Shown: positions 1 to 45,734 of the stretch, piece by piece
Layout: each line of letters opens with the position of its first letter
Numbering within the stretch: position 1 is the stretch's first letter
Source: Candidatus Woesearchaeota archaeon
GTDB taxonomy: Archaea > Nanobdellota > Nanobdellia > Woesearchaeales > BM511
Direction of reading: 5' to 3'
Length of the DNA stretch: 45,734 bases
Assembly: GCA_023266675.1 (NCBI GenBank)
Contig: JAHFPP010000002.1
Coordinates: 1 to 45,734 of the forward strand
Notes under the pieces: model-generated
What the model was told of the DNA's origin: nothing
Database searches by the model: none
Seen by the model: the letters and a program-made list of their open reading frames with translations, nothing else
Program-made: the position numbers and the translations under genes

Positions 1-2
1 AC

Positions 3-1352
3 CATCTTGATTATTCAATAGCTCAGATATTTGGTAAAGACCGGTTTGTTTCGCCATACATTCTCATCGCAATAACTTCATTTTTGGCGGTGTTCTCTAT
101 GTATCTTCTGCTAAGAAAATCATACGGCTTTCTCATTGCAGGCGCAGTTTCTTTCTGGCTAATCTTTGAAATGCGCGCAATAATGACTTATCTATGGGGG
201 CAAAGGCCGACAATTGCATCATTTACATATATCCCAATTATTATCTATGTATTGTACAAATATTCATATGAATTCTATGAGAATAAGAAAGAAAAAAACA
301 TTTATCTATACATACTTGTCGTGTTATCTTCATGCGCATTTCTAATACATCTTCAGGGATTTATACTTGTAATAATCTTCTCTGTAATTTTCCTGATATT
401 ATTATACATCAAATATAAAAAAGTTATAATTACAAAAACAAATTACAAACCATGGATTATATGCCTAGTAATAGGCATCATTCTATGCGCTCCTTTTTTG
501 GTATTATACACAGGCACCGGTGAAAGTGCGGAGCTTGGAAAATATAAAGCAGGCAGCGCATCGCTGCTATTTAAATGGTTGGATGTCCCTGACAACAAAT
601 TCAGCCTGAACCCTACTTTTTCCACGTATAAGGATAATTATATATCTTATCTGACAGTAGTATTCCTGCTTATCGGACTTTTATTTCTTTTCCTAAAAAG
701 AAGGATAAATGATTTGGTGATGATAAGCTTATTTGTAACATTATATTTAATCTTTCATCTGCACGTTTTTGGTTTGGCTCAGCTCTCCTACAGGATAGCA
801 AGGTATCTGATGGTTGAATCATACCTGTTTTGCTTTCTGATAATATTTGGAATAATAATAGTTGCAGATTTACTCAAAAAGCATGTTAAGATATCAAACT
901 TAAGCATGATTCTTGTCCTGATATTTTTAAGCATAGTAATCATGGTGCAGGGAAAGGTGGCGTACGATTCCTTAAATCAGGGATACGGTGGAGTTGCAAG
1001 AATGACGCAGTCGCAGTATGAATTTGCAGAATGGGCAGATTCAAACCTGCCAAAGGATGCAGTCATCAATGATTTTGGGACTTTAACATATGGAAAGCTT
1101 AGATTCATGCAGGCATCTGCGCACAGGCCATTTTTCTGGAATGATATTAACATAACTCACACATTTATTCCAATCTCAGGTGTTGGCAAGGATTTGATAC
1201 TCAAAACAACATACATCATGCTGGATTATTCAGATGTTATAGCAATTGGGGACAAACAGAATTTCAATGCATTGACACAGTTTGAAAAGCAATTATCAGG
1301 AGCAGCATTAGTATACAATAAAAATAACATAAGGGTGTATAAAATTGGATAA
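3..1352 (+). CDS. polytopic membrane protein with C-terminal soluble domain, 5'-truncated by the window edge (GT-C-like glycosyltransferase candidate)
   Basis: The frame of ORF 84..1352 stays open back to nt 3 (cat ctt gat tat tca ata gct cag ... with no stop), so the TTG at 84 is probably not the start. Many hydrophobic helices are followed by a roughly 130-aa hydrophilic tail. Lies in the glycosylation neighbourhood. Confidence 0.55.
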   Translation, partial: HLDYSIAQIFGKDRFVSPYILIAITSFLAVFSMYLLLRKSYGFLIAGAVSFWLIFEMRAIMTYLWGQRPTIASFTYIPIIIYVLYKYSYEFYENKKEKNIYLYILVVLSSCAFLIHLQGFILVIIFSVIFLILLYIKYKKVIITKTNYKPWIICLVIGIILCAPFLVLYTGTGESAELGKYKAGSASLLFKWLDVPDNKFSLNPTFSTYKDNYISYLTVVFLLIGLLFLFLKRRINDLVMISLFVTLYLIFHLHVFGLAQLSYRIARYLMVESYLFCFLIIFGIIIVADLLKKHVKISNLSMILVLIFLSIVIMVQGKVAYDSLNQGYGGVARMTQSQYEFAEWADSNLPKDAVINDFGTLTYGKLRFMQASAHRPFFWNDINITHTFIPISGVGKDLILKTTYIMLDYSDVIAIGDKQNFNALTQFEKQLSGAALVYNKNNIRVYKIG

Positions 1353-1680
1353 ACTTAAAATTACAACAAGAAATCTAGTGATAATTTGCACAGCGATTAT
1401 TTTTTTATTCTCATTTTTTCTGTTTGGTCTTACAGGACTTAGGACAATTGGGACAATTTTTGGAATGTTTTTGCCGGCTTATCTCATAATGAGCAACTTT
1501 GATATTGAGGAGGAAGAAAAAGTATTCTTTTCATTTTTTATAGGCTTAACAATATTTCCGCTTCTAGTATGGTACATGAACATATTTATTGCGTCACTTA
1601 CAGTTTCAATAATAATAACTTTCATACTTCTAAGTGCTGTTGGCTTATTTCTGAAATATAAAAATAAATTAAAAATTTAG
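1345..1680 (+). CDS. small membrane protein (about 3 TM), function unknown
   Basis: 111-aa hydrophobic ORF. The track start is TTG and overlaps the upstream stop by 8 nt, so the start is uncertain. Confidence 0.4.
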   Translation: MDKLKITTRNLVIICTAIIFLFSFFLFGLTGLRTIGTIFGMFLPAYLIMSNFDIEEEEKVFFSFFIGLTIFPLLVWYMNIFIASLTVSIIITFILLSAVGLFLKYKNKLKI

Positions 1681-2711
1681 AATATGCTCTTGTTATTATT
1701 TACGAATTCCACAAGCTTTGCAACTCCATCTTTTGGCGTTACCGTTGGCTTCCAGTTCAATTCTTTTTGCACCTTTGCTATGTTGGAGATATACACCTTC
1801 TGATCTGATGGTCTCCAGTCTGAATAGCTTATTTTCGGGCTTATCTTTGTTAAGTCCTTTATAGTCTCCACAAGTTCAAGAAGTGAAAGCGTGTTTTTTG
1901 AGCCGCCACCCATATTATATACGCCTGTTTTTATCTTTGATTCTAAAAATTGATTATACGCATTTATTAAGTCTTTTATGTAAAGCACATCCCTTACCTG
2001 TTTTCCATCGCCATAAATTGTTATTGGCTTCTTCAGTATTGATGCGATTGTAAACCATGCCACCCATCCCTGGTCTTCAACACCAAACTGCCTTGTTCCG
2101 TATATGCAGGACATTCTGAATATTCCTGCGGAAATGCCATAAAGACGAGAGTAATCCTGGCAGTATATGTCGCCTGTAAGCTTTGAACACCCGTATGGTG
2201 TGTGTTCGCATAAGTCTATTGGGAAATTTTCCGGAATCCCATTTTTATAATCATCCTCAAAATTATATCTTTTGCTTGTCTGTGTAATTCCAACATTATT
2301 TACGTTTTCCCCATACACTTTGTTTGTTGAGCAGTATACTATTTTTTTAACATTGTTTATTCTTGCTGATTCAAGCATATTGAATGTTCCAATCGCATTT
2401 GAACTGAAGTCTTCGCTTGGATTTGTAACAGATGTTGTGACTGCTGTCTGGGCGGCTGTGTGCACTATTGTGTCGCAATCAACGCTATACTTTTTCATAA
2501 GTTCAAAATCCCGGATATCTCCTTTTATCAATTTTACATTTTTGTATTTTTTAAGATAATTCCAGTTATATTCCTTGTTGGCTATGTTTTTGTTAAGCAG
2601 CTTGTCACGGCTTAAATTGTCAAGCACTACGACTTCATTTCCTTTCTCTGCATAAAATTCAGCCACATGGCTTCCTATAAATCCTGCACCACCAGTTACA
2701 AGTATCTTCAT
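1677..2711 (-). CDS. NAD-dependent sugar-nucleotide epimerase/dehydratase (extended SDR), resembling the CDP-paratose/tyvelose 2-epimerase branch
   Basis: Motifs [10 protein letters not shown] (Rossmann), DNLSR, STNKVYG, PYGCSK (YxxxK), DQGWVAWF, GDGKQVRDVL. 4-nt overlap with the upstream GT2. Confidence 0.8.
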   Translation of the reverse strand: MKILVTGGAGFIGSHVAEFYAEKGNEVVVLDNLSRDKLLNKNIANKEYNWNYLKKYKNVKLIKGDIRDFELMKKYSVDCDTIVHTAAQTAVTTSVTNPSEDFSSNAIGTFNMLESARINNVKKIVYCSTNKVYGENVNNVGITQTSKRYNFEDDYKNGIPENFPIDLCEHTPYGCSKLTGDIYCQDYSRLYGISAGIFRMSCIYGTRQFGVEDQGWVAWFTIASILKKPITIYGDGKQVRDVLYIKDLINAYNQFLESKIKTGVYNMGGGSKNTLSLLELVETIKDLTKISPKISYSDWRPSDQKVYISNIAKVQKELNWKPTVTPKDGVAKLVEFVNNNKSIF

Positions 2712-3433
2712 TTTTTCACCTTATCGCTTATTTTTTTAAATCTGTATCTTATTGATTCCTCAATTATTTTCATCAGGAATTTTGGTCCGTGAATCAATGC
2801 GAAGGACTTCATCTCTCCTCCTGCTCTTTTTCGTTCATGGCTTGGAATCTCACTGATTTTATATCCCATTTTCAGCGCATTTGATATGAGTTCAACCTCT
2901 ATCTCAAAAGTTTTTGATTTGTATTTGTTTTCAAGAAAGATGTCTTTTTTAAATGCTTTGAATCCGTTAAGCGCGTCAGTTAATTTTATCCAGAAAAACA
3001 GCCGAAAGCATCCTGTTAAAAAGTAATTTCCAAATCCTCTAACTATATTATACTCATCGCTTCCGCCAAGCATCCTTGATCCTATAACCATTCCGCAATT
3101 TTTGTTTTTTATGAGTGGTTCAACAAGTTTTTTAACATCCTCAATTTTATGTGAATAATCTGCGTCAAGCATAACAATAATGTCGCCTTTGGCGCTAGAG
3201 AAACCTTTTACAAGCGCGCTTCCTTTTCCATGCACTCCTGTGTTTTTTATTACTTTTACTCCATTTACTTTTTTTGCAATCTGGTTTGTTTTGTCTGTTG
3301 AACCGTCATCAACAACGATTATTTCATAACTGTGATTTTTGTCATTTTTAAGATATTTTTTGCAGTCGCTTAAAACCTTATTTATTGTCTCTTCCTCATT
3401 TCTTGCCGGTATAACAACTGATATTAGTTTCAT
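2708..3433 (-). CDS. GT2-family glycosyltransferase (polyprenyl-phosphate sugar synthase-like)
   Basis: Motifs VVIPARNEEETI, VVDDGSTDKT, MLDADYSH (DxD). Short catalytic-domain-only size of 241 aa. Confidence 0.85.
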   Translation of the reverse strand: MKLISVVIPARNEEETINKVLSDCKKYLKNDKNHSYEIIVVDDGSTDKTNQIAKKVNGVKVIKNTGVHGKGSALVKGFSSAKGDIIVMLDADYSHKIEDVKKLVEPLIKNKNCGMVIGSRMLGGSDEYNIVRGFGNYFLTGCFRLFFWIKLTDALNGFKAFKKDIFLENKYKSKTFEIEVELISNALKMGYKISEIPSHERKRAGGEMKSFALIHGPKFLMKIIEESIRYRFKKISDKVKK

Positions 3434-3810
3434 TTTACATCCTTCTTTTGTTTTTGCTTAAACTTTATCATGTTCACGCCTACACCAATCATAATAAATA
3501 TTGGCGGCAAAATCCATGATTGGCTTTTTATATGCCATCCAAGTACGCCAAAGTCATAAGTCAGTATTCCAAGTATAGCTGCAGAAAATAATGAGCCGAT
3601 TACAATTCTTTCACCTAGCGCATAGTCATCCTTCAAAAATAATGTGATGCTGTACCCTGGAAGTATGAATATATAAAACAATGATGCAACAAGATAAATA
3701 TTTCTGGATATGTCCGTTTTATAAAAAATGATCTCAAATAATATGCACAGTGAAACAAACAATATGCCGATTGCAAGAACTTCCTTTATATATCTGTTTT
3801 TATTGAGCAA
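3430..3810 (-). CDS. small 4-TM membrane protein, unknown function
   Basis: 126-aa hydrophobic ORF. Overlaps both neighbours (4 nt and 11 nt) inside the glycosylation operon. Confidence 0.5.
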   Translation of the reverse strand: MLNKNRYIKEVLAIGILFVSLCILFEIIFYKTDISRNIYLVASLFYIFILPGYSITLFLKDDYALGERIVIGSLFSAAILGILTYDFGVLGWHIKSQSWILPPIFIMIGVGVNMIKFKQKQKKDVK

Positions 3811-5431
3811 TTTTCACACCATCCATGTTTAAACAATCCTTTTTGTCATTGTTTTTAAGCACATCAATATTCATGTTGCTGTACGGCCTGCTTATCTGGG
3901 TATTATTGAGCAGAATTGACTCAAACAATCCATTAAACTGATTTATCGGATTAATCTCGGCTCTTCTTGAGAAAACAATGTAGTCAAAAGAGCATATGTC
4001 TCTTGTCTTTAAAATTTCCTCATTGGATTTAAAATGAAATTTAAACGAAGTCAATGATTCCCTGTATGGAAATCTAAACGTGCTTTCTCCTGTTAGATAA
4101 ATCTTGTATTCCCTTTTGAACATGCCGCTTTTTAGCGAATCTATGTATTCATTCTGGTCAATGAAATAATTTATCCTGAATGTATCAAAAAGCGTGGAGG
4201 ATTGCGGATAAAAATTATCAAAAACAAAAAGCACTGTTGAATTCTTTTCTGTATTTCCTTTAATCCATTTAAACAGCTGGTTATAATCCTCTCCGTACAG
4301 GCTTCCCGGCTGCGATGGTTGATGGTAATATGCAACGCTTGCAACAATTAGTAGTCCAGAAACAATATATATCAATAAGTCATTTTTCTTTTTAAATTTT
4401 GACACAATAAAGTAAACTCCGTAGCCAAAAAACGGCATAAAATATACAGGCCAGAAAAATCGCTGCGGTATGCTTCTTGAGCCTGCTGTGCCGCCAAGCA
4501 TGTTTAAAAATCCCCATACGAGGTAGAAAAGTGATACAAATAATGCAAGATTAAAATATTTTCGTGATATCAGATAATAGACTAAACCCACTGCGAGTAT
4601 TATTAAGAAATATCCAAAATTACTGATGACAGCTGTCCGAAGATAGTCTTTTGTAGGTGATGCAAGATTCATGAACGGCTGGTTTCCCTGCTGCGCAATT
4701 ATCACTTTTAAAAATATTATGACGTAGTTAAAAACCATAGCAAGCGACAATATTATTGCAATAACAAGTTTTTTAATTTTTGTGAAATCTTTTTGCAGAA
4801 CCAATTTTAAAAATGAGTAAGTCAAAAGGCACCCAACCATAACAAGGAATTCGGCAGTGTGCGTCAAGAATGCGGCTGAAAGTGAAATTGTCAATGCCAC
4901 AGGTCCCCATTTTTTATCGATGTTGTCAAATGCCCATAGTGAGAGTATTGCAAAAGTGGTTGCAAGTATCATTTCATACTGTCCCCATAAAAATATGAAG
5001 TAAAAATTGTAGGCAAAAAGGAATGTTGCTATTGGAAGCGAGAGTATCGCAACTTTCTCGTTGTATCTTTTAATGATGAAATATATCATCAGCGAGCAGA
5101 GTACTCCGCAAATTATTATGAGTAATAGCAGCGAATCATATGTTGGTATTCCAGATATTGTTGTTATTACAGCAGATAAATGGCCTGCTACGGCATAATA
5201 ATGGCCTATGACATCAGGGTATCCTCCGCTGAGGCTTAATGAGCCGTATTTATACCCTCCCTCTTCGAATATGTTCTCTGCGATATGATAATGAAGATAA
5301 TTATCTGAAGCAAGATATCCAACTGGATAGTCATGAATTAAGGAATTACCCCAAAGACCTGCAAGCCCAAGCCACAGCATAATTCCAAAAAACAAAAATA
5401 AGTATATGTTCTCAATTTTATTTTTATCCAT
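3800..5431 (-). CDS. large polytopic membrane protein with C-terminal soluble domain (GT-C/ArnT-like transferase candidate)
   Basis: 543 aa. At least 10 hydrophobic segments are followed by about 170 hydrophilic residues. Sits directly downstream of the heptose genes. Confidence 0.5.
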   Translation of the reverse strand: MDKNKIENIYLFLFFGIMLWLGLAGLWGNSLIHDYPVGYLASDNYLHYHIAENIFEEGGYKYGSLSLSGGYPDVIGHYYAVAGHLSAVITTISGIPTYDSLLLLIIICGVLCSLMIYFIIKRYNEKVAILSLPIATFLFAYNFYFIFLWGQYEMILATTFAILSLWAFDNIDKKWGPVALTISLSAAFLTHTAEFLVMVGCLLTYSFLKLVLQKDFTKIKKLVIAIILSLAMVFNYVIIFLKVIIAQQGNQPFMNLASPTKDYLRTAVISNFGYFLIILAVGLVYYLISRKYFNLALFVSLFYLVWGFLNMLGGTAGSRSIPQRFFWPVYFMPFFGYGVYFIVSKFKKKNDLLIYIVSGLLIVASVAYYHQPSQPGSLYGEDYNQLFKWIKGNTEKNSTVLFVFDNFYPQSSTLFDTFRINYFIDQNEYIDSLKSGMFKREYKIYLTGESTFRFPYRESLTSFKFHFKSNEEILKTRDICSFDYIVFSRRAEINPINQFNGLFESILLNNTQISRPYSNMNIDVLKNNDKKDCLNMDGVKIAQ

Positions 5432-5434
5432 TTA

Positions 5435-5926
5435 TCATTTCAGCTCTTTTATCTTATTTATAATTCTTGTTGTTGAAAGCTTTCCATTCTTGTCTTTACT
5501 TTCCTTTATGAGGTGAAGTCTTGCGCCGATTTTCTTGACAGCTGGCGCCTCAACACAGTTTTCTCCGTACTGCGAGCCGTTGCAGTGAACACTTGGACGA
5601 ACAAGCGTGATTAATGGCACAGCTATCTCGTCTTCATCAAACAGCACTATGTAATCAACAAATCTTATCGCGTCAAGCATTTCAACACGGTACTCTTCAG
5701 ATATTATCGGCCTGTCTTTTCCCTTGTATGACTTTATTGACTTGTCAGAATTAAGTCCAACAATAAGCACGTCTCCCTGTGATTTTGATTCCTGCAGGTT
5801 TCTTATGTGTCCTGCGTGCAAAAGGTCAAAGCTTCCGTTAGTTGTAACTATGATCTTACCTTGTTTTCTTAATTTTTCTGCTATCGCTTTTATTTCCTTT
5901 TTTGTTTTAAGTTTTTGAAGTGTCAT
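5435..5926 (-). CDS. hldC: D-glycero-beta-D-manno-heptose 1-phosphate adenylyltransferase (RfaE domain II type, stand-alone)
   Basis: Cytidylyltransferase-fold motif TNGSFDLLHAGHIRNL. Collinear with the C-terminal half of E. coli HldE (LIVGLNSDKSIK...RP). Operon context with gmhA, gmhB, hldA and hldD. Confidence 0.75.
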   Translation of the reverse strand: MTLQKLKTKKEIKAIAEKLRKQGKIIVTTNGSFDLLHAGHIRNLQESKSQGDVLIVGLNSDKSIKSYKGKDRPIISEEYRVEMLDAIRFVDYIVLFDEDEIAVPLITLVRPSVHCNGSQYGENCVEAPAVKKIGARLHLIKESKDKNGKLSTTRIINKIKELK

Positions 5927-5952
5927 TTTTAACCATATCTCTCATATTTTAT

Positions 5953-6471
5953 TCACACAATTAATGAGGCTTCATATAAATCTTTTGAAGTGAATGTTGG
6001 TGTTGCATTAAATTCTCCGTCTTTGCCGGACTTTCCAGTCATTACAAGCACTGTCTTTAATCCCGCATTTTCTCCCATCTTTATATCGGCTGTCTTGTCG
6101 CCAATCATAAAGCTTTCTTTAACTTTTATCTTAAACTCTTTTGCAGCGTCAGTGATAAACTTTGTATTTGGCTTTCGGCATTCACAGTTGTCTTTTGCAA
6201 CATGAGGGCAATAGTAAGTTTTTGTAATTTTAATATTGTTGTCTGAAAAAACTTTCAGCATATGATTATTTAACTTATGGAAATCATCGTCTTTATAGTA
6301 TCCGCGTCCAATTCCTGACTGATTTGTGATTATGAAAATAAGGTAGCCTTTATTTTGAAAATTTTTCAATGCTTCAATCGTTTTTGGTATGAGTTCAAAA
6401 TCTTCAATCTTATAAACGTAATTTTTATCTATATTTACTGTGCCGTCTCTATCAAGAAATATAGCTTTCAT
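5953..6471 (-). CDS. gmhB: D,D-heptose 1,7-bisphosphate phosphatase (HAD-IIIA)
   Basis: Motifs FLDRDGTVN, ITNQSGIGRGY, YYCPH...CECRKPN (Zn-binding Cys pattern), IGDK. Confidence 0.85.
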   Translation of the reverse strand: MKAIFLDRDGTVNIDKNYVYKIEDFELIPKTIEALKNFQNKGYLIFIITNQSGIGRGYYKDDDFHKLNNHMLKVFSDNNIKITKTYYCPHVAKDNCECRKPNTKFITDAAKEFKIKVKESFMIGDKTADIKMGENAGLKTVLVMTGKSGKDGEFNATPTFTSKDLYEASLIV

Positions 6472-7435
6472 CTTCCTTAATGTCCTTAATCAATTCACTT
6501 GCGCTTACTGTTGCTGTTCCAAGTTTTTTGACTTTAATGCCACCCGCGTGGTTTGCTATTACTGCAGCTGTTTTCTGCTCAATATTTGACGCAACGGCAA
6601 GCGAGTAAACTGCTATTACTGTGTCGCCAGCTCCGCTCACATCATAAACCTCTTTGGCTTTTGTCGGAACAGAAAATACTTTGCTCTCTCCTTTTTCAAA
6701 CAGTGATATCCCGTGCTGCCCGCGTGTCATGAGCACGTTCGCATTTAGCTCTTTTTTGAGGTAATTGCCGACATCTTCAATGTTGCTGCTTTTTTCTTCA
6801 AGTGAAGCGCTCATTTCCCTTGCTTCTTTCTCATTTGGAGTTATTGCAAAGACATCCTTGTACCATTTTTTATGAAGTGGCTTTGTGTCAACTATTATTT
6901 TCACATTCAATTTTTTTAGTTCGTTTAGGAGTTCATGTGTTATCATGCCTTTCGCGTAGTCTGAAACTATTATTGCATCATATTTTGTTTTGCCTATCTT
7001 TTTTATAATCTCTTTTATGTGGTCAAAGTGTATGTATTCTTTATTTTCAAAATCCACTCTTATCATCTGCTGGCTTTTTGCAATAATCCTCTCCTTGACT
7101 ATTGTTCTTCTTTTTTTGTCAGTTATTAGATTTGAGACGTTTATTTTTCTTTTTTCAAGTTCAGTCAGTAGAATTTTCTTTGATTCGTCGTTTCCAACGA
7201 TTCCAATTAGTGAACATTTCGCATTGAAGCTTGTTATGTTTGATGCAACGTTTGCAGCGCCTCCTGGTACAAACCTCTGCTCTTTTACTTCAAGAACAGG
7301 GATTGGTGCTTCTGGTGAAATCCTGCTTACCTCGCCAAATGTGTATTTGTCAAGCATGACGTCACCTATGACTAGTATATTTAGTTTTTTGAAGTTTTCT
7401 ACAATGTTTTCAATCTTATCTTTTAGCCCTTTCAT
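6452..7435 (-). CDS. hldA: D-glycero-beta-D-manno-heptose 7-phosphate kinase (RfaE domain I type, PfkB family)
   Basis: Motifs VIGDVMLDKY, SRISPEAPIPV, PGGAANVA, VSDYAKG, VYDVSGAGDTV. Collinear with the N-terminal half of E. coli HldE. Confidence 0.9.
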   Translation of the reverse strand: MKGLKDKIENIVENFKKLNILVIGDVMLDKYTFGEVSRISPEAPIPVLEVKEQRFVPGGAANVASNITSFNAKCSLIGIVGNDESKKILLTELEKRKINVSNLITDKKRRTIVKERIIAKSQQMIRVDFENKEYIHFDHIKEIIKKIGKTKYDAIIVSDYAKGMITHELLNELKKLNVKIIVDTKPLHKKWYKDVFAITPNEKEAREMSASLEEKSSNIEDVGNYLKKELNANVLMTRGQHGISLFEKGESKVFSVPTKAKEVYDVSGAGDTVIAVYSLAVASNIEQKTAAVIANHAGGIKVKKLGTATVSASELIKDIKEDESYIS

Positions 7436-8322
7436 AGTCTTATTACCTTCATATAATCAGCTATTCCTTCTTTTAATGAGTATTTTGCTTTAAACTTTAA
7501 TTCCTTCTCTGCTTTTGTGGTGTCTGCGCACGTATCAACCTGATAATTCTTGCCGTAAGGATTCTTTATGTATTCAGGCTTTAAATCTTTTTTTAAGACT
7601 TCGTTTAAAGTTTTTACAAGCATGTTAAAGTCTTCGCCAACGCCTGTTCCAACATTATATATTCCCGATTTTGAAGTGAGCGCGCTTAGATTAGCAGTTA
7701 CGCAGTCTTTGACATATATGTGGTCCCTTTTTTGTTCTCCAAACTCAAATATTTTTGGACGGTGTCCTTCTTTCATCTGTTTTGCAAGATGGTATATCAT
7801 GCTTGAAGGCCGTCCTTTGTGCTCTTCGCCAGGTCCAAAAACGTTGAAGTATCTTAAACCGACTATGTGCATTTTGTCAAAATAATTCTCTGCGAGTGAG
7901 TCAATCATCAGTTTTGATTTTGCGTACGCGCTTTGCAAATCTTTTTTCTGATTTTCTTTCTGTGGTGAATGTCCGTTTCCGTATAAACTTGCGGATGATG
8001 CATAAATCAGTTTTGCCTTTGTGTCTATTGCAATTTTTAAAATATTGTCAAAACTGACAATGTTTTGCCTCAGCGTCTCAGTGTCATCACTAAATCTTGG
8101 GTCAGTGATTGCTGCCTCGTGAAATATTGCGTCAAATTTTTCGCTTAGTGTAAACGGTTTTGAAATATCAATGTTTAATGTTTTTCCTTTAAAGTTTTTC
8201 AGGTTATATTTTATGCCTGTGCTAAAATTATCAATCACTGTTACTTCGTCGCCTTCTTTTTCAAGCGCTAATGCAATATTTGAGCCTATAAAACCTGCGC
8301 CGCCAGTTACCAAGTATTTCAT
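7432..8322 (-). CDS. hldD: ADP-L-glycero-D-manno-heptose 6-epimerase
   Basis: Motifs [54 protein letters not shown], match E. coli RfaD/HldD. Start moved to the ATG at 8322, which forms an ATGA overlap with the gmhA stop. The ORF-track N-terminal extension (MSFAFVPHN...) runs into gmhA. Confidence 0.85.
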
Positions 8323-8924
8323 TTCATCATTCCTTCTTCTACAAGTTCGCATATTATGTGGTACGAAAGCAAATGACACTCCTGTATTCGCGGAGTATTT
8401 TTAGAATCCGAGTTAATGTTTAAGTCGCTTAGCTTTTTTACCTCTCCGCCGTTGTTGCCGGTGAGCGAGATATTTATTGTTCCAATCTCCTTTCCTTTCT
8501 TTAGCGCCTTTATGACGTTTTTTGAATTACCTGAAGTGGAAATCCCAATTAACACATCATCTTTTTTTGCAAGCGCTTCAACCTGCCGCTCAAAAAGCGT
8601 ATCATAGCTGTAGTCATTTGCCCAGGCAGTAATCACTGATGTATCCGTTGTTAGTGCGATTGCAGGAAGCCCTTTACGTTCAAGCTTGTATCTTCCAACA
8701 AGTTCGCCTGCTATGTGCTGAGCGTCAGCAGCTGAGCCGCCGTTTCCAAATATCAAAACCTTGTTTCCGTTTTTAAAACACTGAATTATTTTACTACTGA
8801 CTTTCTTTATATTGTCAATTTGACTGTGAAAATTCTTCTTTGCTTCAATGCTTTCATTGATTTGCTCTCCAATCCTTTTAGTTAAATCTTCCATTTTAAC
8901 CCCCATATCCTTGTAATTAGACAT
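8319..8924 (-). CDS. gmhA: phosphoheptose (sedoheptulose-7-phosphate) isomerase, SIS domain
   Basis: Motifs [35 protein letters not shown]. Collinear with E. coli GmhA. The true start may be the third ATG (MEDLTKR, 8894), which is preceded by GGGGT. Confidence 0.85.
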
Positions 8925-8985
8925 ATTCTTTTAAATTTTTTGCTTTTTTAATGATTTTGTATTCTTATTCATAATTAAATATTAA

Positions 8986-10119
8986 TTACAGTCCTATTTT
9001 CTCAATAGCATTCATCACGTCATCAACGCTGATTGCTTTCATGCATTTCTGGTAGTCATCGCTGTTTTTCTTGTAAAGGCAGTCTGGAACTTTTCCTTTG
9101 TGAACGTTTATGCACGGGCTAAGCTTGCAGGCGTTTTTCTTGTATATGCTGATGTTTCCTTCTCCAAACGGAGCAAACCTTTTGGGGAGATTTGGCCCAA
9201 AAAGACCGATTGTTTTTACGCCCATTGCAGCCGAGACATGCATTGGCCCTGTGTCATTGCTTACAACAAGACTGCATTTTTCTATCAAATAAAATGACTG
9301 CTTAAGCGTTGTTGTGCCAGCTGCGCATACAGATTTTTCTTTCATTAAACACTGTATCGACTCAATTATTTCTTTCTCGTTTGGTGCACCGATAAAAATT
9401 ATTTTAGCATTTTTTTTCTCAATCAGCATATCGGCAAGTTTTGCAAACTTTTCCTTTGGCCACATTCTGCACTTTGCAGACTCTGCAGCGCCAACAACAA
9501 TCCCAATAAGAACATCATTTTTTTTAATGCCGACTTTTTTAAGATAATTTTCAACAACTTTTTTATCGTTATCTGAAACATAAACTTTTTCTAATTTTAA
9601 ATTATCATGATTTCTATTATCTTCCAAATTTATAAGGTCCATAAATGTATAGACAACGTGCTGTTTGTCATTATATCTTATTTTCTTAGAGTAAAGACTC
9701 GCTCTTCTTCCATGGTCAAAGCCAGCGCTTTCCCGTCCGACAAACAGCGAGATTATCGCAGAAGTGTTAAGATACTCCTCCATGTCTATAACCAAATCAA
9801 ACTTTTTGTAATTTTTAAGAATGAAGCCAAGTATTGAGAAAAACCCTGTCTTTATCATGTAGATATTATCAATATAATTCAATCCTGAATAAACATCGTA
9901 TACCCTGTCAGTGCATAAAATATTTACTTTTGCACCTGTTTTATTTTTTAATAATTTTATCGCAGGCAAAGTGCATATTGTTTCGCCAATTCCCCACAAC
10001 TGTATTATTAAAATATTCTTTGGCTCTTTTACAGAATTCTTTCTTTTAAACACACTTAAAATATTGCATAAGGCGCCGCCAATATACTTATCAACATATT
10101 TTATGAAATCAATCTGCAT
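8986..10119 (-). CDS. glycosyltransferase family 9 (ADP-heptose-dependent heptosyltransferase-like)
   Basis: C-terminal motif VSNDTGPMHVSAAMGVKTIGLFGP typical of RfaC/RfaF-type GT9. The track start is TTG at 10131. The first ATG (MQIDF) at 10119 lies 1 nt after the upstream stop. Confidence 0.8.
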   Translation of the reverse strand: MQIDFIKYVDKYIGGALCNILSVFKRKNSVKEPKNILIIQLWGIGETICTLPAIKLLKNKTGAKVNILCTDRVYDVYSGLNYIDNIYMIKTGFFSILGFILKNYKKFDLVIDMEEYLNTSAIISLFVGRESAGFDHGRRASLYSKKIRYNDKQHVVYTFMDLINLEDNRNHDNLKLEKVYVSDNDKKVVENYLKKVGIKKNDVLIGIVVGAAESAKCRMWPKEKFAKLADMLIEKKNAKIIFIGAPNEKEIIESIQCLMKEKSVCAAGTTTLKQSFYLIEKCSLVVSNDTGPMHVSAAMGVKTIGLFGPNLPKRFAPFGEGNISIYKKNACKLSPCINVHKGKVPDCLYKKNSDDYQKCMKAISVDDVMNAIEKIGL

Positions 10120-10120
10120 T

Positions 10121-10477
10121 TTAAGCACCAAAGCCTATAAACGACACACCTACTATTATTGTTACTATCCCAACCCACTTCATTGCTGTCATCTTTTCTT
10201 TCAGTAAAATTTTTGAATAAATTACTACCCAAACATAATCAAGAGCTACAAGAGGATATAAAACTGATAAGTCACCTCCCTTTAATGCAGGTATGAAAAG
10301 AACCGTGCTAATTGCGTAAATCAATATTCCTATTATAAGTGGTCGATTCCTAAAAACATCCATCAGTTTTTTTCTCTCAATCTTTTCTGCACCTTTCTTA
10401 AGGTATATCGGACCAAATGCGCCTATAACACCCGCAATTATTACAAGAATTATTGCCCAAAGTTCAGTTTTCATCAT
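10121..10477 (-). CDS. small 4-TM DMT/EamA half-size transporter (ArnE/ArnF-like flippase subunit candidate)
   Basis: 118 aa with four hydrophobic helices. Paired with a paralogous neighbour via a 4-nt overlap. Confidence 0.55.
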   Translation of the reverse strand: MMKTELWAIILVIIAGVIGAFGPIYLKKGAEKIERKKLMDVFRNRPLIIGILIYAISTVLFIPALKGGDLSVLYPLVALDYVWVVIYSKILLKEKMTAMKWVGIVTIIVGVSFIGFGA

Positions 10478-10860
10478 ACACTCTCCGTGTATTTTAATAT
10501 TTCCTTGTCTTCTTCCCCAAAGGCTATGAAGGTTATTCCAATTATTATCAGGAATATTCCAATCCAGCGAAATACGTTTATCTCTTCGTTAAAATAGTAT
10601 TTTGAGCTTAAAGTCACCCATATATAACTTAATGTTATAATCGGATAAAGCGTACTGACTTCCCCATGCTTGAGCGCAATGATTACAAGAATCGAGCCTA
10701 TTCCATAAAAAACCATTCCAATCATTATCGGCCAGTTTGTGATTATTGAATTAATATTAAACTCAAGTGAGCCTGCGCCAATCTTATAAAACATCTGTGC
10801 AGCCGTTGTAAATACGGTGCATAAAATCATCATGGCAATTGCCCATTTTTTAGTTTTCAT
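10474..10860 (-). CDS. small 4-TM DMT/EamA half-size transporter (ArnE/ArnF-like flippase subunit candidate)
   Basis: 128 aa with the same topology as 10121..10477. ATGA-type overlaps on both sides. Confidence 0.55.
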   Translation of the reverse strand: MKTKKWAIAMMILCTVFTTAAQMFYKIGAGSLEFNINSIITNWPIMIGMVFYGIGSILVIIALKHGEVSTLYPIITLSYIWVTLSSKYYFNEEINVFRWIGIFLIIIGITFIAFGEEDKEILKYTESV

Positions 10861-11219
10861 TTCTTCTTCTTTCCCTCTTTTAATGCAAGATTGATTACTA
10901 TCTCTTCAATTCTTTTCTGGCTTTTACGAACTATCGTGTATGTATGAAAAAGCATTCCAATCACAAATATGAATCCAATGACGATGAAGAAATCCATTCT
11001 TCTGCTGAACTGAAGCACATCTGTGACTATGAAATCCAGAGATGTTGGAAAAACAACGAGTATTAAAAAAACGCTCCATGAACCAAACCAGAATATGCTT
11101 TCCTTTACAGTGAACTCTTTTCGCCTTTGGTGCAAAAATGTTATGTAAAACATGAACAGTGCAAATAAAATCCCTATTATCTGGACTCCTAGTATCTCAT
11201 TCATCTTCTTAGCCTCCAT
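10857..11219 (-). CDS. small membrane protein, DUF2304-like (typically partnered with a GT2)
   Basis: 120 aa. Three TM helices plus a charged C-terminal helix (RKSQKRIEEIV). Lies immediately downstream of a GT2 gene. Confidence 0.45.
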   Translation of the reverse strand: MEAKKMNEILGVQIIGILFALFMFYITFLHQRRKEFTVKESIFWFGSWSVFLILVVFPTSLDFIVTDVLQFSRRMDFFIVIGFIFVIGMLFHTYTIVRKSQKRIEEIVINLALKEGKKKK

Positions 11220-11857
11220 AAAAACATATTAATAACTATCTTTACACCATCAAGCGGCGTTGTGCCCTTATATTTATCATTATATATTGTTTCAATCGGT
11301 ATCTCCTTAAATTTTAACTTGGATTTTCCGATATTCGCAATCATTTCACTCTCAACGCTGTATCCTACTGATGCCCATTTGATTTTTTTGTATGCGTCGC
11401 TTGTAAACGCCCGAAATCCGCTTTGGGTGTCTTTTACGCTGATGTTATATAAAACTCTTGTTGTAAAATTTATAAAGCTGTTCCCAAATTTCAGTATGAA
11501 CGGCATATTCTTATCAAGCTCTCTGTAACCAAGAACGACGTCATATTTATCAAGCTCTTTTAAGAATCGCGGTATATCCTGCGGCTTATGCTGCCCGTCA
11601 GAATCTATGACAACTATTTTGTTTGCGCCTTTTTTTAGCGCATACTCGCATCCAGTTTTTAGCGCGGCTCCTTTTCCAAGATTTATTATGTGTCGAAGAA
11701 CAGTTACGCCGTAAGATTTTGAAGTCTCAAATGTTCTGTCTTTGGAGCCATCATCAACAACTATTATGTTGCTGTACTTCTTTTTTACTTTTGACAGAAC
11801 GTCTCCTATATTCTTGCATTCATTGTACGCGGGTATTATGATAAAAATATTATCCAT
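11201..11857 (-). CDS. GT2-family glycosyltransferase (polyprenyl-phosphate glycosyltransferase, ArnC/GtrB/Dpm1-like)
   Basis: Motifs IIIPAYNE, VVDDGSKDRT, VIDSDGQH (DxD). 218 aa. Confidence 0.85.
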   Translation of the reverse strand: MDNIFIIIPAYNECKNIGDVLSKVKKKYSNIIVVDDGSKDRTFETSKSYGVTVLRHIINLGKGAALKTGCEYALKKGANKIVVIDSDGQHKPQDIPRFLKELDKYDVVLGYRELDKNMPFILKFGNSFINFTTRVLYNISVKDTQSGFRAFTSDAYKKIKWASVGYSVESEMIANIGKSKLKFKEIPIETIYNDKYKGTTPLDGVKIVINMFLWRLRR

Positions 11858-11863
11858 AAAACC

Positions 11864-14812
11864 TCACTTAAGCTTTACTTTCCATGTTATTATTCGCTGG
11901 CCCGTGATGTCAGTTTTATCTGTGAACTTCTCAAACTTGTCAAGTCCGACACCATCATAGTAAAACAGTCTTGTGAACATGCTTGCTGAAAGTTCATAGT
12001 CCATCATAATTGTAGAATATGATTCCCCTTTCTTAATAAGAGCTACTCCAATAAATCTTCCGTTTTGCGCTGTAAGAACTTTTCCCTTGCTGTATTCTTT
12101 CACATTGAACGTTTCATTTTCGACATATACTAGCGTCTTTGGGTGGAGGTTTCCGTCTTTTGTAGGAACCCACGAATCATGGTCTGTTAGATTTATCATC
12201 ATCCCATTTGAGCATAAAAGGGTTTCATTGTCTTTTTTTGAGCATCCGCTTTCGCCTGACATGTAGCTTGGCCATGGCGCAATCCACTGGTCGCCGTCAG
12301 TTGAAGTGATTTCATAAAATGTTTTTTGCGCATCATTTTCTGATAAACCAAAATCATTCTTCAGTATCTCAATTCCTCTGTCTTTATTGTTTATTACATC
12401 ATTAAACATATGAGCTCTGCTAAAATTCCATATTCCAAAGTGCGCCCAGACGCCTGATTTTCCAACCATATCTTCTGATGTTATATAATAATGAGGAAGT
12501 ATAAGGTTGTCACAGTGCGTGTTTATTAGGATTTCTTCTATCTCTGAATTGCTAAAACCTTTTTTTGTTAAAATTTTTGACGCTGTCTTTTTGTCTTCTC
12601 TAATTATCTCATTAACTATATCTATCGCGTCAACAGTGTTTTTGTCGCTGTTGTTATCACGCAAATTAAGATACTTCTGTATGACATGCGGCGCGTTTTG
12701 CTGTCCGCAGTTTAGCATTCTAAGTATTCCTACAGCAGAATCCTGGTCTGATGTGAGCAGGCTTTTACCGACCCAGTGTATTCTTTCGCCCTGATCTGCG
12801 CCGTCAAAAGTAACACGTCTTTCGCTTATCGCAACAAACCAGTGTCCAAAATCCCACCAAGATGTTATCATGCCGTCTGTCGCATTGTCCTTTATTGCTG
12901 TTAGCGAATCATACCACGCGTCATTCATCATTGTAACGTCGTTTTCCGCTATTGAATATGAATTCTTCACCTGGCTTACTAGAAGAAGAGAGAATAACAA
13001 TGCCATAAGCACATATGAAACTGTTTTGTTAAGCTCAATTTCTTTATGTAAAAGGTTGCTTAAGTAATTGTAGATTATTCCAACGCCGGCGCCTGTTGCT
13101 ATTGCAAATGCAGGAACCATTAGTATTCCAAATCTTATTCCTTTTGTGAATCCGTAAGCTGTTCCAACAAACCATATTATGATAAGCACTGCAAGCTTTA
13201 TGTCAACATCTTCATTCTCTTTGTAATAAATTATTTTTAGTATACCTGCTATTATTGGTATGATTATTACTATTATGAAAAATACCGGGTTGTTCAACTG
13301 GTCTTTGTAGTAAAGGAATCCGAGGTAATACATCATTGACAGTCCAACATATATATTGTTTATCTTGATGTTTCTTTTTGTGTTGTAAAGCAATAATACT
13401 ATGCCGCTTAATGCAAGGAAGAACAGTATTGGTCCGCCCATCTGGCTGATTATTGCTGATAAAGCTGTTGCATTGTTTTCTGCAACAGTTGTCAAAACGT
13501 TTGGCCATATGCTGCTTACACCGACGCTTTTTAATGTCATAACCCCTAAAGGCCCTCTAATTGTTGCAGTGAATGCAGATGCGCCGTTGATGAAGGCGAC
13601 TATAATAAATGAGACTGCAACAAATATTACTGTAACAATTGATATCTCTTTTAGCTGTCTTGCTATTTTTTCCTTATTGTATACTTTGATGAATAAAAGG
13701 TAAGCTACGTAGCATCCTATCATTACAGCTATGAAGTCAAATGTGTACCACCATCCTATCCATGCATAACTGAATAGTCCGACAAATACAGCAGCTAAAA
13801 CTGAGTATATCACCTGTTTTTTGACTTCTTTTGATTCAAACGCCTCAAGGAACATCCACATTATCATCAGTGGGAAAAATATGTTGTACGGGTCTGTGTC
13901 GGCAACGCCGCCAACAGTTCTTGACAAAAGCGAAGGGTTGACACCGATAATCATTGCGGCAAAGAATCCGCCGATGTTTCCGCCGACTTTTCTTCCTATG
14001 AAAAATGCAGGTATTATTGAGAGTCCAATCACAATTACTGACATTAAAAAAACAACAGATGTTAGCTGAACATTATTATTAAAGAATTGCGCAAACTTGT
14101 AAAGGTATACTTCAAAATACATGTGTATTGTTCCTGCGCCAAGGTCGCTTGGAAGTCCCTGCCTTCCGTTTCTTAGCATGTTCATGCTAACGCCGTTAAC
14201 ATAATCAGTACCAAAGTGCCCGTATTTTAAGTAATTCTTCACTTCGCCGTACCAGACGTATGTATCTATATCAGAAAGGTAGATGTACTCTTTTCCGTTT
14301 ACTGTGTATTTGAAATTTGATTTGAAATTCTGAGAGAGCTGCGCTGTCTGCTGCGCTATGACATCCTTGTTGTCAGTTTTAAACTTTTGAAGCTGAGTTT
14401 CTACAAGCGCGTTCTTGTTGTCTGTTGGCAGATTAGGATACTGCTGGTCAACGCTTGTTCGTATTTGGTTTCTGTAATAATTGTCAACTGTAGACTGAGC
14501 CCAATTGTCAGTCATCGGTAAGTCAGCTGGAATCATTCTTATATAAGTTGAGAATAATAATGCGATAAGTATTAATGTAAACGGAATTAAAAGTTTCTTT
14601 TTGCTTTTAAAAAATTCAACTGTCGGCGCAAAGCTTATATCAATGTCTTCTTCGCTTTTTTCTTCTTTATGAGATGTTTTTAACTCTTTTTTTTCGTCAC
14701 TGTCTTTAAACATTCCGCTGAAGAACTTTGTTATAGGCTTAAAATCAATCTGCAAATCATCGTCATCTGAACTTTGCTTTGTATTTTTAACAGTAGCATT
14801 ATGTTTTTTCAT
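11864..14812 (-). CDS. aglB: archaeal oligosaccharyltransferase (STT3 family)
   Basis: Long multi-TM N-terminal region followed by a soluble domain. Catalytic motif WWDFGHW (WWDYG variant) in ...MITSWWDFGHWFVAI.... The track start at 14821 is GTG. The first ATG (MKKHNA) is at 14812. Confidence 0.9.
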   Translation of the reverse strand: MKKHNATVKNTKQSSDDDDLQIDFKPITKFFSGMFKDSDEKKELKTSHKEEKSEEDIDISFAPTVEFFKSKKKLLIPFTLILIALLFSTYIRMIPADLPMTDNWAQSTVDNYYRNQIRTSVDQQYPNLPTDNKNALVETQLQKFKTDNKDVIAQQTAQLSQNFKSNFKYTVNGKEYIYLSDIDTYVWYGEVKNYLKYGHFGTDYVNGVSMNMLRNGRQGLPSDLGAGTIHMYFEVYLYKFAQFFNNNVQLTSVVFLMSVIVIGLSIIPAFFIGRKVGGNIGGFFAAMIIGVNPSLLSRTVGGVADTDPYNIFFPLMIMWMFLEAFESKEVKKQVIYSVLAAVFVGLFSYAWIGWWYTFDFIAVMIGCYVAYLLFIKVYNKEKIARQLKEISIVTVIFVAVSFIIVAFINGASAFTATIRGPLGVMTLKSVGVSSIWPNVLTTVAENNATALSAIISQMGGPILFFLALSGIVLLLYNTKRNIKINNIYVGLSMMYYLGFLYYKDQLNNPVFFIIVIIIPIIAGILKIIYYKENEDVDIKLAVLIIIWFVGTAYGFTKGIRFGILMVPAFAIATGAGVGIIYNYLSNLLHKEIELNKTVSYVLMALLFSLLLVSQVKNSYSIAENDVTMMNDAWYDSLTAIKDNATDGMITSWWDFGHWFVAISERRVTFDGADQGERIHWVGKSLLTSDQDSAVGILRMLNCGQQNAPHVIQKYLNLRDNNSDKNTVDAIDIVNEIIREDKKTASKILTKKGFSNSEIEEILINTHCDNLILPHYYITSEDMVGKSGVWAHFGIWNFSRAHMFNDVINNKDRGIEILKNDFGLSENDAQKTFYEITSTDGDQWIAPWPSYMSGESGCSKKDNETLLCSNGMMINLTDHDSWVPTKDGNLHPKTLVYVENETFNVKEYSKGKVLTAQNGRFIGVALIKKGESYSTIMMDYELSASMFTRLFYYDGVGLDKFEKFTDKTDITGQRIITWKVKLK

Positions 14813-14918
14813 GAAGTACACTCCCGAACTAATATATTTTCTTAAAATCTATAATTCTTTATAAAGATTTCTAATAATCTTACTCTATTAATATATACTC
14901 ATCTGTCTTTATTCATAT

Positions 14919-15989
14919 CTACTTAAACGCGTATTTGAATAGCTTTGGCTCTTTCATCAGCTGTATTAAAACTTTTGAGAAGTTGTCTCTATTGGTTTTT
15001 TCAAGCGTGTGCCTGATTTTTTCTTTTGACAGTATTCCAACAAGTTCGTTGTAGTCTTTTGCGCTAAACCTGTCAAGCTTGTTTCTGATTTTTTCGTGTA
15101 TATATAGTTCCTTGAAAAGTTTTTTTCGCCATTCAATTTCATAGTTTTTATTTTTGATAATGCTTTCTGATAAAGCCTTTGCGCCAAGCATTCCTTGGAT
15201 TATTCCGCCGCCGGTAGTTGATTTTATCTGGGACGCCGCGTCTCCGGCTATATATACATTGCCTCTTTGTGTTCTAAGCATCGGGTTAAACATAGGTATT
15301 GGCCCTGCCTGGTAGCCAAGAATTTTTCCGTAGCTTTTTACAAAGTCGTCGTATCTTTTGTCAAACTTCTTGTAGCCGTAGCCTATTCTTGCAATGCTTT
15401 CGTTTTCAGGAACTACCCATGTGAAGAATCCGTCAACATTGAAGTAGACGTCAAAAATTTCTCGCTCAAAATTTCCTTCAACTGTTGCCTGTTTTCCGAT
15501 ATAAAACTCAACTTTTCTTTTTGTTACGTGGCTACGCACCCTTGATGCCGCGCCGTCAGCGCCTATTAATATGTCTGTGTGCTTAGTAAATTCCTTATCA
15601 TCGCTTTTAAATTTAACATTGCCTGTTTTTACATCATAATCAACAAACCTTGTGTTAAGATGCGCCTTTGCGCCTTTCTCAACTGCTTTCTCAAATACGT
15701 GCCTGTCAAAAGCGCCCCTATCTAATATTATGTCATCAATTTTTATTTTCACAGAGTTGCCGTCTGGCGAATTTATCCTAGCATATTTAATTCTGTTAAC
15801 TATGAGCTCATGTGGTATTTTTATTACCTCATTTATTCGTGGAGTGACTATTCCAGTGCACTGGACAGGGTTTCCAACTGTCTTATGCTCTTCATAAATC
15901 GATACATCATAGTGGTCTGAGAGAAGGTACGCGCTATACGCGCCAACTGGTCCTGCTCCGATAATTGATATTTTTTTAGTTTTATCCAT
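14919..15989 (-). CDS. geranylgeranyl reductase family flavoprotein (lipid or polyprenol/dolichol saturation)
   Basis: Motifs IIGAGPVGAYSA (FAD GxGxxG), IGADGAASRVR, YIAGDAASQIKSTTGGGI. Confidence 0.85.
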   Translation of the reverse strand: MDKTKKISIIGAGPVGAYSAYLLSDHYDVSIYEEHKTVGNPVQCTGIVTPRINEVIKIPHELIVNRIKYARINSPDGNSVKIKIDDIILDRGAFDRHVFEKAVEKGAKAHLNTRFVDYDVKTGNVKFKSDDKEFTKHTDILIGADGAASRVRSHVTKRKVEFYIGKQATVEGNFEREIFDVYFNVDGFFTWVVPENESIARIGYGYKKFDKRYDDFVKSYGKILGYQAGPIPMFNPMLRTQRGNVYIAGDAASQIKSTTGGGIIQGMLGAKALSESIIKNKNYEIEWRKKLFKELYIHEKIRNKLDRFSAKDYNELVGILSKEKIRHTLEKTNRDNFSKVLIQLMKEPKLFKYAFK

Positions 15990-16188
15990 GCTTTAACCAA
16001 TTTTTGCAATTTTATTTATATTCTTATTGTTAAAATGAAAAATACTGTTTTATTGCATCTATATATACAGTGCTCTCAAACATTATTAATTGAAAAGATA
16101 ATCTTACTATAATCACTTATTCTATTTTACTTTTATCTCTAACTTATAAAAAAATAATATTAGTATCATTGTATAGTAGTTACATAAG

Positions 16189-16205
16189 CGAAGAGTTTAA
16201 ATACT
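16189..16205 (+). promoter_or_regulatory. BRE/TATA promoter candidate for 16253 gene
   Basis: CGAAGAGTTTAAATACT lies about 50 nt upstream of the ATG. AGGTGA (16240-16245) sits 7-8 nt before the ATG as an SD. This 17-mer is 16/17 identical to the one at 37984..38000. Confidence 0.45.
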
Positions 16206-16252
16206 AGTGATGTTTTACCAGTAAGAACTATATTATCAAAGGTGATTTAAAC

Positions 16253-18118
16253 ATGAGTTATAATTCAAAATTAAACCAATTAATTCTAGCAAGTGCACTC
16301 GCTGCAACAGTTGGATACACAAGCCCTTCAATTGCACAGGAAGCACCAAAAACACCGCGAGCAGACCTAATCCAAATTTTAAAAAATGAACAATCTTTGC
16401 AGCAATCAGAATCATTAAACAAAGCTTTGAAAGCAGAAACTCCTTTAAAATTTCAAGGATTAAATAACGTAAATCCTCCATCTTTAAACTTTGACATAAC
16501 AAGCGCTAAACCTGATAATTCAGCTGTACTTTCAAAAGATGATGTTAACCTGCTTCTTGGTTCAGTTGATAGTAACTTTCCAAAACCAAAAGATTTAGAC
16601 ACTAAAATAAATTCACTTTTCTCCGGCAGAATTATTCCTCAAAAGAGCGAGGATGTTATGGGAACTTTATTTTATAACCCGGAATCTAATACAGGAACAT
16701 TCAAAATGCAAGGCAAATCATTTAAAGGAAAAAGATTTGCTTATATGGATCTTACAACAGGATACAGTGTTGAAGGAGCACTAAAAGGCAATGAGGTTTC
16801 AATTGCATTTGAACAAGGTTATAGTCCTTTAACTGCATCTAAAAAACGTCTTGTAGAGTTCGACGTAAAAGATGGAAAAACACACTCATACTCAGCAAGC
16901 ACTTTAAACGGCATTTCAAAAATCAGAATCGCAAAAAATGCCGCAAAACAACATAATACAGTTAATCCTGCAGATTCTTACACAAAAACTCCATCATCAC
17001 AAAAAGATGAACTGCAAAAACTTGTTGAACAAAAAGAAGCAAAAAAACCAGAAGTAAAAGAACCAGATACAACTCTTGAATCAAAAGTAAAAAAACACGT
17101 TAAATTTGTCGGAAAAGTTGAAGATCCTGACGGCAAAATACATCATGGAATACTAAATTTAAAATTTGATTATGCAAATAAAGAGATCTCACACAAAGTA
17201 AGAAAAGACCTTTACACTTTTGTCGGACCAAATGCAGGTTATACACTCTCAGCTCCACAAATAGGAAATGTTTCAGGAGTTTATAACAATTCAACAAGAC
17301 GTGCAAATTATAATTACAGCGGTTTAGAAGAAAAAGGTTTTGATGCAAAAGCACCAGGAAAAGCAACCATAGGGGTTTACAAAAACGAAGGCAAAGATGC
17401 AAAAGGCATTGAAACAATAGTCTACGGCGCATCAGTAAGACTTTCTAACGTAGATAAAACAGAAGTAAATGAAGTAGTCAAAACTGAAGAGCAAAAACCA
17501 ATTGTAAAACCAGAAGACAAACCAAAAGCTGAAGATGTAACTCCTTACGTAGCCACATGCTACAAAAATCTTGAAGAAATAACAGTCAACGGAGTTACAT
17601 ACAAGGCAAAAGACCTTGCAAAGTTTGATGGCAACATCACTTATTCACCTTTAAGCGTAGGAAGCTTTGACACGTTATCTGCTAAATTAACTGATGCAGG
17701 AAAAGAAAATTACACATTAAACATTGTTAGAAAAGACGGAAGCGACGTCCAGAAACTTTTTTATTCTGATGGAGGTAACTACTCATGGCAGGATGAACAG
17801 ACATCAACGCTTGAAGGTATGACATCAGACGTAAACAGTCAAGAATTTAAAGGATGGAAGCTTAATAATGGCTGGATACTTGGCCTAGGCGACGCAAAAA
17901 CTCCAATTGAAATAACACTTAATGATAAGAGCGATGCAAATGCCAAATATACGTGCGCAGTCGGTGAAGCATACAGATCAGGCGAAGCAAAACTTATCAA
18001 CGGCATTGCAGGCGCAGTAATACTTGGCGGAGTATATAACGTTACACATGCAGGCGGCGCAGCAGCCACTGGCGGAAATGCAGGAACAATTTTTGGCAAT
18101 CCATTGATTCCTAGATAA
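16253..18118 (+). CDS. secreted protein of unknown function
   Basis: 621 aa. N-terminal signal-like LILASALAATVGYTSPSIAQE. K/E/P-rich linkers. Gly/Ala-rich hydrophobic C-terminus (GIAGAVILGGVYNVTHAGGAAATGGNAG). Confidence 0.6.
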   Translation: MSYNSKLNQLILASALAATVGYTSPSIAQEAPKTPRADLIQILKNEQSLQQSESLNKALKAETPLKFQGLNNVNPPSLNFDITSAKPDNSAVLSKDDVNLLLGSVDSNFPKPKDLDTKINSLFSGRIIPQKSEDVMGTLFYNPESNTGTFKMQGKSFKGKRFAYMDLTTGYSVEGALKGNEVSIAFEQGYSPLTASKKRLVEFDVKDGKTHSYSASTLNGISKIRIAKNAAKQHNTVNPADSYTKTPSSQKDELQKLVEQKEAKKPEVKEPDTTLESKVKKHVKFVGKVEDPDGKIHHGILNLKFDYANKEISHKVRKDLYTFVGPNAGYTLSAPQIGNVSGVYNNSTRRANYNYSGLEEKGFDAKAPGKATIGVYKNEGKDAKGIETIVYGASVRLSNVDKTEVNEVVKTEEQKPIVKPEDKPKAEDVTPYVATCYKNLEEITVNGVTYKAKDLAKFDGNITYSPLSVGSFDTLSAKLTDAGKENYTLNIVRKDGSDVQKLFYSDGGNYSWQDEQTSTLEGMTSDVNSQEFKGWKLNNGWILGLGDAKTPIEITLNDKSDANAKYTCAVGEAYRSGEAKLINGIAGAVILGGVYNVTHAGGAAATGGNAGTIFGNPLIPR

Positions 18119-18119
18119 C

Positions 18120-18125
18120 TTTTTT
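18120..18125 (+). terminator. oligo-T tract after stop (archaeal intrinsic termination candidate)
   Basis: T6 run starts 2 nt after the TAA of the 16253..18118 gene. Confidence 0.25.
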
Positions 18126-18173
18126 ATATTTATTTAACTTATAATTGAATTAAAATCAGCAAGAGTGGATAAA

Positions 18174-21008
18174 ATGAAAAACTTAAAAACAATATTCATA
18201 GTATCGCTGTTATTAGCAATTCTAAATTTCAACATCGTTTTTGCCTCAAACAATTACAATTTTAATGTATATGACGCGTCATCAAATCAAGACTTAACAA
18301 ATGTCAACGGATTATTTTATAATTGCAACATAAACGGATGCGCAGACAACGTTGAACCAAACAGATTCAATGAAATAAATTCAGGCGGTTCAAACGCACT
18401 CTCAACAAGTTTTCTAGGCACATCATCACCGCAGGATTATCTTTCAGTATTCCTAAGCGAATGCTACCTTCCAACAGCAGGACTAACATACGGCGACTGG
18501 GGAACAGGGCAAAACTACAATTATGATGTTTACATGTCAAAAGGCCAAAACTGCCACGCACCTATATATTCATACAACGTTTTAAACAGCGTTCACGTAA
18601 ATGAGCCACTCCAAGTAGATGTTGTTTCAACGCTTGATGCAAAAACCGCAAGCGCATTTGGAAGAACAGGATTCCCGCCATTATTCACGCCAATTGGATA
18701 TGAAGATTATTTTTCTGCAGAAACATTTGTAACACTTGAAATATACAACTCAGCTAATCAATTAGTAAATTTACAAACACAGATAATGAATATACCTGCT
18801 GACGGAAAGTCAAGAGTTCATTTTGAATGGACACCAAGCGTTAGTGGAAATTACACTGCAAAAATAAAAACTGAAATAACAGACTGCCAATGTGAAAGCG
18901 GCACACAAGAATCTGTCCAAAGCAGTTTCACAGTTCTCCAAGATGAGCCAGTATCAGAATGCTACACAATAATAAACAATCTTCACTCAAGCAACAGTTT
19001 TCCATTTGTAAACGAACAGGTAACATTATCACTTGACAAGACAAGCAATTATGCAAATAATCTAGGCGCATTATTCCCTGTAAGAACATCATTAACATGG
19101 ACAATAACAAATACAGACACAAATGAAATCTCCACATTAAATACGCAAGACTCTGCAAATCCGGATTCATTAAACCCAAAAGAAACCCAAGCAGTATGGA
19201 TGCCAAACAAGGCAGGGCATTACATGATAAGAGTTGATGCAGCATCAAATGATGCTTCATGCACAGGGACAAACAGTCCTATGTCAACACAAATGACATT
19301 AACCGTAAAAGAAAACCCTGTTACATGTACAGATATTGATGGCGACGGCTATTCACAGGAAGGCGGGTCATGCGGACCAAGAGACTGCGCTGACACAAAC
19401 GCAAATATAAACCTTGGCGCAGCAGAAGTTTGCAACAGCGTCGATGATAATTGTGACGGGCGAATCGATGAAGGATTTGGTTTAAGTTCATCATGCAGTA
19501 TAGGCATAGGTGCATGTATAAGAACAGGAATAACTGTTTGTACAGCAAACGGATTACAAGCACAGTGCAGTGTTGTACCAGGCATACCTTTAGCAGAAAT
19601 CTGCAATAACATTGACGACAACTGCGATGGGATAGTTGATAACAATCTTCCAATTACATGTTCATCAAACAATCAATGCAATGATAATAATGTTTTAACA
19701 AATGACGTCTGCAATAACGCAGGCACATGCGGCTCATCATGCAGCCACACACCTATTACTATTACATGTTCATCTAATAATGATTGTAATGATAATAATA
19801 TTTTAACTACTGACGTCTGCAATAATCCTGGAACAGCATCTAGTTCATGCAGTCATACAGTAAATAATGTTTCTGTAATTTGCACTAATGGACAAACGCA
19901 GAATCAAATCTGCGGTGTTTCAAGTGTTGGTTCCTGCAGACTCGGAGTTCAGACAAGCGTTTGTCTTGCTAATAATTCATGGGGAGCATTTGGTGCATGC
20001 GTTGGCGATGTAAATCCTGCATCAGAAGTTTGCAACAGCATTGACGACAACTGCAATGGTGTTGTTGATGACGGTTTAGCCGTTGTCTGCTTTAACAATG
20101 CGCAGTGCGATGATAATAACGTTTTGACAATTGACGTTTGCAATTTTGCAACCACATGTCTTTCATCATGTACTCATGCTGTTATACCAGTTACACCTGT
20201 CTGTTCACTTAACACTGACTGCAATGACAATAACGCTTTAACAAATGATATATGCAACAGTCCAGGAACAGCAGCTTCATCATGCAGCCATACACCTGTT
20301 GTAATAGTTTGTTCATCAAATGTTGATTGCAATGATAATAACGCATCTACAAATGATGTCTGCAATAATCCAGGAACTGCAATAAGCGTATGTAGCTATA
20401 CCTTCATTCCACCAGCAATATTAAATTTTGGAATATCAGCTAATCCAACTTTTGGACAAGCACCACTTCAGGTATTCTTCTACTCAAATATAATTTCAGG
20501 AAATGCGCCTTACTCATATTACTGGGATTTTAGTGACGGAGTAACATCAACTATTCAAAACCCTATTCATGTTTTTTATGACGAAAAACTTTACACAGTG
20601 TCATTAAGAGTAACTGACTCAAGAGGAAACGTTGTAACATCATCTATACTAATTGATACAAGAAAAAAAGATTTGACATTAACTTCAAGAAACTCTGCTT
20701 TCATAACATCATTTGACATAATGTCAAATAAGATACATCCAGGAGACACATTCGCTGTAAACACCGGAATAGAAAATATTGCAGGAAAAAAATTAACTGA
20801 TGCAACAATAACAGTGTCCATACCTGAACTTGGAATTACGGCAAATGCAAAGACAGGAACTTTAAAAAATAGCGAGACAACCGACAGCACACTTTATCTG
20901 ACAATACCTTCATGGACACAGCAAGGATATTATAATGTCAGGCTTTCATTCACGGCAAATTCAGGTCAGGTAAGACGAGTTGAATACAGGCAGATTAAAG
21001 TAATTTAA
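18174..21008 (+). CDS. secreted Cys-rich surface protein: MopE-like DnDCDG motifs, five 4-Cys repeats, PKD domain
   Basis: Signal peptide MKNLKTIFIVSLLLAILNFNIVFA (ATG 18174; the track start is GTG 18165). Contains CNSVDDNCDGRIDEG, CNNIDDNCDGIVDN and CNSIDDNCNGVVDD. Has repeats of type CSSNNDCNDNNILTTDVCNNPGTASSSCSHT. PKD-like WDFSDG...TVSLRVTDSRGN. Confidence 0.75.
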   Translation: MKNLKTIFIVSLLLAILNFNIVFASNNYNFNVYDASSNQDLTNVNGLFYNCNINGCADNVEPNRFNEINSGGSNALSTSFLGTSSPQDYLSVFLSECYLPTAGLTYGDWGTGQNYNYDVYMSKGQNCHAPIYSYNVLNSVHVNEPLQVDVVSTLDAKTASAFGRTGFPPLFTPIGYEDYFSAETFVTLEIYNSANQLVNLQTQIMNIPADGKSRVHFEWTPSVSGNYTAKIKTEITDCQCESGTQESVQSSFTVLQDEPVSECYTIINNLHSSNSFPFVNEQVTLSLDKTSNYANNLGALFPVRTSLTWTITNTDTNEISTLNTQDSANPDSLNPKETQAVWMPNKAGHYMIRVDAASNDASCTGTNSPMSTQMTLTVKENPVTCTDIDGDGYSQEGGSCGPRDCADTNANINLGAAEVCNSVDDNCDGRIDEGFGLSSSCSIGIGACIRTGITVCTANGLQAQCSVVPGIPLAEICNNIDDNCDGIVDNNLPITCSSNNQCNDNNVLTNDVCNNAGTCGSSCSHTPITITCSSNNDCNDNNILTTDVCNNPGTASSSCSHTVNNVSVICTNGQTQNQICGVSSVGSCRLGVQTSVCLANNSWGAFGACVGDVNPASEVCNSIDDNCNGVVDDGLAVVCFNNAQCDDNNVLTIDVCNFATTCLSSCTHAVIPVTPVCSLNTDCNDNNALTNDICNSPGTAASSCSHTPVVIVCSSNVDCNDNNASTNDVCNNPGTAISVCSYTFIPPAILNFGISANPTFGQAPLQVFFYSNIISGNAPYSYYWDFSDGVTSTIQNPIHVFYDEKLYTVSLRVTDSRGNVVTSSILIDTRKKDLTLTSRNSAFITSFDIMSNKIHPGDTFAVNTGIENIAGKKLTDATITVSIPELGITANAKTGTLKNSETTDSTLYLTIPSWTQQGYYNVRLSFTANSGQVRRVEYRQIKVI
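19659..20400 (+). repeat. coding tandem repeats (about 36-aa 4-Cys units, 2 + 3 copies split by a MopE-like unit)
   Basis: Units begin at the Cys codons 19659, 19766, 20088, 20202 and 20310. The nucleotide-level similarity is visible (tgttcatc.aa.aat...tgcaatgataataa). Confidence 0.7.
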
Positions 21009-21198
21009 TCAAACTAAATTGATAACAAAACTGTTATCACTTTATAATGGTTATAAAATCGAAAGATTTATATATCACATGAATTTAACACTGCTAAGTA
21101 ATCATTTCAGATTATTTTGACGGTAAATTATCAACAAACATTGATAAGAAATTAATAAAAACAATAAAAATTTTAAAAACCAAGCGGGGGAAGAAATA

Positions 21199-22452
21199 AT
21201 GAAAAATAACAAATTGCTTTTGATATTAAGCATAGTAACTCTATTAATGGTCTGTGCAATAGCACAGGCTGCACCAACAATCAACACAGTAAAAATTGAC
21301 GGCGACACACAGACACCAGGCACATCGCTTGTCGTTGAAAGAGGAGATAAACTTGACATCTCAGTAAAAGTTGTTTCAAATCAGTCAGAAAAAAACGTTG
21401 TAGTCGAAGCGTATCTTGACGGATATGAATATTCATCAAGAGAACCAGTAAGCGATTCTTCAGAAGTATTTGACATGGACACAAATGACGCTAAAACATC
21501 AAGACTCTCAATCACAATACCTTTAAAGGCAGAAAGAGATCATTACGACCTAAAAATAAGGGCTGGCGGAAGAACAGGCGCTGACAGTTTTGTAACATAC
21601 AACTTAAACCTTAAAGGAAAAAAGCATGAAATGATAGTAAAAGACATCTTAATGAATGACGAAATAGTTGCTGGCAGAGGACTATTCACAAACGTTAAAG
21701 TCCAAAACGTCGGTCAAGTAGACGAAAAAGACGTAACAGTAAGAGTCACAATACCAGAACTTAACATTGAAGAATTCACAACAATACAGTCAGTTGACGC
21801 AGACGACTCAACAACAAGCGAAGATGTTGTATTATTCATAGACGAATGCACAAAGCCAGGAGACTATGACGTTACAGCATCAATAGAATACAATGAATTT
21901 GACAAAATCTCAAAAACAAAAACACTGACAGTAAAACCAACTGACGGCGTTTGTCAAAAAACAGCAGTTGGACAGTCAAAGACACTTGTATCGCTTCCAG
22001 GAAAACAGGACACTGTAGCAGGACAGACAGCAATATTCCCAATAATGATAACAAACACAGGAGCAAGTCCGCAGACATACGTTATAAGCGTAAGCCGCGC
22101 AGTTGAAGCATTTGGAGTAGCAAAAATCGACCCTTCAAACGTTTTAATACTTCAACCAAACAAGGCAGAAACAGTATTTGTATACGTAAAAACAAATGAC
22201 AACGCTCCAAGCGGACAAAAAGACTTTGCAGTCTCAATAATGTCAGGCACAGAAAAACAGGACCTTCCATTATCATTAAACGTAACTGCAGGTTCATCAA
22301 ATGTTTTCGGCGGAAATGCATTAGTATTATTCCTTGTAGCATTAATATTTGTATTTGTAATAATAGGAGTAATAATGGGCTTCAACAAGTTAAAACCAAA
22401 ACATGATGAAGACGAAGGCAGCGAAGAATTAGGCACAAAAACCTATTATTAA
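21199..22452 (+). CDS. S-layer-like/CARDB-like surface protein with C-terminal TM anchor
   Basis: Sec signal ...LLMVCAIAQA|AP. Beta-rich domains with VKVQNVGQVDEKDVTVRVTIPELNI. C-terminal helix LVLFLVALIFVFVIIGVIMGF plus a charged tail. Confidence 0.65.
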   Translation: MKNNKLLLILSIVTLLMVCAIAQAAPTINTVKIDGDTQTPGTSLVVERGDKLDISVKVVSNQSEKNVVVEAYLDGYEYSSREPVSDSSEVFDMDTNDAKTSRLSITIPLKAERDHYDLKIRAGGRTGADSFVTYNLNLKGKKHEMIVKDILMNDEIVAGRGLFTNVKVQNVGQVDEKDVTVRVTIPELNIEEFTTIQSVDADDSTTSEDVVLFIDECTKPGDYDVTASIEYNEFDKISKTKTLTVKPTDGVCQKTAVGQSKTLVSLPGKQDTVAGQTAIFPIMITNTGASPQTYVISVSRAVEAFGVAKIDPSNVLILQPNKAETVFVYVKTNDNAPSGQKDFAVSIMSGTEKQDLPLSLNVTAGSSNVFGGNALVLFLVALIFVFVIIGVIMGFNKLKPKHDEDEGSEELGTKTYY

Positions 22453-22472
22453 TTTTTTTATTCTATTTTTTT
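22453..22472 (+). terminator. double oligo-T tract after stop
   Basis: T7 (22453-22459) and T7 (22466-22472) directly after the TAA of the 21199..22452 gene. Confidence 0.3.
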
Positions 22473-22521
22473 AAATATTTTAAACAATAAAAAATTATAC
22501 TGCTTAAAACGTGATTGCATA

Positions 22522-24441
22522 ATGAAACAAAAACAAATAATGCCAAAAACAATGTTTTTGCTCGTACTCTCAATCATCTTTCTATCACAAAATATTTTCG
22601 GCGAATTCATTGTGACTACAAACCAGCCAGCACAATCAAATACAAGCACACAGTTTGTCGTGCAAACACAGACTCCACAAGCGGCAGCTTCTCCTCCAAA
22701 TACCTACACGGTAAATCAATATCAAATGAAGACTGATTTCAATTTCTACTCAACAAATCAGGAACTTAATATATGCTCATGCAGTTACTTCTCAGACAAA
22801 ATAATTTTGCAGAATACAGGCAACATAGCAGATACGTACGAAATATATTCTGACAAAGATTACTCAAGACTGTCAATCAACAAAATAACATTAACACCAG
22901 GCGAAAAAATAGAAATAATCAATTATTTAAGCCCTGGATGCGATGCATTGTCTGATGATATGACAATAACAATAACATCACTATACGGCAAAACAAAAGA
23001 ATTAATCCAAACAGTAAATGTCGGCGTATGCGATAATCTTAATTTAAGCATAAAAAACAACGCCTTCAAGACTTACCCATGCATTCCTATAAACGGACAA
23101 TTACTATTAAAAAACCCATTAAGTTTTCAGGAAGAATATTACTTGACTTCAGATTTTCCAAGAGGTGAAATACAGTTCTTTGAAACAAATTTTTCAATTC
23201 CCGGAAAAGGCCAGAAACAGATTAATTTCACATACGCGCCTACATGCGATGTATATGGAGAAGTAAGCGGAAACATAAATGTCAAGACAGAAAACACTGA
23301 GCTTGAAGAATCAGTTCCAATCTTTGTAAATATATCAAAAAGATACAGATACTCATTAACCGTGCCAAAAGAATTTGAAACCTGCAATTATCTTTACACG
23401 TGGATTCCAATAAAAATAAGAAACAATGAAAGCTTTCAAAATACATTCTCACTCTCAATTCCAAAGAATAGTGATTTTAAGCTTCAGAATGAATCAGTAA
23501 CACTTATGCCATACGAGGAGAAGCTTGTTTTTATAACAGCGCACCCAATATTGAAAAACAGCGGAGTATCATACATAAATTTATCAGTCACACCAACGCT
23601 TGGAGATGCTTTATCAAAACAGATAAAAGTCAATGTACCAAATTGCTATGCATATAACGTGCTAAATGAACCAAAACAAACATTATGCAGCGATGACAAA
23701 ACCTTTGACGTTAAGCTTCAAAACAGCGGCACAAAAAACAATATTTTCATCATTGATGTGGAAGGATTAGATGAAAAATTCTCAAAAAAAGCAGTCATAG
23801 ACACAAATAAAACACTCGAAATCCCAGTAAAACTAAACCTCACAGATAAAAACAAAAAATACAACATCAAAATAAAAGTTTCTGAAGATGGATACTTCAA
23901 TACGACATCAAAAGTAAAATTAAATGTGAAATCAGTAAGTGAATGCTATCTTCCGCAGATAAACATGGATAAGGAGATAAAGGCAGACAACAGCACAAAA
24001 TCAATAAACATCACACTAAAAAACATTGGCACCAAGGACGCAAAATATTATTTATCGCTTGACGCGCCAAACTTTACAAAACTTGTCAAGACAAGCATTT
24101 CAATAAAAAAAGATGAATCAGATATAGTTTTGCTAAAGATGCTGCCAACAAACACTTCAGAAAAATCAACTGCATCAATCACACTCACTGAATCAAAAAC
24201 TAACACTAGATACACAAAATACTTCACAATAAACGCAAATGAGAAACCAGTATCATTAAGCGAAAGAATTGTTCTAGCATTAAACTTTGCAAAAAACAAC
24301 ATATTTGTAATCGGACTAATCTTTTTAATAGTTATCCTAGTATTAGTGATAATCATTCTTGGAAGAGTCATCTACAAAAAAAGACAGCAGAAACTTGACG
24401 AAACAAGAAAGCTGATAATGCGGCCAGTAAGAAGAAGATAA
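22522..24441 (+). CDS. multi-domain surface protein (repeated NxGxxxxxY beta-sandwich modules) with C-terminal TM anchor
   Basis: Sec signal MFLLVLSIIFLSQNIFG. Recurring LQNTGNIADTYEIY, LQNSGTKNNIFIIDV and LKNIGTKDAKYYLSL. C-terminal helix VIGLIFLIVILVLVIIILG plus KKRQQK. Confidence 0.65.
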   Translation: MKQKQIMPKTMFLLVLSIIFLSQNIFGEFIVTTNQPAQSNTSTQFVVQTQTPQAAASPPNTYTVNQYQMKTDFNFYSTNQELNICSCSYFSDKIILQNTGNIADTYEIYSDKDYSRLSINKITLTPGEKIEIINYLSPGCDALSDDMTITITSLYGKTKELIQTVNVGVCDNLNLSIKNNAFKTYPCIPINGQLLLKNPLSFQEEYYLTSDFPRGEIQFFETNFSIPGKGQKQINFTYAPTCDVYGEVSGNINVKTENTELEESVPIFVNISKRYRYSLTVPKEFETCNYLYTWIPIKIRNNESFQNTFSLSIPKNSDFKLQNESVTLMPYEEKLVFITAHPILKNSGVSYINLSVTPTLGDALSKQIKVNVPNCYAYNVLNEPKQTLCSDDKTFDVKLQNSGTKNNIFIIDVEGLDEKFSKKAVIDTNKTLEIPVKLNLTDKNKKYNIKIKVSEDGYFNTTSKVKLNVKSVSECYLPQINMDKEIKADNSTKSINITLKNIGTKDAKYYLSLDAPNFTKLVKTSISIKKDESDIVLLKMLPTNTSEKSTASITLTESKTNTRYTKYFTINANEKPVSLSERIVLALNFAKNNIFVIGLIFLIVILVLVIIILGRVIYKKRQQKLDETRKLIMRPVRRR

Positions 24442-24490
24442 ATTTATTATTTTCTTTAAAATAAATCTAACTTTGTTACATGGGAAGTTT

Positions 24491-24498
24491 TTTATATA
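24491..24498 (+). promoter_or_regulatory. TATA box candidate (near-leaderless transcript of 24519 gene)
   Basis: GGAAGTTTTTTATATAAT. The TTTATATA box lies 21-28 nt upstream of the ATG. Confidence 0.4.
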
Positions 24499-24518
24499 AT
24501 TAAAATTAGGATATCTTT

Positions 24519-25499
24519 ATGAACAGATTCCTAATCATTTTAACTTTAATTTTATCTATTCTCTTATATGGATGTAATGAAGAGAAAATGTTAAATTTTA
24601 ATCAAAGTAATACTTCTGATTTATTAATACAAAATATAACATTAACAATTGAATCTCAACTAAACTGTCCAGAAATATGTAACAATAATAATACTTGTGA
24701 TATGGGATATTGTTCAAATGATACAAATTATAGCTGTAAATTTATCAATAAAACTCCATGTTGTGGCAATGGAATACTCGAACAAGGAGAAGATTATGGC
24801 AGTTGTAAAACAGATGCAAAAAATTATTCTTTTTATGTGAATATTAATAAAAATGAATCGAATACTGATAATACCTTTGAATTCTTTGGTGATACCTATC
24901 AATTCGACATAACTAATGTAAATAATATCTCAAGAAAATCTTTTGATAGCCATATAAGCCTTTTTATCACAACTAATACTGAAAAATTTGATGAAGAATT
25001 TTATGCGTTAGTTATGGGATGGTACTATTCAAAACCATTCCAATTATATAATGGAGTTTTAGTCTCAATTGATGATACTTATCTGGATAAAGATTTTGTA
25101 AAACTTACATTGACATATAGAGATACTTATCCAGTAGCTCTATCTGATTACAATCTTTCTATCTTAAATCTCACTATTTGTGATGAATATACCCTAAATC
25201 AATCGATAAAACAAATATTAGAAATTAAAAGAAATAAGTTGCCTGACTCAATGATTTATGGTTTATCAGATACACATTTTAATTTAATTAATTTGAATAC
25301 TTCAGAAAATAATTTTATTAATCTAAATGATCTTGATAAAGAAAACGAATGTAAAAATCTAATTTTAAAAATAGGAAACCATCTCTATTATCAAACAAAT
25401 TATTATCTGGAACGAGGATTTAAATTAAGAGATAATCATGTTGAAATTAATAAAGACAGAGGTGAATATTCAATAAATACCACGCTCTCAAGCTGGTAA
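24519..25499 (+). CDS. putative lipoprotein with Cys-rich N-terminal module
   Basis: Lipobox-like ILLYGC after a hydrophobic leader. Contains CPEICNNNNTCDMGYC...CCGNGILEQGEDYGSC. Confidence 0.55.
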   Translation: MNRFLIILTLILSILLYGCNEEKMLNFNQSNTSDLLIQNITLTIESQLNCPEICNNNNTCDMGYCSNDTNYSCKFINKTPCCGNGILEQGEDYGSCKTDAKNYSFYVNINKNESNTDNTFEFFGDTYQFDITNVNNISRKSFDSHISLFITTNTEKFDEEFYALVMGWYYSKPFQLYNGVLVSIDDTYLDKDFVKLTLTYRDTYPVALSDYNLSILNLTICDEYTLNQSIKQILEIKRNKLPDSMIYGLSDTHFNLINLNTSENNFINLNDLDKENECKNLILKIGNHLYYQTNYYLERGFKLRDNHVEINKDRGEYSINTTLSSW

Positions 25500-25625
25500 T
25501 TTAGGTTTAAATTATTTTTTTGTAAAAACTATCATTAAATATTTTTATAATCATTAATATAATCTGAAAAATTCTAAGAACCATTCATTATCCATCTCTT
25601 CTCTTTATATTTTTCTTCAGAAAGG

Positions 25626-25633
25626 TTTATATA
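25626..25633 (+). promoter_or_regulatory. BRE/TATA promoter candidate for the RHH/fibre operon
   Basis: GAAAGGTTTATATAAT lies 66 nt upstream of ATG 25699. The leader contains two ATACCACAAAA copies (25638-25648 and 25678-25688). Confidence 0.4.
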
Positions 25634-25698
25634 ATAAATACCACAAAATATGTTATTATTACATAAAATAACATAATATACCACAAAAATGAATTAAC

Positions 25699-25833
25699 AT
25701 GCCTGAAATAAAAATAGACTTAGATGACGCGCTTCTAGATAAAAAACTGCGAATCTACATGGCTGAAAATGACATTAAATCCAAAGAGAAGGCAATCCTA
25801 GACATACTCAGGAAAAAACTGGAGAAAAAATGA
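25699..25833 (+). CDS. 44-aa ribbon-helix-helix-like small protein (copy 1)
   Basis: Not in the ORF track because it is under 60 aa. Translation MPEIKIDLDDALLDKKLRIYMAENDIKSKEKAILDILRKKLEKK. Pattern is beta-strand, helix, turn, helix. Confidence 0.55.
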   Translation: MPEIKIDLDDALLDKKLRIYMAENDIKSKEKAILDILRKKLEKK

Positions 25834-25859
25834 AGACTAAAAAAATTGGTGTGAACTGA

Positions 25860-25994
25860 ATGCCTGAAATAAGAATAGATATGAATGACGCTTTTTTAGA
25901 TAAAAAACTGCGAATCTACATGGCTGAAAATGACATTAAATCCAAAGAGAAAGCTATACTCAAAATACTAAACGAGAGATTAAACAAAAAATGA
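25860..25994 (+). CDS. 44-aa ribbon-helix-helix-like small protein (copy 2, tandem paralogue)
   Basis: Translation MPEIRIDMNDAFLDKKLRIYMAENDIKSKEKAILKILNERLNKK. 55 nt identical to copy 1 (25897-25951 versus 25736-25790). Its stop overlaps the next ATG (ATGA at 25991-25994). Confidence 0.55.
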   Translation: MPEIRIDMNDAFLDKKLRIYMAENDIKSKEKAILKILNERLNKK

Positions 25995-27625
25995 ATAGCG
26001 ACAAAATCCAAGACAAAGAGAAACGGGAGTTTATAAAAAAAGGACTCTTGGCAATCGGCGTTGGCGGAGCTGCAGCACTACTCAGTAAAGTTGATTTTGT
26101 TGGTGCAGAACGTCGTTCTATGACTCCAATAACACCAGCATCTGGCGGAACTGGTAACGCGTTTACAAAGTTTACAGGTCCAACAGGTACTGAGAAAACT
26201 TTTACATTGCCTAACGCTAACGCTTCTTTGGCTATTCTTGGAGTAAATACCTTTACATCAGACCAAACAATAAACACTTTGACAGTGGGTCTTGGTGCAG
26301 GAAGTGTTGCAACGAATACCGCGATTGGAGTAAGTGCACTTGCAGCTAATACTACTGGGGCAACTAATACATCCATTGGATATAATGCTTTACCTGCAAA
26401 CACCATTGGATTAAGTAATACTGCTGTTGGTGCAAATGCTCTTGTTAGTTCTGTTACTGGTTCAGGAAATACCGCAATTGGTGTGGAATCACTTTACACA
26501 ACTACAGGAGGAGAATCAACTGCTGTGGGTTATCAAGCATTAAAGGTAACTACATCAGCAGGTTATCAGAATACTGCAGTAGGTTATCAAGCATTAATGT
26601 CTAATACAACAGGATGCAGATCTACTGCTGTAGGTCACTCAGCATTAGCATCATATGCTCATAACGACGATGCTACTGGTAATACTGCCGTTGGATATAA
26701 CGCTCTTGGATCATCTACTATATCGACAAATACTGCAGTAGGACAATCGGCTGGAAGTAGTCTGACCACGGGCAGTAACAATGTATTTGTCGGACATGAG
26801 TGCGGTCCTGAGAGTGGGACTATAGGTAACACAGTAGTTATTGGTCGTGCTTGTGTAGGTGGTGGTAGTGGTGTTTCAATAGGGTCATATACTAGTAGCA
26901 AAGGTAGCAACAATATCTCTATAGGATTGTTTGCTGGAAGCGCATTAACAACAGGTACAAATAATATACAAATTGGGATTGAGGACAACGGAAACAGTTT
27001 AACAACTGGAACTCGTAATACTATCATTGGAACATATTGCTATGCATCAGGAGTAGGAGCGCAGGGACAGATTGTCATTGGCTCTTATGGTATGACAGGA
27101 CAAGCAGATAATAATGTCACGATAGGAAGTAATAGCGGAAAAATTTACAATGCATATACTTCAAACGCTACTTGGACACAGACTTCTGACGGTAGAATGA
27201 AAAAGAATGTTACTGAAGATACACTTGGTTTGTCTTTCATTAATCGTTTGAGACCAATTACTTATCAATGGAAACCAACAAATGAATATCCAACTGATTT
27301 CCCAGGTTATGATATTGAAGGTAAGAATAGTAAAGATACAACAACTATTATTCATGGATTAATAGCACAAGAAGTTAAAGCTGCACTTGATGCAGAGGGA
27401 TGTTCTACATTCAATGGATGGGATGAAGGTTATGATGGAATTCAAGCCATTTCTCGTGAAATGTTTATCACCCCATTAATTAAAGCAATTCAAGAAGTTA
27501 GTGCAGAGAATAATAAATTAAAATCTGAAAATATTCAATTCAGAGTAGATCTTGAAAAATTAAAATATGAATCATTGTCAAGAAAAGATTTTGAAGAATT
27601 TAAAAATAATTTTTATAAAAAATAA
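25991..27625 (+). CDS. tail-fibre/spike-like protein: Tat-like N-terminal signal or anchor, NTAVGxxAL beta-helix repeats, C-terminal intramolecular-chaperone (Peptidase_S74-type) domain
   Basis: N-terminus KREFIKKGLLAIGVGGAAALL. About 20 periodic repeats (NTAIGVSALAANTTG, NTAVGYQALMSNTTG, and similar). C-terminus TSDGRMKKNV...LRPITYQWK...IHGLIAQEVKAAL followed by coiled coil, matching the endosialidase-chaperone signature SDxRxKxN...GxIAQEV. Confidence 0.75.
   Translation: MNSDKIQDKEKREFIKKGLLAIGVGGAAALLSKVDFVGAERRSMTPITPASGGTGNAFTKFTGPTGTEKTFTLPNANASLAILGVNTFTSDQTINTLTVGLGAGSVATNTAIGVSALAANTTGATNTSIGYNALPANTIGLSNTAVGANALVSSVTGSGNTAIGVESLYTTTGGESTAVGYQALKVTTSAGYQNTAVGYQALMSNTTGCRSTAVGHSALASYAHNDDATGNTAVGYNALGSSTISTNTAVGQSAGSSLTTGSNNVFVGHECGPESGTIGNTVVIGRACVGGGSGVSIGSYTSSKGSNNISIGLFAGSALTTGTNNIQIGIEDNGNSLTTGTRNTIIGTYCYASGVGAQGQIVIGSYGMTGQADNNVTIGSNSGKIYNAYTSNATWTQTSDGRMKKNVTEDTLGLSFINRLRPITYQWKPTNEYPTDFPGYDIEGKNSKDTTTIIHGLIAQEVKAALDAEGCSTFNGWDEGYDGIQAISREMFITPLIKAIQEVSAENNKLKSENIQFRVDLEKLKYESLSRKDFEEFKNNFYKK
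26039..26101 (+). repeat. 63-nt block identical to 27676..27738
   Basis: aaaggactcttggcaatcggcgttggcggagctgcagcactactcagtaaagttgattttgtt, encoding KGLLAIGVGGAAALLSKVDFV in both genes. Confidence 0.9.
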
Positions 27626-27627
27626 AA

Positions 27628-29169
27628 ATGAAAGAGAATAATATTCAGGATAAAGAGAAAAGAGAGTTCATCAAGAAAGGACTCTTGGCAATCGGCGTTG
27701 GCGGAGCTGCAGCACTACTCAGTAAAGTTGATTTTGTTAGTGCAGAGAGAAGAATCTCATCAGTTAGTACAAGTGGAGATCTTGCTATTAATTCCAATAA
27801 ATTCACTGTTGCAGCAAATACTGGTAACACCATCATTGCTGGGACTCTTGGGGTGAGTGGTGATTTTGCTGTTAATACTAATAAGTTTACTGTTGCAGCG
27901 TCGACTGGTAACACTGTTGTTGCTGGAAATTTATCAGTTACAGGAACAGCGCAATCTACAGGTATGTTTGATGCAGGTTCAACAACACCATCGCATACTA
28001 CTCGTTTAAATTATGACGGTTATCTTTATGCTACAAGGTTTTATGGTGACGGCTCTCAGCTAAGCAGTCTGCCAAGCGCATCTATTACTCCTTCAACTAG
28101 AACTTCAAATACAATTCTTGCAGCAGGTGATAAAGGAAATTTAATTGATATAACTTCTGGAACATTCACTCAAACATTTACCGCAGCAGCAACTTTAGGC
28201 AGCGGTTGGTATTGTTATATAAGAAACTCAGGAACTGGGGAAATCACACTTGACCCAAACAGCACAGAAACAATTGATGGATTAACAACTTATATTATGT
28301 ATCCACAAGAGTGCAGACTAGTTTTATGCAATGGTACTTTATTTACTACAATTGTGATGACACCTTTTAAAATTGTTATCACATCAACACAGGCACTCAT
28401 CACACCACCCGGATATAATTACCTCGGCATGGATTTAGTTGGAGGAGGTGCCGGTGGTAGTGAAGGCACCGGTGGGCAAGCAGGTGCAGGCGGCGGTGGA
28501 GCAGGATGCCGTTTCAAAACATTTCAGATTTGTCCAAGTGCAGGATCATCTAATACAGTTACAATCGGAGCATCAGCAACATATAATGCTGATGGCAATT
28601 ACACATCTTTCCTAAATCAAAAGGCGTATGGTGGATTGTGTGGTTACAACATAGATACATGGACAACAGCTGGAGGTAATGGTGGAGGTCCATTTGCCAG
28701 TGGTGCACCACATGTAATGGTGTCATCTATTAGTAATTCTGGAAAAAATTTAGGTCTTGGTGGAGGTATGCACGTTTCCAATTACAACGACGGAAATTGG
28801 GCAACATGGGGTGGCGGGCAAGGTGGCGGCAGCGGCGGCAATGGAGGCTGTTCAATCTATGGACCAGCAGGAGGTGGTGCTGGTGGATATGGTGCGTCAG
28901 GAGGCGACGGCGGAGATAGTAATGCTAACGGAACAGGCGGTGGTGGGTTAGGTGCAACATCATCCGGTGCAAATGGTGCTAACGGGACGACGCACGCAGT
29001 TACAGGTATGGGAACAGGCGGTGGTGGCGCATACGGAGGCGGTGCATCAGTAGGTGGAAATGGAGGATTTCCCGGAGGTGGTGGTGGTGGTAAAGGTGCT
29101 GGTTCTTCTGGTCACGCAGGAACAGGTGGCGCAGGTCAAGCAACTATTTGGGGGATGATTACACTATGA
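27628..29169 (+). CDS. fibre-associated protein with the same N-terminus and a C-terminal glycine-rich domain
   Basis: N-terminus KREFIKKGLLAIGVGGAAALL is identical to the upstream gene. Contains NKFTVAANTGNT..AG.L.V.G repeats and YGDGSQLSSL. The domain starts ITPPGYNYLGMDLVGGGAGG, is followed by long GGxGG tracts, and ends GGAGQATIWG. Confidence 0.7.
   Translation: MKENNIQDKEKREFIKKGLLAIGVGGAAALLSKVDFVSAERRISSVSTSGDLAINSNKFTVAANTGNTIIAGTLGVSGDFAVNTNKFTVAASTGNTVVAGNLSVTGTAQSTGMFDAGSTTPSHTTRLNYDGYLYATRFYGDGSQLSSLPSASITPSTRTSNTILAAGDKGNLIDITSGTFTQTFTAAATLGSGWYCYIRNSGTGEITLDPNSTETIDGLTTYIMYPQECRLVLCNGTLFTTIVMTPFKIVITSTQALITPPGYNYLGMDLVGGGAGGSEGTGGQAGAGGGGAGCRFKTFQICPSAGSSNTVTIGASATYNADGNYTSFLNQKAYGGLCGYNIDTWTTAGGNGGGPFASGAPHVMVSSISNSGKNLGLGGGMHVSNYNDGNWATWGGGQGGGSGGNGGCSIYGPAGGGAGGYGASGGDGGDSNANGTGGGGLGATSSGANGANGTTHAVTGMGTGGGGAYGGGASVGGNGGFPGGGGGGKGAGSSGHAGTGGAGQATIWGMITL
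27676..27738 (+). repeat. 63-nt block identical to 26039..26101
   Basis: Direct comparison of the two 5' coding regions. The first mismatch comes immediately after the block (g versus a), followed by 7 more identical nt. Confidence 0.9.
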
Positions 29170-29420
29170 GAGCGCATGTTATTGAAAACGTAAAAATTGT
29201 AAACATAATTGAAATTGAGAGACTAGATTTAATTCCAACTCTGAATTTAATTGATGCATCACTTGGCGGCTCAATCGGAGATTACTTTGATGGTAAAAAT
29301 TTTATTAAGCCAAAAGAAGAATTAAAATCAGATTTAAAAGAAATCAAATCTGAACTTTCAAAAGAAGAACTGTTAAAGCAAATTGAAATATTAACAGAAA
29401 AAATAAAGATGTTGAAATAA
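29166..29420 (+). CDS. 84-aa protein, phage-like N-terminal fold plus coiled-coil tail
   Basis: ATG 29166 forms an ATGA overlap with the upstream stop (the track start is TTG 29148). MRAHVIENVKIVNIIEI...IGDYFDGKNFIKP resembles a widespread small phage ORF pattern (xIENGxVxNxI...IGxxYDGxxFxxP). K/E-rich heptad-like C-terminus. Confidence 0.5.
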   Translation: MRAHVIENVKIVNIIEIERLDLIPTLNLIDASLGGSIGDYFDGKNFIKPKEELKSDLKEIKSELSKEELLKQIEILTEKIKMLK

Positions 29421-29425
29421 AAAAA

Positions 29426-29569
29426 TCTCTGAGACTTTTAGGTATTAATTCATTTATATGCATTAAAAAAACTAAAGAAGGAAAAATAGGATATGATGTA
29501 GTTGTTAGAACTAAGAATGCAATATTTTTTATGAATCTTATTGGTTCCAATAATTCAAGAAATATAAAA
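29426..29569 (+). pseudogene. start-less remnant resembling the C-terminal half of a LAGLIDADG-type homing endonuclease
   Basis: An open frame different from the preceding ORF reads SLRLLGINSFICIKKTKEGKIGYDVVVRTKNAIFFMNLIGSNNSRNIK. Pattern LGIxSxI...G..Y.V.V...N...F...IG. No upstream start codon, and the frame runs into the tRNA gene. Confidence 0.3.
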
Positions 29570-29571
29570 AA

Positions 29572-29667
29572 TGGGGGTATTGGGATTCGAACCCAAATCC
29601 GACGCTCTGGAGGCGACTATTTAAGCCGGCGTTTAATACGCCACTAGCCAGGTTATACTATACCCCC
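29572..29667 (-). tRNA. tRNA, probable tRNA-Trp (anticodon CCA) with a roughly 22-nt insertion (putative non-canonical intron) between D-loop and anticodon stem; no encoded CCA end
   Basis: Minus-strand read: GGGGGTA TA GTAT AACCTGGCTA GT[GGCGTATTAAACGCCGGCTTAA]AT A GTCGC CTCCAGA GCGTC GGAT TTGGG TTCGAAT CCCAA TACCCCC A. The acceptor stem (7 bp) and T-arm are perfect. The anticodon loop has U33 and CCA. The insertion forms its own hairpin, GGCGT/ACGCC. Confidence 0.75.
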
Positions 29668-29765
29668 CTCATATCGATAAAAAATCTTGTTTTGTTTATA
29701 AAATTATTGGTAAATCTGCCTTAAAAAAGCAAAAGCTTTTATGACACCTTGTCAATAAAGCTAAA

Positions 29766-30452
29766 ATGACTTTTAAGGAATGGGTAAGTAAAAAGTTTAA
29801 TGAATTTAAAAAAACCAAGTTTTACATCAAGACAAAGGAAAGATTAAGAAAGCTCATGATTAAGCTTTTGATTATATCTGTTGTTCTAATCCTGTTTTAT
29901 ATTGGATTTCTATGGATAAAACCTTATTTAGTTGCGTATCTTAACAGTCATCCGTGGATTAATGCAATATATCAGCACATAATCTACCAGATATCCCAAA
30001 AGACGTATCTTGGGCTTTTCTATGCAAGTTTTTTTGGTGCAATATTCTTCATAGCAATACCGCTTGAGATAATCCTCCTGTACTATATTTCACTTGGATA
30101 CAACATTTTTTTTATAGGCGCTGTATCAATTATCGGAGGGGTTCTTGGTTTGTTTATCAATTATCTTATTGGACTACTCCTTGGAAAAAAAATAATGAAA
30201 TACCTCTTTAAGGATTCTTTCAACAAAATGCATGACTGGGTAGAAAAATATGGAGGGTTCTTCCTTGTGATTGGCTGCGCAGTGCCATCCCCGGTAGAAC
30301 TTGTAACCGTTGTTTTTGGCACAGCTAAATACTCAATAAAGAAATTTTTTATATATACAACAATTGGAAAAATATTAAAAATAATAATACTTTATTTCCT
30401 TGCCGACTGGTTGTTAAAAGTTGTAATTCCCAAATTCTCAGGCATATTTTAG
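29766..30452 (+). CDS. DedA/TVP38 (VTT/SNARE-associated) family membrane protein
   Basis: 228 aa, polytopic. Contains YGGFFLVIGCAVPSPVELVTVVFGTAKYSIKKFF, typical of the family. Confidence 0.6.
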   Translation: MTFKEWVSKKFNEFKKTKFYIKTKERLRKLMIKLLIISVVLILFYIGFLWIKPYLVAYLNSHPWINAIYQHIIYQISQKTYLGLFYASFFGAIFFIAIPLEIILLYYISLGYNIFFIGAVSIIGGVLGLFINYLIGLLLGKKIMKYLFKDSFNKMHDWVEKYGGFFLVIGCAVPSPVELVTVVFGTAKYSIKKFFIYTTIGKILKIIILYFLADWLLKVVIPKFSGIF

Positions 30453-30787
30453 AATGATAATGTATAACCAATTCTTATTTTATGTTTATCAATGGTTCCT
30501 TTTTCAAATTCAATTATGTATTTTGCATTTTTCTTTGAAGAATAAAAAGAGAAAGGCGAAAAACCTTCGTTTATCTCAACAATCCTCTTTTTTTCATCCA
30601 AAAATATTACATCAATAGGATAAAAAACAAACCACATATCCATAATTACTTTCTGGGGAACATCAAAAGTGAATATTACTCCCTTACTTTTTGGACTTTT
30701 TCTAAACCTTAATCCAATTGCTTTTGAGAAAAATGAATTGCAATACTCAGCATTTTTAGCTATAACTCTCTTTCCTACTTTTATCAT
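30449..30787 (-). CDS. DUF192 (UPF0127) family protein
   Basis: Contains AIGLRFRKS...GVIF...MDMWFVFYPIDVIFLD. GGAGG lies 9 nt upstream of the ATG. Confidence 0.65.
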   Translation of the reverse strand: MIKVGKRVIAKNAEYCNSFFSKAIGLRFRKSPKSKGVIFTFDVPQKVIMDMWFVFYPIDVIFLDEKKRIVEINEGFSPFSFYSSKKNAKYIIEFEKGTIDKHKIRIGYTLSF

Positions 30788-30891
30788 GGACAGCTTCCTC
30801 CAAGTCCTGTAAGGTTATAATTTGCAAGTCTGCTACTATCAATTCTAAACCAGGAAGGCATACCTGTAAAATTGCACCTGTCATTCCCATT

Positions 30892-31731
30892 CTAACTTGT
30901 ATTAAAATATTGATAATCAATAACGCTTCTGTCAAGTAATTCAATGTTCTGGCGCGAGAAATCAAGTAGATCAACAAGGCTTGTAATTCCATATTGTGAC
31001 GCTGAAAAATTCCCAGAAAAACGCGAAATGAAATCAGGAGCATTTGATGATTCAATATAATATGAATTATTAAGTGCCAGATACAACACTGATGTGTCAT
31101 TATTTGTTTTGTTCACAAAGTTTGTATTGTTTGCCCTACTTATTATATTTGTCACTTTATTATAGCTTCTTACAGTATAAATTGGGTCCTCAAAGCTTAT
31201 TATATCAACCTCTTTTTGAAAAACCTTATCATATTTCCAGCATGCAAGATTGTTAAAATCTGTAATATTCATTGTTGCATTAAGTTCAATCGTTATTTTC
31301 CATGGGGTTTTATGGTACACTCTAACATTTCGTGGGGTGATATACACATTAATATTCAATTTTTCAGCTTCATTATTCATCCTGAATGCCCAGTCATTAA
31401 TTGATGCGTTTTCCATGATATCTTCTTTGACACCATTAATGCTTCCATTAACAACCAGCTCCTGGAATACATCGCTAAAATTAGTTACAAAAACACCATT
31501 TACAGCTATGTATCTTTGCAGAGTTATTATTGCACGGTATCCGCTAATCATCAGGTTACGCTGTGCATCCTGATGAACGCTAAGTATAAAATCATTCATA
31601 GTGGTTACTCTTGAGGATGTTACAAAACTTTTTTGCATGTAATCAGTTCTTGAAAGTAGAGAAACATTGGCAATTAAAACCGCAACAAGAAGTATTGCAA
31701 ATACTGTAAAAATCATGCTTTTCTTGTTCAT
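30892..31731 (-). CDS. membrane-anchored (N-terminal TM) extracellular protein, last gene of the pilin-like operon
   Basis: MNKKSMIFTVFAILLVAVLIANVSLL, then a hydrophilic sequon-rich domain. Start set at the ATG at 31731, 8 nt after the upstream stop. The track start at 31779 overlaps the giant gene. Confidence 0.55.
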   Translation of the reverse strand: MNKKSMIFTVFAILLVAVLIANVSLLSRTDYMQKSFVTSSRVTTMNDFILSVHQDAQRNLMISGYRAIITLQRYIAVNGVFVTNFSDVFQELVVNGSINGVKEDIMENASINDWAFRMNNEAEKLNINVYITPRNVRVYHKTPWKITIELNATMNITDFNNLACWKYDKVFQKEVDIISFEDPIYTVRSYNKVTNIISRANNTNFVNKTNNDTSVLYLALNNSYYIESSNAPDFISRFSGNFSASQYGITSLVDLLDFSRQNIELLDRSVIDYQYFNTS

Positions 31732-31739
31732 CTTTTGTA

Positions 31740-34700
31740 TCACTGCCAAATTCTCACCTCCGCAATTGCAGGTCCCCAAGGATACGGAACTTTATTAACA
31801 GATATAGCGCCAATAACAAGATTATTCTCTACAAGATTCACATCAATCTTTCCGTTACTATTCAAATCAAGATTATTCAAAAGCTTGTAAACTGCGTCGT
31901 CATAAGTATCATTCACATTATAAATAATCCCGCTGCTTTTGTAACTGCAATTATTGCTCCCTAAATAATTCTGCGGTACTTTAAGCGTTGATACAGAATT
32001 ATCCTCAAACTGCACATTCCAATTACATCCTATAGCATACTCAAGTACCTCGCTATACGAAATAGTTGATTTCATTAGGCCGGTATAAAAAAATGTGTCA
32101 TTTGGAGAGCATCCTGTGGAGTTTACAGGTTCAATTCCTGTTCTTATAGTTATATTATTTATTTTATCATAATTCAAAAGCAAAGGCGAAAAACCAACAA
32201 TGTAAGGGTCACCTAAAAATTGATAATCCGAGTTAAACCAGCTTAAATTATGCGTTGTCGCATTATTTACAAACAGGTAATCAGTCCATTTACTTGATGA
32301 ATAGCTAGAAACTTTGGAATCAACAAGTCTAAGTTTAGAGGATATATTACTGTAAAGTGTGCAGTTCAAAATTCCTCTGTTCTCAAAATTTGCTGATATT
32401 TCTCCTATTTCTGGAGCATGAATAGGTGATGTGTAGTTTATTTCAATATACGATTCCTGACCATATAATTTTGACAGCGTTGGTGAACCAGTTACGACAA
32501 TTTTTTGCTCTACACGTGAAACATCCATTATCTCTGCTGCAACATCATCATAAAAATTACTTAAGACAGCTGTGTCATTGCTTCTAAGATACATTCCTCC
32601 ACCGCAATCTGCTATTCCTTGAAGAGTTGATTCATCAGCATCAGAACTGTAACCAACAGCATAAACAGATATACCCCAATTTCGTCTAGCGTCACACGAA
32701 GCCTGTATTGCGTCATCCATTGATGTATCTGCTGTGTCATCATTATCAAGGTCAGCAGTAACTCCCTGCTCTGAACATTCCCTGTTTGCCTGTCCATCAG
32801 TCATTAACAGCATGGCTTTATTTCGCGAATCATTTATCCTAAATAATTCCATATTAAATCTGCTAAACTCACTACTTGTAAAAAGTTCAACTGCAAAAAC
32901 ATTTTCTCCTTCCCTAAAATAACTATTGGCAATCTGATGCCCGACAGTATTCCAATAAGTCGCATTATTCACTGTATTATCACTGAACACCAAAACGCCA
33001 TTAAGATAAACTTTTGCACTGTTATCTGACATAAGATTCATGAATATCTTGCTTAAAGAATTCAAATTTGTAATATTAAAATGTTTTCTAAGATAATAAG
33101 TCTCAGTAGTGTTAGATGCTTTTAAACTTACATTATCAAACTTTGCAGCACCCCACTTGCTACTGCTATCAGCATTTAACTTAGCACCAAAATCCAGATA
33201 ATAGTGTCCTGGTCCTTCCACATAATCTTTGATGTTAGTTGAAAAAAATCCGCTAAACTCAGTATCAGGATTATTTTGATTTGCAACTTCAAGTGTATTA
33301 TCTCCATCAACATTTGAAATTTCTGAACCAAGATAGTGCTCACCGCTATTTGGACTTATCCATCTTGATTTTATCCATACTTCATCAACAATGCTGCTAA
33401 ACGGATTTGCAGGACTACTCTCCCATTCATAATTGAATTCAAGAATAAATTTTCCATTGCTTGCGTTTATTACAGCATAAAGTGCAGGTGTTATATCAAC
33501 ATCAACACCATAAAATCCCTGACAGTCATAATTAGAACACCTGTTTTGTGAAGGGGAACCTGTTGAGAAATTTAATTTTAAAACTCCATTTGTAGGACCA
33601 GAAAAATTCACAGTAAAATTAGTCTGGCTGCTAACAATACTTACCCATACAGCTGAATAATTTAAAACGTCTTTAATTATTGAATTATCATCCATATACG
33701 CAATCTGCAGACTTAAATTTCTGTTACTTTGACTGCTCCATGCAGACAATATATTTGAATTTGTTATTATCTTTGATATATTCCCGCTTCCAATTGGTGT
33801 CATATTTCCAATGTATTCAAAACCTGTCCCATTATACATTTTTAATAACAACAGCGGAAGTGTGCCATTATTTGCTGAAGATGCTGAACTGTTATAAGCG
33901 TTTATATTCACTGTTACAGTAATATTCTCAAGCGATGAGGATGGCAGAACTCCAGTTAAAACTCCTGAATAATTTCTGACAGACCCATTAATATCAATCT
34001 GATTATTTGGAAATAATGAATAATTGATTTGCATTTTTATAAAATCACATCGAATCTGGTTTGAAAGATGGGAAGAATCTACATTTGTTACAAGCTTAAC
34101 TCTTGCATTATTTGCGCTTGAGGCATTCCAAGTTAAACCCCATAATTCGACAAGACCATTTGTGTTATTTCTTAATGTATAAGCTGTCCCAATATCTCCT
34201 GTATCATCAACAGTCGGAGACCATGAAGTTCCATTATTATTGCTTAGCTGGATATAAAATGTATTTGTTCCTGTGCTAGGATTTACACTGCAATTACTGT
34301 TTACAAGCAATCCATTAATAACTGTTGAACTTGTCAAATTATCCAATGGAATATTTGTGTTAAAACCATACCAAGAATTATTTCTATAAGACGCTGTTCC
34401 ATTTCCAAAAGTTATTCCTGGTCCATACATGTTGGATGCGTTTATCCAACCCTTTCCAATTGATAAGTTTGAAGATGGAAGAACAAGACTGCTAACATAT
34501 TTGCCAACGGTATTATTTAACTGTAAGAATATTGTTGAATTTTCCAAATCCGCACTTACATTAGTAATCGTAATTAATGTTCCTGACCCGTTCCAGTCCC
34601 AACCATCATCACCTCTTCCAAGTCCAAACGTATTAGCAGTGGAATTCCAACCATGTGTGAAATCTGCTTCTGGAGATGAAAGATCGCTTGAATTTTCCCA

Positions 34701-36470
34701 CATTACCGGGTGAGAATAATTCAGGAATATGATTCCTCCCCCCATATCGGTGTTTATGTTTGGATTTCCAAAAATGTGACCAAGTGTTGCATTTCCAGTC
34801 TTCCAACTGCTTTCATTGGCATATGTAAAATTATACCACGAATTATTAGAAGCATCATTTTTTGGGGTGCCGTTAAAGCTTGTATTTGTAAAACTCCATA
34901 CGCTGCCATTTGCAACAAGCACTGTCCTATTAATTCCTATAGAAAGAATATTTGTTGCAGAATTTATTCCGCAGCATATGCATGTCCATAAAATTGTCGA
35001 ATAATTATTTATGTTGCTAGTTACAAGCGTAATATTATTTGAAAGATTAAGTGTTTTATCTGTTGTTGTTGAATAGCTTACAAGACCAATTTTATTCCCA
35101 GACACGTTTAACATATTTGTTGCAAAGGTTTTATCAAGACATTTGGCAACACTGAGTCTGTTGGTATCTGAGTCATTTATATGAGGGTCAGTGCAGTTTC
35201 TTGTAACACCATCATTACCACTATTCATCTCATAACCCATGCTGCCGGATATATCAGTGCTTATTACGGCATCAGCAGAACCTAAATACTCAACAAAATA
35301 ACTAACATTCTCTGCACCCATCCTTATCGGGATATTTTTTGTTGACAAGAATGAATAATTCATTCCAAGACTTCCAAGCACGCTTCCGTCAAGGCATTGA
35401 ATTGTTGTTGTAGTTGAACTCGTATCAGTAAAAACAGTTGAGTTTCCAATCTTAAGATAAAATGTTGAATTGCTGGAATTTGTATGGTCAACAAAGTATT
35501 TTACGCAGACACTCATATCTGTTATATCACCTGGAATGTATGTTGAGGAATAAATATTTATAAGGCCGTCAATTGATGGAAAGTAAAATTTTGTATAACC
35601 TTCAGGTGCCGGGTCATACATCTGTTTTGTTTTATAGTCAAATCTTACAAACCCTCCGCTTAGGTATGCAGTGTCAAGACTTCCAAGGGGAATTATTGAA
35701 ATGTTATTTCTTACACCAGGAATTACGCTGTTTTTACAAGTTGAAAGATTCCAAGAATCAGCTGTCATTACTCCTGATTTCTTTGTCAGATTTATTCCGC
35801 ATTTTACATTGTTAAAATATATATTGAATATGTCACCTATATCATTTCCTATCTCAATCTCTGCGTAAATATTTGTAATATTCGCGTCGATTGGTATATC
35901 ATCTGTGAAATCAGAAATGTTTCCCTGGCCGATAAATCCTCCAAAAAAGATGTAGCTTGAATCCTTTTTTTCTTCAAGCCCCTCAAGATAAACCTTTGAT
36001 GTTGAACCTCGAATCGGCTTATATCTCTCAATTCCGGAAATCAGTCTTTTTGCAGTCATTACTTTCTGGCCTACAGGCTTTCCATTTGTATAAACCAATT
36101 CATCATTTATTGATATTGAAAACCCGTAATTACCAGGTATCAATTCAGCGCTTATATTTCTTGCAAGATTCTCAGCTTCAACAGTCTTATTAAGAACATA
36201 AAGTTCACCGATTGTTTCAAGAAGGGTGTTATTGAGATTTTCAACAACACCGCTTGCTATTATCTCCTTCATATATGAATTATTTATTTCATAAGTTTTT
36301 ATGCTAGAAAAACCTTTTACGATATCATATGACATGTAGCTTAAATCAGGCGTTTTGTCTTCATGCACAAAATTCTGGGAGAGTGATATCATGGCTATGA
36401 CTATTATCAGCCCTGCAAACATTGCATCAGTTGTAAAAAGTATTCCCTTATCTTTCTTTTGACCAAACAT
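31740..36470 (-). CDS. 1576-aa pilin-like (class III signal-type N-terminus) giant adhesin with a vWA domain interrupted by a very large insertion
   Basis: N-terminus MFGQKKDKG|ILFTTDAMFAGLIIVIAMISL. MIDAS motif DISGSM at aa 406-411 (nt 35255-35238). WTCICCGINSA at about aa 495-504. The vWA resumes with AMLLMTDGQAN (D at aa 1225, nt 32798) ...VYAVGYSSDADESTLQGIA. Very many N-x-S/T sequons. Confidence 0.8.
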   Translation of the reverse strand: MFGQKKDKGILFTTDAMFAGLIIVIAMISLSQNFVHEDKTPDLSYMSYDIVKGFSSIKTYEINNSYMKEIIASGVVENLNNTLLETIGELYVLNKTVEAENLARNISAELIPGNYGFSISINDELVYTNGKPVGQKVMTAKRLISGIERYKPIRGSTSKVYLEGLEEKKDSSYIFFGGFIGQGNISDFTDDIPIDANITNIYAEIEIGNDIGDIFNIYFNNVKCGINLTKKSGVMTADSWNLSTCKNSVIPGVRNNISIIPLGSLDTAYLSGGFVRFDYKTKQMYDPAPEGYTKFYFPSIDGLINIYSSTYIPGDITDMSVCVKYFVDHTNSSNSTFYLKIGNSTVFTDTSSTTTTIQCLDGSVLGSLGMNYSFLSTKNIPIRMGAENVSYFVEYLGSADAVISTDISGSMGYEMNSGNDGVTRNCTDPHINDSDTNRLSVAKCLDKTFATNMLNVSGNKIGLVSYSTTTDKTLNLSNNITLVTSNINNYSTILWTCICCGINSATNILSIGINRTVLVANGSVWSFTNTSFNGTPKNDASNNSWYNFTYANESSWKTGNATLGHIFGNPNINTDMGGGIIFLNYSHPVMWENSSDLSSPEADFTHGWNSTANTFGLGRGDDGWDWNGSGTLITITNVSADLENSTIFLQLNNTVGKYVSSLVLPSSNLSIGKGWINASNMYGPGITFGNGTASYRNNSWYGFNTNIPLDNLTSSTVINGLLVNSNCSVNPSTGTNTFYIQLSNNNGTSWSPTVDDTGDIGTAYTLRNNTNGLVELWGLTWNASSANNARVKLVTNVDSSHLSNQIRCDFIKMQINYSLFPNNQIDINGSVRNYSGVLTGVLPSSSLENITVTVNINAYNSSASSANNGTLPLLLLKMYNGTGFEYIGNMTPIGSGNISKIITNSNILSAWSSQSNRNLSLQIAYMDDNSIIKDVLNYSAVWVSIVSSQTNFTVNFSGPTNGVLKLNFSTGSPSQNRCSNYDCQGFYGVDVDITPALYAVINASNGKFILEFNYEWESSPANPFSSIVDEVWIKSRWISPNSGEHYLGSEISNVDGDNTLEVANQNNPDTEFSGFFSTNIKDYVEGPGHYYLDFGAKLNADSSSKWGAAKFDNVSLKASNTTETYYLRKHFNITNLNSLSKIFMNLMSDNSAKVYLNGVLVFSDNTVNNATYWNTVGHQIANSYFREGENVFAVELFTSSEFSRFNMELFRINDSRNKAMLLMTDGQANRECSEQGVTADLDNDDTADTSMDDAIQASCDARRNWGISVYAVGYSSDADESTLQGIADCGGGMYLRSNDTAVLSNFYDDVAAEIMDVSRVEQKIVVTGSPTLSKLYGQESYIEINYTSPIHAPEIGEISANFENRGILNCTLYSNISSKLRLVDSKVSSYSSSKWTDYLFVNNATTHNLSWFNSDYQFLGDPYIVGFSPLLLNYDKINNITIRTGIEPVNSTGCSPNDTFFYTGLMKSTISYSEVLEYAIGCNWNVQFEDNSVSTLKVPQNYLGSNNCSYKSSGIIYNVNDTYDDAVYKLLNNLDLNSNGKIDVNLVENNLVIGAISVNKVPYPWGPAIAEVRIWQ

Positions 36471-36987
36471 AGGTTACCATCTCAATTATTCGTACGCTGC
36501 TGTTATTATTATCTCTTAAAACAACAAACCTTGTTATTGATGAAATGTGAGTTGGAGACTCAAGCGATTCAATATTTGTATTATTGATTCCCTGCTTGCC
36601 AATAAACTTTTGATTTGTTATATTTAATACGTTTCCGTTATAATCAGTAAAAAATATGATATAATCATATTTAGTTTTTAATAGAGTTCGCGCTTTATCG
36701 TAATCATCTCTAGTCATATTTGAAAATAATTCAAGTTTACCAAGCATCAATGTGTAATCATTATCTGTGAATCCGATTCGCACAACGTTTGTTGAGTTCC
36801 AGTCATCAGGGTAACCTTTTGTTGTAAGATAATCCGTAATTGTTTTTGTCTCTGACATGACATTGTTTTCAATATTCTCTGTTCCAATATTCTGATTTGT
36901 GTAAAAAGAAAAAAAAATAAGTATCATCATTGTTATTATTACTACCGCGATTATAAGGTCCTGCGTAAATGCTTGGGCTTTTTTCAT
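36448..36987 (-). CDS. pilin-like protein (class III signal-type N-terminus)
   Basis: MKKAQ|AFTQDLIIAVVIITMMILIFFSF. 179 aa. 23-nt overlap with the giant gene. Confidence 0.6.
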   Translation of the reverse strand: MKKAQAFTQDLIIAVVIITMMILIFFSFYTNQNIGTENIENNVMSETKTITDYLTTKGYPDDWNSTNVVRIGFTDNDYTLMLGKLELFSNMTRDDYDKARTLLKTKYDYIIFFTDYNGNVLNITNQKFIGKQGINNTNIESLESPTHISSITRFVVLRDNNNSSVRIIEMVTYVWSKER

Positions 36988-36996
36988 AATATCCAG

Positions 36997-37374
36997 TCAA
37001 CATAATTCTATATTTAAGCATATTTTGCCGTTAATGTTTCTTATAGTGTTTTCTCCTTTCTTTATATTTCCTGAAATATTTGGAAGACTTGCTATAAGGT
37101 CAATATTATTGTAGGTGATAATTAGGTCGCCGCCTGTTATAGAGATGTTATAATCGACATTGTTAAGTTTTAAAGGTACATCAAAATTTCTAAAATATCC
37201 TGGTTCAACTTTGGTTGCCAAAAAAAGTTCATTTTCAACACTCACCAAAATATTTTTTGCAATTATTACGTTCTGCTCATCTACCTGGTCCTTGAAAAAA
37301 TATGTGAGTGTCCCAATCAGAAGTATGCCTATAGTCAAAGACACACCAAGCATGATGATGAATTCAGCAGACAC
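36997..37374 (-). CDS. pilin-like protein (DUF361-type SAEFII N-terminus), start problematic
   Basis: (GTG)SAEFIIMLGVSLTIGILLIGTL. The only in-frame start is GTG 37374, which leaves no leader peptide (see finding). Confidence 0.55.
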   Translation of the reverse strand: MSAEFIIMLGVSLTIGILLIGTLTYFFKDQVDEQNVIIAKNILVSVENELFLATKVEPGYFRNFDVPLKLNNVDYNISITGGDLIITYNNIDLIASLPNISGNIKKGENTIRNINGKICLNIELC

Positions 37375-37382
37375 CTGCGCAG

Positions 37383-37814
37383 TTACGTTTCGCTTACCGA
37401 TACATAATCACCCTCTGATTTTATGGCAATAAGATGAACTCCTTGCACTGTTGAGATGTTTCCGCTTATATTAATTGGTGTTATTTGGCTTATATCAAGA
37501 ATAACATTATCTGATGTTTTATAATAAATTATGATTTCTTTGTTTTGAAAAGTCATGTTTTCAATACCGCGTGGAATATTTACTTTTAGTGTAGTCTTTG
37601 AAGGCTCACCTTGATAATACATCTCCTCCGCCTTATACGCTATCTCCCTTGCAATCTGAGACGCCTGTGAAATAGCAATATCAGATTTTATATGCTCAGA
37701 CTCTGTAGCAAATAGAAGTATTGTCGGTATCAAAAGAACAAGCGTAAAACCCATCATCACAAGATATTCTATGCTAAACTGCGCCCTACTAAAAATACGT
37801 ACCTCTTTTTTCAC
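37383..37814 (-). CDS. pilin-like protein with canonical archaeal class III signal peptide
   Basis: (GTG)KKEVRIFSRAQ|FSIEYLVMMGFTLVLLIPTILLF. GGGTGA lies 6 nt upstream of the GTG start. Confidence 0.7.
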   Translation of the reverse strand: MKKEVRIFSRAQFSIEYLVMMGFTLVLLIPTILLFATESEHIKSDIAISQASQIAREIAYKAEEMYYQGEPSKTTLKVNIPRGIENMTFQNKEIIIYYKTSDNVILDISQITPINISGNISTVQGVHLIAIKSEGDYVSVSET

Positions 37815-37863
37815 AATAATTCACCCAATCCAATCTCTTCAAAGTTATCTAAACTTTGACTAT

Positions 37864-37905
37864 AGACAAAGAATAATTTCTCATAAATCATACATTTCTT
37901 TGTCT
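37864..37905. promoter_or_regulatory. 10-bp perfect inverted repeat (AGACAAAGAA / TTCTTTGTCT, 22-nt spacer) in divergent intergenic region
   Basis: Read directly. Arms are 37864-37873 and 37896-37905. Confidence 0.4.
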
Positions 37906-37910
37906 AATAA

Positions 37911-37947
37911 GCAATGAAAATTTTTTACAATGATTAATTTCCATTGC
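37911..37947. promoter_or_regulatory. 12-bp inverted repeat with one mismatch (GCAATGAAAATT / AATTTCCATTGC) abutting a TATATATAAATA box
   Basis: Arms are 37911-37922 and 37936-37947. An AT-box follows at 37948-37960. Confidence 0.35.
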
Positions 37948-37983
37948 TATATATAAATAATTTGGTATTAACAGGCAAAAAAC

Positions 37984-38000
37984 CGAAGATTTTAAATACT
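37984..38000 (+). promoter_or_regulatory. BRE/TATA promoter candidate for 38033 gene
   Basis: CGAAGATTTTAAATACT lies 33 nt upstream of GTG 38033. Confidence 0.45.
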
Positions 38001-38032
38001 CCCACTAAGGTTTATGTAAAAATAAGCTGGAG

Positions 38033-38671
38033 GTGTTAAGCATCGACGATCAAAAAGGATTTAACCGTTCAATGAATAAATATATTAGGGTTACAAGACG
38101 AAAAGAATCAGGAATACTTCAAAAATTATCCAATCATTTCGCAAAAATTCACCGGAAATTTAAGAAGCACGATCACAGTCTGCCTGAGAATTTGTCAGAA
38201 CACGAAATACACATAGAAGAAAAAAAACCGAATTTTTTTAAGAGATTGCTTAAAGGAAAATCAAAACAGGAGCAGGAGACTATCGAGGAAGAGGTAGTGT
38301 CCAAGCCTGAAGCTGTCCAGGAAAAAATGGAAGAAGTAGTAGAGGATTACGATACACTCAATGAAGTTGAGAAAGAAGTTGAGCACAAAAAAGACGGGCT
38401 TTTCTCAAAATTTAAGAGTATGCTTAAATCAAAACCAAAACACGCAGCAGATGAGGATATCCCTGTTGAGCAGATTGAACGGGTAATTGAAGGAAAACCA
38501 GCAAAGCATTCTGATGACCCACACGAATTAAGGGAAGATTTGAAAAGAATTTCAAAAATAACTTTGTCAGTGATCCACGACCTTGACGAGGAAAAGCAGG
38601 ACGCATTTAAGCGAAGCGGCGAATTTCACGAATATAAAACAATTCTTGAAAAGCACGGGCTTGTAAAATAA
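38033..38671 (+). CDS. highly charged K/E-rich protein, unknown function
   Basis: 212-aa ORF. Low complexity (EEKKPNFFKRLLKGKSKQEQETIEEEVV). GTG start overlapping GGAGGTG; an alternative ATG (MNKYIRV) is at 38072. T-runs follow the stop. Confidence 0.45.
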   Translation: MLSIDDQKGFNRSMNKYIRVTRRKESGILQKLSNHFAKIHRKFKKHDHSLPENLSEHEIHIEEKKPNFFKRLLKGKSKQEQETIEEEVVSKPEAVQEKMEEVVEDYDTLNEVEKEVEHKKDGLFSKFKSMLKSKPKHAADEDIPVEQIERVIEGKPAKHSDDPHELREDLKRISKITLSVIHDLDEEKQDAFKRSGEFHEYKTILEKHGLVK

Positions 38672-38708
38672 ATTTTTATTTTTTACTTATATTTTTTCTT
38701 AGAATATC

Positions 38709-39584
38709 TTATTCTTTAGTCAATTTCTGCCGTCCAGTAATATAATTTGTAACAAGCCCTGATAATCCAGCATATTTATTATCATCTATTTTATCAGGAT
38801 TTGTTATTAAAATACTATAAGCGCTATTAATATCATCTTGTGTCACACCTTTTGGTTTTGCATCTAAAACTGCGCGAATGCATCCGCCAGCACTTCCTAC
38901 ATTATGCACTCCGGCGTCAAAGTTTGAGTTCATAAGAAACCGATTTACCCATGATGCACGGCTAATTGCATTTCCATTTTTAGCTTTCTTTTTTACATAC
39001 TCAGGATTCAAGACATAAATCCTTGTTTTTTCCATTTTATTATCTTTTAGCATTTTCATGACTTCCTTGAAGTCCTCACCTTTGCCATAAACCATTTCTG
39101 CAAATTTTCTCTGAGTTTTATTCAGGCTATCATAATTATTACTTTCATTTTCAGATTTTGACGCCGTTGAAATTTCAAAATAGCACAATTCGTCATCAGT
39201 GTGCTTTTGAAGATTTAATTCTGATAAATCAATTTTAATTGTTTCACCTATCTTAACTGATTCTTTGATTTCGTTCATTTCGTCAAGCGATGGTGTGTAA
39301 TCTCTTGTCTCTTTTATCTGCTTCACAGCGTCGTCAATGTGCCTAAAAATCAAATTATGCTCTCTTTTTGCAAAGTAAAGGATTACTTTGTCATTTTCAA
39401 CAGTATACATTGGAAAATCTGCAGTAAAATACCATCGCTCCCTTAATTCATTATTCTTAATTCTCTCTTTCATTATCTCATAAGAATGGCTGACTGTACC
39501 TATGTATGACTCTTTTAATGCCGCACATAGTTCACCTATTATATCTTCAAGAGAGTCTTTTTTTGCCATTTGAGATTTTTTCAA
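38709..39584 (-). CDS. hypothetical protein (291 aa), no recognisable motif
   Basis: Long clean ORF with typical local codon usage, convergent with 38033..38671. Confidence 0.5.
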   Translation of the reverse strand: MKKSQMAKKDSLEDIIGELCAALKESYIGTVSHSYEIMKERIKNNELRERWYFTADFPMYTVENDKVILYFAKREHNLIFRHIDDAVKQIKETRDYTPSLDEMNEIKESVKIGETIKIDLSELNLQKHTDDELCYFEISTASKSENESNNYDSLNKTQRKFAEMVYGKGEDFKEVMKMLKDNKMEKTRIYVLNPEYVKKKAKNGNAISRASWVNRFLMNSNFDAGVHNVGSAGGCIRAVLDAKPKGVTQDDINSAYSILITNPDKIDDNKYAGLSGLVTNYITGRQKLTKE

Positions 39585-39659
39585 TATACTTTATAGAGTA
39601 AATACTAAGAAACTTATAAAGGTTTAGGAGATTAAACCACTTTAAAGTGGATACATATG

Positions 39660-40286
39660 TTATATTCTAAATTTACTATATAAAAATCTCTTTAAAAAAT
39701 TAAGATTACCCTTATCTAGTGAAAATTTATTCATATTCCTTCTAAGATATTTTACTCTTAACTTAGTTAAATCTTCTGAGTTATCATAAAAAGCATCATC
39801 AAATTCATCCATATCTTCAGAATATTCTTGTAAGATACTCCACCAATATTCATGTTGACTTAATTTATCTCCTCTTTTTTTAATAACTTTTTTATCAACA
39901 TTTTCAATTAACTCCCTGTTTTTCTGTAATTCAATGTATTCTGCTTTTGAAAGTTTATTTTGTGTTATTTTTAATAGTGCTTTCTTTGTAATATCAGCTT
40001 TTTTAGAAGCTCCGATAATTTTCAAAGCATCAACAGCATCATATGCAAATATCCCTGAAGAATTAAAAAAATACTGTCCATACCCACCATTACTAATTTC
40101 ACCTTCTAACATAAATGTAATATAATTTACTCTAATTGGTTCCGGAAGAGACATTACTAATTTATACTGTTCATCCCACTGTTCTTTGATTACATCATTC
40201 ACAACATAATCTACTAAATACTGTTCAATTTTCTCATCAGTCAATAATTCAATTTTTTCCTTTGATAATTTATTTCTTGAATTCAT
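39660..40286 (-). CDS. DUF4375 / DMP19-like (DNA-mimic or immunity-type) domain protein
   Basis: Contains VNYITFMLEGEISNGGYGQYFFNSSG, matching the NGGFxQ(F/Y)FxN core of the DMP19 C-terminal domain family. Confidence 0.5.
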   Translation of the reverse strand: MNSRNKLSKEKIELLTDEKIEQYLVDYVVNDVIKEQWDEQYKLVMSLPEPIRVNYITFMLEGEISNGGYGQYFFNSSGIFAYDAVDALKIIGASKKADITKKALLKITQNKLSKAEYIELQKNRELIENVDKKVIKKRGDKLSQHEYWWSILQEYSEDMDEFDDAFYDNSEDLTKLRVKYLRRNMNKFSLDKGNLNFLKRFLYSKFRI

Positions 40287-40620
40287 TTTGTAGTAACTTT
40301 AAGTATAATACTTCTAATTAATATAAATATCTAATTATATCTTAAAATCTTAATTTTTGAAATACATAATTCTCTTTCTTTTAGAGATAATTTCTAATTG
40401 AAAATAATCTTAATATACCTAACTATTGTTACTTTATCCGGGTTCCCACTGGACGCACTGGACAGCTGTGCACGAGAAGTTTATAAACTAATTCTCTTTC
40501 TTATTTTTAGTTTTTACTTATATTTTAATCACAATTTGTAAGTTCAACTGCCAAATTATGATTTACTCAAATAAATAAATCATTTACGCAGGTTTCACGT
40601 GAGAAATTCAGTGATATAAA

Positions 40621-41841
40621 ATGACTAAAAAAATAAAAACAATAATTCAAGAGAATAAAGTTGACATCTCGAAAATGTCCAGAGAGGAGAAGATAAAAGC
40701 TTTGCTTAATTATGCAAAGGAAGTTTACATTAAAGAAAACCGATTTGTTTCAAAAAGAGAAATAAGAAAAGTTTTTCATGTTGAACTTTATAACTATTTT
40801 AAGAATATCTTTGATATGTATCAAAACTTAAACCTTGATGTTCCCTTAGCCCACTGTCCAAGAGAATATGCTATAAACAAAATTATTGAATTTGTTAAAA
40901 ATAAAGCTAAAGAAGGAAGTTATCTCTCAAAATCAGATATTGAAACCGAGTTAAACATACATATTGATACATATTTTAAAGATTTAAATGATCTTTATAC
41001 AATTGCAGGAATTGATTATAATATTGTCAAGAACTCGATTATGAAAAAGATTATTTTAGCGCATACTTATACTTCTGAAGAAATTGAAAAACAAAAACAA
41101 TCAATAAGAGACTTTATCCAATTAAATGTTTCAAACGGATTTTACCCAAGTACACAATATATCCAGAAAAGTCTAAATCTTTCTTTTTACAATCTTTATG
41201 ATGATATTTATCAAGCTTATAGAGATGCAAATATAAGCTATGAGCGACCCTCTCCAATAATTCTAGGAAAGCAGAAAGAAAGAGTTCTTACTCTTATAAT
41301 TAAAGAATTATTTTATAGAATGGGCTATAAATTACTAAGGGTATCCATTGAATCAAAAACAGATTTTAATAAATTTTCAGATATGACAATAATTGATAAA
41401 GATGGAAATAAATGTCTTGTAGAGATAAAAGCATACAGAAAAGATTATTGCATAACTAAAAGAGAACTTAATCAATTATCAAGATACATGAAGAAAGAAA
41501 ACATTTCTAAAGGAATATTTATCACAACAACAGAAAAATGTAAACTTAAAATGGAAAATATTGATATCATTAACGGAGATAAAATTATACAATTTATGAG
41601 AAAATACAATTTACATAAATATTTATACTCAATAAAATGGATTCAGGAATCTAGAGTTAATTCTAAAGAGAAAGAAGAACATTATAACCTAACAAGAGAA
41701 AAAATTATCGAATTTGTTAAGAATCATAAAGAATTTCCATCAAAAATAGAGTTAGAAAAATCTCTAAGACTTGATATTAAAACCTACTTTGGAAGAAATC
41801 CGTATAAAAAAATAAAAGAAATAATAAAAAAAGATGCTTAG
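40621..41841 (+). CDS. Mrr-type (PD-(D/E)xK) restriction-endonuclease-domain protein flanked by four short helical repeats
   Basis: Core is [17 protein letters not shown]...[24 protein letters not shown]...KGIFITT (D...EIK). Repeats of type (F/Y)(L/P)SKS(D/E)IE..L.I...Y(F)..L..(L)Y..AGI at aa about 40, 100, 175 and 360 resemble homing-endonuclease-associated repeats. Confidence 0.6.
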
Positions 41842-43244
41842 TATCTATAATGTTCTGACTTGTAAGGACCATTTACTGGAACACTAATATAATCAGCCTG
41901 TCTCTTAGTCAATTTTGTTAACTTAACACCAATCTTCTCCAAATGTAATCTAGCAACTTCTTCGTCTAATTCTTTAGGCAGGATATAAACTCCAATGTCT
42001 AATTTTTCTTTCCAAAGCTTTAACTGAGCCAATGTTTGGTTGGTGAAGCTATTACTCATAACAAAACTAGGGTGGCCATTTGCGTTTCCAAGATTCGTAA
42101 GTCTACCACGTGAAAGTAGTAATATTTCATGTCCTTCAGGGAAAATAAACTTATCCACCTGTGGCTTAATGTTTACTTCTTTTATTCCCGGGTATTTTTC
42201 AAGCTGACTTACCTGTATCTCATTGTCAAAGTGCCCGATGTTGCATACAATCGCCTGGTCTTTCATCTTTTTCATGTGATCAATTGTGATTATGTCAGTG
42301 TTTCCTGTTGTTGTGACATAAATGTCGCCAACTCCTAGCGTGCTTTCAACAGTGTTTACCTGGTACCCTTCCATCGCAGCCTGAAGCGCGCATATTGGGT
42401 CAATTTCAGTGACTATCACTCTTGCGCCAAATCCTCTTAAACTTTGAGCGCATCCTTTACCAACGTCTCCATAGCCGCATACTACTGCGACTTTTCCTGC
42501 AATCATCACGTCAGTTGCTCTCTTGATTCCGTCAAGAAGTGATTCACGGCATCCGTAAAGGTTGTCAAACTTTGATTTTGTAACTGAATCATTCACATTA
42601 ATTGCAGGAAATAAAAGTTTTCCTTCATTTTGCATCTGGTAAAGTCTATGAACTCCCGTTGTTGTTTCTTCAGAGACTCCTTTGAACTCTTTTAACGTGT
42701 TATGCCAGAACTTTTTGTCTTTAGACTGAATTTCTTTAAGTATTTTATTGACTTCTTTCATGTCTATATTATCATTTTCCTGACTTAGAATTTTTGCATC
42801 ATTTTCTGCTGCGTATCCTCTATGAAAGAACAGTGTAGCGTCTCCGCCGTCGTCAACAATTAAGTTTGGACCTTTGTTTCCAGGAAATATCAATGCCTGC
42901 TTAGTGCACCACCAGTATTCTTCTATCGTCTCTCCTTTCCATGCAAATACAGGAATTCCTCTTTTTGCAATGGCCGCCGCTGCGTGGTCCTGTGTTGAGA
43001 ATATATTGCATGAAGCCCATCTAACATCAGCTCCAAGGTCAGCGAGTGTTTCAATCAGCACTGCCGTCTGGATTGTCATGTGAAGTGAACCCATTATCCG
43101 CACATTTTTTAGCGGTTTTTGTTTTCCATATTTTTCCCTGACTGACATTAATCCAGGCATTTCTTTCTCTGCTATAACTATCTCTTTTCGTCCAAATTCT
43201 GCTAAACTAATATCTTTTACTTTGTAATCATTTGATTTATCCAT
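41838..43244 (-). CDS. ahcY: S-adenosyl-L-homocysteine hydrolase
   Basis: Contains [72 protein letters not shown]. Start set at the second ATG (MDKSNDYKV) because the TATA box would place the TSS downstream of ATG 43262. Confidence 0.9.
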
Positions 43245-43271
43245 AAAAATCACCAAAAACATGATTTTTCT

Positions 43272-43289
43272 GTATATTTATATACTTTA
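43272..43289 (-). promoter_or_regulatory. TATA box candidate for ahcY
   Basis: Minus strand reads AAAGTATATAAATATACA, centred about 38 nt upstream of ATG 43244. Confidence 0.4.
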
Positions 43290-43348
43290 TTTTAAAAATA
43301 TAGGATTTTGTCCGTAATATAGTATAATAACTGGACAAATTTAGTAAA

Positions 43349-43357
43349 GTATAAATA
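43349..43357 (+). promoter_or_regulatory. TATA box candidate upstream of structured leader and lrp
   Basis: AAAGTATAAATACT is related to the TTTAAATACT boxes elsewhere in the window. Confidence 0.35.
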
Positions 43358-43393
43358 CTTGCTGTACAAAATTGATTATCAGTTATATTTGTG

Positions 43394-43454
43394 GGTAAGG
43401 AGTCCTTCGGCTTCTTATAGAAGTTTAACCCCCGACAAAGAGGGACTCTTTACT
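43394..43454 (+). ncRNA. GC-enriched structured element (long imperfect hairpin), 5' leader of lrp or small RNA
   Basis: A 12-bp outer stem pairs 43394-43405 with 43443-43454 and includes two G-U pairs valid only on the plus strand. An inner TCGG/CCGA helix encloses a CTTC-TTATA-GAAG hairpin. Confidence 0.3.
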
Positions 43455-43474
43455 AACATTTATAGCAATTCAAC

Positions 43475-43897
43475 ATGAAGCTCGATGACAAAGATACGCT
43501 AATTCTCAGCAAGCTTAAACAGGATGCTAGCAAAACAATTAGGACTATAGCTAAAGAGCTTAATCTTCGACCAAGCACTGTGCACCAAAGAATTTCTAAA
43601 CTCAAAGAAGAAGGTGTTATTGAAAAGTTTACAATTAAAACAAACAATAAAGCTTTCTCTGAAAACTTCATTGTCTTGATGCTTGTATCATCCGAAGGGG
43701 CAATAATTCCTGAAGCAGCATTCAAAGACAGTCACATTAAAGATGTGTTTGGCGTCACAGGTGAATACGATTTAATGATAAAAATGAAATTCAAAGACGT
43801 TGAGGACTTCAACGATTTCATATTATCCTTTAGAAAAAAATACAACTTGAAAAAAACAGTAACAATGGTCGCGACAGTTAATTTGAAGGAAGAATGA
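43475..43897 (+). CDS. lrp: Lrp/AsnC family transcriptional regulator
   Basis: N-terminal HTH LDDKDTLILSKLKQDASKTIRTIAKELNLRPSTVHQRISKLKEEGVI. C-terminal ligand-binding-type domain (VTGEYDLMIKMKFKD). Confidence 0.85.
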   Translation: MKLDDKDTLILSKLKQDASKTIRTIAKELNLRPSTVHQRISKLKEEGVIEKFTIKTNNKAFSENFIVLMLVSSEGAIIPEAAFKDSHIKDVFGVTGEYDLMIKMKFKDVEDFNDFILSFRKKYNLKKTVTMVATVNLKEE

Positions 43898-43915
43898 TTA
43901 ACAAGAGAAAATATT

Positions 43916-45734
43916 ATGAATGAACGCTTAAGCTTGAAGAGTATTATTCTTATAATTATAATAATTATGATTCTACCAATATCATTTGGCGACTTGACTG
44001 GGTTTGCTGTTTCTGTTAGTAATAATGTTTCTTTGTCTATTGGCAATTCTGCGCCGGTTATTGTTTTTGTTAATAGCACGCTTAGTTCATGGAGTTTGAA
44101 TGCAGGTCCTGCGGCAACTACTAATGTTGAGGTTTATTTTGAGGCCAGTGACCCAAATGGTTTTGCTGATTTGAATGATTCTAGCGCACTAGTTGTTTTA
44201 AATTTATCCGGTGAGGCTAATAGAACCGGTGCATGTGTTAGGCTGTCTAACATGACTGTTAACAAGGCTAATTACAGCTGCAATGTAAGCATGAAGTTTT
44301 ATGACGGCACTGGCAGCTGGTCTATTAACGCGTCAATAAGCGATAATTCTTGTGCTAATGCAAGCAACTCTTCTGCCCACGTTTTTATTAATTCAAATAT
44401 GAACATAATATTAAATCCTTTAATGCTTATGTGGACAAACGTTATTCCAGGAACAGGAAATAAAACAGCAACCGCTCCAATAAACATTTCCAACGTTGGA
44501 AACATAAACATAAATAATATTTCAATAAAAGCATATGACTTAGTAGGACAAGGATTCACACTGACTGCAAGCAACTTCTCTGCAAGCAGTCAAAGTGTAA
44601 CTGCATGCATGCTGGATTTACTTTCAAATGATACGCAAATAACAAACACAAACACAGGACTTGGAACTTCAACAAACTTGACAAACGATTCCTCCGTTGG
44701 AAACACAGCTTGGACAAATATTACAAACGCGTCAACTAATGACGGAAAATATGCATACGCCACACCAAGCGGAAGTAATATTACAAATTATCTAAAAGCA
44801 CAAAACCTCAATTTCAACATCCCAACAACAAACACAAACATCACAGGAATAGAAATAATAATAGAACACAAACGTGATGCTGTTGGAGAAACTGCGTATA
44901 CAACAGCAGGTACATTTACGTGGACAGCACCATCAAATGTGACAAAAGTTAATATTGTTGCAGTTGGTGGTGGTGGAGGACGTGGTGGCGGTGGCGGAGG
45001 TTTAGGTTATAAAAATAATATTTCTGTTACACCAGGAACTAATTATACCGTTGTAGTTGGTCAAGGATCTTTCGTTGAAGATTCATATTTTATTAGCACA
45101 GGAACTGTAAAAGGAGGCGGAGGTTCAAATAATAATGGTGTTGGTGGAACTTATACAGGAGATGGTGGAGGTAATGGTGGACATGGTGGTCCTAATATAC
45201 TTTATTATGGTGGTGGTGGTGGAGCAGGAGGTTACTCAGGATCTGGAGGAGATGGTACAGGTTCTAGTTCAGGTGGTGCAAGCGGTTCCGGTGGTGGTGG
45301 AGGCGGGGGTACAGGATTTGATAATGGAGTAGATACTGCTTATTGTGGCGGAGGCGGTGGTGTGGGAATATATGGGCAAGGAAGTAATGGAGCAGGTGCT
45401 GCTGCAGGAACGGGTGGGGGTAAGGGAGGTAGTGGTGGAGTTAATGGGATTGATGGTGTTCCTAATAATGGTGGAAACGGAGGGTTATATGGTGGAGGTG
45501 GTGGAGATGGAAGTGGACTTCAAGGTGCAGGAGCTAATGGTGCCGTTCGTATCATATGGGGCTCAAATCGTGCGTTCCCTTCGACAAACGCTGGTAACAT
45601 AACTGGGGATGTTAAAGATTCTCGCATTAGTATTGTAAAAAGCAATGGCACAATCGGTTCTACAAATAAAGTTAATTCAACAAGTTGGAGTGTAAGTGAT
45701 GAAAACTTCACTTATGGTTCATCAACTGATTTGT
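43916..45734 (+). CDS. surface protein (signal/TM, Ig-like sequon-rich domains, glycine-rich domain), 3'-truncated by window edge
   Basis: Not in the ORF track because no stop occurs before the window end. ATG 43916 gives MNERLSLKSIILIIIIIMILPISFG.... Contains GNSAPVI...DPNGFADL. The glycine-rich domain is AYTTAGTFTWTAPSNVTKVNIVAVGGGGGRGGGGGG...GANGAVRIIWG (44894-45562). The frame was checked codon by codon to 45734. Confidence 0.75.
   Translation, partial: MNERLSLKSIILIIIIIMILPISFGDLTGFAVSVSNNVSLSIGNSAPVIVFVNSTLSSWSLNAGPAATTNVEVYFEASDPNGFADLNDSSALVVLNLSGEANRTGACVRLSNMTVNKANYSCNVSMKFYDGTGSWSINASISDNSCANASNSSAHVFINSNMNIILNPLMLMWTNVIPGTGNKTATAPINISNVGNININNISIKAYDLVGQGFTLTASNFSASSQSVTACMLDLLSNDTQITNTNTGLGTSTNLTNDSSVGNTAWTNITNASTNDGKYAYATPSGSNITNYLKAQNLNFNIPTTNTNITGIEIIIEHKRDAVGETAYTTAGTFTWTAPSNVTKVNIVAVGGGGGRGGGGGGLGYKNNISVTPGTNYTVVVGQGSFVEDSYFISTGTVKGGGGSNNNGVGGTYTGDGGGNGGHGGPNILYYGGGGGAGGYSGSGGDGTGSSSGGASGSGGGGGGGTGFDNGVDTAYCGGGGGVGIYGQGSNGAGAAAGTGGGKGGSGGVNGIDGVPNNGGNGGLYGGGGGDGSGLQGAGANGAVRIIWGSNRAFPSTNAGNITGDVKDSRISIVKSNGTIGSTNKVNSTSWSVSDENFTYGSSTDL

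Follow-up and report, generated by a model that had tools for sequence, protein, structure and literature searches.

A Woesearchaeal operon joining heptose biosynthesis genes and a GT9 glycosyltransferase to AglB: a candidate pathway for heptose on archaeal surface proteins

The window analysed here, a stretch of 45,734 nucleotides, carries what may be a Woesearchaeal surface-glycosylation operon in which heptose would be put on a sugar linked to dolichol phosphate (Dol-P) by GT9 and the glycan would be moved to Asn by AglB. We give this pathway about an even chance of being right in that form. These archaea probably decorate their surface proteins with heptose, a "bacterial" sugar, because related genomes have the same layout. 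The heptose genes and the GT9 gene occupy bases 5435–10119 on the minus strand. All six (gmhA, hldD, hldA, gmhB, hldC and GT9) lay where the original prediction had placed them, and their identities were upheld by Pfam, NCBIfam and solved-structure matches. They belong to one co-directional operon of about 14 kb (bases 1677–15989, minus strand), read as a single operon because genes overlap by 4 to 20 nt. The order is geranylgeranyl-reductase homologue, AglB, GT2 and DUF2304, ArnE/F-like pair, GT9 and the heptose genes, followed by a GT-C enzyme, a small membrane protein, a second GT2 and an SDR enzyme (Table 1). GT9 and gmhA are separated by 61 nt, and the junctions in the heptose block are -4, -4, -20, +26 and +3 nt; these overlaps, and the separate genes for kinase and nucleotidyltransferase, were as predicted.

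Table 1. Features of the glycosylation operon and its neighbour in the window.
Feature	Coordinates	Strand	Evidence
Geranylgeranyl-reductase-family flavoprotein, candidate dolichol/polyprenol reductase; first in conserved block	14919..15989	-	TIGR02032
AglB/STT3 oligosaccharyltransferase	11864..14821	-	PF02516, archaeo_STT3, WWDFG motif
GT2a, soluble polyprenyl-phosphate glycosyltransferase (PpgS/GacI/AglJ/Dol-P-Man synthase-like)	11201..11857	-	PF00535
DUF2304 small membrane protein, GacJ/Rv3632-type GT2 partner	10857..11219	-	PF10066
EamA/DMT half-size pair, ArnE/ArnF-like putative flippase	10474-10860 + 10121-10477	-	EamA
GT9 glycosyltransferase, 377 aa, putative heptosyltransferase, non-LPS acceptor	8986..10119	-	PF01075
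GmhA, sedoheptulose-7-phosphate isomerase, SIS domain	8319..8924	-	TIGR00441
HldD, NDP-glycero-manno-heptose 6-epimerase	7432..8322	-	TIGR02197, PDB matches
HldA, D-glycero-beta-D-manno-heptose-7-phosphate 1-kinase, PfkB family	6452..7435	-	TIGR02198
GmhB, heptose 1,7-bisphosphate 7-phosphatase, HAD-IIIA	5953..6471	-	NF006506
HldC, heptose-1-phosphate nucleotidyltransferase	5435..5926	-	TIGR02199, PDB 5X9Q
GT-C-fold membrane glycosyltransferase, 543 aa	3800..5431	-	AF2 + Foldseek
126-aa protein, four hydrophobic segments, GtrA-like function possible	3430..3810	-	Hydrophobic segments
GT2b, second polyprenyl-phosphate sugar synthase-like GT2	2708..3433	-	PF00535
SDR nucleotide-sugar epimerase/dehydratase, last in co-directional block	1677..2711	-	PF01370
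DUF6541 membrane protein, second GT-C-like gene, runs off window 5' end	1..1352	+	PF20176

For each of the six genes, a heptose-pathway model was the top family match, and the catalytic residues were kept. GmhA and GmhB scored above their NCBIfam cut-offs (TIGR00441, 217.3 against 209.45; PRK08942/NF006506, 183.7 against 178), and the GmhB translation contains a DRDGT motif along with a CPH...CEC loop. HldA matched PfkB (2e-36, Pfam) and rfaE_dom_I/TIGR02198 (343.7, cut-off 345), with ribokinase as the runner-up NCBIfam family at a score of 91; its best solved structure was Burkholderia HldA 4E84 (4e-52). HldD, for which the ATG giving a 4-nt overlap with gmhA was taken as the start, scored 264.8 with heptose_epim/TIGR02197 (cut-off 274.6) and matched the ADP-heptose 6-epimerases of H. 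pylori (3SXP, 2e-52) and E. coli (1EQ2, 3e-38). It keeps the Ser, YxxxK and second-base Lys ('EHKG'), and these intact catalytic residues agree with the epimerase activity claimed for it. HldC matched CTP_transf_like (1e-17, Pfam), rfaE_dom_II/TIGR02199 as best NCBIfam family (145.4 bits, below the cut-off of 181.5) and, among solved structures, Burkholderia HldC 5X9Q (2e-20).

A grouping with the GDP-heptose pathway, raised beforehand as an objection, was checked. A PfkB-type kinase and a cytidylyltransferase-type transferase mark the route, as judged from sequence, as the one to beta-anomer NDP-heptose; the GDP-heptose route would use a GHMP kinase. HldC has HAGH and STT motifs, with a 4-residue insertion ahead of STT that is absent from relatives; the (F/L)XXGXSTT motif of HldC has been linked to nucleotide choice (Tang et al. 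2024). Of the proposed ADP-heptose pathway, the heptose route held, while the HldC sequence does not tell ADP from CDP or UDP, and we infer ADP. In some related loci GmhA or HldD is replaced by unrelated proteins, and therefore the sugar may differ among lineages.

GT9 matched PF01075 at 9e-39 (Pfam) and scored below every LPS heptosyltransferase equivalog cut-off in NCBIfam (HepI, HepII and HepIII). Its predicted model (AF2 pLDDT 88) gave Foldseek TM scores of 0.75–0.81 with 3TOV, 0.68–0.77 with WaaF, about 0.63–0.73 with WaaC and 0.55 with TibC. In this model, the fold is nearest to 3TOV, WaaF and WaaC, with lipid-anchored acceptors, and not to the protein-heptosylating TibC. E46, R218, N288-D289, H294 and a C-terminal Cys4 motif (C-x4-C-x10-C-x11-C) are invariant; R218 aligned with WaaC K192 and N288-D289 with WaaC D261. 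This GT9 falls in a large clade of archaeal GT9s.

The counterparts of the WaaC residues that contact ADP-heptose are conserved in GT9, which argues against transfer of a non-heptose sugar, with NDP-heptose serving another transferase or staying a free metabolite. CAZy family GT9 also holds non-heptosyl transferases, and this, the scores under all heptosyltransferase cut-offs and the 9 of 31 related loci without a heptose gene in the fetched flank (mostly short contigs) would fit such a reading. However, in loci with at least 8 kb of flank, HldA was present within 10 kb in 13/14 and HldC in 12/14. Furthermore, Pfam shows GT9 to be the operon's one soluble GT-B transferase. Transfer of another sugar therefore seems unlikely.

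TibC is an iron-binding GT9-like enzyme with a Cys-based metal site. If the invariant Cys4 motif were likewise a metal finger, GT9 could heptosylate proteins directly in the cytoplasm like TibC/AAH, and the TibC match to the GT9 model had a probability of 1.0 (Foldseek, 8–9% identity). However, no TibC sequence match was found at E up to 1, its TM score lies below those of 3TOV and WaaF, and no autotransporter-like substrate gene is adjacent. The Cys4 motif is also found in many bacterial GT9s (Planctomycetota, Omnitrophota and Poribacteria) and is therefore not specific to protein heptosylation. Direct action on proteins is quite improbable.

The operon setting around AglB, and the GT-C gene downstream, had been part of the original prediction and were both confirmed. 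AglB matched STT3 (PF02516, 7e-38, Pfam), with archaeo_STT3 as the best NCBIfam model,; its WWDFG motif lies at residue 655, and it has 11 hydrophobic segments. Translation of AglB could also start at the ATG at 14812. The reductase scored 176.6 with TIGR02032, above the NCBIfam cut-off of 158.8; in Haloferax, a homologue carries out reduction of the Dol-P omega isoprene (work cited in PMC11407970). GT2a matched PF00535 (2e-25, Pfam) and the PpgS and AglJ models (7e-41 and 9e-31, respectively, both below the NCBIfam cut-off), and its best PDB match was Pyrococcus Dol-P-Man synthase 5MLZ (3e-14), followed by GtrB and ArnC. The neighbouring membrane protein matched PF10066 at 1e-19 (Pfam). Pairs of GT2 and DUF2304 proteins make polyprenyl-monophosphate HexNAc, and GacJ and Rv3632 each bind to their GT2 and raise its activity. 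The half-size pair, with a 4-nt gene overlap, matched EamA at 5e-7 and 6e-10 (Pfam), and ArnE and ArnF were the best NCBIfam models, below cut-off.

The 543-aa GT-C protein itself had no Pfam match; in its family of 319 representatives, DUF6541 was matched by 13/75 members and PMT_2 by 7/75. It has about 10 transmembrane segments and a C-terminal alpha/beta domain, and D43 is invariant in the family. Its AF2 model (pLDDT 95) matched PglB, STT3, AglB, DPY19 and ArnT in Foldseek with E values of 7e-9 to 2e-5. The 126-aa protein had no family match in Pfam or NCBIfam, and its homologue adjoins the GT-C homologue in one related locus (L005). GT2b matched PF00535 (6e-32, Pfam) and the AglJ model (9e-36, below the NCBIfam cut-off), and the SDR enzyme matched PF01370 (8e-50, Pfam), with dTDP-glucose 4,6-dehydratase and GalE as best NCBIfam models, below cut-off. 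The DUF6541 protein, whose frame is open from base 3, matched profile positions 207–540 of PF20176 at 1e-7. A 1576-aa surface protein in the window has 75 sequons against 34.8±4.8 expected (z = 8.3) and is, from its sequence, a candidate AglB substrate.

Synteny was counted in 31 related loci with GT9 identity of at least 43%, and denominators vary among genes. The order reductase–AglB–GT2–DUF2304–GT9 is almost constant: AglB was present in 19/19, DUF2304 in 25/28, GT2 immediately preceding DUF2304 and GT9 in 24/27, and the reductase upstream of AglB in 15/17. The order was kept even at 32% GT9 identity (L041). An acceptor other than Kdo2-lipid A, probably dolichol-linked, had been proposed, and the AglB–GT2–DUF2304–GT9 synteny and the WaaF/WaaC-like GT9 model both fit it.

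The heptose pathway and GT9 might instead build another polyprenol- or lipid-anchored glycan (a lipoglycan, glycolipid or secreted polysaccharide) that AglB does not transfer, with GT2/DUF2304 merely supplying a Dol-P-sugar donor that is flipped by the ArnE/F-like pair and used by the GT-C enzyme. The characterised pairs GacI/GacJ and PpgS/Rv3632 feed a flippase and a GT-C enzyme, exactly the set found in the window. The nearest bacterial-labelled GT9 relatives lie in ABC-transporter-dependent polysaccharide clusters that include sulfotransferases, and Methanocaldococcus indicus, a cultured archaeon with a complete genome and a GT9 homologue at 43% identity, carries a larger glycan cluster with three GT9 genes and no AglB within 10 kb. 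However, AglB is itself a GT-C enzyme and the invariant neighbour, whereas across related loci neither the flippase pair nor the remaining GT-C genes are conserved beside GT9; the pair holds this position in the window only, and among the fetched loci only L038 has one, placed elsewhere. No polysaccharide export genes (Wzx, Wzy or ABC-2) were found in the operon by Pfam, which also speaks against a separate glycan. We consider this explanation possible but doubtful.

The contig is archaeal, as predicted, and belongs to Woesearchaeota (DPANN). The long STT3/AglB protein best matches an archaeal model, synteny over more than 20 kb is shared with Woesearchaeal contigs of 228–571 kb (including 228 and 292 kb), and the named sequences among the top 120 GT9 homologues are all Woesearchaeota or Nanoarchaeota. 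The window also encodes a 96-nt tRNA-Trp gene with a D-loop insertion of about 25 nt, of the archaeal intron type, and pilin-like class-III-like signal peptides. The relatives are all metagenome-assembled with automatic labels, several implausibly 'Methanosarcinales' and three close GT9s 'Bacteroidales', and the contig could in principle be bacterial (e.g. CPR) or chimeric, with the archaeal context a binning artefact. Against the features above and the homologue in cultured M. indicus, this is extremely unlikely. The suggestion that the genes look horizontally acquired found no support as a recent acquisition: G+C of the heptose segment (0.35–0.38) is inside the window range, the cluster is kept across many Woesearchaeal genomes whose GT9 identity falls as low as 32%, and the GT9s form an archaeal clade of their own.

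In the AglB-dependent pathway that we favour, the GT2/DUF2304 pair beside AglB would load Dol-P with a hexose or HexNAc as linking sugar, a step that matches how Euryarchaeota start Dol-P-based N-glycans. GT9, with a GT-B fold and Glu for the catalytic Asp of WaaC, would add heptose to this lipid-linked sugar on the cytoplasmic face; this putative acceptor is suggested by gene order. The short lipid-linked glycan would then be flipped, with the ArnE/F-like pair as the candidate flippase in this genome, and AglB would move it to Asn-X-Ser/Thr sites of surface proteins. The downstream GT-C enzyme and the second GT2 probably add a further sugar from their own Dol-P carrier outside the cell. Several points weigh against this scheme. 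By analogy with every characterised case, the GT2/DUF2304 product would serve an extracytoplasmic GT-C enzyme as donor and would not be elongated as an acceptor, and the ArnE/F-like pair and GT-C gene fit this donor-only alternative just as well. At the sequence level, the scores of GT9, HldA, HldC and HldD below NCBIfam equivalog cut-offs, the Glu base and the HldC insertion may also point away from it.

Archaeal heptose glycans had been called essentially unexplored, which was overstated. Functional archaeal NDP-heptose enzymes were reported in a study across kingdoms (Tang et al. 2024), ADP-heptose clusters are present in glycan islands of Methanococcus maripaludis KA1 and JJ, and heptose is part of a Thermoplasma acidophilum N-glycan. 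Synthesis of NDP-heptose, placement of its genes in glycan islands and, in one case, heptose on an N-glycan are therefore already on record for archaea. In the literature searched, we found no report of the conserved AglB–GT9 module, of GT9 or an ADP-heptose donor tied to archaeal Agl pathways, or, in earlier archaeal heptose work, of a constant GT9–AglB neighbourhood or of a DPANN module conserved across the order.

The bacterial NDP-heptose pathway uses these five enzyme families in an identical order of reactions, and Burkholderia HldA and HldC (4E84 and 5X9Q) are likewise separate genes. Unlike in bacteria, the host here is an archaeon and lacks LPS. Of the five enzymes, three (HldA, HldC and HldD) are just under the equivalog cut-offs, and HldC differs by the insertion at the (F/L)XXGXSTT motif. 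WaaC (HepI), WaaF (HepII) and Veillonella 3TOV have in common with GT9 the Pfam GT9 domain, a GT-B fold (TM 0.63–0.81), the donor motif ND-x-G-x-x-H and, where WaaC has K192, a basic residue. Their acceptor at the cytoplasmic face is an anionic glycolipid anchored in the membrane, and this is the reaction type proposed for GT9. However, identity to these three is only 17–20%, WaaC Asp13 is replaced by Glu, at its N-terminus GT9 has an additional helix, about 30 residues long, in which K7, D10, G14 and C18 are invariant, and Kdo2-lipid A is impossible as its acceptor. The bacterial autotransporter heptosyltransferases TibC and AAH use ADP-heptose and share the GT-B fold, but they act on proteins, their sequence similarity to GT9 is undetectable and their structural likeness is far below that of WaaF and WaaC.

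In S. pyogenes GacI/GacJ/GacK/GacL and mycobacterial PpgS/Rv3632/Rv3779, a GT2 polyprenyl-phosphate HexNAc synthase adjoins its DUF2304 partner, with a flippase and a GT-C transferase in the same locus, as here. In contrast to both, the invariant GT-C neighbour is AglB and GT9 comes after the pair, the flippase candidate is ArnE/F-like, not Wzx-like, and the lipid would be Dol-P. In Euryarchaeal N-glycosylation, GT2 enzymes charge Dol-P, soluble transferases elongate the glycan, and AglB takes Dol-P-linked donors and transfers them (PMC11407970). AglB with WWDxG, an AglJ-like GT2 and a homologue of the dolichol-saturating reductase are all present in the locus, where GT9 differs in being the only elongating cytoplasmic transferase.

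The original prediction placed five genes for nucleotide-activated heptose synthesis and a GT9 glycosyltransferase gene between positions 5435 and 10119, and Pfam and NCBIfam searches recovered all of them, on the minus strand and tightly packed (see table). The successive gene junctions along the heptose genes were -4, -4, -20, +26 and +3 nt. GmhA, a SIS-domain sedoheptulose-7-phosphate isomerase, passed the cut-off of TIGR00441 (217.3 bits against 209.45), and GmhB, of the HAD-IIIA type, passed those of NF006506 (183.7 against 178) and TIGR00213 (161.2 against 149.6); its translation contained the DRDGT motif and the Cys/His loop. HldA, a PfkB-family kinase, scored 343.7 bits with TIGR02198 (rfaE domain I), 1.3 short of the cut-off of 345, with the runner-up family at 91 bits, and its sole PDB match at E <=1e-10 was Burkholderia HldA (4E84, 4e-52). 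HldD scored 264.8 bits with TIGR02197 (heptose_epim, cut-off 274.6) and matched the ADP-heptose 6-epimerases of H. pylori (3SXP, 2e-52) and E. coli (1EQ2, 3e-38). Alignments to both structures showed that the catalytic Ser (YASSA), YxxxK (YxxSK) and the second-base Lys (E-H-K-G) were kept; as in the earlier expectation, an HldD with intact residues implies the L,D-heptose epimer for the genome of the window.

HldC belonged to the CTP_transf_like family; its top NCBIfam model was rfaE_dom_II (1e-42, 145 bits against a cut-off of 181.5), and Burkholderia HldC 5X9Q was matched at 2e-20 in the PDB search. Its specificity motif read K-N-G-K-L-STT, with a 4-residue insertion, while relatives showed the canonical L-x-x-G-x-STT. 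Because of this insertion, ATP versus CTP/UTP could not be called from the sequence. Assignment of the nucleotide by the published 'STTR5' motif rule for CDP/UDP promiscuity of HldC-type enzymes was given up, since a commentary on the rule leaves the motif position ambiguous and the motif in the window carries the insertion. A PfkB-type kinase and a cytidylyltransferase-type transferase indicated the beta-anomer NDP-heptose route, and they ruled out the GDP-heptose route (alpha-anomer, GHMP kinase HddA). The gene set is therefore a predicted pathway from sedoheptulose 7-phosphate to NDP-heptose, and the individual gene functions are well supported. Tang et al. 2024 are reported to have shown this conversion for other archaeal enzymes.

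Features of the window: coordinates, strand and supporting matches
Feature	Coordinates	Strand	Match or position
Co-directional block	15989 down to 1677	-	Gene order from reductase to SDR
Geranylgeranyl-reductase-family protein	14919-15989	-	First gene of block; family match
AglB	11864-14821	-	After reductase; STT3 PF02516 7e-38; WWDFG (WWDxG motif) at residue 655
Soluble GT2 (GT2a)	11201-11857	-	After AglB; PF00535; top NCBIfam model PpgS; also AglJ, Dol-P-Man synthase
DUF2304 membrane protein	10857-11219	-	After GT2a; PF10066
Two half-size EamA proteins	10121-10860	-	Between DUF2304 and GT9; top models ArnE and ArnF
GT9	8986-10119	-	Pfam/NCBIfam; followed by the five heptose genes
GmhA	8319-8924	-	Pfam/NCBIfam
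HldD	7432-8322	-	Pfam/NCBIfam
HldA	6452-7435	-	Pfam/NCBIfam
GmhB	5953-6471	-	Pfam/NCBIfam
HldC	5435-5926	-	Pfam/NCBIfam
543-aa membrane protein	3800-5431	-	After heptose genes; predicted GT-C
126-aa protein		-	After 543-aa gene; four hydrophobic segments
Second GT2		-	After 126-aa gene; family match
SDR epimerase/dehydratase	to 1677	-	Last of block; family match
DUF6541 gene	runs past window start	+	Opposite strand; Pfam
947-aa PKD protein	18165-21008		
Two paralogues (544 and 513 aa)	25991-29169	+	
tRNA-Trp(CCA)	29572-29667	-	96 nt; Rfam 43.4 bits
1576-aa protein	31740-36470	-	Class-III-like signal
Three small pilin-like proteins	36448-37814	-	After 1576-aa gene
Low-G+C stretch	39000-42500		G+C 0.27-0.30
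DMP19-like protein	39660-40286		Within low-G+C stretch
Mrr-type restriction endonuclease domain protein	40621-41841		Within low-G+C stretch
S-adenosylhomocysteine hydrolase	41838-43262	-	474 aa; TIGR00936 (416 positions), 631 bits

The genes of GT2a and the DUF2304 protein adjoined and overlapped by 19 nt, the layout of a GacI/GacJ-type pair. A TTTATAAA box preceded the AglB start by about 45 nt; the sigma-70 promoter and terminator scan was set aside because the host is archaeal. The 543-aa protein had no Pfam match of its own, and a word-indexed search returned one relative, while an exhaustive HMMER search returned 319 representatives, a family large enough for structure prediction; some of its members matched DUF6541 or PMT_2. 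The AlphaFold model (pLDDT 95) matched PglB, STT3, AglB, DPY19 and ArnT in Foldseek with probability 1.0, and the multi-span GT-C fold was accompanied by a conserved acid in the first external loop, the invariant D43. The model and the family matches agree with the earlier suggestion of a GT-C-like protein and indicate that this is a GT-C enzyme.

GT9 matched PF01075 with 133.7 bits (9e-39) against a cut-off of 22. Among solved structures, its sequence matched the Veillonella GT9 3TOV (2e-21) and the LPS core heptosyltransferases WaaF (1e-12) and WaaC (5e-4). The AlphaFold model (pLDDT 88) adopted a GT-B fold, with Foldseek TM values of 0.75-0.81 for 3TOV, 0.68-0.77 for WaaF and about 0.63-0.73 for WaaC. 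At the position of the WaaC catalytic Asp (D13), the Woesearchaeal clade had an invariant Glu46 (G-I-G-E-T) and bacterial relatives had Asp or Ser; the change from Asp to Glu is conservative, so catalytic activity of GT9 remains plausible. R218, aligned with WaaC K192, and N288-D289-T-G-P-M-H294, aligned with V-D-T-G-L-S-H of the WaaC D261 motif, were invariant. The clade also had an additional N-terminal helix with invariant K7, D10, G14 and C18. The best heptosyltransferase equivalog was heptsyl_trn_II (102.6 bits against a cut-off of 134.6), all other models scored lower, and GT9 passed no HepI, HepII or HepIII cut-off in NCBIfam; relatives are labelled 'glycosyltransferase family 9' in public databases. 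A non-heptose donor, which these scores would allow, is the less likely reading for a gene adjoining NDP-heptose genes. We know of no archaeon with Kdo2-lipid A.

An invariant C-terminal C-x4-C-x10-C-x11-C motif in the clade raised the TibC-like autotransporter heptosyltransferases as a model, in which GT9 would heptosylate protein directly. This reading is less likely. No sequence match to TibC was found at E up to 1 in the solved-structure search, and the fold match was weaker (TM about 0.55, 8-9% identity, ranked under WaaC and WaaF). Bacterial GT9 relatives have the Cys motif as well, so it is no sign of a function peculiar to the archaeal clade.

Loci of related GT9 genes were scanned with one genome per species, giving 80 loci, and neighbours were counted in the 31 loci whose GT9 was at least 43% identical, each count covering only loci with enough flank. 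DUF2304 lay directly upstream of GT9 in 25 of 28 loci, GT2 directly upstream in 24 of 27, and AglB within 8 kb in all 19; a reductase homologue was present in 15 of 17. The heptose genes varied more: HldA 13/14, HldC 12/14, GmhB 10/14, HldD 9/14 and GmhA 7/14. The gene order was kept even in a locus whose GT9 was only 32% identical (L041), and the ArnE/F-like pair between DUF2304 and GT9 was unique to the window among the fetched loci. This synteny with AglB, GT2 and DUF2304 supports the reading that the GT9 product would serve as lipid-linked donor for AglB. The closest relative carried, on contig JAHWIK010000033.1, a second GT9 (L081) that was 30% identical and about 18 kb from the first (L005). 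It lay near homologues of the DUF6541 and 111-aa genes of the window, and by analogy a second GT9 may lie just past the window's start.

Two proteins occupied places of heptose genes in relatives. At the place of hldD, flanked by gmhA and hldA, at least eight loci (L001, 13549-14445; also L006, L009, L010, L011, L016, L021 and L067) encoded instead a 298-aa protein whose domain resembles deoxyhypusine synthase (Pfam DS, 6e-9). Its sequence was not similar to HldD and matched nothing in the PDB. Homologues 49-52% identical occurred in GT9 loci of two Omnitrophota bacteria (L070 and L072), adjoining hldA by coordinates in L070, and this occurrence links the protein to heptose metabolism in both domains. 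A 122-aa Cupin_2 protein, resembling lyxose and mannose-6-phosphate isomerases, was found in ten loci with 61-79% identity (L004, L005 at 10477-10845, L014, L015, L022, L027, L029, L032, L042 and L045). Its gene headed the heptose genes, with a 4-nt overlap with hldD in L005. SIS-type GmhA was absent from the fetched flanks of the six cupin loci examined (L005, L014, L015, L022, L029 and L032), and the cupin may be a non-orthologous sedoheptulose-7-phosphate isomerase standing in for GmhA.

The relatives of GT9 numbered over 800, and the best 120 had lengths of about 378 aa and shared 51-59% identity with it; the named ones among these 120 were Candidatus Woesearchaeota or Nanoarchaeota. An exact-sequence look-up of GT9 matched no public contig. 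Two long Woesearchaeal contigs (228 and 292 kb) carried the same neighbourhood, and the 228-kb contig also had DUF192 and a giant surface protein, matching the far side of the window. The tRNA-Trp(CCA) contained about 25 extra D-loop nucleotides forming their own hairpin, which looks like an archaeal-type short intron at a non-canonical position. ARAGORN found no tRNA in the window; as Rfam detected this one, the negative result reflects a limitation of the tool. Proteins with class-III (pilin-like) signal peptides were present. The possibility raised in the original prediction that the contig is bacterial, for example CPR, which would take the heptose genes out of an archaeal setting, is very unlikely in view of the archaeal relatives, the synteny, the tRNA insertion and the class-III signals.

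In a neighbour-joining GT9 tree, a rough distance tree whose composition is biased because its sequences were gathered by patterns including the Cys motif, Woesearchaeal sequences formed their own clade with Altiarchaeota and Methanocaldococcus indicus, and Planctomycetota, Omnitrophota and Poribacteria fell outside the archaeal clade. Three GT9s from 'Bacteroidales' MAGs (L034-L036, 39-41% identical) nested within it; their genes followed a GT2 in ABC-2-transporter-dependent polysaccharide clusters with sulfotransferases, and the nesting could reflect inter-domain transfer or misbinning. The complete genome of the cultured methanogen M. indicus SL43 (L033, 1163900-1184988) encoded a GT9 43% identical, in a cluster of hldC-hldA-gmhB, three GT9 genes, hldD, GT4 and GT2 genes and a sulfotransferase. 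Just upstream of that cluster were a HEPN/nucleotidyltransferase pair and a fragment of an IS240-type transposase. The gene set of the window had been described as looking horizontally acquired. We found no support for a recent event: G+C was unremarkable, synteny was deep, and the cluster is old in the lineage.

Elsewhere in the window, a mobile or defence islet is a possible reading of the low-G+C stretch. The two paralogues had nearly identical N-termini, and the first, of 544 aa, carried a Peptidase_S74 (endosialidase chaperone) domain, which occurs in phage tail fibres.

GT2 and DUF2304 proteins act together in GacI/GacJ and PpgS/Rv3632, which yield polyprenyl-monophosphate HexNAc; the small protein stimulates the GT2, and the product is flipped and then consumed by a GT-C enzyme. 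In Euryarchaeota, N-glycans are built on dolichol monophosphate: a GT2 charges the linking sugar, soluble transferases elongate and AglB transfers, and, as cited in PMC11407970, a geranylgeranyl-reductase homologue saturates the dolichol. The Woesearchaeal module differs from the former in that its invariant GT-C neighbour is AglB, and from the latter in that GT9 is its sole cytoplasmic elongating transferase. On these two grounds we propose that GT2/DUF2304 would charge Dol-P, that GT9 would add heptose supplied by the adjoining NDP-heptose genes, that the short glycan would be flipped, in the window perhaps by the ArnE/F-like pair, and that AglB would link it to asparagine; outside the cell, the GT-C enzyme and the second GT2 would provide a further sugar. 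The acceptor of GT9 and the order of steps, taken from gene order and analogy, stand at about an even chance. The main rival is that GT2/DUF2304 serves only to supply the other GT-C enzyme with its donor, as in the GacI/GacJ and PpgS/Rv3632 systems, and that GT9 acts on a different lipid-anchored glycan; the constant neighbour of the module is, however, AglB.

Our tentative reading, to which we give slightly under an even chance, is that a minimal and ancient N-glycosylation module operates in Woesearchaeota and, judged by homology, also in some Altiarchaeota, Micrarchaeota and Methanocaldococcus. The module would comprise a dolichol reductase, AglB, GT9 and a Dol-P sugar synthase paired with a DUF2304 protein. 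A Glu-base GT9 would heptosylate a Dol-P-linked sugar, and surface proteins would as a result carry a short N-glycan capped with heptose. A plausible candidate substrate of AglB is the 1576-aa pilin-signal protein, in which 75 N-X-S/T sequons were counted and shuffled sequences gave 34.8±4.8 (z = 8.3), while the 947-aa PKD protein was sequon-depleted (4 against 22 expected, z = -4.5).

DPANN archaea are tiny and mostly host-attached, and their surfaces mediate host contact; to our knowledge, almost nothing is known of their glycans. A conserved AglB, a single cytoplasmic transferase and a full sugar pathway together give a concrete and cheaply testable prediction, a heptose-containing N-glycan on dolichol phosphate, for which a cultured relative offers a direct test. 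If true, it would be the first assigned GT9 function in Archaea, would give the family a new class of acceptor and would extend GT9 chemistry past LPS and autotransporters. It would likewise be the first assigned cellular use of archaeal NDP-heptose and give a physiological role to the enzymes reported in 2024. The ArnE/F-like pair is a candidate archaeal flippase for dolichol-phosphate-linked sugars; we know of no archaeal protein identified as a flippase of lipid-linked sugars. Should the prediction prove wrong, the locus would remain a well-annotated instance of a known pathway from an unusual host.

A GT9 fixed beside AglB, an order-wide DPANN module and an archaeal GT9 acceptor were not described in the literature searched, and a search for a GT9 or heptose glycan of DPANN archaea or Woesearchaeota returned nothing relevant. 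Archaeal NDP-heptose enzymes are reported to be functional (Tang et al. 2024), ADP-heptose clusters have been noted in the glycan islands of Methanococcus maripaludis, and the Thermoplasma N-glycan contains a heptose. The chemistry and the enzyme families are thus familiar, and the context and the proposed acceptor are new.

Follow-up and report, generated by a model that had tools for sequence, protein, structure and literature searches.

An operon of phage-type fibres with Tat-like leaders in an uncultivated low-GC archaeon, probably a domesticated viral receptor-binding module

The contig of an uncultivated low-GC archaeon analysed here (45.7 kb, hereafter the window) carries a tightly chained plus-strand operon at positions 25699-29420 (Table 1), in which two large genes, P3 and P4, encode fibre proteins that begin with the same leader. 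In our best reading P3 and P4 are cell-encoded fibres of phage origin, which would be exported by the Tat route, folded with the aid of chaperones and used in adhesion. The operon is thus probably a domesticated viral receptor-binding module, in which the docking ends of phage-derived fibres were replaced by a cleavable Tat-type signal. A reading of the sequence alone had left the choice between a decayed provirus and a domesticated module; the second is favoured, and the first is poorly supported (no att repeat, native codon usage). No described system with this architecture was found in the part of the literature that was covered.

Table 1. Features of the fibre operon and its surroundings (positions in the window).
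Feature	Position	Strand	Basis or remark
Candidate archaeal promoter	25620..25633	+	Purine-rich BRE-like GAAAGG, then TTTATATA (25626-25633); read from sequence, putative function
Two exact copies of ATACCACAAAA	25638..25688	+	Copies at 25638-25648 and 25678-25688; candidate RHH operator
RHH1, 44-aa RHH-like small DNA-binding protein, copy 1	25699..25833	+	Weak family matches
Mini-ORF, 9 codons	25830..25859	+	Overlaps RHH1 stop (ATGA), ends at RHH2 start (TGAATG)
RHH2, 44-aa RHH-like protein, copy 2	25860..25994	+	Gene call, sequence, duplicate of RHH1
P3, 544 aa, beta-helical fibre with Peptidase_S74	25991..27625	+	
P3 leader	25991..26107	+	MNSDKIQDKEKREFIKKGLLAIGVGGAAALLSKVDFVGA, predicted cleavage before ERR
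Peptidase_S74 core of P3	27185..27400	+	PF13884, invariant residues, structure match
P4, 513 aa, fibre with glycine-rich head	27628..29169	+	
P4 leader	27628..27744	+	DNA of h- and c-regions matches P3 at 100% over 60 nt
P5, 84 aa	29166..29420	+	Start overlaps P4 stop (ATGA)
tRNA-Trp(CCA)	29572..29667	-	Rfam RF00005, 43.4 bits

The first start codon follows the candidate promoter TTTATATA at a distance of about 65 nt. The copies of ATACCACAAAA are 40 nt apart, between TATA box and start codon, and no further exact copy is present in the whole window; they form a candidate operator, through which the RHH-like pair may autoregulate the operon. RHH1 and RHH2 are tandem duplicates with 80% nucleotide identity. 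Both genes are present as had been proposed, and the RHH label comes from weak matches of RHH1 to PHROG 4738 'transcriptional repressor' (E=0.002) and to the N-terminal (RHH) region of NikR (E=0.016); RHH1 has no Pfam or PDB match, and neither protein obtained a significant family assignment in the Pfam, PHROG and PDB comparisons. The suggested chain of five genes linked by ATGA overlaps or a 2-nt gap holds at three junctions (ATGA at RHH2/P3 and at P4/P5, 2 nt between P3 and P4) and fails between RHH1 and RHH2, which are separated by 26 nt. The mini-ORF that bridges this gap is a possible translational coupler, and the cistrons would then be translated as a coupled chain. All ORFs of the operon are intact, and their GC3 (0.20-0.25) is the same as that of the neighbouring genes, indicating native codon usage.

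Judged from sequence and models, the cargos of both P3 and P4 are truly phage-type. P3 is composed of the Tat-like leader (aa 1-39), a conserved post-leader 'GGTG' box (aa 40-80), beta-helical/YadA-like repeats with a period of about 17 residues (aa ~100-390) and a Peptidase_S74 intramolecular chaperone with coiled coil (aa 399-544). The C-terminus had been read as an endosialidase-type chaperone, and a search of the gene against S74 and tail-fibre models bears this out: PF13884 matches residues 399-470 (E=1.3e-10, 41.8 bits; cut-off 22 bits) and PHROG 4636 'tail spike' matches at 8e-48. The AF2 model has periodic strands, and its C-terminus matches best the MyRF ICA 7dc3 and also the endosialidase chaperone 3gw6. 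Identity is 28-33% to tail fibres of cultured phages and 44-52% to metagenomic homologues. More than 6,500 homologues were found, all with S74. S399, D400 and K404 are invariant, and the Ser/Lys dyad is intact in P3, for which family knowledge predicts autocleavage after S399 within T-S399-D-G-R-M-K404. P3 shares with S74 phage fibres and tailspikes (endosialidase K1F/endoNF, GA-1 neck appendage, T5 L-shaped fibre) a domain above the Pfam threshold, the S-D-x-R-x-K dyad, a repetitive beta-helical body and an ICA-like C-terminus. In contrast to these, its N-terminus is signal-peptide-like and not particle-binding, and it belongs to a cellular operon without virion genes. Cellular use of ICA/S74 for trimerisation and self-cleavage is found in MYRF, a eukaryotic membrane-bound transcription factor that is otherwise unrelated in function and architecture and has no fibre body.

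P4 has the same leader (aa 1-39), a repeat fibre stalk (aa ~45-150) that matches cyanophage fibre and YadA-type structural proteins, and a TNF-like, glycine-rich head (aa ~150-513) ending in GGAGQATIWGMITL. The head was modelled with pLDDT >90, and Foldseek places it closest to the Pam3 fibre 7ypx (2.3e-6) and the Bxb1 tail tip 9d93 (5.7e-6), with a weaker match to the ALK GRD. It has 318 viral matches, most of them named 'glycine-rich domain-containing protein', and over aa 141-334 it shares 52% of its residues with P0126, a protein encoded in a phage genome. The glycine-rich viral fibre domain attributed to P4 is upheld by the fold, which matches phage and giant-virus domains, and not by Pfam: PF21722 (Gly_rich_2) is a precomputed annotation on many homologues, and P4 itself reaches no Pfam model, this one included. 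The TNF-like plus glycine-rich lattice fold is that of Pam3 gp24, S16 gp38-type adhesin tips and Gly_rich_2; where Pam3 gp24 has a helical baseplate-docking bundle, P4 carries an export leader and a long stalk of repeats.

As in Pam3 gp24-gp25, the gene right after that of the fibre is a small ORF. The Pam3 glycine-rich fibre depends on gp25, a separate chaperone built of a beta domain at the N-terminus and a helical, trimerising one at the C-terminus (PMC9608196). By analogy, P5 is a candidate fibre-assembly chaperone for P4. By eye, its N-terminal ~50 aa look non-helical and its C-terminal stretch is heptad-like and Lys/Glu/Leu-rich; it has no signal peptide. P5 is half as large as gp25, its sequence shows no detectable resemblance to TFA proteins, and it gave no family match and no detectable phage relative in the Pfam, PHROG and other comparisons, so that the 'phage-typical pattern' once seen in it is not borne out. 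In another contig the P4 orthologue P0122 is likewise overlapped by an 84-aa ORF, so the P4-P5 pair is kept there, overlap included.

The leaders of P3 and P4 are near-identical, with 86% nucleotide identity over 128 nt, and their n/h/c anatomy, K-R-E-F-I-K motif and VxA site agree with the Tat-like N-terminus earlier ascribed to both proteins. Seven leaders share a charged n-region of 18 residues with KREFIK, an uncharged, Gly/Ala-rich h-region of 15 residues (Kyte-Doolittle 2.1-2.3), and a c-region with Lys, a VGA/VSA/VNA/VDA/ANA site and then E/D-R-R. A search of 1.84 billion representatives with a profile of the leader alone matched only about 20 proteins (clusters). In all of them the motif is located at the N-terminus or close to it, and the cargos otherwise differ; they are of varied fibre type, the smallest having about 60-130 mature residues. 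On codon evidence the leader peptide is under purifying selection, because synonymous differences between genomes (14-18) exceed non-synonymous ones (6-8) and the KREFIKK motif is written in different codons in P3 and P4. In a six-frame survey of the window, P3 and P4 alone have Tat-like N-termini. The leaders resemble Tat signal peptides in the x-R-x-F-I-K consensus, the long n-region, the weakly hydrophobic Gly/Ala h-region, the basic c-region and the AxA-type site; a true twin arginine is present in two homologues (SRREFVKNGL, GRRDFIKKWL), and the exact KREFIKKGL peptide is also met as an N-terminal signal in precursors of bacterial radical-SAM proteins and flavoproteins. They differ from usual Tat signals in that K-R is the rule, found in nearly all leaders, and that the whole ~40-aa leader is a conserved cassette across unrelated cargos. 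Natural K-R variants of Tat signals are known in Salmonella TtrB and the chloroplast Rieske protein, and K-R in place of R-R weakens Tat targeting in model organisms.

Export by Tat is accordingly a prediction from leader anatomy, and a 15-residue h-region could also serve as a Sec signal or uncleaved anchor. If so, the same domesticated fibres would fold and trimerise outside the cell. The n/h/c anatomy and the prevalence of K-R are compatible with this, TatA and TatC are not encoded in the window, and S74 chaperones, being intramolecular, could in principle work after export. We consider it unlikely, given the long n-region with the full consensus, the RR of two homologues and an h-region less hydrophobic than most Sec signals on the same contig: in five of the six Sec-type or lipobox-like signals in the window the n-region is 3-9 residues long and the h-region scores 2.6-3.7. 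A c-region Lys and Arg residues right after the cleavage site, here two, hinder Sec export in model bacteria. Finally, signal-less P5 could not help P4 outside the cell; if P5 assists P4, folding precedes export, which suits Tat better than Sec.

Alternatively, the operon could be the surviving fibre module of a tailed virus integrated at the tRNA-Trp gene, with the N-terminus as its old virion-attachment domain. The closest leaderless relatives of both fibres do occur in true tailed bacteriophage genomes; two P3 homologues and one P4 homologue share their genomes with portal, capsid and adaptor genes of SU10 type and with genes for holin and peptidoglycan hydrolases (endolysin). Phages commonly keep one N-terminus on otherwise divergent fibres, as a way of attaching alternative fibres to one baseplate site. 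The minus-strand tRNA, detected by Rfam and missed by ARAGORN, carries an intron-like insertion of some 25 nt in its D-loop region and, as had been noticed, has its 3' end towards the operon; it is a neighbour, not demonstrably a member, of the operon. The 'classic integration geometry' drawn from it carries no weight, since no att repeat or duplicated tRNA segment exists anywhere in the window and a sister locus has no tRNA, so the adjacency is not conserved. Between operon and tRNA, the supposed homing-endonuclease remnant is a stop-free stretch (29422-29571) with sub-threshold resemblance to LAGLIDADG_3 (E=0.14, 12.9 bits; cut-off 22.5). The contig ORFs of at least 100 aa include no integrase, capsid, portal or terminase, confirming the absence already reported, and no virion gene besides the fibres.

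Further evidence against a decayed provirus comes from the intact ORFs and dyad, the overlap kept in a second contig, the native codon usage and the sister loci. There the leader, which has signal-peptide anatomy with an RR/KR motif and no match in IMG/VR, precedes other fibre-type cargos adjoining cellular genes: one module neighbours Na+/H+ exchanger and NrdD genes, and another, at a clearly archaeal locus, adjoins an S4-S11-RpoD-L18e-L13-S9-RpoN cluster. A wHTH regulator lies upstream in two of three sister loci. Word search gave the sister loci P0003, P0122, P0241 and P0242, all from ENA sample ERZ27297709 and one also in one Logan run, so the leader family, whose more distant members were traced in part to their source, is thinly sampled. 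A provirus origin of this kind is quite improbable.

Least probable is that the fibres serve a particle encoded elsewhere (a tailocin, extracellular contractile injection system (eCIS), GTA-like particle or resident virus), the N-terminus being a baseplate docking adaptor: one N-terminus on several paralogous cargos would suit interchangeable fibres, and eCIS and tailocins use phage-type fibres, some S74-bearing, and are present in archaea (PMC12923769), but a hydrophobic 15-residue Gly/Ala/Leu segment with KR/RR-x-F-I-K before it and a VxA site after it is no known baseplate adaptor, neither the window nor the sister-contig gene tables contain sheath, tube or baseplate genes, and the smallest cargos are unlikely as particle fibres.

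R-/F-type pyocin and eCIS/PVC fibres are likewise viral receptor-binding modules reused by cells; those fibres are built onto particles in the cytoplasm and leave the cell when it lyses, whereas P3 and P4 each have their own predicted export signal and no particle. Some leader-bearing relatives have weak BclA_C/C1q-like heads, recalling the secreted trimeric TNF/C1q-headed surface protein BclA of Bacillus, which is not phage-fibre-derived and lacks S74.

With the operon read as a domesticated module, P3 would be folded and trimerised in the cytoplasm by its C-terminal S74 chaperone, which would then cut itself off at Ser399, while the glycine-rich head of P4 would be folded with the aid of the co-translated P5. 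The folded fibres, both presumably trimeric, would leave by the Tat route under a lineage-specific leader of K-R or R-R type, removed at the VxA site, and be released or docked to the envelope through the conserved post-leader box. They may then attach to another cell or substrate by binding a ligand on its surface, probably a glycan; the host-attachment device of a DPANN-like episymbiont that had been suggested is a speculative form of this role. With an export signal in place of virus-docking ends, these phage-type fibres look repurposed for secretion or surface display, and not like the leftover of a virus.

The operon comprises five plus-strand genes, encoding two RHH-like proteins (RHH1 and RHH2), an S74 fibre (P3), a fibre with a glycine-rich head (P4) and a small ORF (P5). 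The sequence-only reading had linked all five by ATGA overlaps or a 2-nt gap. This holds from RHH2 to P5, with ATGA at the RHH2/P3 and P4/P5 junctions and a 2-nt gap between P3 and P4, but RHH1 and RHH2, which are tandem copies with 80% identity, have 26 nt between them. The cistrons would be translationally coupled. A mini-ORF of nine codons, which overlaps the RHH1 stop codon (ATGA) and abuts the RHH2 start (TGAATG), could act as the coupler of the first two genes. Just downstream of the TTTATATA box, the motif ATACCACAAAA forms an exact 11-nt direct repeat spaced 40 nt, and no further exact copy occurs in the window. The repeat is a candidate operator for the RHH-like proteins, which would repress their own promoter through the two boxes. 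These proteins have weak matches only, to the PHROG 4738 repressor (E=0.002) and the NikR N-terminal domain (E=0.016), and none in Pfam or in a PDB sequence search. A scan for sigma-70 promoters and terminators is uninformative for an archaeon. Directly upstream of the operon lies an ORF with a GC of 0.25 and no family match; its N-terminus, MNRFLIILTLILSILLYGC, is lipobox-like and its product is a candidate archaeal lipoprotein.

Coordinates of the operon and of other features of the contig
Feature	Position	Strand	Remark
ADP-heptose-type pathway with adjoining glycosylation genes	1677-14821	-	
Lipobox-like ORF	24519-25499	+	directly upstream of operon
TTTATATA box	25626-25633		upstream of operon
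ATACCACAAAA, first copy	25638-25648	+	
ATACCACAAAA, second copy	25678-25688	+	
RHH1	25699-25833	+	44 aa
Mini-ORF MKTKKIGVN	25830-25859	+	9 codons
RHH2	25860-25994	+	44 aa
P3	25991-27625	+	544 aa
P4	27628-29169	+	513 aa
P5	29166-29420	+	84 aa
Stop-free stretch	29422-29571	+ (frame 2)	50 codons
tRNA-Trp(CCA)	29572-29667	-	downstream of operon
Type-IV-pilin-like cluster	31740-37814	-	
Pilin-like ORFs	36448-36987, 36997-37374, 37383-37814	-	after the 1576-aa protein
DMP19-like and Mrr_cat genes	39660-41841		GC 0.25
Second glycine-rich protein	43916-45734	+	runs off window end

By domain, dyad and fold, P3 belongs to the S74 fibre family. The endosialidase-type chaperone first read at its C-terminus was confirmed as a Peptidase_S74 domain (PF13884, residues 399-470, E=1.3e-10, 41.8 bits against a cut-off of 22). 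The protein also matches PHROG 4636 (tail spike) at 8e-48, and its homologues, more than 6,500 in number, all contain S74. Across an alignment of 58 sequences S399, D400 and K404 are invariant, and P3 reads TSDGRMK in this S-D-x-R-x-K context, the autoproteolytic motif with a Ser-Lys dyad. In the AF2 model short strands recur about every 17 residues between aa 110 and 390, as in a beta-helix or a YadA-like roll. In structure comparison the C-terminus resembles the endosialidase chaperone, and the Foldseek match to 7dc3 (MyRF ICA; E=6.5e-3, probability 1.0, TMt 0.50) concerns a region whose pLDDT is only about 65-85; 3gw6 and 3gud match more weakly. P3 would form a trimer by means of the S74 chaperone and then cleave itself at Ser399. 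It does not qualify as a virion component: its N-terminus is signal-like, and virion genes are absent from the 45.7 kb and from the sister contigs.

The stalk of P4 (aa 45-120) is similar to cyanophage fibre proteins and to 'YadA-domain structural' proteins; the model of its head (aa ~150-513) has pLDDT >90. By Foldseek, the head matches the Pam3 fibre gp24 (7ypx_A, E=2.3e-6) and a Bxb1 tail-tip protein (9d93_Qa, 5.7e-6), and more weakly the ALK/LTK glycine-rich domain (E~0.02-0.1). The viral structure library BFVD contains 318 matches to this head at E<=1e-3; most are Caudovirales 'glycine-rich domain-containing proteins', with megavirus collagen-like proteins also among them. The glycine-rich fibre domain proposed for P4 is thus borne out by the modelled fold, TNF-like with a glycine-rich lattice, which is that of the Pam3/S16-type glycine-rich tip, but not by the Pfam models, since P4 has no match even at E<=5 and hence none to PF21722 (Gly_rich_2). 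Many P4 homologues have PF21722 as a precomputed annotation; on re-scan one of them, P0126, stayed below the cut-off at E=0.0099. The second glycine-rich protein of the contig runs off the end of the window; its N-terminus is of the classical Sec/TM type, and its N-terminal region is rich in NxS/T N-glycosylation sequons. Its final strand (GANGAVRIIWG) aligns to the P4-family profile (hhalign 87%), but nothing else in it does, and BLASTP was empty.

P5 had been taken to carry a phage-typical pattern, which is not supported: neither the Pfam, PHROG and NCBIfam families nor a phage tblastn gave a match to it. With the DUF4376 protein of the sister locus L001 it shares colinear patches only, which are non-significant. 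P5 has no signal peptide. In phage Pam3 the glycine-rich fibre gp24 depends on gp25, a distinct chaperone built from a beta N-domain and a C-domain that is helical and trimerises (PMC9608196). P5 may, by its position and two-part architecture, be a folding chaperone of the same kind, and P4 would then require it as gp24 requires gp25 (PMC9608196).

The first 42 residues of P3 and P4 are nearly alike, ending in DKEKREFIKKGLLAIGVGGAAALLSKVDFV, G or S, A, the cleavage site and ERR, after which the two proteins diverge sharply; nucleotide identity is 83% in the first 126 nt and 35% in the following 126. Seven leaders were compared, and all are built alike: a charged n-region of 18 residues with K-R-E-F-I-K, an h-region of 15 uncharged Gly/Ala-rich residues (Kyte-Doolittle 2.1-2.3), and a c-region with a Lys (Lys33 in P3 and P4), a small-x-small site (VGA/VSA in P3/P4) and then E/D-R-R. 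Five of the six other secreted, Sec-type proteins of the contig have n-regions of 3-9 residues and far more hydrophobic cores (2.6-3.7); some of its remaining N-terminal signals are lipobox-like or class-III, and a six-frame scan of the window found no Tat-like N-terminus beyond P3 and P4. The P3 and P4 leaders have the physico-chemical features of Tat signals (n-region length, weak hydrophobicity of the h-region, basic c-region, AxA-type site). Compared with the Tat consensus S/T-R-R-x-F-L-K, most copies have one Arg replaced by Lys, and a true twin arginine stands at the K-R position in the homologous leaders of P0250 and P0253 (SRREFVKNGL and GRRDFIKKWL). Exact KREFIKKGL with a hydrophobic stretch after it also occurs N-terminally in bacterial precursors of radical-SAM proteins and flavoproteins, classes of protein that Tat typically exports. 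The leader is a predicted Tat-like signal, a reading that is weakened by the Lys for Arg exchange of most copies. A search of the 45.7-kb window for TatA and TatC signatures found none.

The leader is rare. A leader-only profile gave 20 matches at E<=1e-3 among 1.84 billion representative proteins, every one at or near the N-terminus, and the attached cargos vary from fibre stalks and a Gly/Cys-rich head with a weak PF21722 match to small beta-rich heads with a weak BclA_C/C1q resemblance, and others. Codon-level scans for KREFIKKGL gave no match in the 2.9 million contigs of IMG/VR, 10 in GTDB representatives and 15 in JGI metagenomes; all of these are bacterial or due to chance, and none carries the archaeal leader. 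Between genomes the leaders differ by 14-18 synonymous and 6-8 non-synonymous codons, and P3 and P4 encode KREFIKK in different codons, showing that the leader peptide is under selection. The DNA of the h- and c-regions is 100% identical between the two genes over 60 nt, so the leader cassette has been homogenised or moved by recombination.

Besides P3 and P4, the leader heads P0003, the sole full-length P3 homologue (43% identity), two more genes of its locus L001, the short proteins P0241 and P0242, and P0122, a P4 orthologue (59% identity) with an identical C-terminus and followed by an overlapping ORF of 84 aa. A post-leader box, ERRSMTPITPASGGTGNAFTKFTGPT.TEKTFTLP, is common to P3, P0122, P0241 and a 279-aa protein of L001. 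These sister loci were found by word search and all come from one ENA sample, the family being thinly sampled; the sister contigs are on record under ENA ERZ27297709 and Logan SRR14366756. L001 has three consecutive leader-bearing genes (1444-2283, 2696-4351 and 4353-4868) in addition to the gene for the DUF4376 protein. In P0241 and P0243, each of 102 aa, little follows the leader apart from the post-leader box or stalk and a short C-terminal tail that is hydrophobic (AIAMSILFGW in one, AVVISMVFGD in the other). The neighbours of the sister modules are cellular genes, for example a Na+/H+ exchanger, NrdD and radical-SAM proteins, and one module adjoins S4-S11-RpoD-L18e-L13-S9-RpoN, an archaeal arrangement. 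Upstream in two of three sister loci, at the position of the RHH-like genes of the window, there is a wHTH regulator (MarR-like or DUF7343).

The closest leaderless relatives are found in tailed-phage genomes. These are P0006 and P0012, which are P3-like with 44-46% identity, and the P4-like P0126, with 52% identity over aa 141-334. Their genomes encode SU10-type portal, capsid and adaptor proteins, a holin, and GH19, GH108, SLT or lysozyme endolysins, which identifies them as bacteriophages. A related-locus search in IMG/VR with P3 or P4 singly, a method that reaches close relatives only, confirmed no relative.

A provirus was suggested by the tRNA beside the operon, a classic integration geometry, but the evidence points to a cellular operon. 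The absence of integrase, capsid, portal and terminase genes was upheld for every ORF of at least 100 aa on the contig, and sheath, baseplate and recombinase families are equally missing from these ORFs. The 3' segment of the tRNA, as a possible att site, has no second copy in the window with up to 3 mismatches, and there is no relevant repeat family. The L001 locus has no tRNA. The adjacency of operon and tRNA therefore looks coincidental, and the proposed integration geometry falls away. GC3 is 0.198 in P3 and 0.249 in P4, compared with 0.16-0.39 in other genes of the window, and codon usage is not deviant; the raised total GC of the two genes is due to their Gly/Ala/Thr content. The tRNA itself, tRNA-Trp(CCA), scores 43.4 bits in Rfam and has an insert of ~25 nt in the D-loop region, which explains why it is called by Rfam and not by ARAGORN. 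The insert is able to fold into a hairpin by itself (GGCG…CGCC) and is probably an archaeal intron of a non-canonical type. The homing-endonuclease remnant noted at this site gave only a sub-threshold match to the C-terminal end of the LAGLIDADG_3 model (E=0.14), which we do not count as evidence. The 50 codons without a stop that separate P5 from the tRNA may be what is left of a homing-endonuclease gene or may have arisen by chance.

The complete 45.7-kb contig has a GC of ~35% and codes for cellular functions. Among these are an AglB-type STT3 oligosaccharyltransferase, glycosyltransferases, an ADP-heptose-type sugar pathway, a geranylgeranyl reductase family protein, adenosylhomocysteinase, an Lrp-type regulator, a series of large surface proteins and a type-IV-pilin-like cluster with class-III signals. 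Its archaeal origin is supported by the intron-like tRNA insert, the AglB-type STT3, the class-III pilin-like signals, the ribosomal/RNA-polymerase cluster of a sister contig and the geranylgeranyl reductase, which belongs to the TIGR02032 subfamily and is not archaea-specific. The heptose genes (SIS/GmhA-like, PfkB kinase, cytidylyltransferase, HAD phosphatase, two epimerases and a GT9 heptosyltransferase) adjoin AglB/STT3 and other GT2 genes, and apparently form a bacterial LPS-core-like sugar route that supplies archaeal protein glycosylation. In the archaeal pilin-like cluster, three small pilin-like ORFs (for example RAQFSIEYLVMMG) follow the gene for a protein of 1576 aa whose N-terminus is class-III-like and which matches VWA weakly; the cluster looks like a giant pilus-tip adhesin set. 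Elsewhere, a DMP19-like protein, of a DNA-mimic or anti-restriction type, and a protein with an Mrr_cat restriction-endonuclease domain possibly represent a small acquired defence/anti-defence islet.

We consider it probable that P3 and P4 are cell-encoded, exported fibres derived from phages. If so, we favour the Tat route over Sec or an uncleaved anchor. The leader motif, its low hydrophobicity, the Lys of the c-region and the Arg-Arg after the cleavage site are consistent with Tat, and in E. coli the last two disfavour Sec. Since P5 lacks a signal peptide and the fibres of phages are folded in the cytoplasm, Tat export of the folded trimer is the coherent route. The folded fibre trimers would leave through Tat, the post-leader box may dock the fibre to the envelope after cleavage, and the heads would bind a ligand on another cell or a substrate. 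Phage fibres are reused by cells on pyocins and eCIS, and in MYRF an S74 chaperone serves a cellular protein. A full-text literature search of incomplete coverage returned no account of archaea that export phage fibres singly under a leader tag, and in the same literature no such system appeared for DPANN with tail fibre or Tat, or for Peptidase_S74 in archaea. A more speculative and on balance improbable extension is that a small clade of uncultivated archaea, possibly of DPANN type, has a dedicated export cassette (a conserved K-R/R-R Tat-type leader of ~40 aa plus docking box) for captured bacteriophage receptor-binding proteins, which would leave as pre-folded trimers and serve the cell as 'tail fibres' for recognising partner or prey cells and attaching to them. 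The captured types would be S74 fibres, glycine-rich tips and TNF/C1q-like heads, and bacteria are possible targets because the nearest relatives are bacteriophage fibres.

If the exported-fibre reading is true, viral receptor-binding proteins have been taken over by the cell as singly exported surface or secreted fibres, with no particle. It would also be a natural use of Tat for its raison d'être, the passage of proteins that fold and trimerise with cytoplasmic chaperones before crossing the membrane. The leader cassette could serve in archaea as a tag for exporting trimeric proteins in folded form. In small uncultivated archaea, about whose recognition of partner cells little is known, these fibres would be candidate adhesins, with the leader as a short tag by which to search for them.

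What the first reader, a model, noticed from the sequence alone, without database searches (positions are those of the whole stretch)
30892..37814. Pilin-like operon whose fourth gene is a 1576-aa class-III-signal vWA adhesin
Five co-directional minus-strand genes all begin with a short charged leader plus a hydrophobic helix. Three are small pilin-like proteins (RAQ|FSIEYL, SAEFIIMLGV, KKAQ|AFTQDLIIAVVII). The fourth is a giant protein with a pilin-like N-terminus (KDKG|ILFTTDAMFAGLIIVIAM) and a vWA/MIDAS domain. The fifth is a TM-anchored protein. No assembly ATPase, platform protein or prepilin peptidase is in the window. The architecture suggests a pilus or pseudopilus that presents a very large, heavily glycosylated, metal-dependent adhesin at its tip. 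It would be a functional analogue of bacterial tip adhesins such as PilY1/PilC, but built on an archaeal pilin scaffold. In a putative episymbiont this is a prime candidate for the host-contact organelle.
Basis: partly seen in the sequence, partly recalled or inferred. Interest (0 to 1): 0.75.

Follow-up and report, generated by a model that had tools for sequence, protein, structure and literature searches.

The report
DPANN pilin operon with vWA adhesin
These five genes look like the previously unannotated pilin-type gene set of a type IV pilus system conserved across DPANN archaea, and the fourth gene encodes a giant metal-binding (vWA) adhesin with lineage-variable, lectin-like modules inserted inside its binding domain, making it a concrete candidate for how these tiny archaea attach to surfaces or host cells.

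Summary
Five tightly packed minus-strand genes (A-E, 30892-37814) all begin with a Lys/Arg leader, a small residue and a hydrophobic helix. Gene D (1576 aa) carries a MIDAS-bearing vWA domain.

New findings:
1. The module A-B-C-D-E(-DUF192) is conserved across DPANN. In 28 of 34 relatives with full flanks, a T2SSE ATPase lies within 10 kb, normally followed by two T2SSF platform genes. This contig has lost that linkage.
2. Ortholog alignments show two motif classes. A and B have [KR][GAS]|Q-x-S/A-x-E-[FY], the Epd/Flp type with Glu+5. C, D and E have KK[GAS]|x-x-[FWY]; D and E usually have Thr/Ser at +4, and C and D have Asp+6.
3. D's vWA domain is split by a 708-aa insert between helix alpha3 and strand beta4. 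The insert contains jelly-roll lectin-like modules and a 334-aa orphan segment. Other lineages carry different modules at the same site.
4. The vWA most resembles those of pilus tip adhesins (Mfa5, S. sanguinis PilB).
5. N-glycosylation sequons in D are enriched (z = 8.3).

Not tested: cleavage by a prepilin peptidase, tip location, and any role in host contact.

Verdict: a new archaeal variant of the modular-pilin adhesin theme.

The parts
37383..37814 (-). Gene A, 143 aa. Pilin-like protein with a class III signal of the Epd/DUF361 type: MKKEVRIFSRA|QFSIEYL (Gln+1, Glu+5, Tyr+6).
   Evidence: ORF. PF04021 E 0.06 on the window protein and 26/52 orthologs at E<=0.01. Ortholog motif: Q 92%, E+5 90%, Y/F+6 89%. 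Directly upstream of B-C-D in 62/76 loci.
36997..37401 (-). Gene B, 134 aa if it starts at the in-frame ATC at 37399-37401 (125 aa from the GTG at 37374). Paralog of A with leader GKRNVTA|QVSAEF.
   Evidence: hhalign A vs B: probability 98.2%, E 3.6e-14 over 118 columns. PF04021 E 0.0035 with the leader vs 0.46 without. 16/59 orthologs match DUF7266. The ATC start recurs in L005, L008 and L041.
36448..36987 (-). Gene C, 179 aa. Pilin-like N-terminus MKKA|QAFTQDLIIAVV (Gln+1, aromatic +3, Asp+6).
   Evidence: Ortholog motif: K-2 90%, Q+1 93%, W/F+3 91%, D+6 90%. 5/47 orthologs match DUF7287. Weak profile similarity to D residues 1-120 (probability 67%, E 5e-5).
31740..36470 (-). Gene D, 1576 aa. 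Giant adhesin-like protein made of a pilin-like N-terminus, an N-domain, a split vWA carrying a nested insert, and a C-terminal beta domain.
36378..36470 (-). D residues 1-31: leader MFGQKKDKG, then the hydrophobic helix ILFTTDAMFAGLIIVIAMISLS (Phe+3, Thr+4, Asp+6, Ala+7).
   Evidence: Family motif from 78 orthologs: G/A at -1 99%, F+3 81%, T/S+4 91%, D+6 96%, A+7 90%, A+10 88%. The model of the short homologue P0077 has a helix at residues 3-29.
35316..36377 (-). D residues 32-385: family-specific N-domain (helical segment followed by beta-sandwich), with no Pfam match.
   Evidence: phmmer with residues 1-380 finds 702 cluster representatives (E<=1e-3). In nearly all of the 150 listed hits the match starts within the first ~45 residues. 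In the P0077 model this region has pLDDT mostly 82-98.
34944..35315 (-). D residues 386-509: N-terminal half of the vWA domain, with MIDAS D406-x-S408-x-S410 (35241-35255) and Thr496 in WTCICCG (34968-34988).
   Evidence: D, S, S and T are invariant in the 58-sequence family alignment. Model pLDDT >90. Foldseek and HMM matches to the vWA domains of Mfa5, PilB and BatB.
32820..34943 (-). D residues 510-1217: 708-aa insert between vWA helix alpha3 and strand beta4. It has a proximal module (510-629), an orphan segment (630-963) and a distal jelly-roll module (964-1217).
   Evidence: BLASTP of D against the 883-aa homologue P0077 shows D 8-509 = P0077 5-525 and D 1218-1576 = P0077 532-883, so P0077 has only 6 residues where D has the insert. 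The proximal module is found in 69/119 family proteins and the distal module in 76/119. Foldseek matches to galactose-binding-like domains, PNGase F and the Fbs1 sugar-binding domain.
33582..34583 (-). D residues 630-963: orphan 334-aa segment nested inside the insert, with 25 sequons.
   Evidence: No BLAST hit in 119 family proteins or in any ORF of the loci. No hit in the 5.8-billion-protein collection. pLDDT <50.
32481..32819 (-). D residues 1218-1330: C-terminal half of the vWA domain (beta4 AMLLMTDG, with MIDAS Asp1225 at 32793-32804).
   Evidence: PF00092 profile positions 103-172 match residues 1216-1307. D/G are >90% conserved in the family. pLDDT ~90 or above.
31743..32480 (-). D residues 1331-1576: conserved C-terminal beta-rich domain ending ...VPYPWGPAIAEVRIWQ.
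   Evidence: Conserved across the family. In the P0077 model the equivalent residues 640-883 are beta-rich with pLDDT ~90.
30892..31731 (-). Gene E, 279 aa from the ATG at 31731. Pilin-like N-terminus MNKKS|MIFTVFAILLVAV with no acidic residue in the helix. Orphan family.
   Evidence: Ortholog motif: K-3 72%, K-2 83%, G/A/S at -1 in 71/72, F/Y+3 94%, T+4 58%. Directly downstream of D in 63/78 loci. No Pfam or PDB sequence match. Sequons 12 vs 5.1 expected (z 3.6).
30449..30787 (-). DUF192 (COG1430) gene, 112 aa, a frequent sixth member of the module.
   Evidence: PF02643 E 2.3e-18. It follows E in L001, L005, L006, L008 and about 25 further loci.

Best explanation
Genes A-E encode the pilin-type subunits of a type IV filament (Tad/Epd-like, 'System 1'-like) that is conserved across DPANN archaea. 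In most relatives its motor, one T2SSE ATPase and a platform split into two T2SSF genes, lies immediately downstream. In this contig the two parts have become separated.

A and B are paralogous small pilins with an Epd/Flp-type class III signal ([KR][GAS]|Q-x-S/A-x-E-[FY]). C, D and E carry a second, previously unrecognised variant of the signal (KK[GAS]|x-x-[FWY]; D and E usually have Thr/Ser at +4, and C and D have an invariant Asp at +6).

Proposed mechanism (inferred, not shown):
1. A prepilin peptidase encoded elsewhere removes the short basic leaders.
2. The N-terminal helices of the minor subunits B, C, D and E assemble on the platform into an initiation complex.
3. The ATPase then polymerises the major pilin beneath that complex. 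The major pilin is either A or a small pilin encoded elsewhere.
4. The complex, including D, therefore ends up at the distal end of the filament.

D is the adhesin. Its N-terminal helix anchors it in the filament, and a MIDAS-containing vWA domain binds a ligand through a metal ion. Jelly-roll, lectin-like modules sit in an insertion hot-spot between vWA alpha3 and beta4. In the standard vWA topology this point is on the face opposite the MIDAS. These modules differ between lineages and would add or tune glycan specificity.

D and E are predicted to be heavily N-glycosylated by the AglB pathway encoded in the same window.

Shown here: gene order, conservation, motifs, the split vWA fold, linkage to the machinery in relatives, and sequon enrichment.
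Inferred: cleavage, incorporation into a filament, tip position, ligand type and actual glycosylation.
For: **Synteny.** The canonical order A-B-C-D-E-[DUF192]-G-ATPase-T2SSF-T2SSF is seen in dozens of species-level genomes. A+B+C lie directly upstream of D in 62/76 loci, and E directly downstream in 63/78. An ATPase lies within 10 kb in 28/34 loci with at least 9 kb on both sides (median distance 2.7 kb). Pfam confirms T2SSE plus PilB3_C and 2x T2SSF.

**Signals.** Position-specific conservation around [KR][GAS] is strong: Gln+1 92-98% in A, B and C; Glu+5 90-96% in A and B; Asp+6 90-96% in C and D. The control rate is 21%. PF04021 matches A and B orthologs. A and B are homologous over their full length.

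**vWA domain.** The MIDAS residues are invariant. The best PDB sequence matches are the Mfa5 fimbrial tip vWA (6.6e-15) and the S. sanguinis modular pilin PilB (1.6e-10). Foldseek gives Mfa5, SpaC, PilB, PitA, RrgA and BatB (TMt 0.73, rmsd 3.0 A).

**Split domain and variable insert.**. Other lineages carry Laminin_G_3 (4e-27), DUF2341 and Reelin-subrepeat-B at the same site.

**Extracellular, glycosylated.** Sequon z-score is 8.3 for D and 3.6 for E. AglB/STT3 is at 11864-14821.

**Literature.** System 1/Clade 1 archaeal pili combine an ATPase, two platform genes, at least 5 minor pilins and adhesins (PMC4858521; preprint 10.64898/2026.04.22.720090). DPANN Tad-like clusters were reported without identifiable pilins (PMC9563170; PMC4858521).
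Against: - No ATPase, platform or peptidase gene is in this 45.7-kb contig, and no prepilin-peptidase-like ORF lies within 10 kb in any of 87 loci. Processing is therefore unproven.
- PF04021 is below its gathering score on the window's own A and B and does not match C, D or E.
- In the model, D's region after the first helix is a helical segment followed by beta-sandwiches. It is not an evident canonical pilin head, and I could not run a domain-level fold search.
- The vWA begins about 350 residues after the helix, unlike the short linker in S. sanguinis PilB.
- A, B, C and E have no significant relative of known structure.
- Which subunit is the major pilin is unknown.
- The locus survey is biased: it used the 80 best of 425 hits to a short-form query.
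Confidence: 0.7

Rival explanations
1. C, D and E are uncleaved bitopic (type II) membrane proteins rather than pilins. On this view D is a membrane-anchored vWA adhesin comparable to BatA/BatB, or to the role proposed for TadG as a pilus anchor. C and E would be assembly or alignment components of the machine, functionally like PilN/PilO. Only A and B would enter the filament.
For: PF04021 does not recognise C, D or E. D's vWA superposes best, among single domains, on membrane-anchored BatB (TMt 0.73) and matches a Vibrio 'membrane spanning protein' (4rck, 1e-13). No peptidase was found nearby. D's post-helix region is not an obvious pilin head. [quoted passage not shown]
Against: - A small residue (G/A/S) at -1 preceded by Lys/Arg is found in 86-99% of C, D and E orthologs, against 21% of controls. 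A plain anchor does not need this.
- An invariant Asp six residues into the hydrophobic helix (90-96%) is unfavourable for a simple TM anchor. It parallels the Glu5 of pilins.
- C shares Gln+1 with the PF04021-matching pilins A and B.
- Gene order with A and B is fixed across phyla.
Confidence: 0.17
2. The system is a secretion-type pseudopilus (analogous to T2SS) or a bindosome-like surface assembly rather than an extended adhesive pilus. A-E would form a short pseudopilus that exports or positions surface proteins through the S-layer.
For: Five pilin-like genes in one operon with no evident abundant short major pilin resembles the GspG-K sets. No stand-alone small pilin is present in the window. 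The window is rich in large surface proteins.
Against: A MIDAS vWA of the pilus-adhesin type, plus lectin-like inserts fused to one of the pilin-like subunits, argues for ligand binding rather than a piston. Archaeal System 1/Epd machines with split platforms make true pili in M. maripaludis (preprint 10.64898/2026.04.22.720090). The major pilin can be encoded elsewhere, as in Clade 1 systems (PMC4858521).
Confidence: 0.08
3. In this particular genome the module is an orphaned remnant. It has been separated from its motor by rearrangement and no longer builds a filament.
For: G, the ATPase and both T2SSF genes are absent from the contig. The neighbourhood differs from the syntenic relatives L002 and L005 by inserted genes (Mrr-like, DMP19-like) and surface-protein genes.
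Against: All five ORFs are intact, including a 4.7-kb ORF with conserved MIDAS residues. Relatives L006/L007 also lack the motor within 10 kb, and L005 has the T2SSF genes 8 kb away (the ATPase may lie beyond the fetched stretch). So separation from the motor is common and tolerated. Makarova et al. describe pilin sets and ATPase/TadC modules evolving as separable units (PMC4858521).
Confidence: 0.05

Closest known systems
PilB of Streptococcus sanguinis, a bimodular type IV minor pilin with a vWA module (PDB 7b7p; PMC8179133)
   Same: Both have an N-terminal pilin-type hydrophobic helix followed by a MIDAS-containing vWA adhesion module, and both are encoded among the pilin genes of a type IV pilus locus. 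The D family profile hits PilB's vWA by sequence (1.6e-10) and by fold. The concept is the same: a functional module grafted onto a pilin for display.
   Different: PilB is bacterial and about 460 aa, with a canonical GFTLIE-type signal (IPR012902) and a short linker. D is archaeal and 880-2000 aa, and its motif is KK[GA]|xxF[TS]xDA. About 350 residues of family-specific domain precede the vWA, a large C-terminal domain follows it, and the vWA itself is interrupted by nested modules. That paper's survey of modular pilins covered bacteria only.
Archaeal Clade 1 / 'System 1' (Epd) type IV pili of Methanococcus maripaludis and relatives (PMC4858521; preprint 10.64898/2026.04.22.720090)
   Same: Both have one secretion ATPase, a platform split into two TadC/T2SSF genes, at least five minor pilin-like genes in the locus, and adhesin-like proteins. 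Pilins have the Q-x-S-x-E-[FY] (DUF361/PF04021) signal. The major pilin may be encoded elsewhere.
   Different: No EppA peptidase, FleN/MinD or transglutaminase gene was seen in the DPANN loci. Neither paper mentions a vWA pilin-like adhesin or the KK[GA]|xxFTxDA signal class; Makarova et al. discuss only cytoplasmic ArnB-type vWA proteins. Makarova et al. could not identify cognate pilins in nanoarchaea. No ATPase phylogeny was done here, so clade assignment is open. The ATPase also carries a PilB3_C-like tail.
Bacterial Tad/Flp pilus pseudopilins TadE and TadF, and vWA-containing TadG
   Same: Tad-type motor (TadA, TadB, TadC). Pilins have a Glu5-Tyr6/Phe6 motif, as in A (x4-E-Y) and B (x4-E-F). 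There is a large accessory protein with a hydrophobic N-terminus and a vWA domain. The motif comparison rests on established knowledge of Flp/TadE/TadF signals. The TadG vWA is cited in PMC4858521.
   Different: D gave no match to the TadE/TadG N-terminal Pfam families at E<=1. The domain architecture and insert are unrelated. TadG's role is itself unclear (anchor or adhesin).
PilY1/PilC tip-associated adhesins of bacterial type IVa pili
   Same: A large adhesin is encoded with a set of minor pilins that prime assembly. P. aeruginosa PilY1 also has a vWA domain (PMC9210963, PMC8179133).
   Different: PilY1 is not a pilin. It docks through a C-terminal beta-propeller, and no such domain was detected in D. 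D instead carries its own pilin-like helix.
vWA tip adhesins of other pilus types: Mfa5 (type V pili, P. gingivalis) and RrgA/SpaC/PitA (sortase pili)
   Same: These are the best sequence and structure matches for D's vWA. Several of them also have extra 'arms' or domains inserted into the vWA fold.
   Different: Their assembly pathways are entirely different (type V strand exchange, or sortase). They have no class III signal and they are bacterial.

Membership tests
Type IV pilin / class III signal peptide proteins (archaeal, PF04021-type) | Short basic leader ending in Gly/Ala(/Ser), followed by a hydrophobic helix of about 20 residues | tested here: met
   All five window proteins, and 79-99% of their orthologs, have [KR][GAS] immediately before the hydrophobic core. 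The control rate is 21%.
Type IV pilin / class III signal peptide proteins (archaeal, PF04021-type) | Recognition by the curated model PF04021 at its gathering score | tested here: not met
   Window A scores 13.8 bits and B 17.7 bits (with leader), against a cut-off of 23.7. C, D and E give no hit. Among orthologs, 26/52 (A) and 14/59 (B) match at E<=0.01, with best E-values of 4.7e-5 (A) and 7.1e-6 (B). The signal is therefore family-level, not curated-threshold level.
Type IV pilin / class III signal peptide proteins (archaeal, PF04021-type) | Conserved acidic residue near the start of the mature helix (Glu5 or equivalent) | tested here: met
   Glu+5 is 90% in A and 96% in B. Asp+6 is 90% in C and 96% in D. 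E has none.
Type IV pilin / class III signal peptide proteins (archaeal, PF04021-type) | Cleavage by an A24-family prepilin peptidase (PibD/FlaK/EppA) | not testable with these tools
   No candidate peptidase is in the window or within 10 kb in 87 loci. This needs a complete genome and biochemistry.
Type IV filament system (T4P/Tad/Epd) | Secretion ATPase (T2SSE) and platform protein (T2SSF) genetically linked to the pilin genes | tested here: inconclusive
   Absent from this window. Present within 10 kb in 28/34 fully flanked relatives, usually directly downstream.
Modular type IV pilin (sensu Raynaud et al. 2021) | N-terminal pilin module (alpha1 helix packed on a beta-sheet) carrying a grafted functional module | tested here: inconclusive
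   The helix (P0077 residues 3-29) and a functional vWA module are present. The intervening 350 residues could not be tested as a separate domain against pilin folds. The IPR012902-type signal is absent.
vWA domain with MIDAS (PF00092/PF13519) | Rossmann-like vWA fold | tested here: met
   P0077 model vs BatB: TMt 0.73, rmsd 3.0 A. vWF-A3 and integrin I-domains: TMt 0.72-0.76. Both halves of the window's domain are modelled at pLDDT >90. On the window protein Pfam scores 21.6 bits against a cut-off of 23.8, because the domain is split.
vWA domain with MIDAS (PF00092/PF13519) | MIDAS residues D-x-S-x-S ... T ... D | tested here: met
   D406, S408, S410, T496 and D1225 in the window protein. The equivalent D, S, S and T are invariant, and D/G >90% conserved, in the 58-sequence family alignment. 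Metal binding itself was not tested.
PilY1/PilC adhesins | C-terminal PilY1/PilC beta-propeller domain that docks on minor pilins | tested here: not met
   No such Pfam match on D at E<=1. The C-terminal domain is modelled as a beta-sandwich-like region. D is a functional analogue only.
TadG-like pseudopilins | TadE/TadG-type N-terminal domain (Pfam TadE / Tad families) | tested here: not met
   No match on D at E<=1. vWA and a Tad-like motor context are shared.

The most novel reading that the evidence does not exclude
The A-E module is the long-missing pilin set of the Tad/Epd-like pili of DPANN archaea. D would be their host- or substrate-recognition adhesin, displayed on the filament. Its specificity would be diversified by swapping lectin-like cassettes into hot-spots inside the vWA domain, giving a modular 'specificity cassette' system that helps determine which partner cell or surface each DPANN lineage attaches to. 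The KK[GA]|xxF[TS]xDA N-terminus would then be a new class of archaeal prepilin signal that current predictors miss.
Probability: 0.35. Interest if true: 0.8.

Novelty: new variant of a known kind. Interest (0 to 1): 0.6.

Why it matters
DPANN archaea are abundant, mostly uncultured, and thought to live attached to other cells. How they attach is a central open question.

Genome studies have repeatedly found Tad-like motors in DPANN, but the authors could not identify the pilins (PMC4858521) or found none annotated (PMC9563170). This locus offers a concrete, conserved candidate for the pilin set and the adhesin:
- five families with defined signal motifs, usable to build detection models;
- a MIDAS site that can be mutated;
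- a hypervariable insert whose content can be compared with host range.

It also extends the 'modular pilin' principle from bacteria to archaea, and it gives an example of large domains nested inside a vWA fold.

In practical terms, gene callers mis-start two of the five genes here (B and E), which helps explain why such pilins go unannotated.

Tried and rejected
- **NCBIfam scan** of the five proteins: nothing useful.
- **PDB sequence and profile searches** for the insert alone and for families A, B, C and E: no significant hit. The weak B hits to S. sanguinis PilE1 (E 0.54) and an archaeal flagellin (E 2.2) are not evidence.
- **Homologue search for the orphan segment** (D 630-963): no hit anywhere. 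Its origin is unknown.
- **Prepilin peptidase search** by motif plus TM count, and by clustering of unassigned multi-TM ORFs in 89 loci: none found.
- **T2SSF genes at the window's right end**, expected from synteny with L005: rejected. That region encodes a Gly-rich surface protein running off the contig.
- **Small stand-alone Flp/Epd-type major pilin in the window:** none. The extra regex hits are antisense artefacts.
- **Five tandem small genes in L006** as possible pilins: rejected. They are multi-TM proteins with acidic N-termini.
- **Literature on DUF192, DUF7266 and DUF7287:** nothing relevant.
- **Domain-level structure comparison** of D's N-domain, D's C-domain and E: not possible.
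- **PilY1-like or TadG-like membership:** considered and rejected on Pfam evidence.

Full report
**1. What is in the sequence**

Window 30892-37814 carries five co-directional minus-strand ORFs:

| Gene | Coordinates | Length |
|---|---|---|
| A | 37383-37814 | 143 aa |
| B | 36997-37374 as called | 125 aa |
| C | 36448-36987 | 179 aa |
| D | 31740-36470 | 1576 aa |
| E | 30892-31779 as called | 295 aa |

They are packed like an operon: 19-nt overlap, 9-nt gap, 23-nt overlap, 8-nt gap. A DUF192 gene follows after 104 nt.

Two gene starts need correcting.
- **E.** The long ORF begins with 'MGTCNCGG...'. This peptide recurs in relatives only because it overlaps D's conserved C-terminus in another reading frame. 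The true start is the ATG at 31731 (MNKKS|MIFTV, 279 aa).
- **B.** The conserved leader lies upstream of the first ATG/GTG/TTG. An in-frame ATC at 37399-37401 gives M-G-K-R-N-V-T-A|Q-V-S-A-E-F. The same ATC arrangement is seen in L005, L008 and L041. With the leader, the PF04021 E-value improves from 0.46 to 0.0035.

The rest of the window is archaeal cell-surface biology:
- AglB/STT3 (11864-14821);
- a glycosylation and heptose-type sugar cluster (1677-11857);
- PKD/CARDB/MopE surface proteins (16253-29169);
- S-adenosylhomocysteinase and an AsnC-type regulator.

No ATPase, platform protein or peptidase is present.

**2. Organism and family**

D has more than 150 detectable relatives. Those with names are Woesearchaeota, Nanoarchaeota, Aenigmarchaeota and similar DPANN archaea. 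A single peptide pattern found relatives in 425 stretches of species-representative genomes.

D's non-vWA N-terminal 380 residues alone retrieve 702 cluster representatives at 50% identity (525 at E<=1e-10). In nearly all of the 150 listed hits the match starts within the first ~45 residues of the protein. Full-length members range from about 850 to 2031 aa.

**3. Genomic context in relatives (the decisive evidence)**

Gene tables with Pfam annotation came from six look-ups of encoding contigs. I used them to seed local HMMs, which I ran over 89 loci.

The canonical order is A-B-C-D-E-[DUF192]-G-ATPase-T2SSF-T2SSF.
- A+B+C lie directly upstream of D on the same strand in 62 of 76 loci with enough flank.
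- E lies directly downstream in 63 of 78.
- A T2SSE ATPase is within 10 kb in 28 of 34 loci that have at least 9 kb on both sides (median distance 2.7 kb).

The ATPase carries T2SSE plus a PilB3_C-like tail. The two platform genes are each T2SSF. G is a protein of about 385 aa with a wHTH-like N-terminus and a coiled coil.

The window's closest relative (L005, D 65% identical) has the same AsnC, AdoHcyase and VTT-domain neighbours as the window. Its two T2SSF genes are 8 kb away. In the window the corresponding position holds other genes. The module here is therefore detached from its motor, as it also is in L006/L007.

**4. The N-termini**

I aligned 66-87 orthologs per family on the [KR][GAS] that precedes the hydrophobic core. 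The position-specific patterns are:

| Family | Pattern |
|---|---|
| A | [KR][AGS]\|Q(92%)-V/I-S-x-E(90%)-Y/F |
| B | \|Q(98%)-x-A/S-x-E(96%)-F(89%) |
| C | K[ASG]\|Q(93%)-x-W/F(91%)-x-x-D(90%) |
| D | KK[G71/A28]\|x-x-F(81%)-T/S(91%)-x-D(96%)-A(90%)-x-x-A(88%) |
| E | KK[G70/A21]\|x-x-F/Y(94%)-T(58%) |

Only 21% of 324 unrelated ORFs with an N-terminal TM helix have [KR][GAS] in the same search window. The figure is 79-99% for A-E.

Other profile-level results:
- Half of the A orthologs and a quarter of the B orthologs match PF04021 at E<=0.01.
- B orthologs also match DUF7266, and a few C orthologs match DUF7287.
- A and B are paralogs (hhalign probability 98%, E 3.6e-14).
- C resembles D's first ~120 residues weakly (probability 67%).
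- E matches D only over the N-terminal 36 residues.

The Glu at +5 followed by Tyr/Phe is the pattern of Epd (DUF361) pilins and of bacterial Flp/TadE/TadF. That comparison rests on established knowledge. The Asp at +6 in C and D is an equivalent buried acidic residue and would be odd in a plain membrane anchor.

As far as I recall the FlaFind rule (from memory, not run here), the C/D/E-type motif with an aromatic at +3 would not be accepted by it. That would explain why such proteins go unannotated.

**5. Protein D**

BLASTP against the 883-aa homologue P0077 aligns D 8-509 with P0077 5-525, and D 1218-1576 with P0077 532-883. Short forms have a contiguous vWA, with DxSxS near residue 386 and S/TDG near 540. 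D has 708 extra residues where P0077 has a six-residue linker, between helix alpha3 (...WTCICCGINSATNILS) and strand beta4 (AMLLMTDG).

This is why Pfam sees only profile positions 103-172 of PF00092, and below threshold.

The MIDAS residues D406, S408, S410, T496 and D1225 are present. Their equivalents are invariant or more than 90% conserved in the family.

Two AlphaFold2 models were made:
- **P0077, full length** (mean pLDDT 86.5): helix at 3-29, a helical segment, beta-sandwich domains, vWA at 379-625 and a C-terminal beta domain.
- **D 380-1335** (mean pLDDT 68): both vWA halves and the proximal and distal insert modules are confident. Residues ~630-963 are not.

The family profile's best PDB sequence matches are the vWA of the P. 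gingivalis fimbrial tip protein Mfa5 (6.6e-15), a Vibrio membrane-spanning protein (4rck) and the S. sanguinis modular pilin PilB (1.6e-10). Foldseek returns ITIH1, Mfa5, SpaC, PilB, PitA, RrgA, BatB (TMt 0.73), vWF-A3 and integrin I-domains.

For the model that contains the insert, Foldseek adds galactose-binding-like jelly-rolls of GH2/GH35 enzymes, PNGase F, and the Fbs1 sugar-binding domain (about 145 columns, rmsd 4.5 A, TMt 0.40). These are low-TM, multi-domain matches and should be read as fold class only.

**6. The insert is a lineage-variable cassette site**

- The proximal (510-629) and distal (964-1217) modules occur in 69 and 76 of 119 family proteins.
- The ~1480-aa class has part of the distal module duplicated.
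- D 630-963 is an orphan with no relative in the family, in the loci, or in the 5.8-billion-protein collection.
- P0086 carries Laminin_G_3 (ConA-like lectin, 4e-27), DUF2341 and Reelin-subrepeat-B at the same point. P0093 carries DUF2341 there.
- Two very long members (P0193, P0232) instead have about 1000 extra residues between the DxSxS and TCICCG motifs, which is a second insertion site.

In the standard vWA topology the alpha3-beta4 connection lies on the face opposite the MIDAS. This is an inference from known I-domain structures. It would leave the metal site free.

**7. Glycosylation**

| Protein | Sequons observed | Expected from shuffles | z |
|---|---|---|---|
| D | 75 | 34.9 +/- 4.8 | 8.3 |
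| E | 12 | 5.1 | 3.6 |

Cytoplasmic enzymes in the window show no enrichment. Sequon density peaks in the insert, at 7.5-10 per 100 residues. This predicts N-glycosylation but does not prove it. AglB is in the window.

**8. Interpretation**

The best-supported reading is that A-E are the pilin-type subunits of a DPANN-wide Tad/Epd-like type IV filament, and that D is a pilin-like, filament-borne vWA adhesin (confidence 0.7). Tip location follows by analogy with bacterial minor-pilin initiation complexes and modular pilins (PMC8179133). It was not tested.

E is the only subunit without the acidic helix residue. By analogy with GspK-type tip pseudopilins (my own knowledge), it might cap the complex.

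The main rival (0.17) is that C, D and E are uncleaved bitopic proteins, either anchors or assembly factors. Minor rivals are a secretion pseudopilus (0.08) and a defunct orphan module (0.05).

**9. Comparison with what is known**

- Modular vWA pilins are established in bacteria (S. sanguinis PilB). That survey did not include archaea (PMC8179133).
- Archaeal Clade 1/System 1 pili are described as combining an ATPase, two platform genes, at least five minor pilins and adhesins (PMC4858521; preprint 10.64898/2026.04.22.720090). Neither source mentions a vWA pilin-like adhesin. [quoted passage not shown]
- A 2022 study of Nanohaloarchaeota found TadA/B/C/V clusters but 'no pilins were annotated' (PMC9563170).
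- Within the held literature I found no description of this module.

I therefore rate it a new variant of a known kind, with moderately high interest (0.6). The principle is familiar. What is new is the candidate DPANN pilin set, the new signal variant and the cassette-bearing split vWA, all of which bear directly on how DPANN cells attach.

**10. Limits**

- Only one 45.7-kb contig of this organism is available.
- The locus survey used the 80 best of 425 hits and is biased toward short-form D.
- Locus HMMs were seeded from a few Pfam-annotated loci.
- Structural matches for multi-domain models have low global TM-scores.
- No experiment supports cleavage, filament incorporation, metal or ligand binding, glycosylation or host contact.

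Noticed in passing
window 37375-37401 (minus strand): Gene B's conserved class III leader lies upstream of the first ATG/GTG/TTG. An in-frame ATC (37399-37401) is the likely start, and the same ATC arrangement occurs in relatives L005, L008 and L041 (L042 has CTG). Standard gene calling truncates this pilin and removes its signal.
   Followed up: yes
window 31732-31779 (minus strand): The longest ORF for gene E starts 16 codons too early. The 'MGTCNCGG'-like extension looks conserved across loci only because it overlaps D's conserved C-terminal coding sequence in another frame. This is an annotation trap.
   Followed up: yes
window 33582-34583 (D residues 630-963): An orphan 334-aa Asn/Ser/Thr-rich segment is nested inside the vWA insert. 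It has 25 sequons, no detectable homologue anywhere, and a low-confidence model. Its origin is unknown.
   Followed up: partly
window 5435-10131 (minus strand): Next to AglB lies what looks like a complete nucleotide-heptose pathway with a transferase: SIS/GmhA-like (8319-8924), PfkB kinase (6452-7435), cytidylyltransferase-like (5435-5926), HAD phosphatase (5953-6471), epimerase (7432-8379) and a GT9 heptosyltransferase (8986-10131). This suggests heptose-containing glycans in this archaeon. It rests on Pfam hits only.
   Followed up: no
window 29572-29667 (minus strand): Rfam finds a tRNA (43.4 bits) spanning 96 nt that ARAGORN does not report. The length suggests an intron-containing archaeal tRNA.
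   Followed up: no
window 18165-21008 (+): The 947-aa PKD/MopE surface protein is strongly depleted in N-glycosylation sequons (4 observed vs 21.8 expected, z -4.3). This is the opposite of D, E and the ORF at 24519-25499 (z +4.0).
   Followed up: no
window 38033-41841: Genes lie between the pilin operon and the S-adenosylhomocysteinase/AsnC pair that directly flanks the operon in relative L002; L005 has a different set of genes there. They are a Lys/Glu-rich ORF, a 291-aa ORF, a DMP19-like protein and an Mrr-type restriction endonuclease. GC drops to 0.26-0.27. This is probably an inserted defence or mobile islet.
   Followed up: no
window 25991-29169 (+) and 43960-45734 (+): A surface protein carries a Peptidase_S74 'chaperone of endosialidase' domain, as in phage tail fibres (25991-27625). 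There are also two Gly-rich repeat proteins (27628-29169, and one running off the right end of the contig).
   Followed up: no
window 30449-30787 and loci L001, L005, L006, L008 and others: A DUF192 (COG1430) gene follows gene E in the window and about 28 relatives. In L008 a second copy is fused to a CDP-alcohol phosphatidyltransferase. Its function is unknown and I found no literature linking it to pili.
   Followed up: partly
proteins P0193 and P0232 (family members): Two very long relatives (1787 and 1940 aa) carry about 1000 extra residues between the DxSxS and TCICCG motifs. This is a second insertion site in the vWA domain, different from the one used in the window.
   Followed up: partly
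L003/L004 (Aenigmarchaeota) 6339-14548: Two D paralogs (1208 and 1515 aa) sit in tandem. My HMMs detected no A, B, C or E genes and no motor within 10 kb. The pair lies between ribosomal protein and V-ATPase genes, which is a different organisation of the family.
   Followed up: no
relatives' loci, gene G (e.g. L001 15407-16567): A conserved ~385-aa protein with a wHTH-like N-terminus and a coiled coil sits between the pilin module and the ATPase in most loci. It is absent from the window. It could be a regulator or a cytoplasmic assembly factor.
   Followed up: partly
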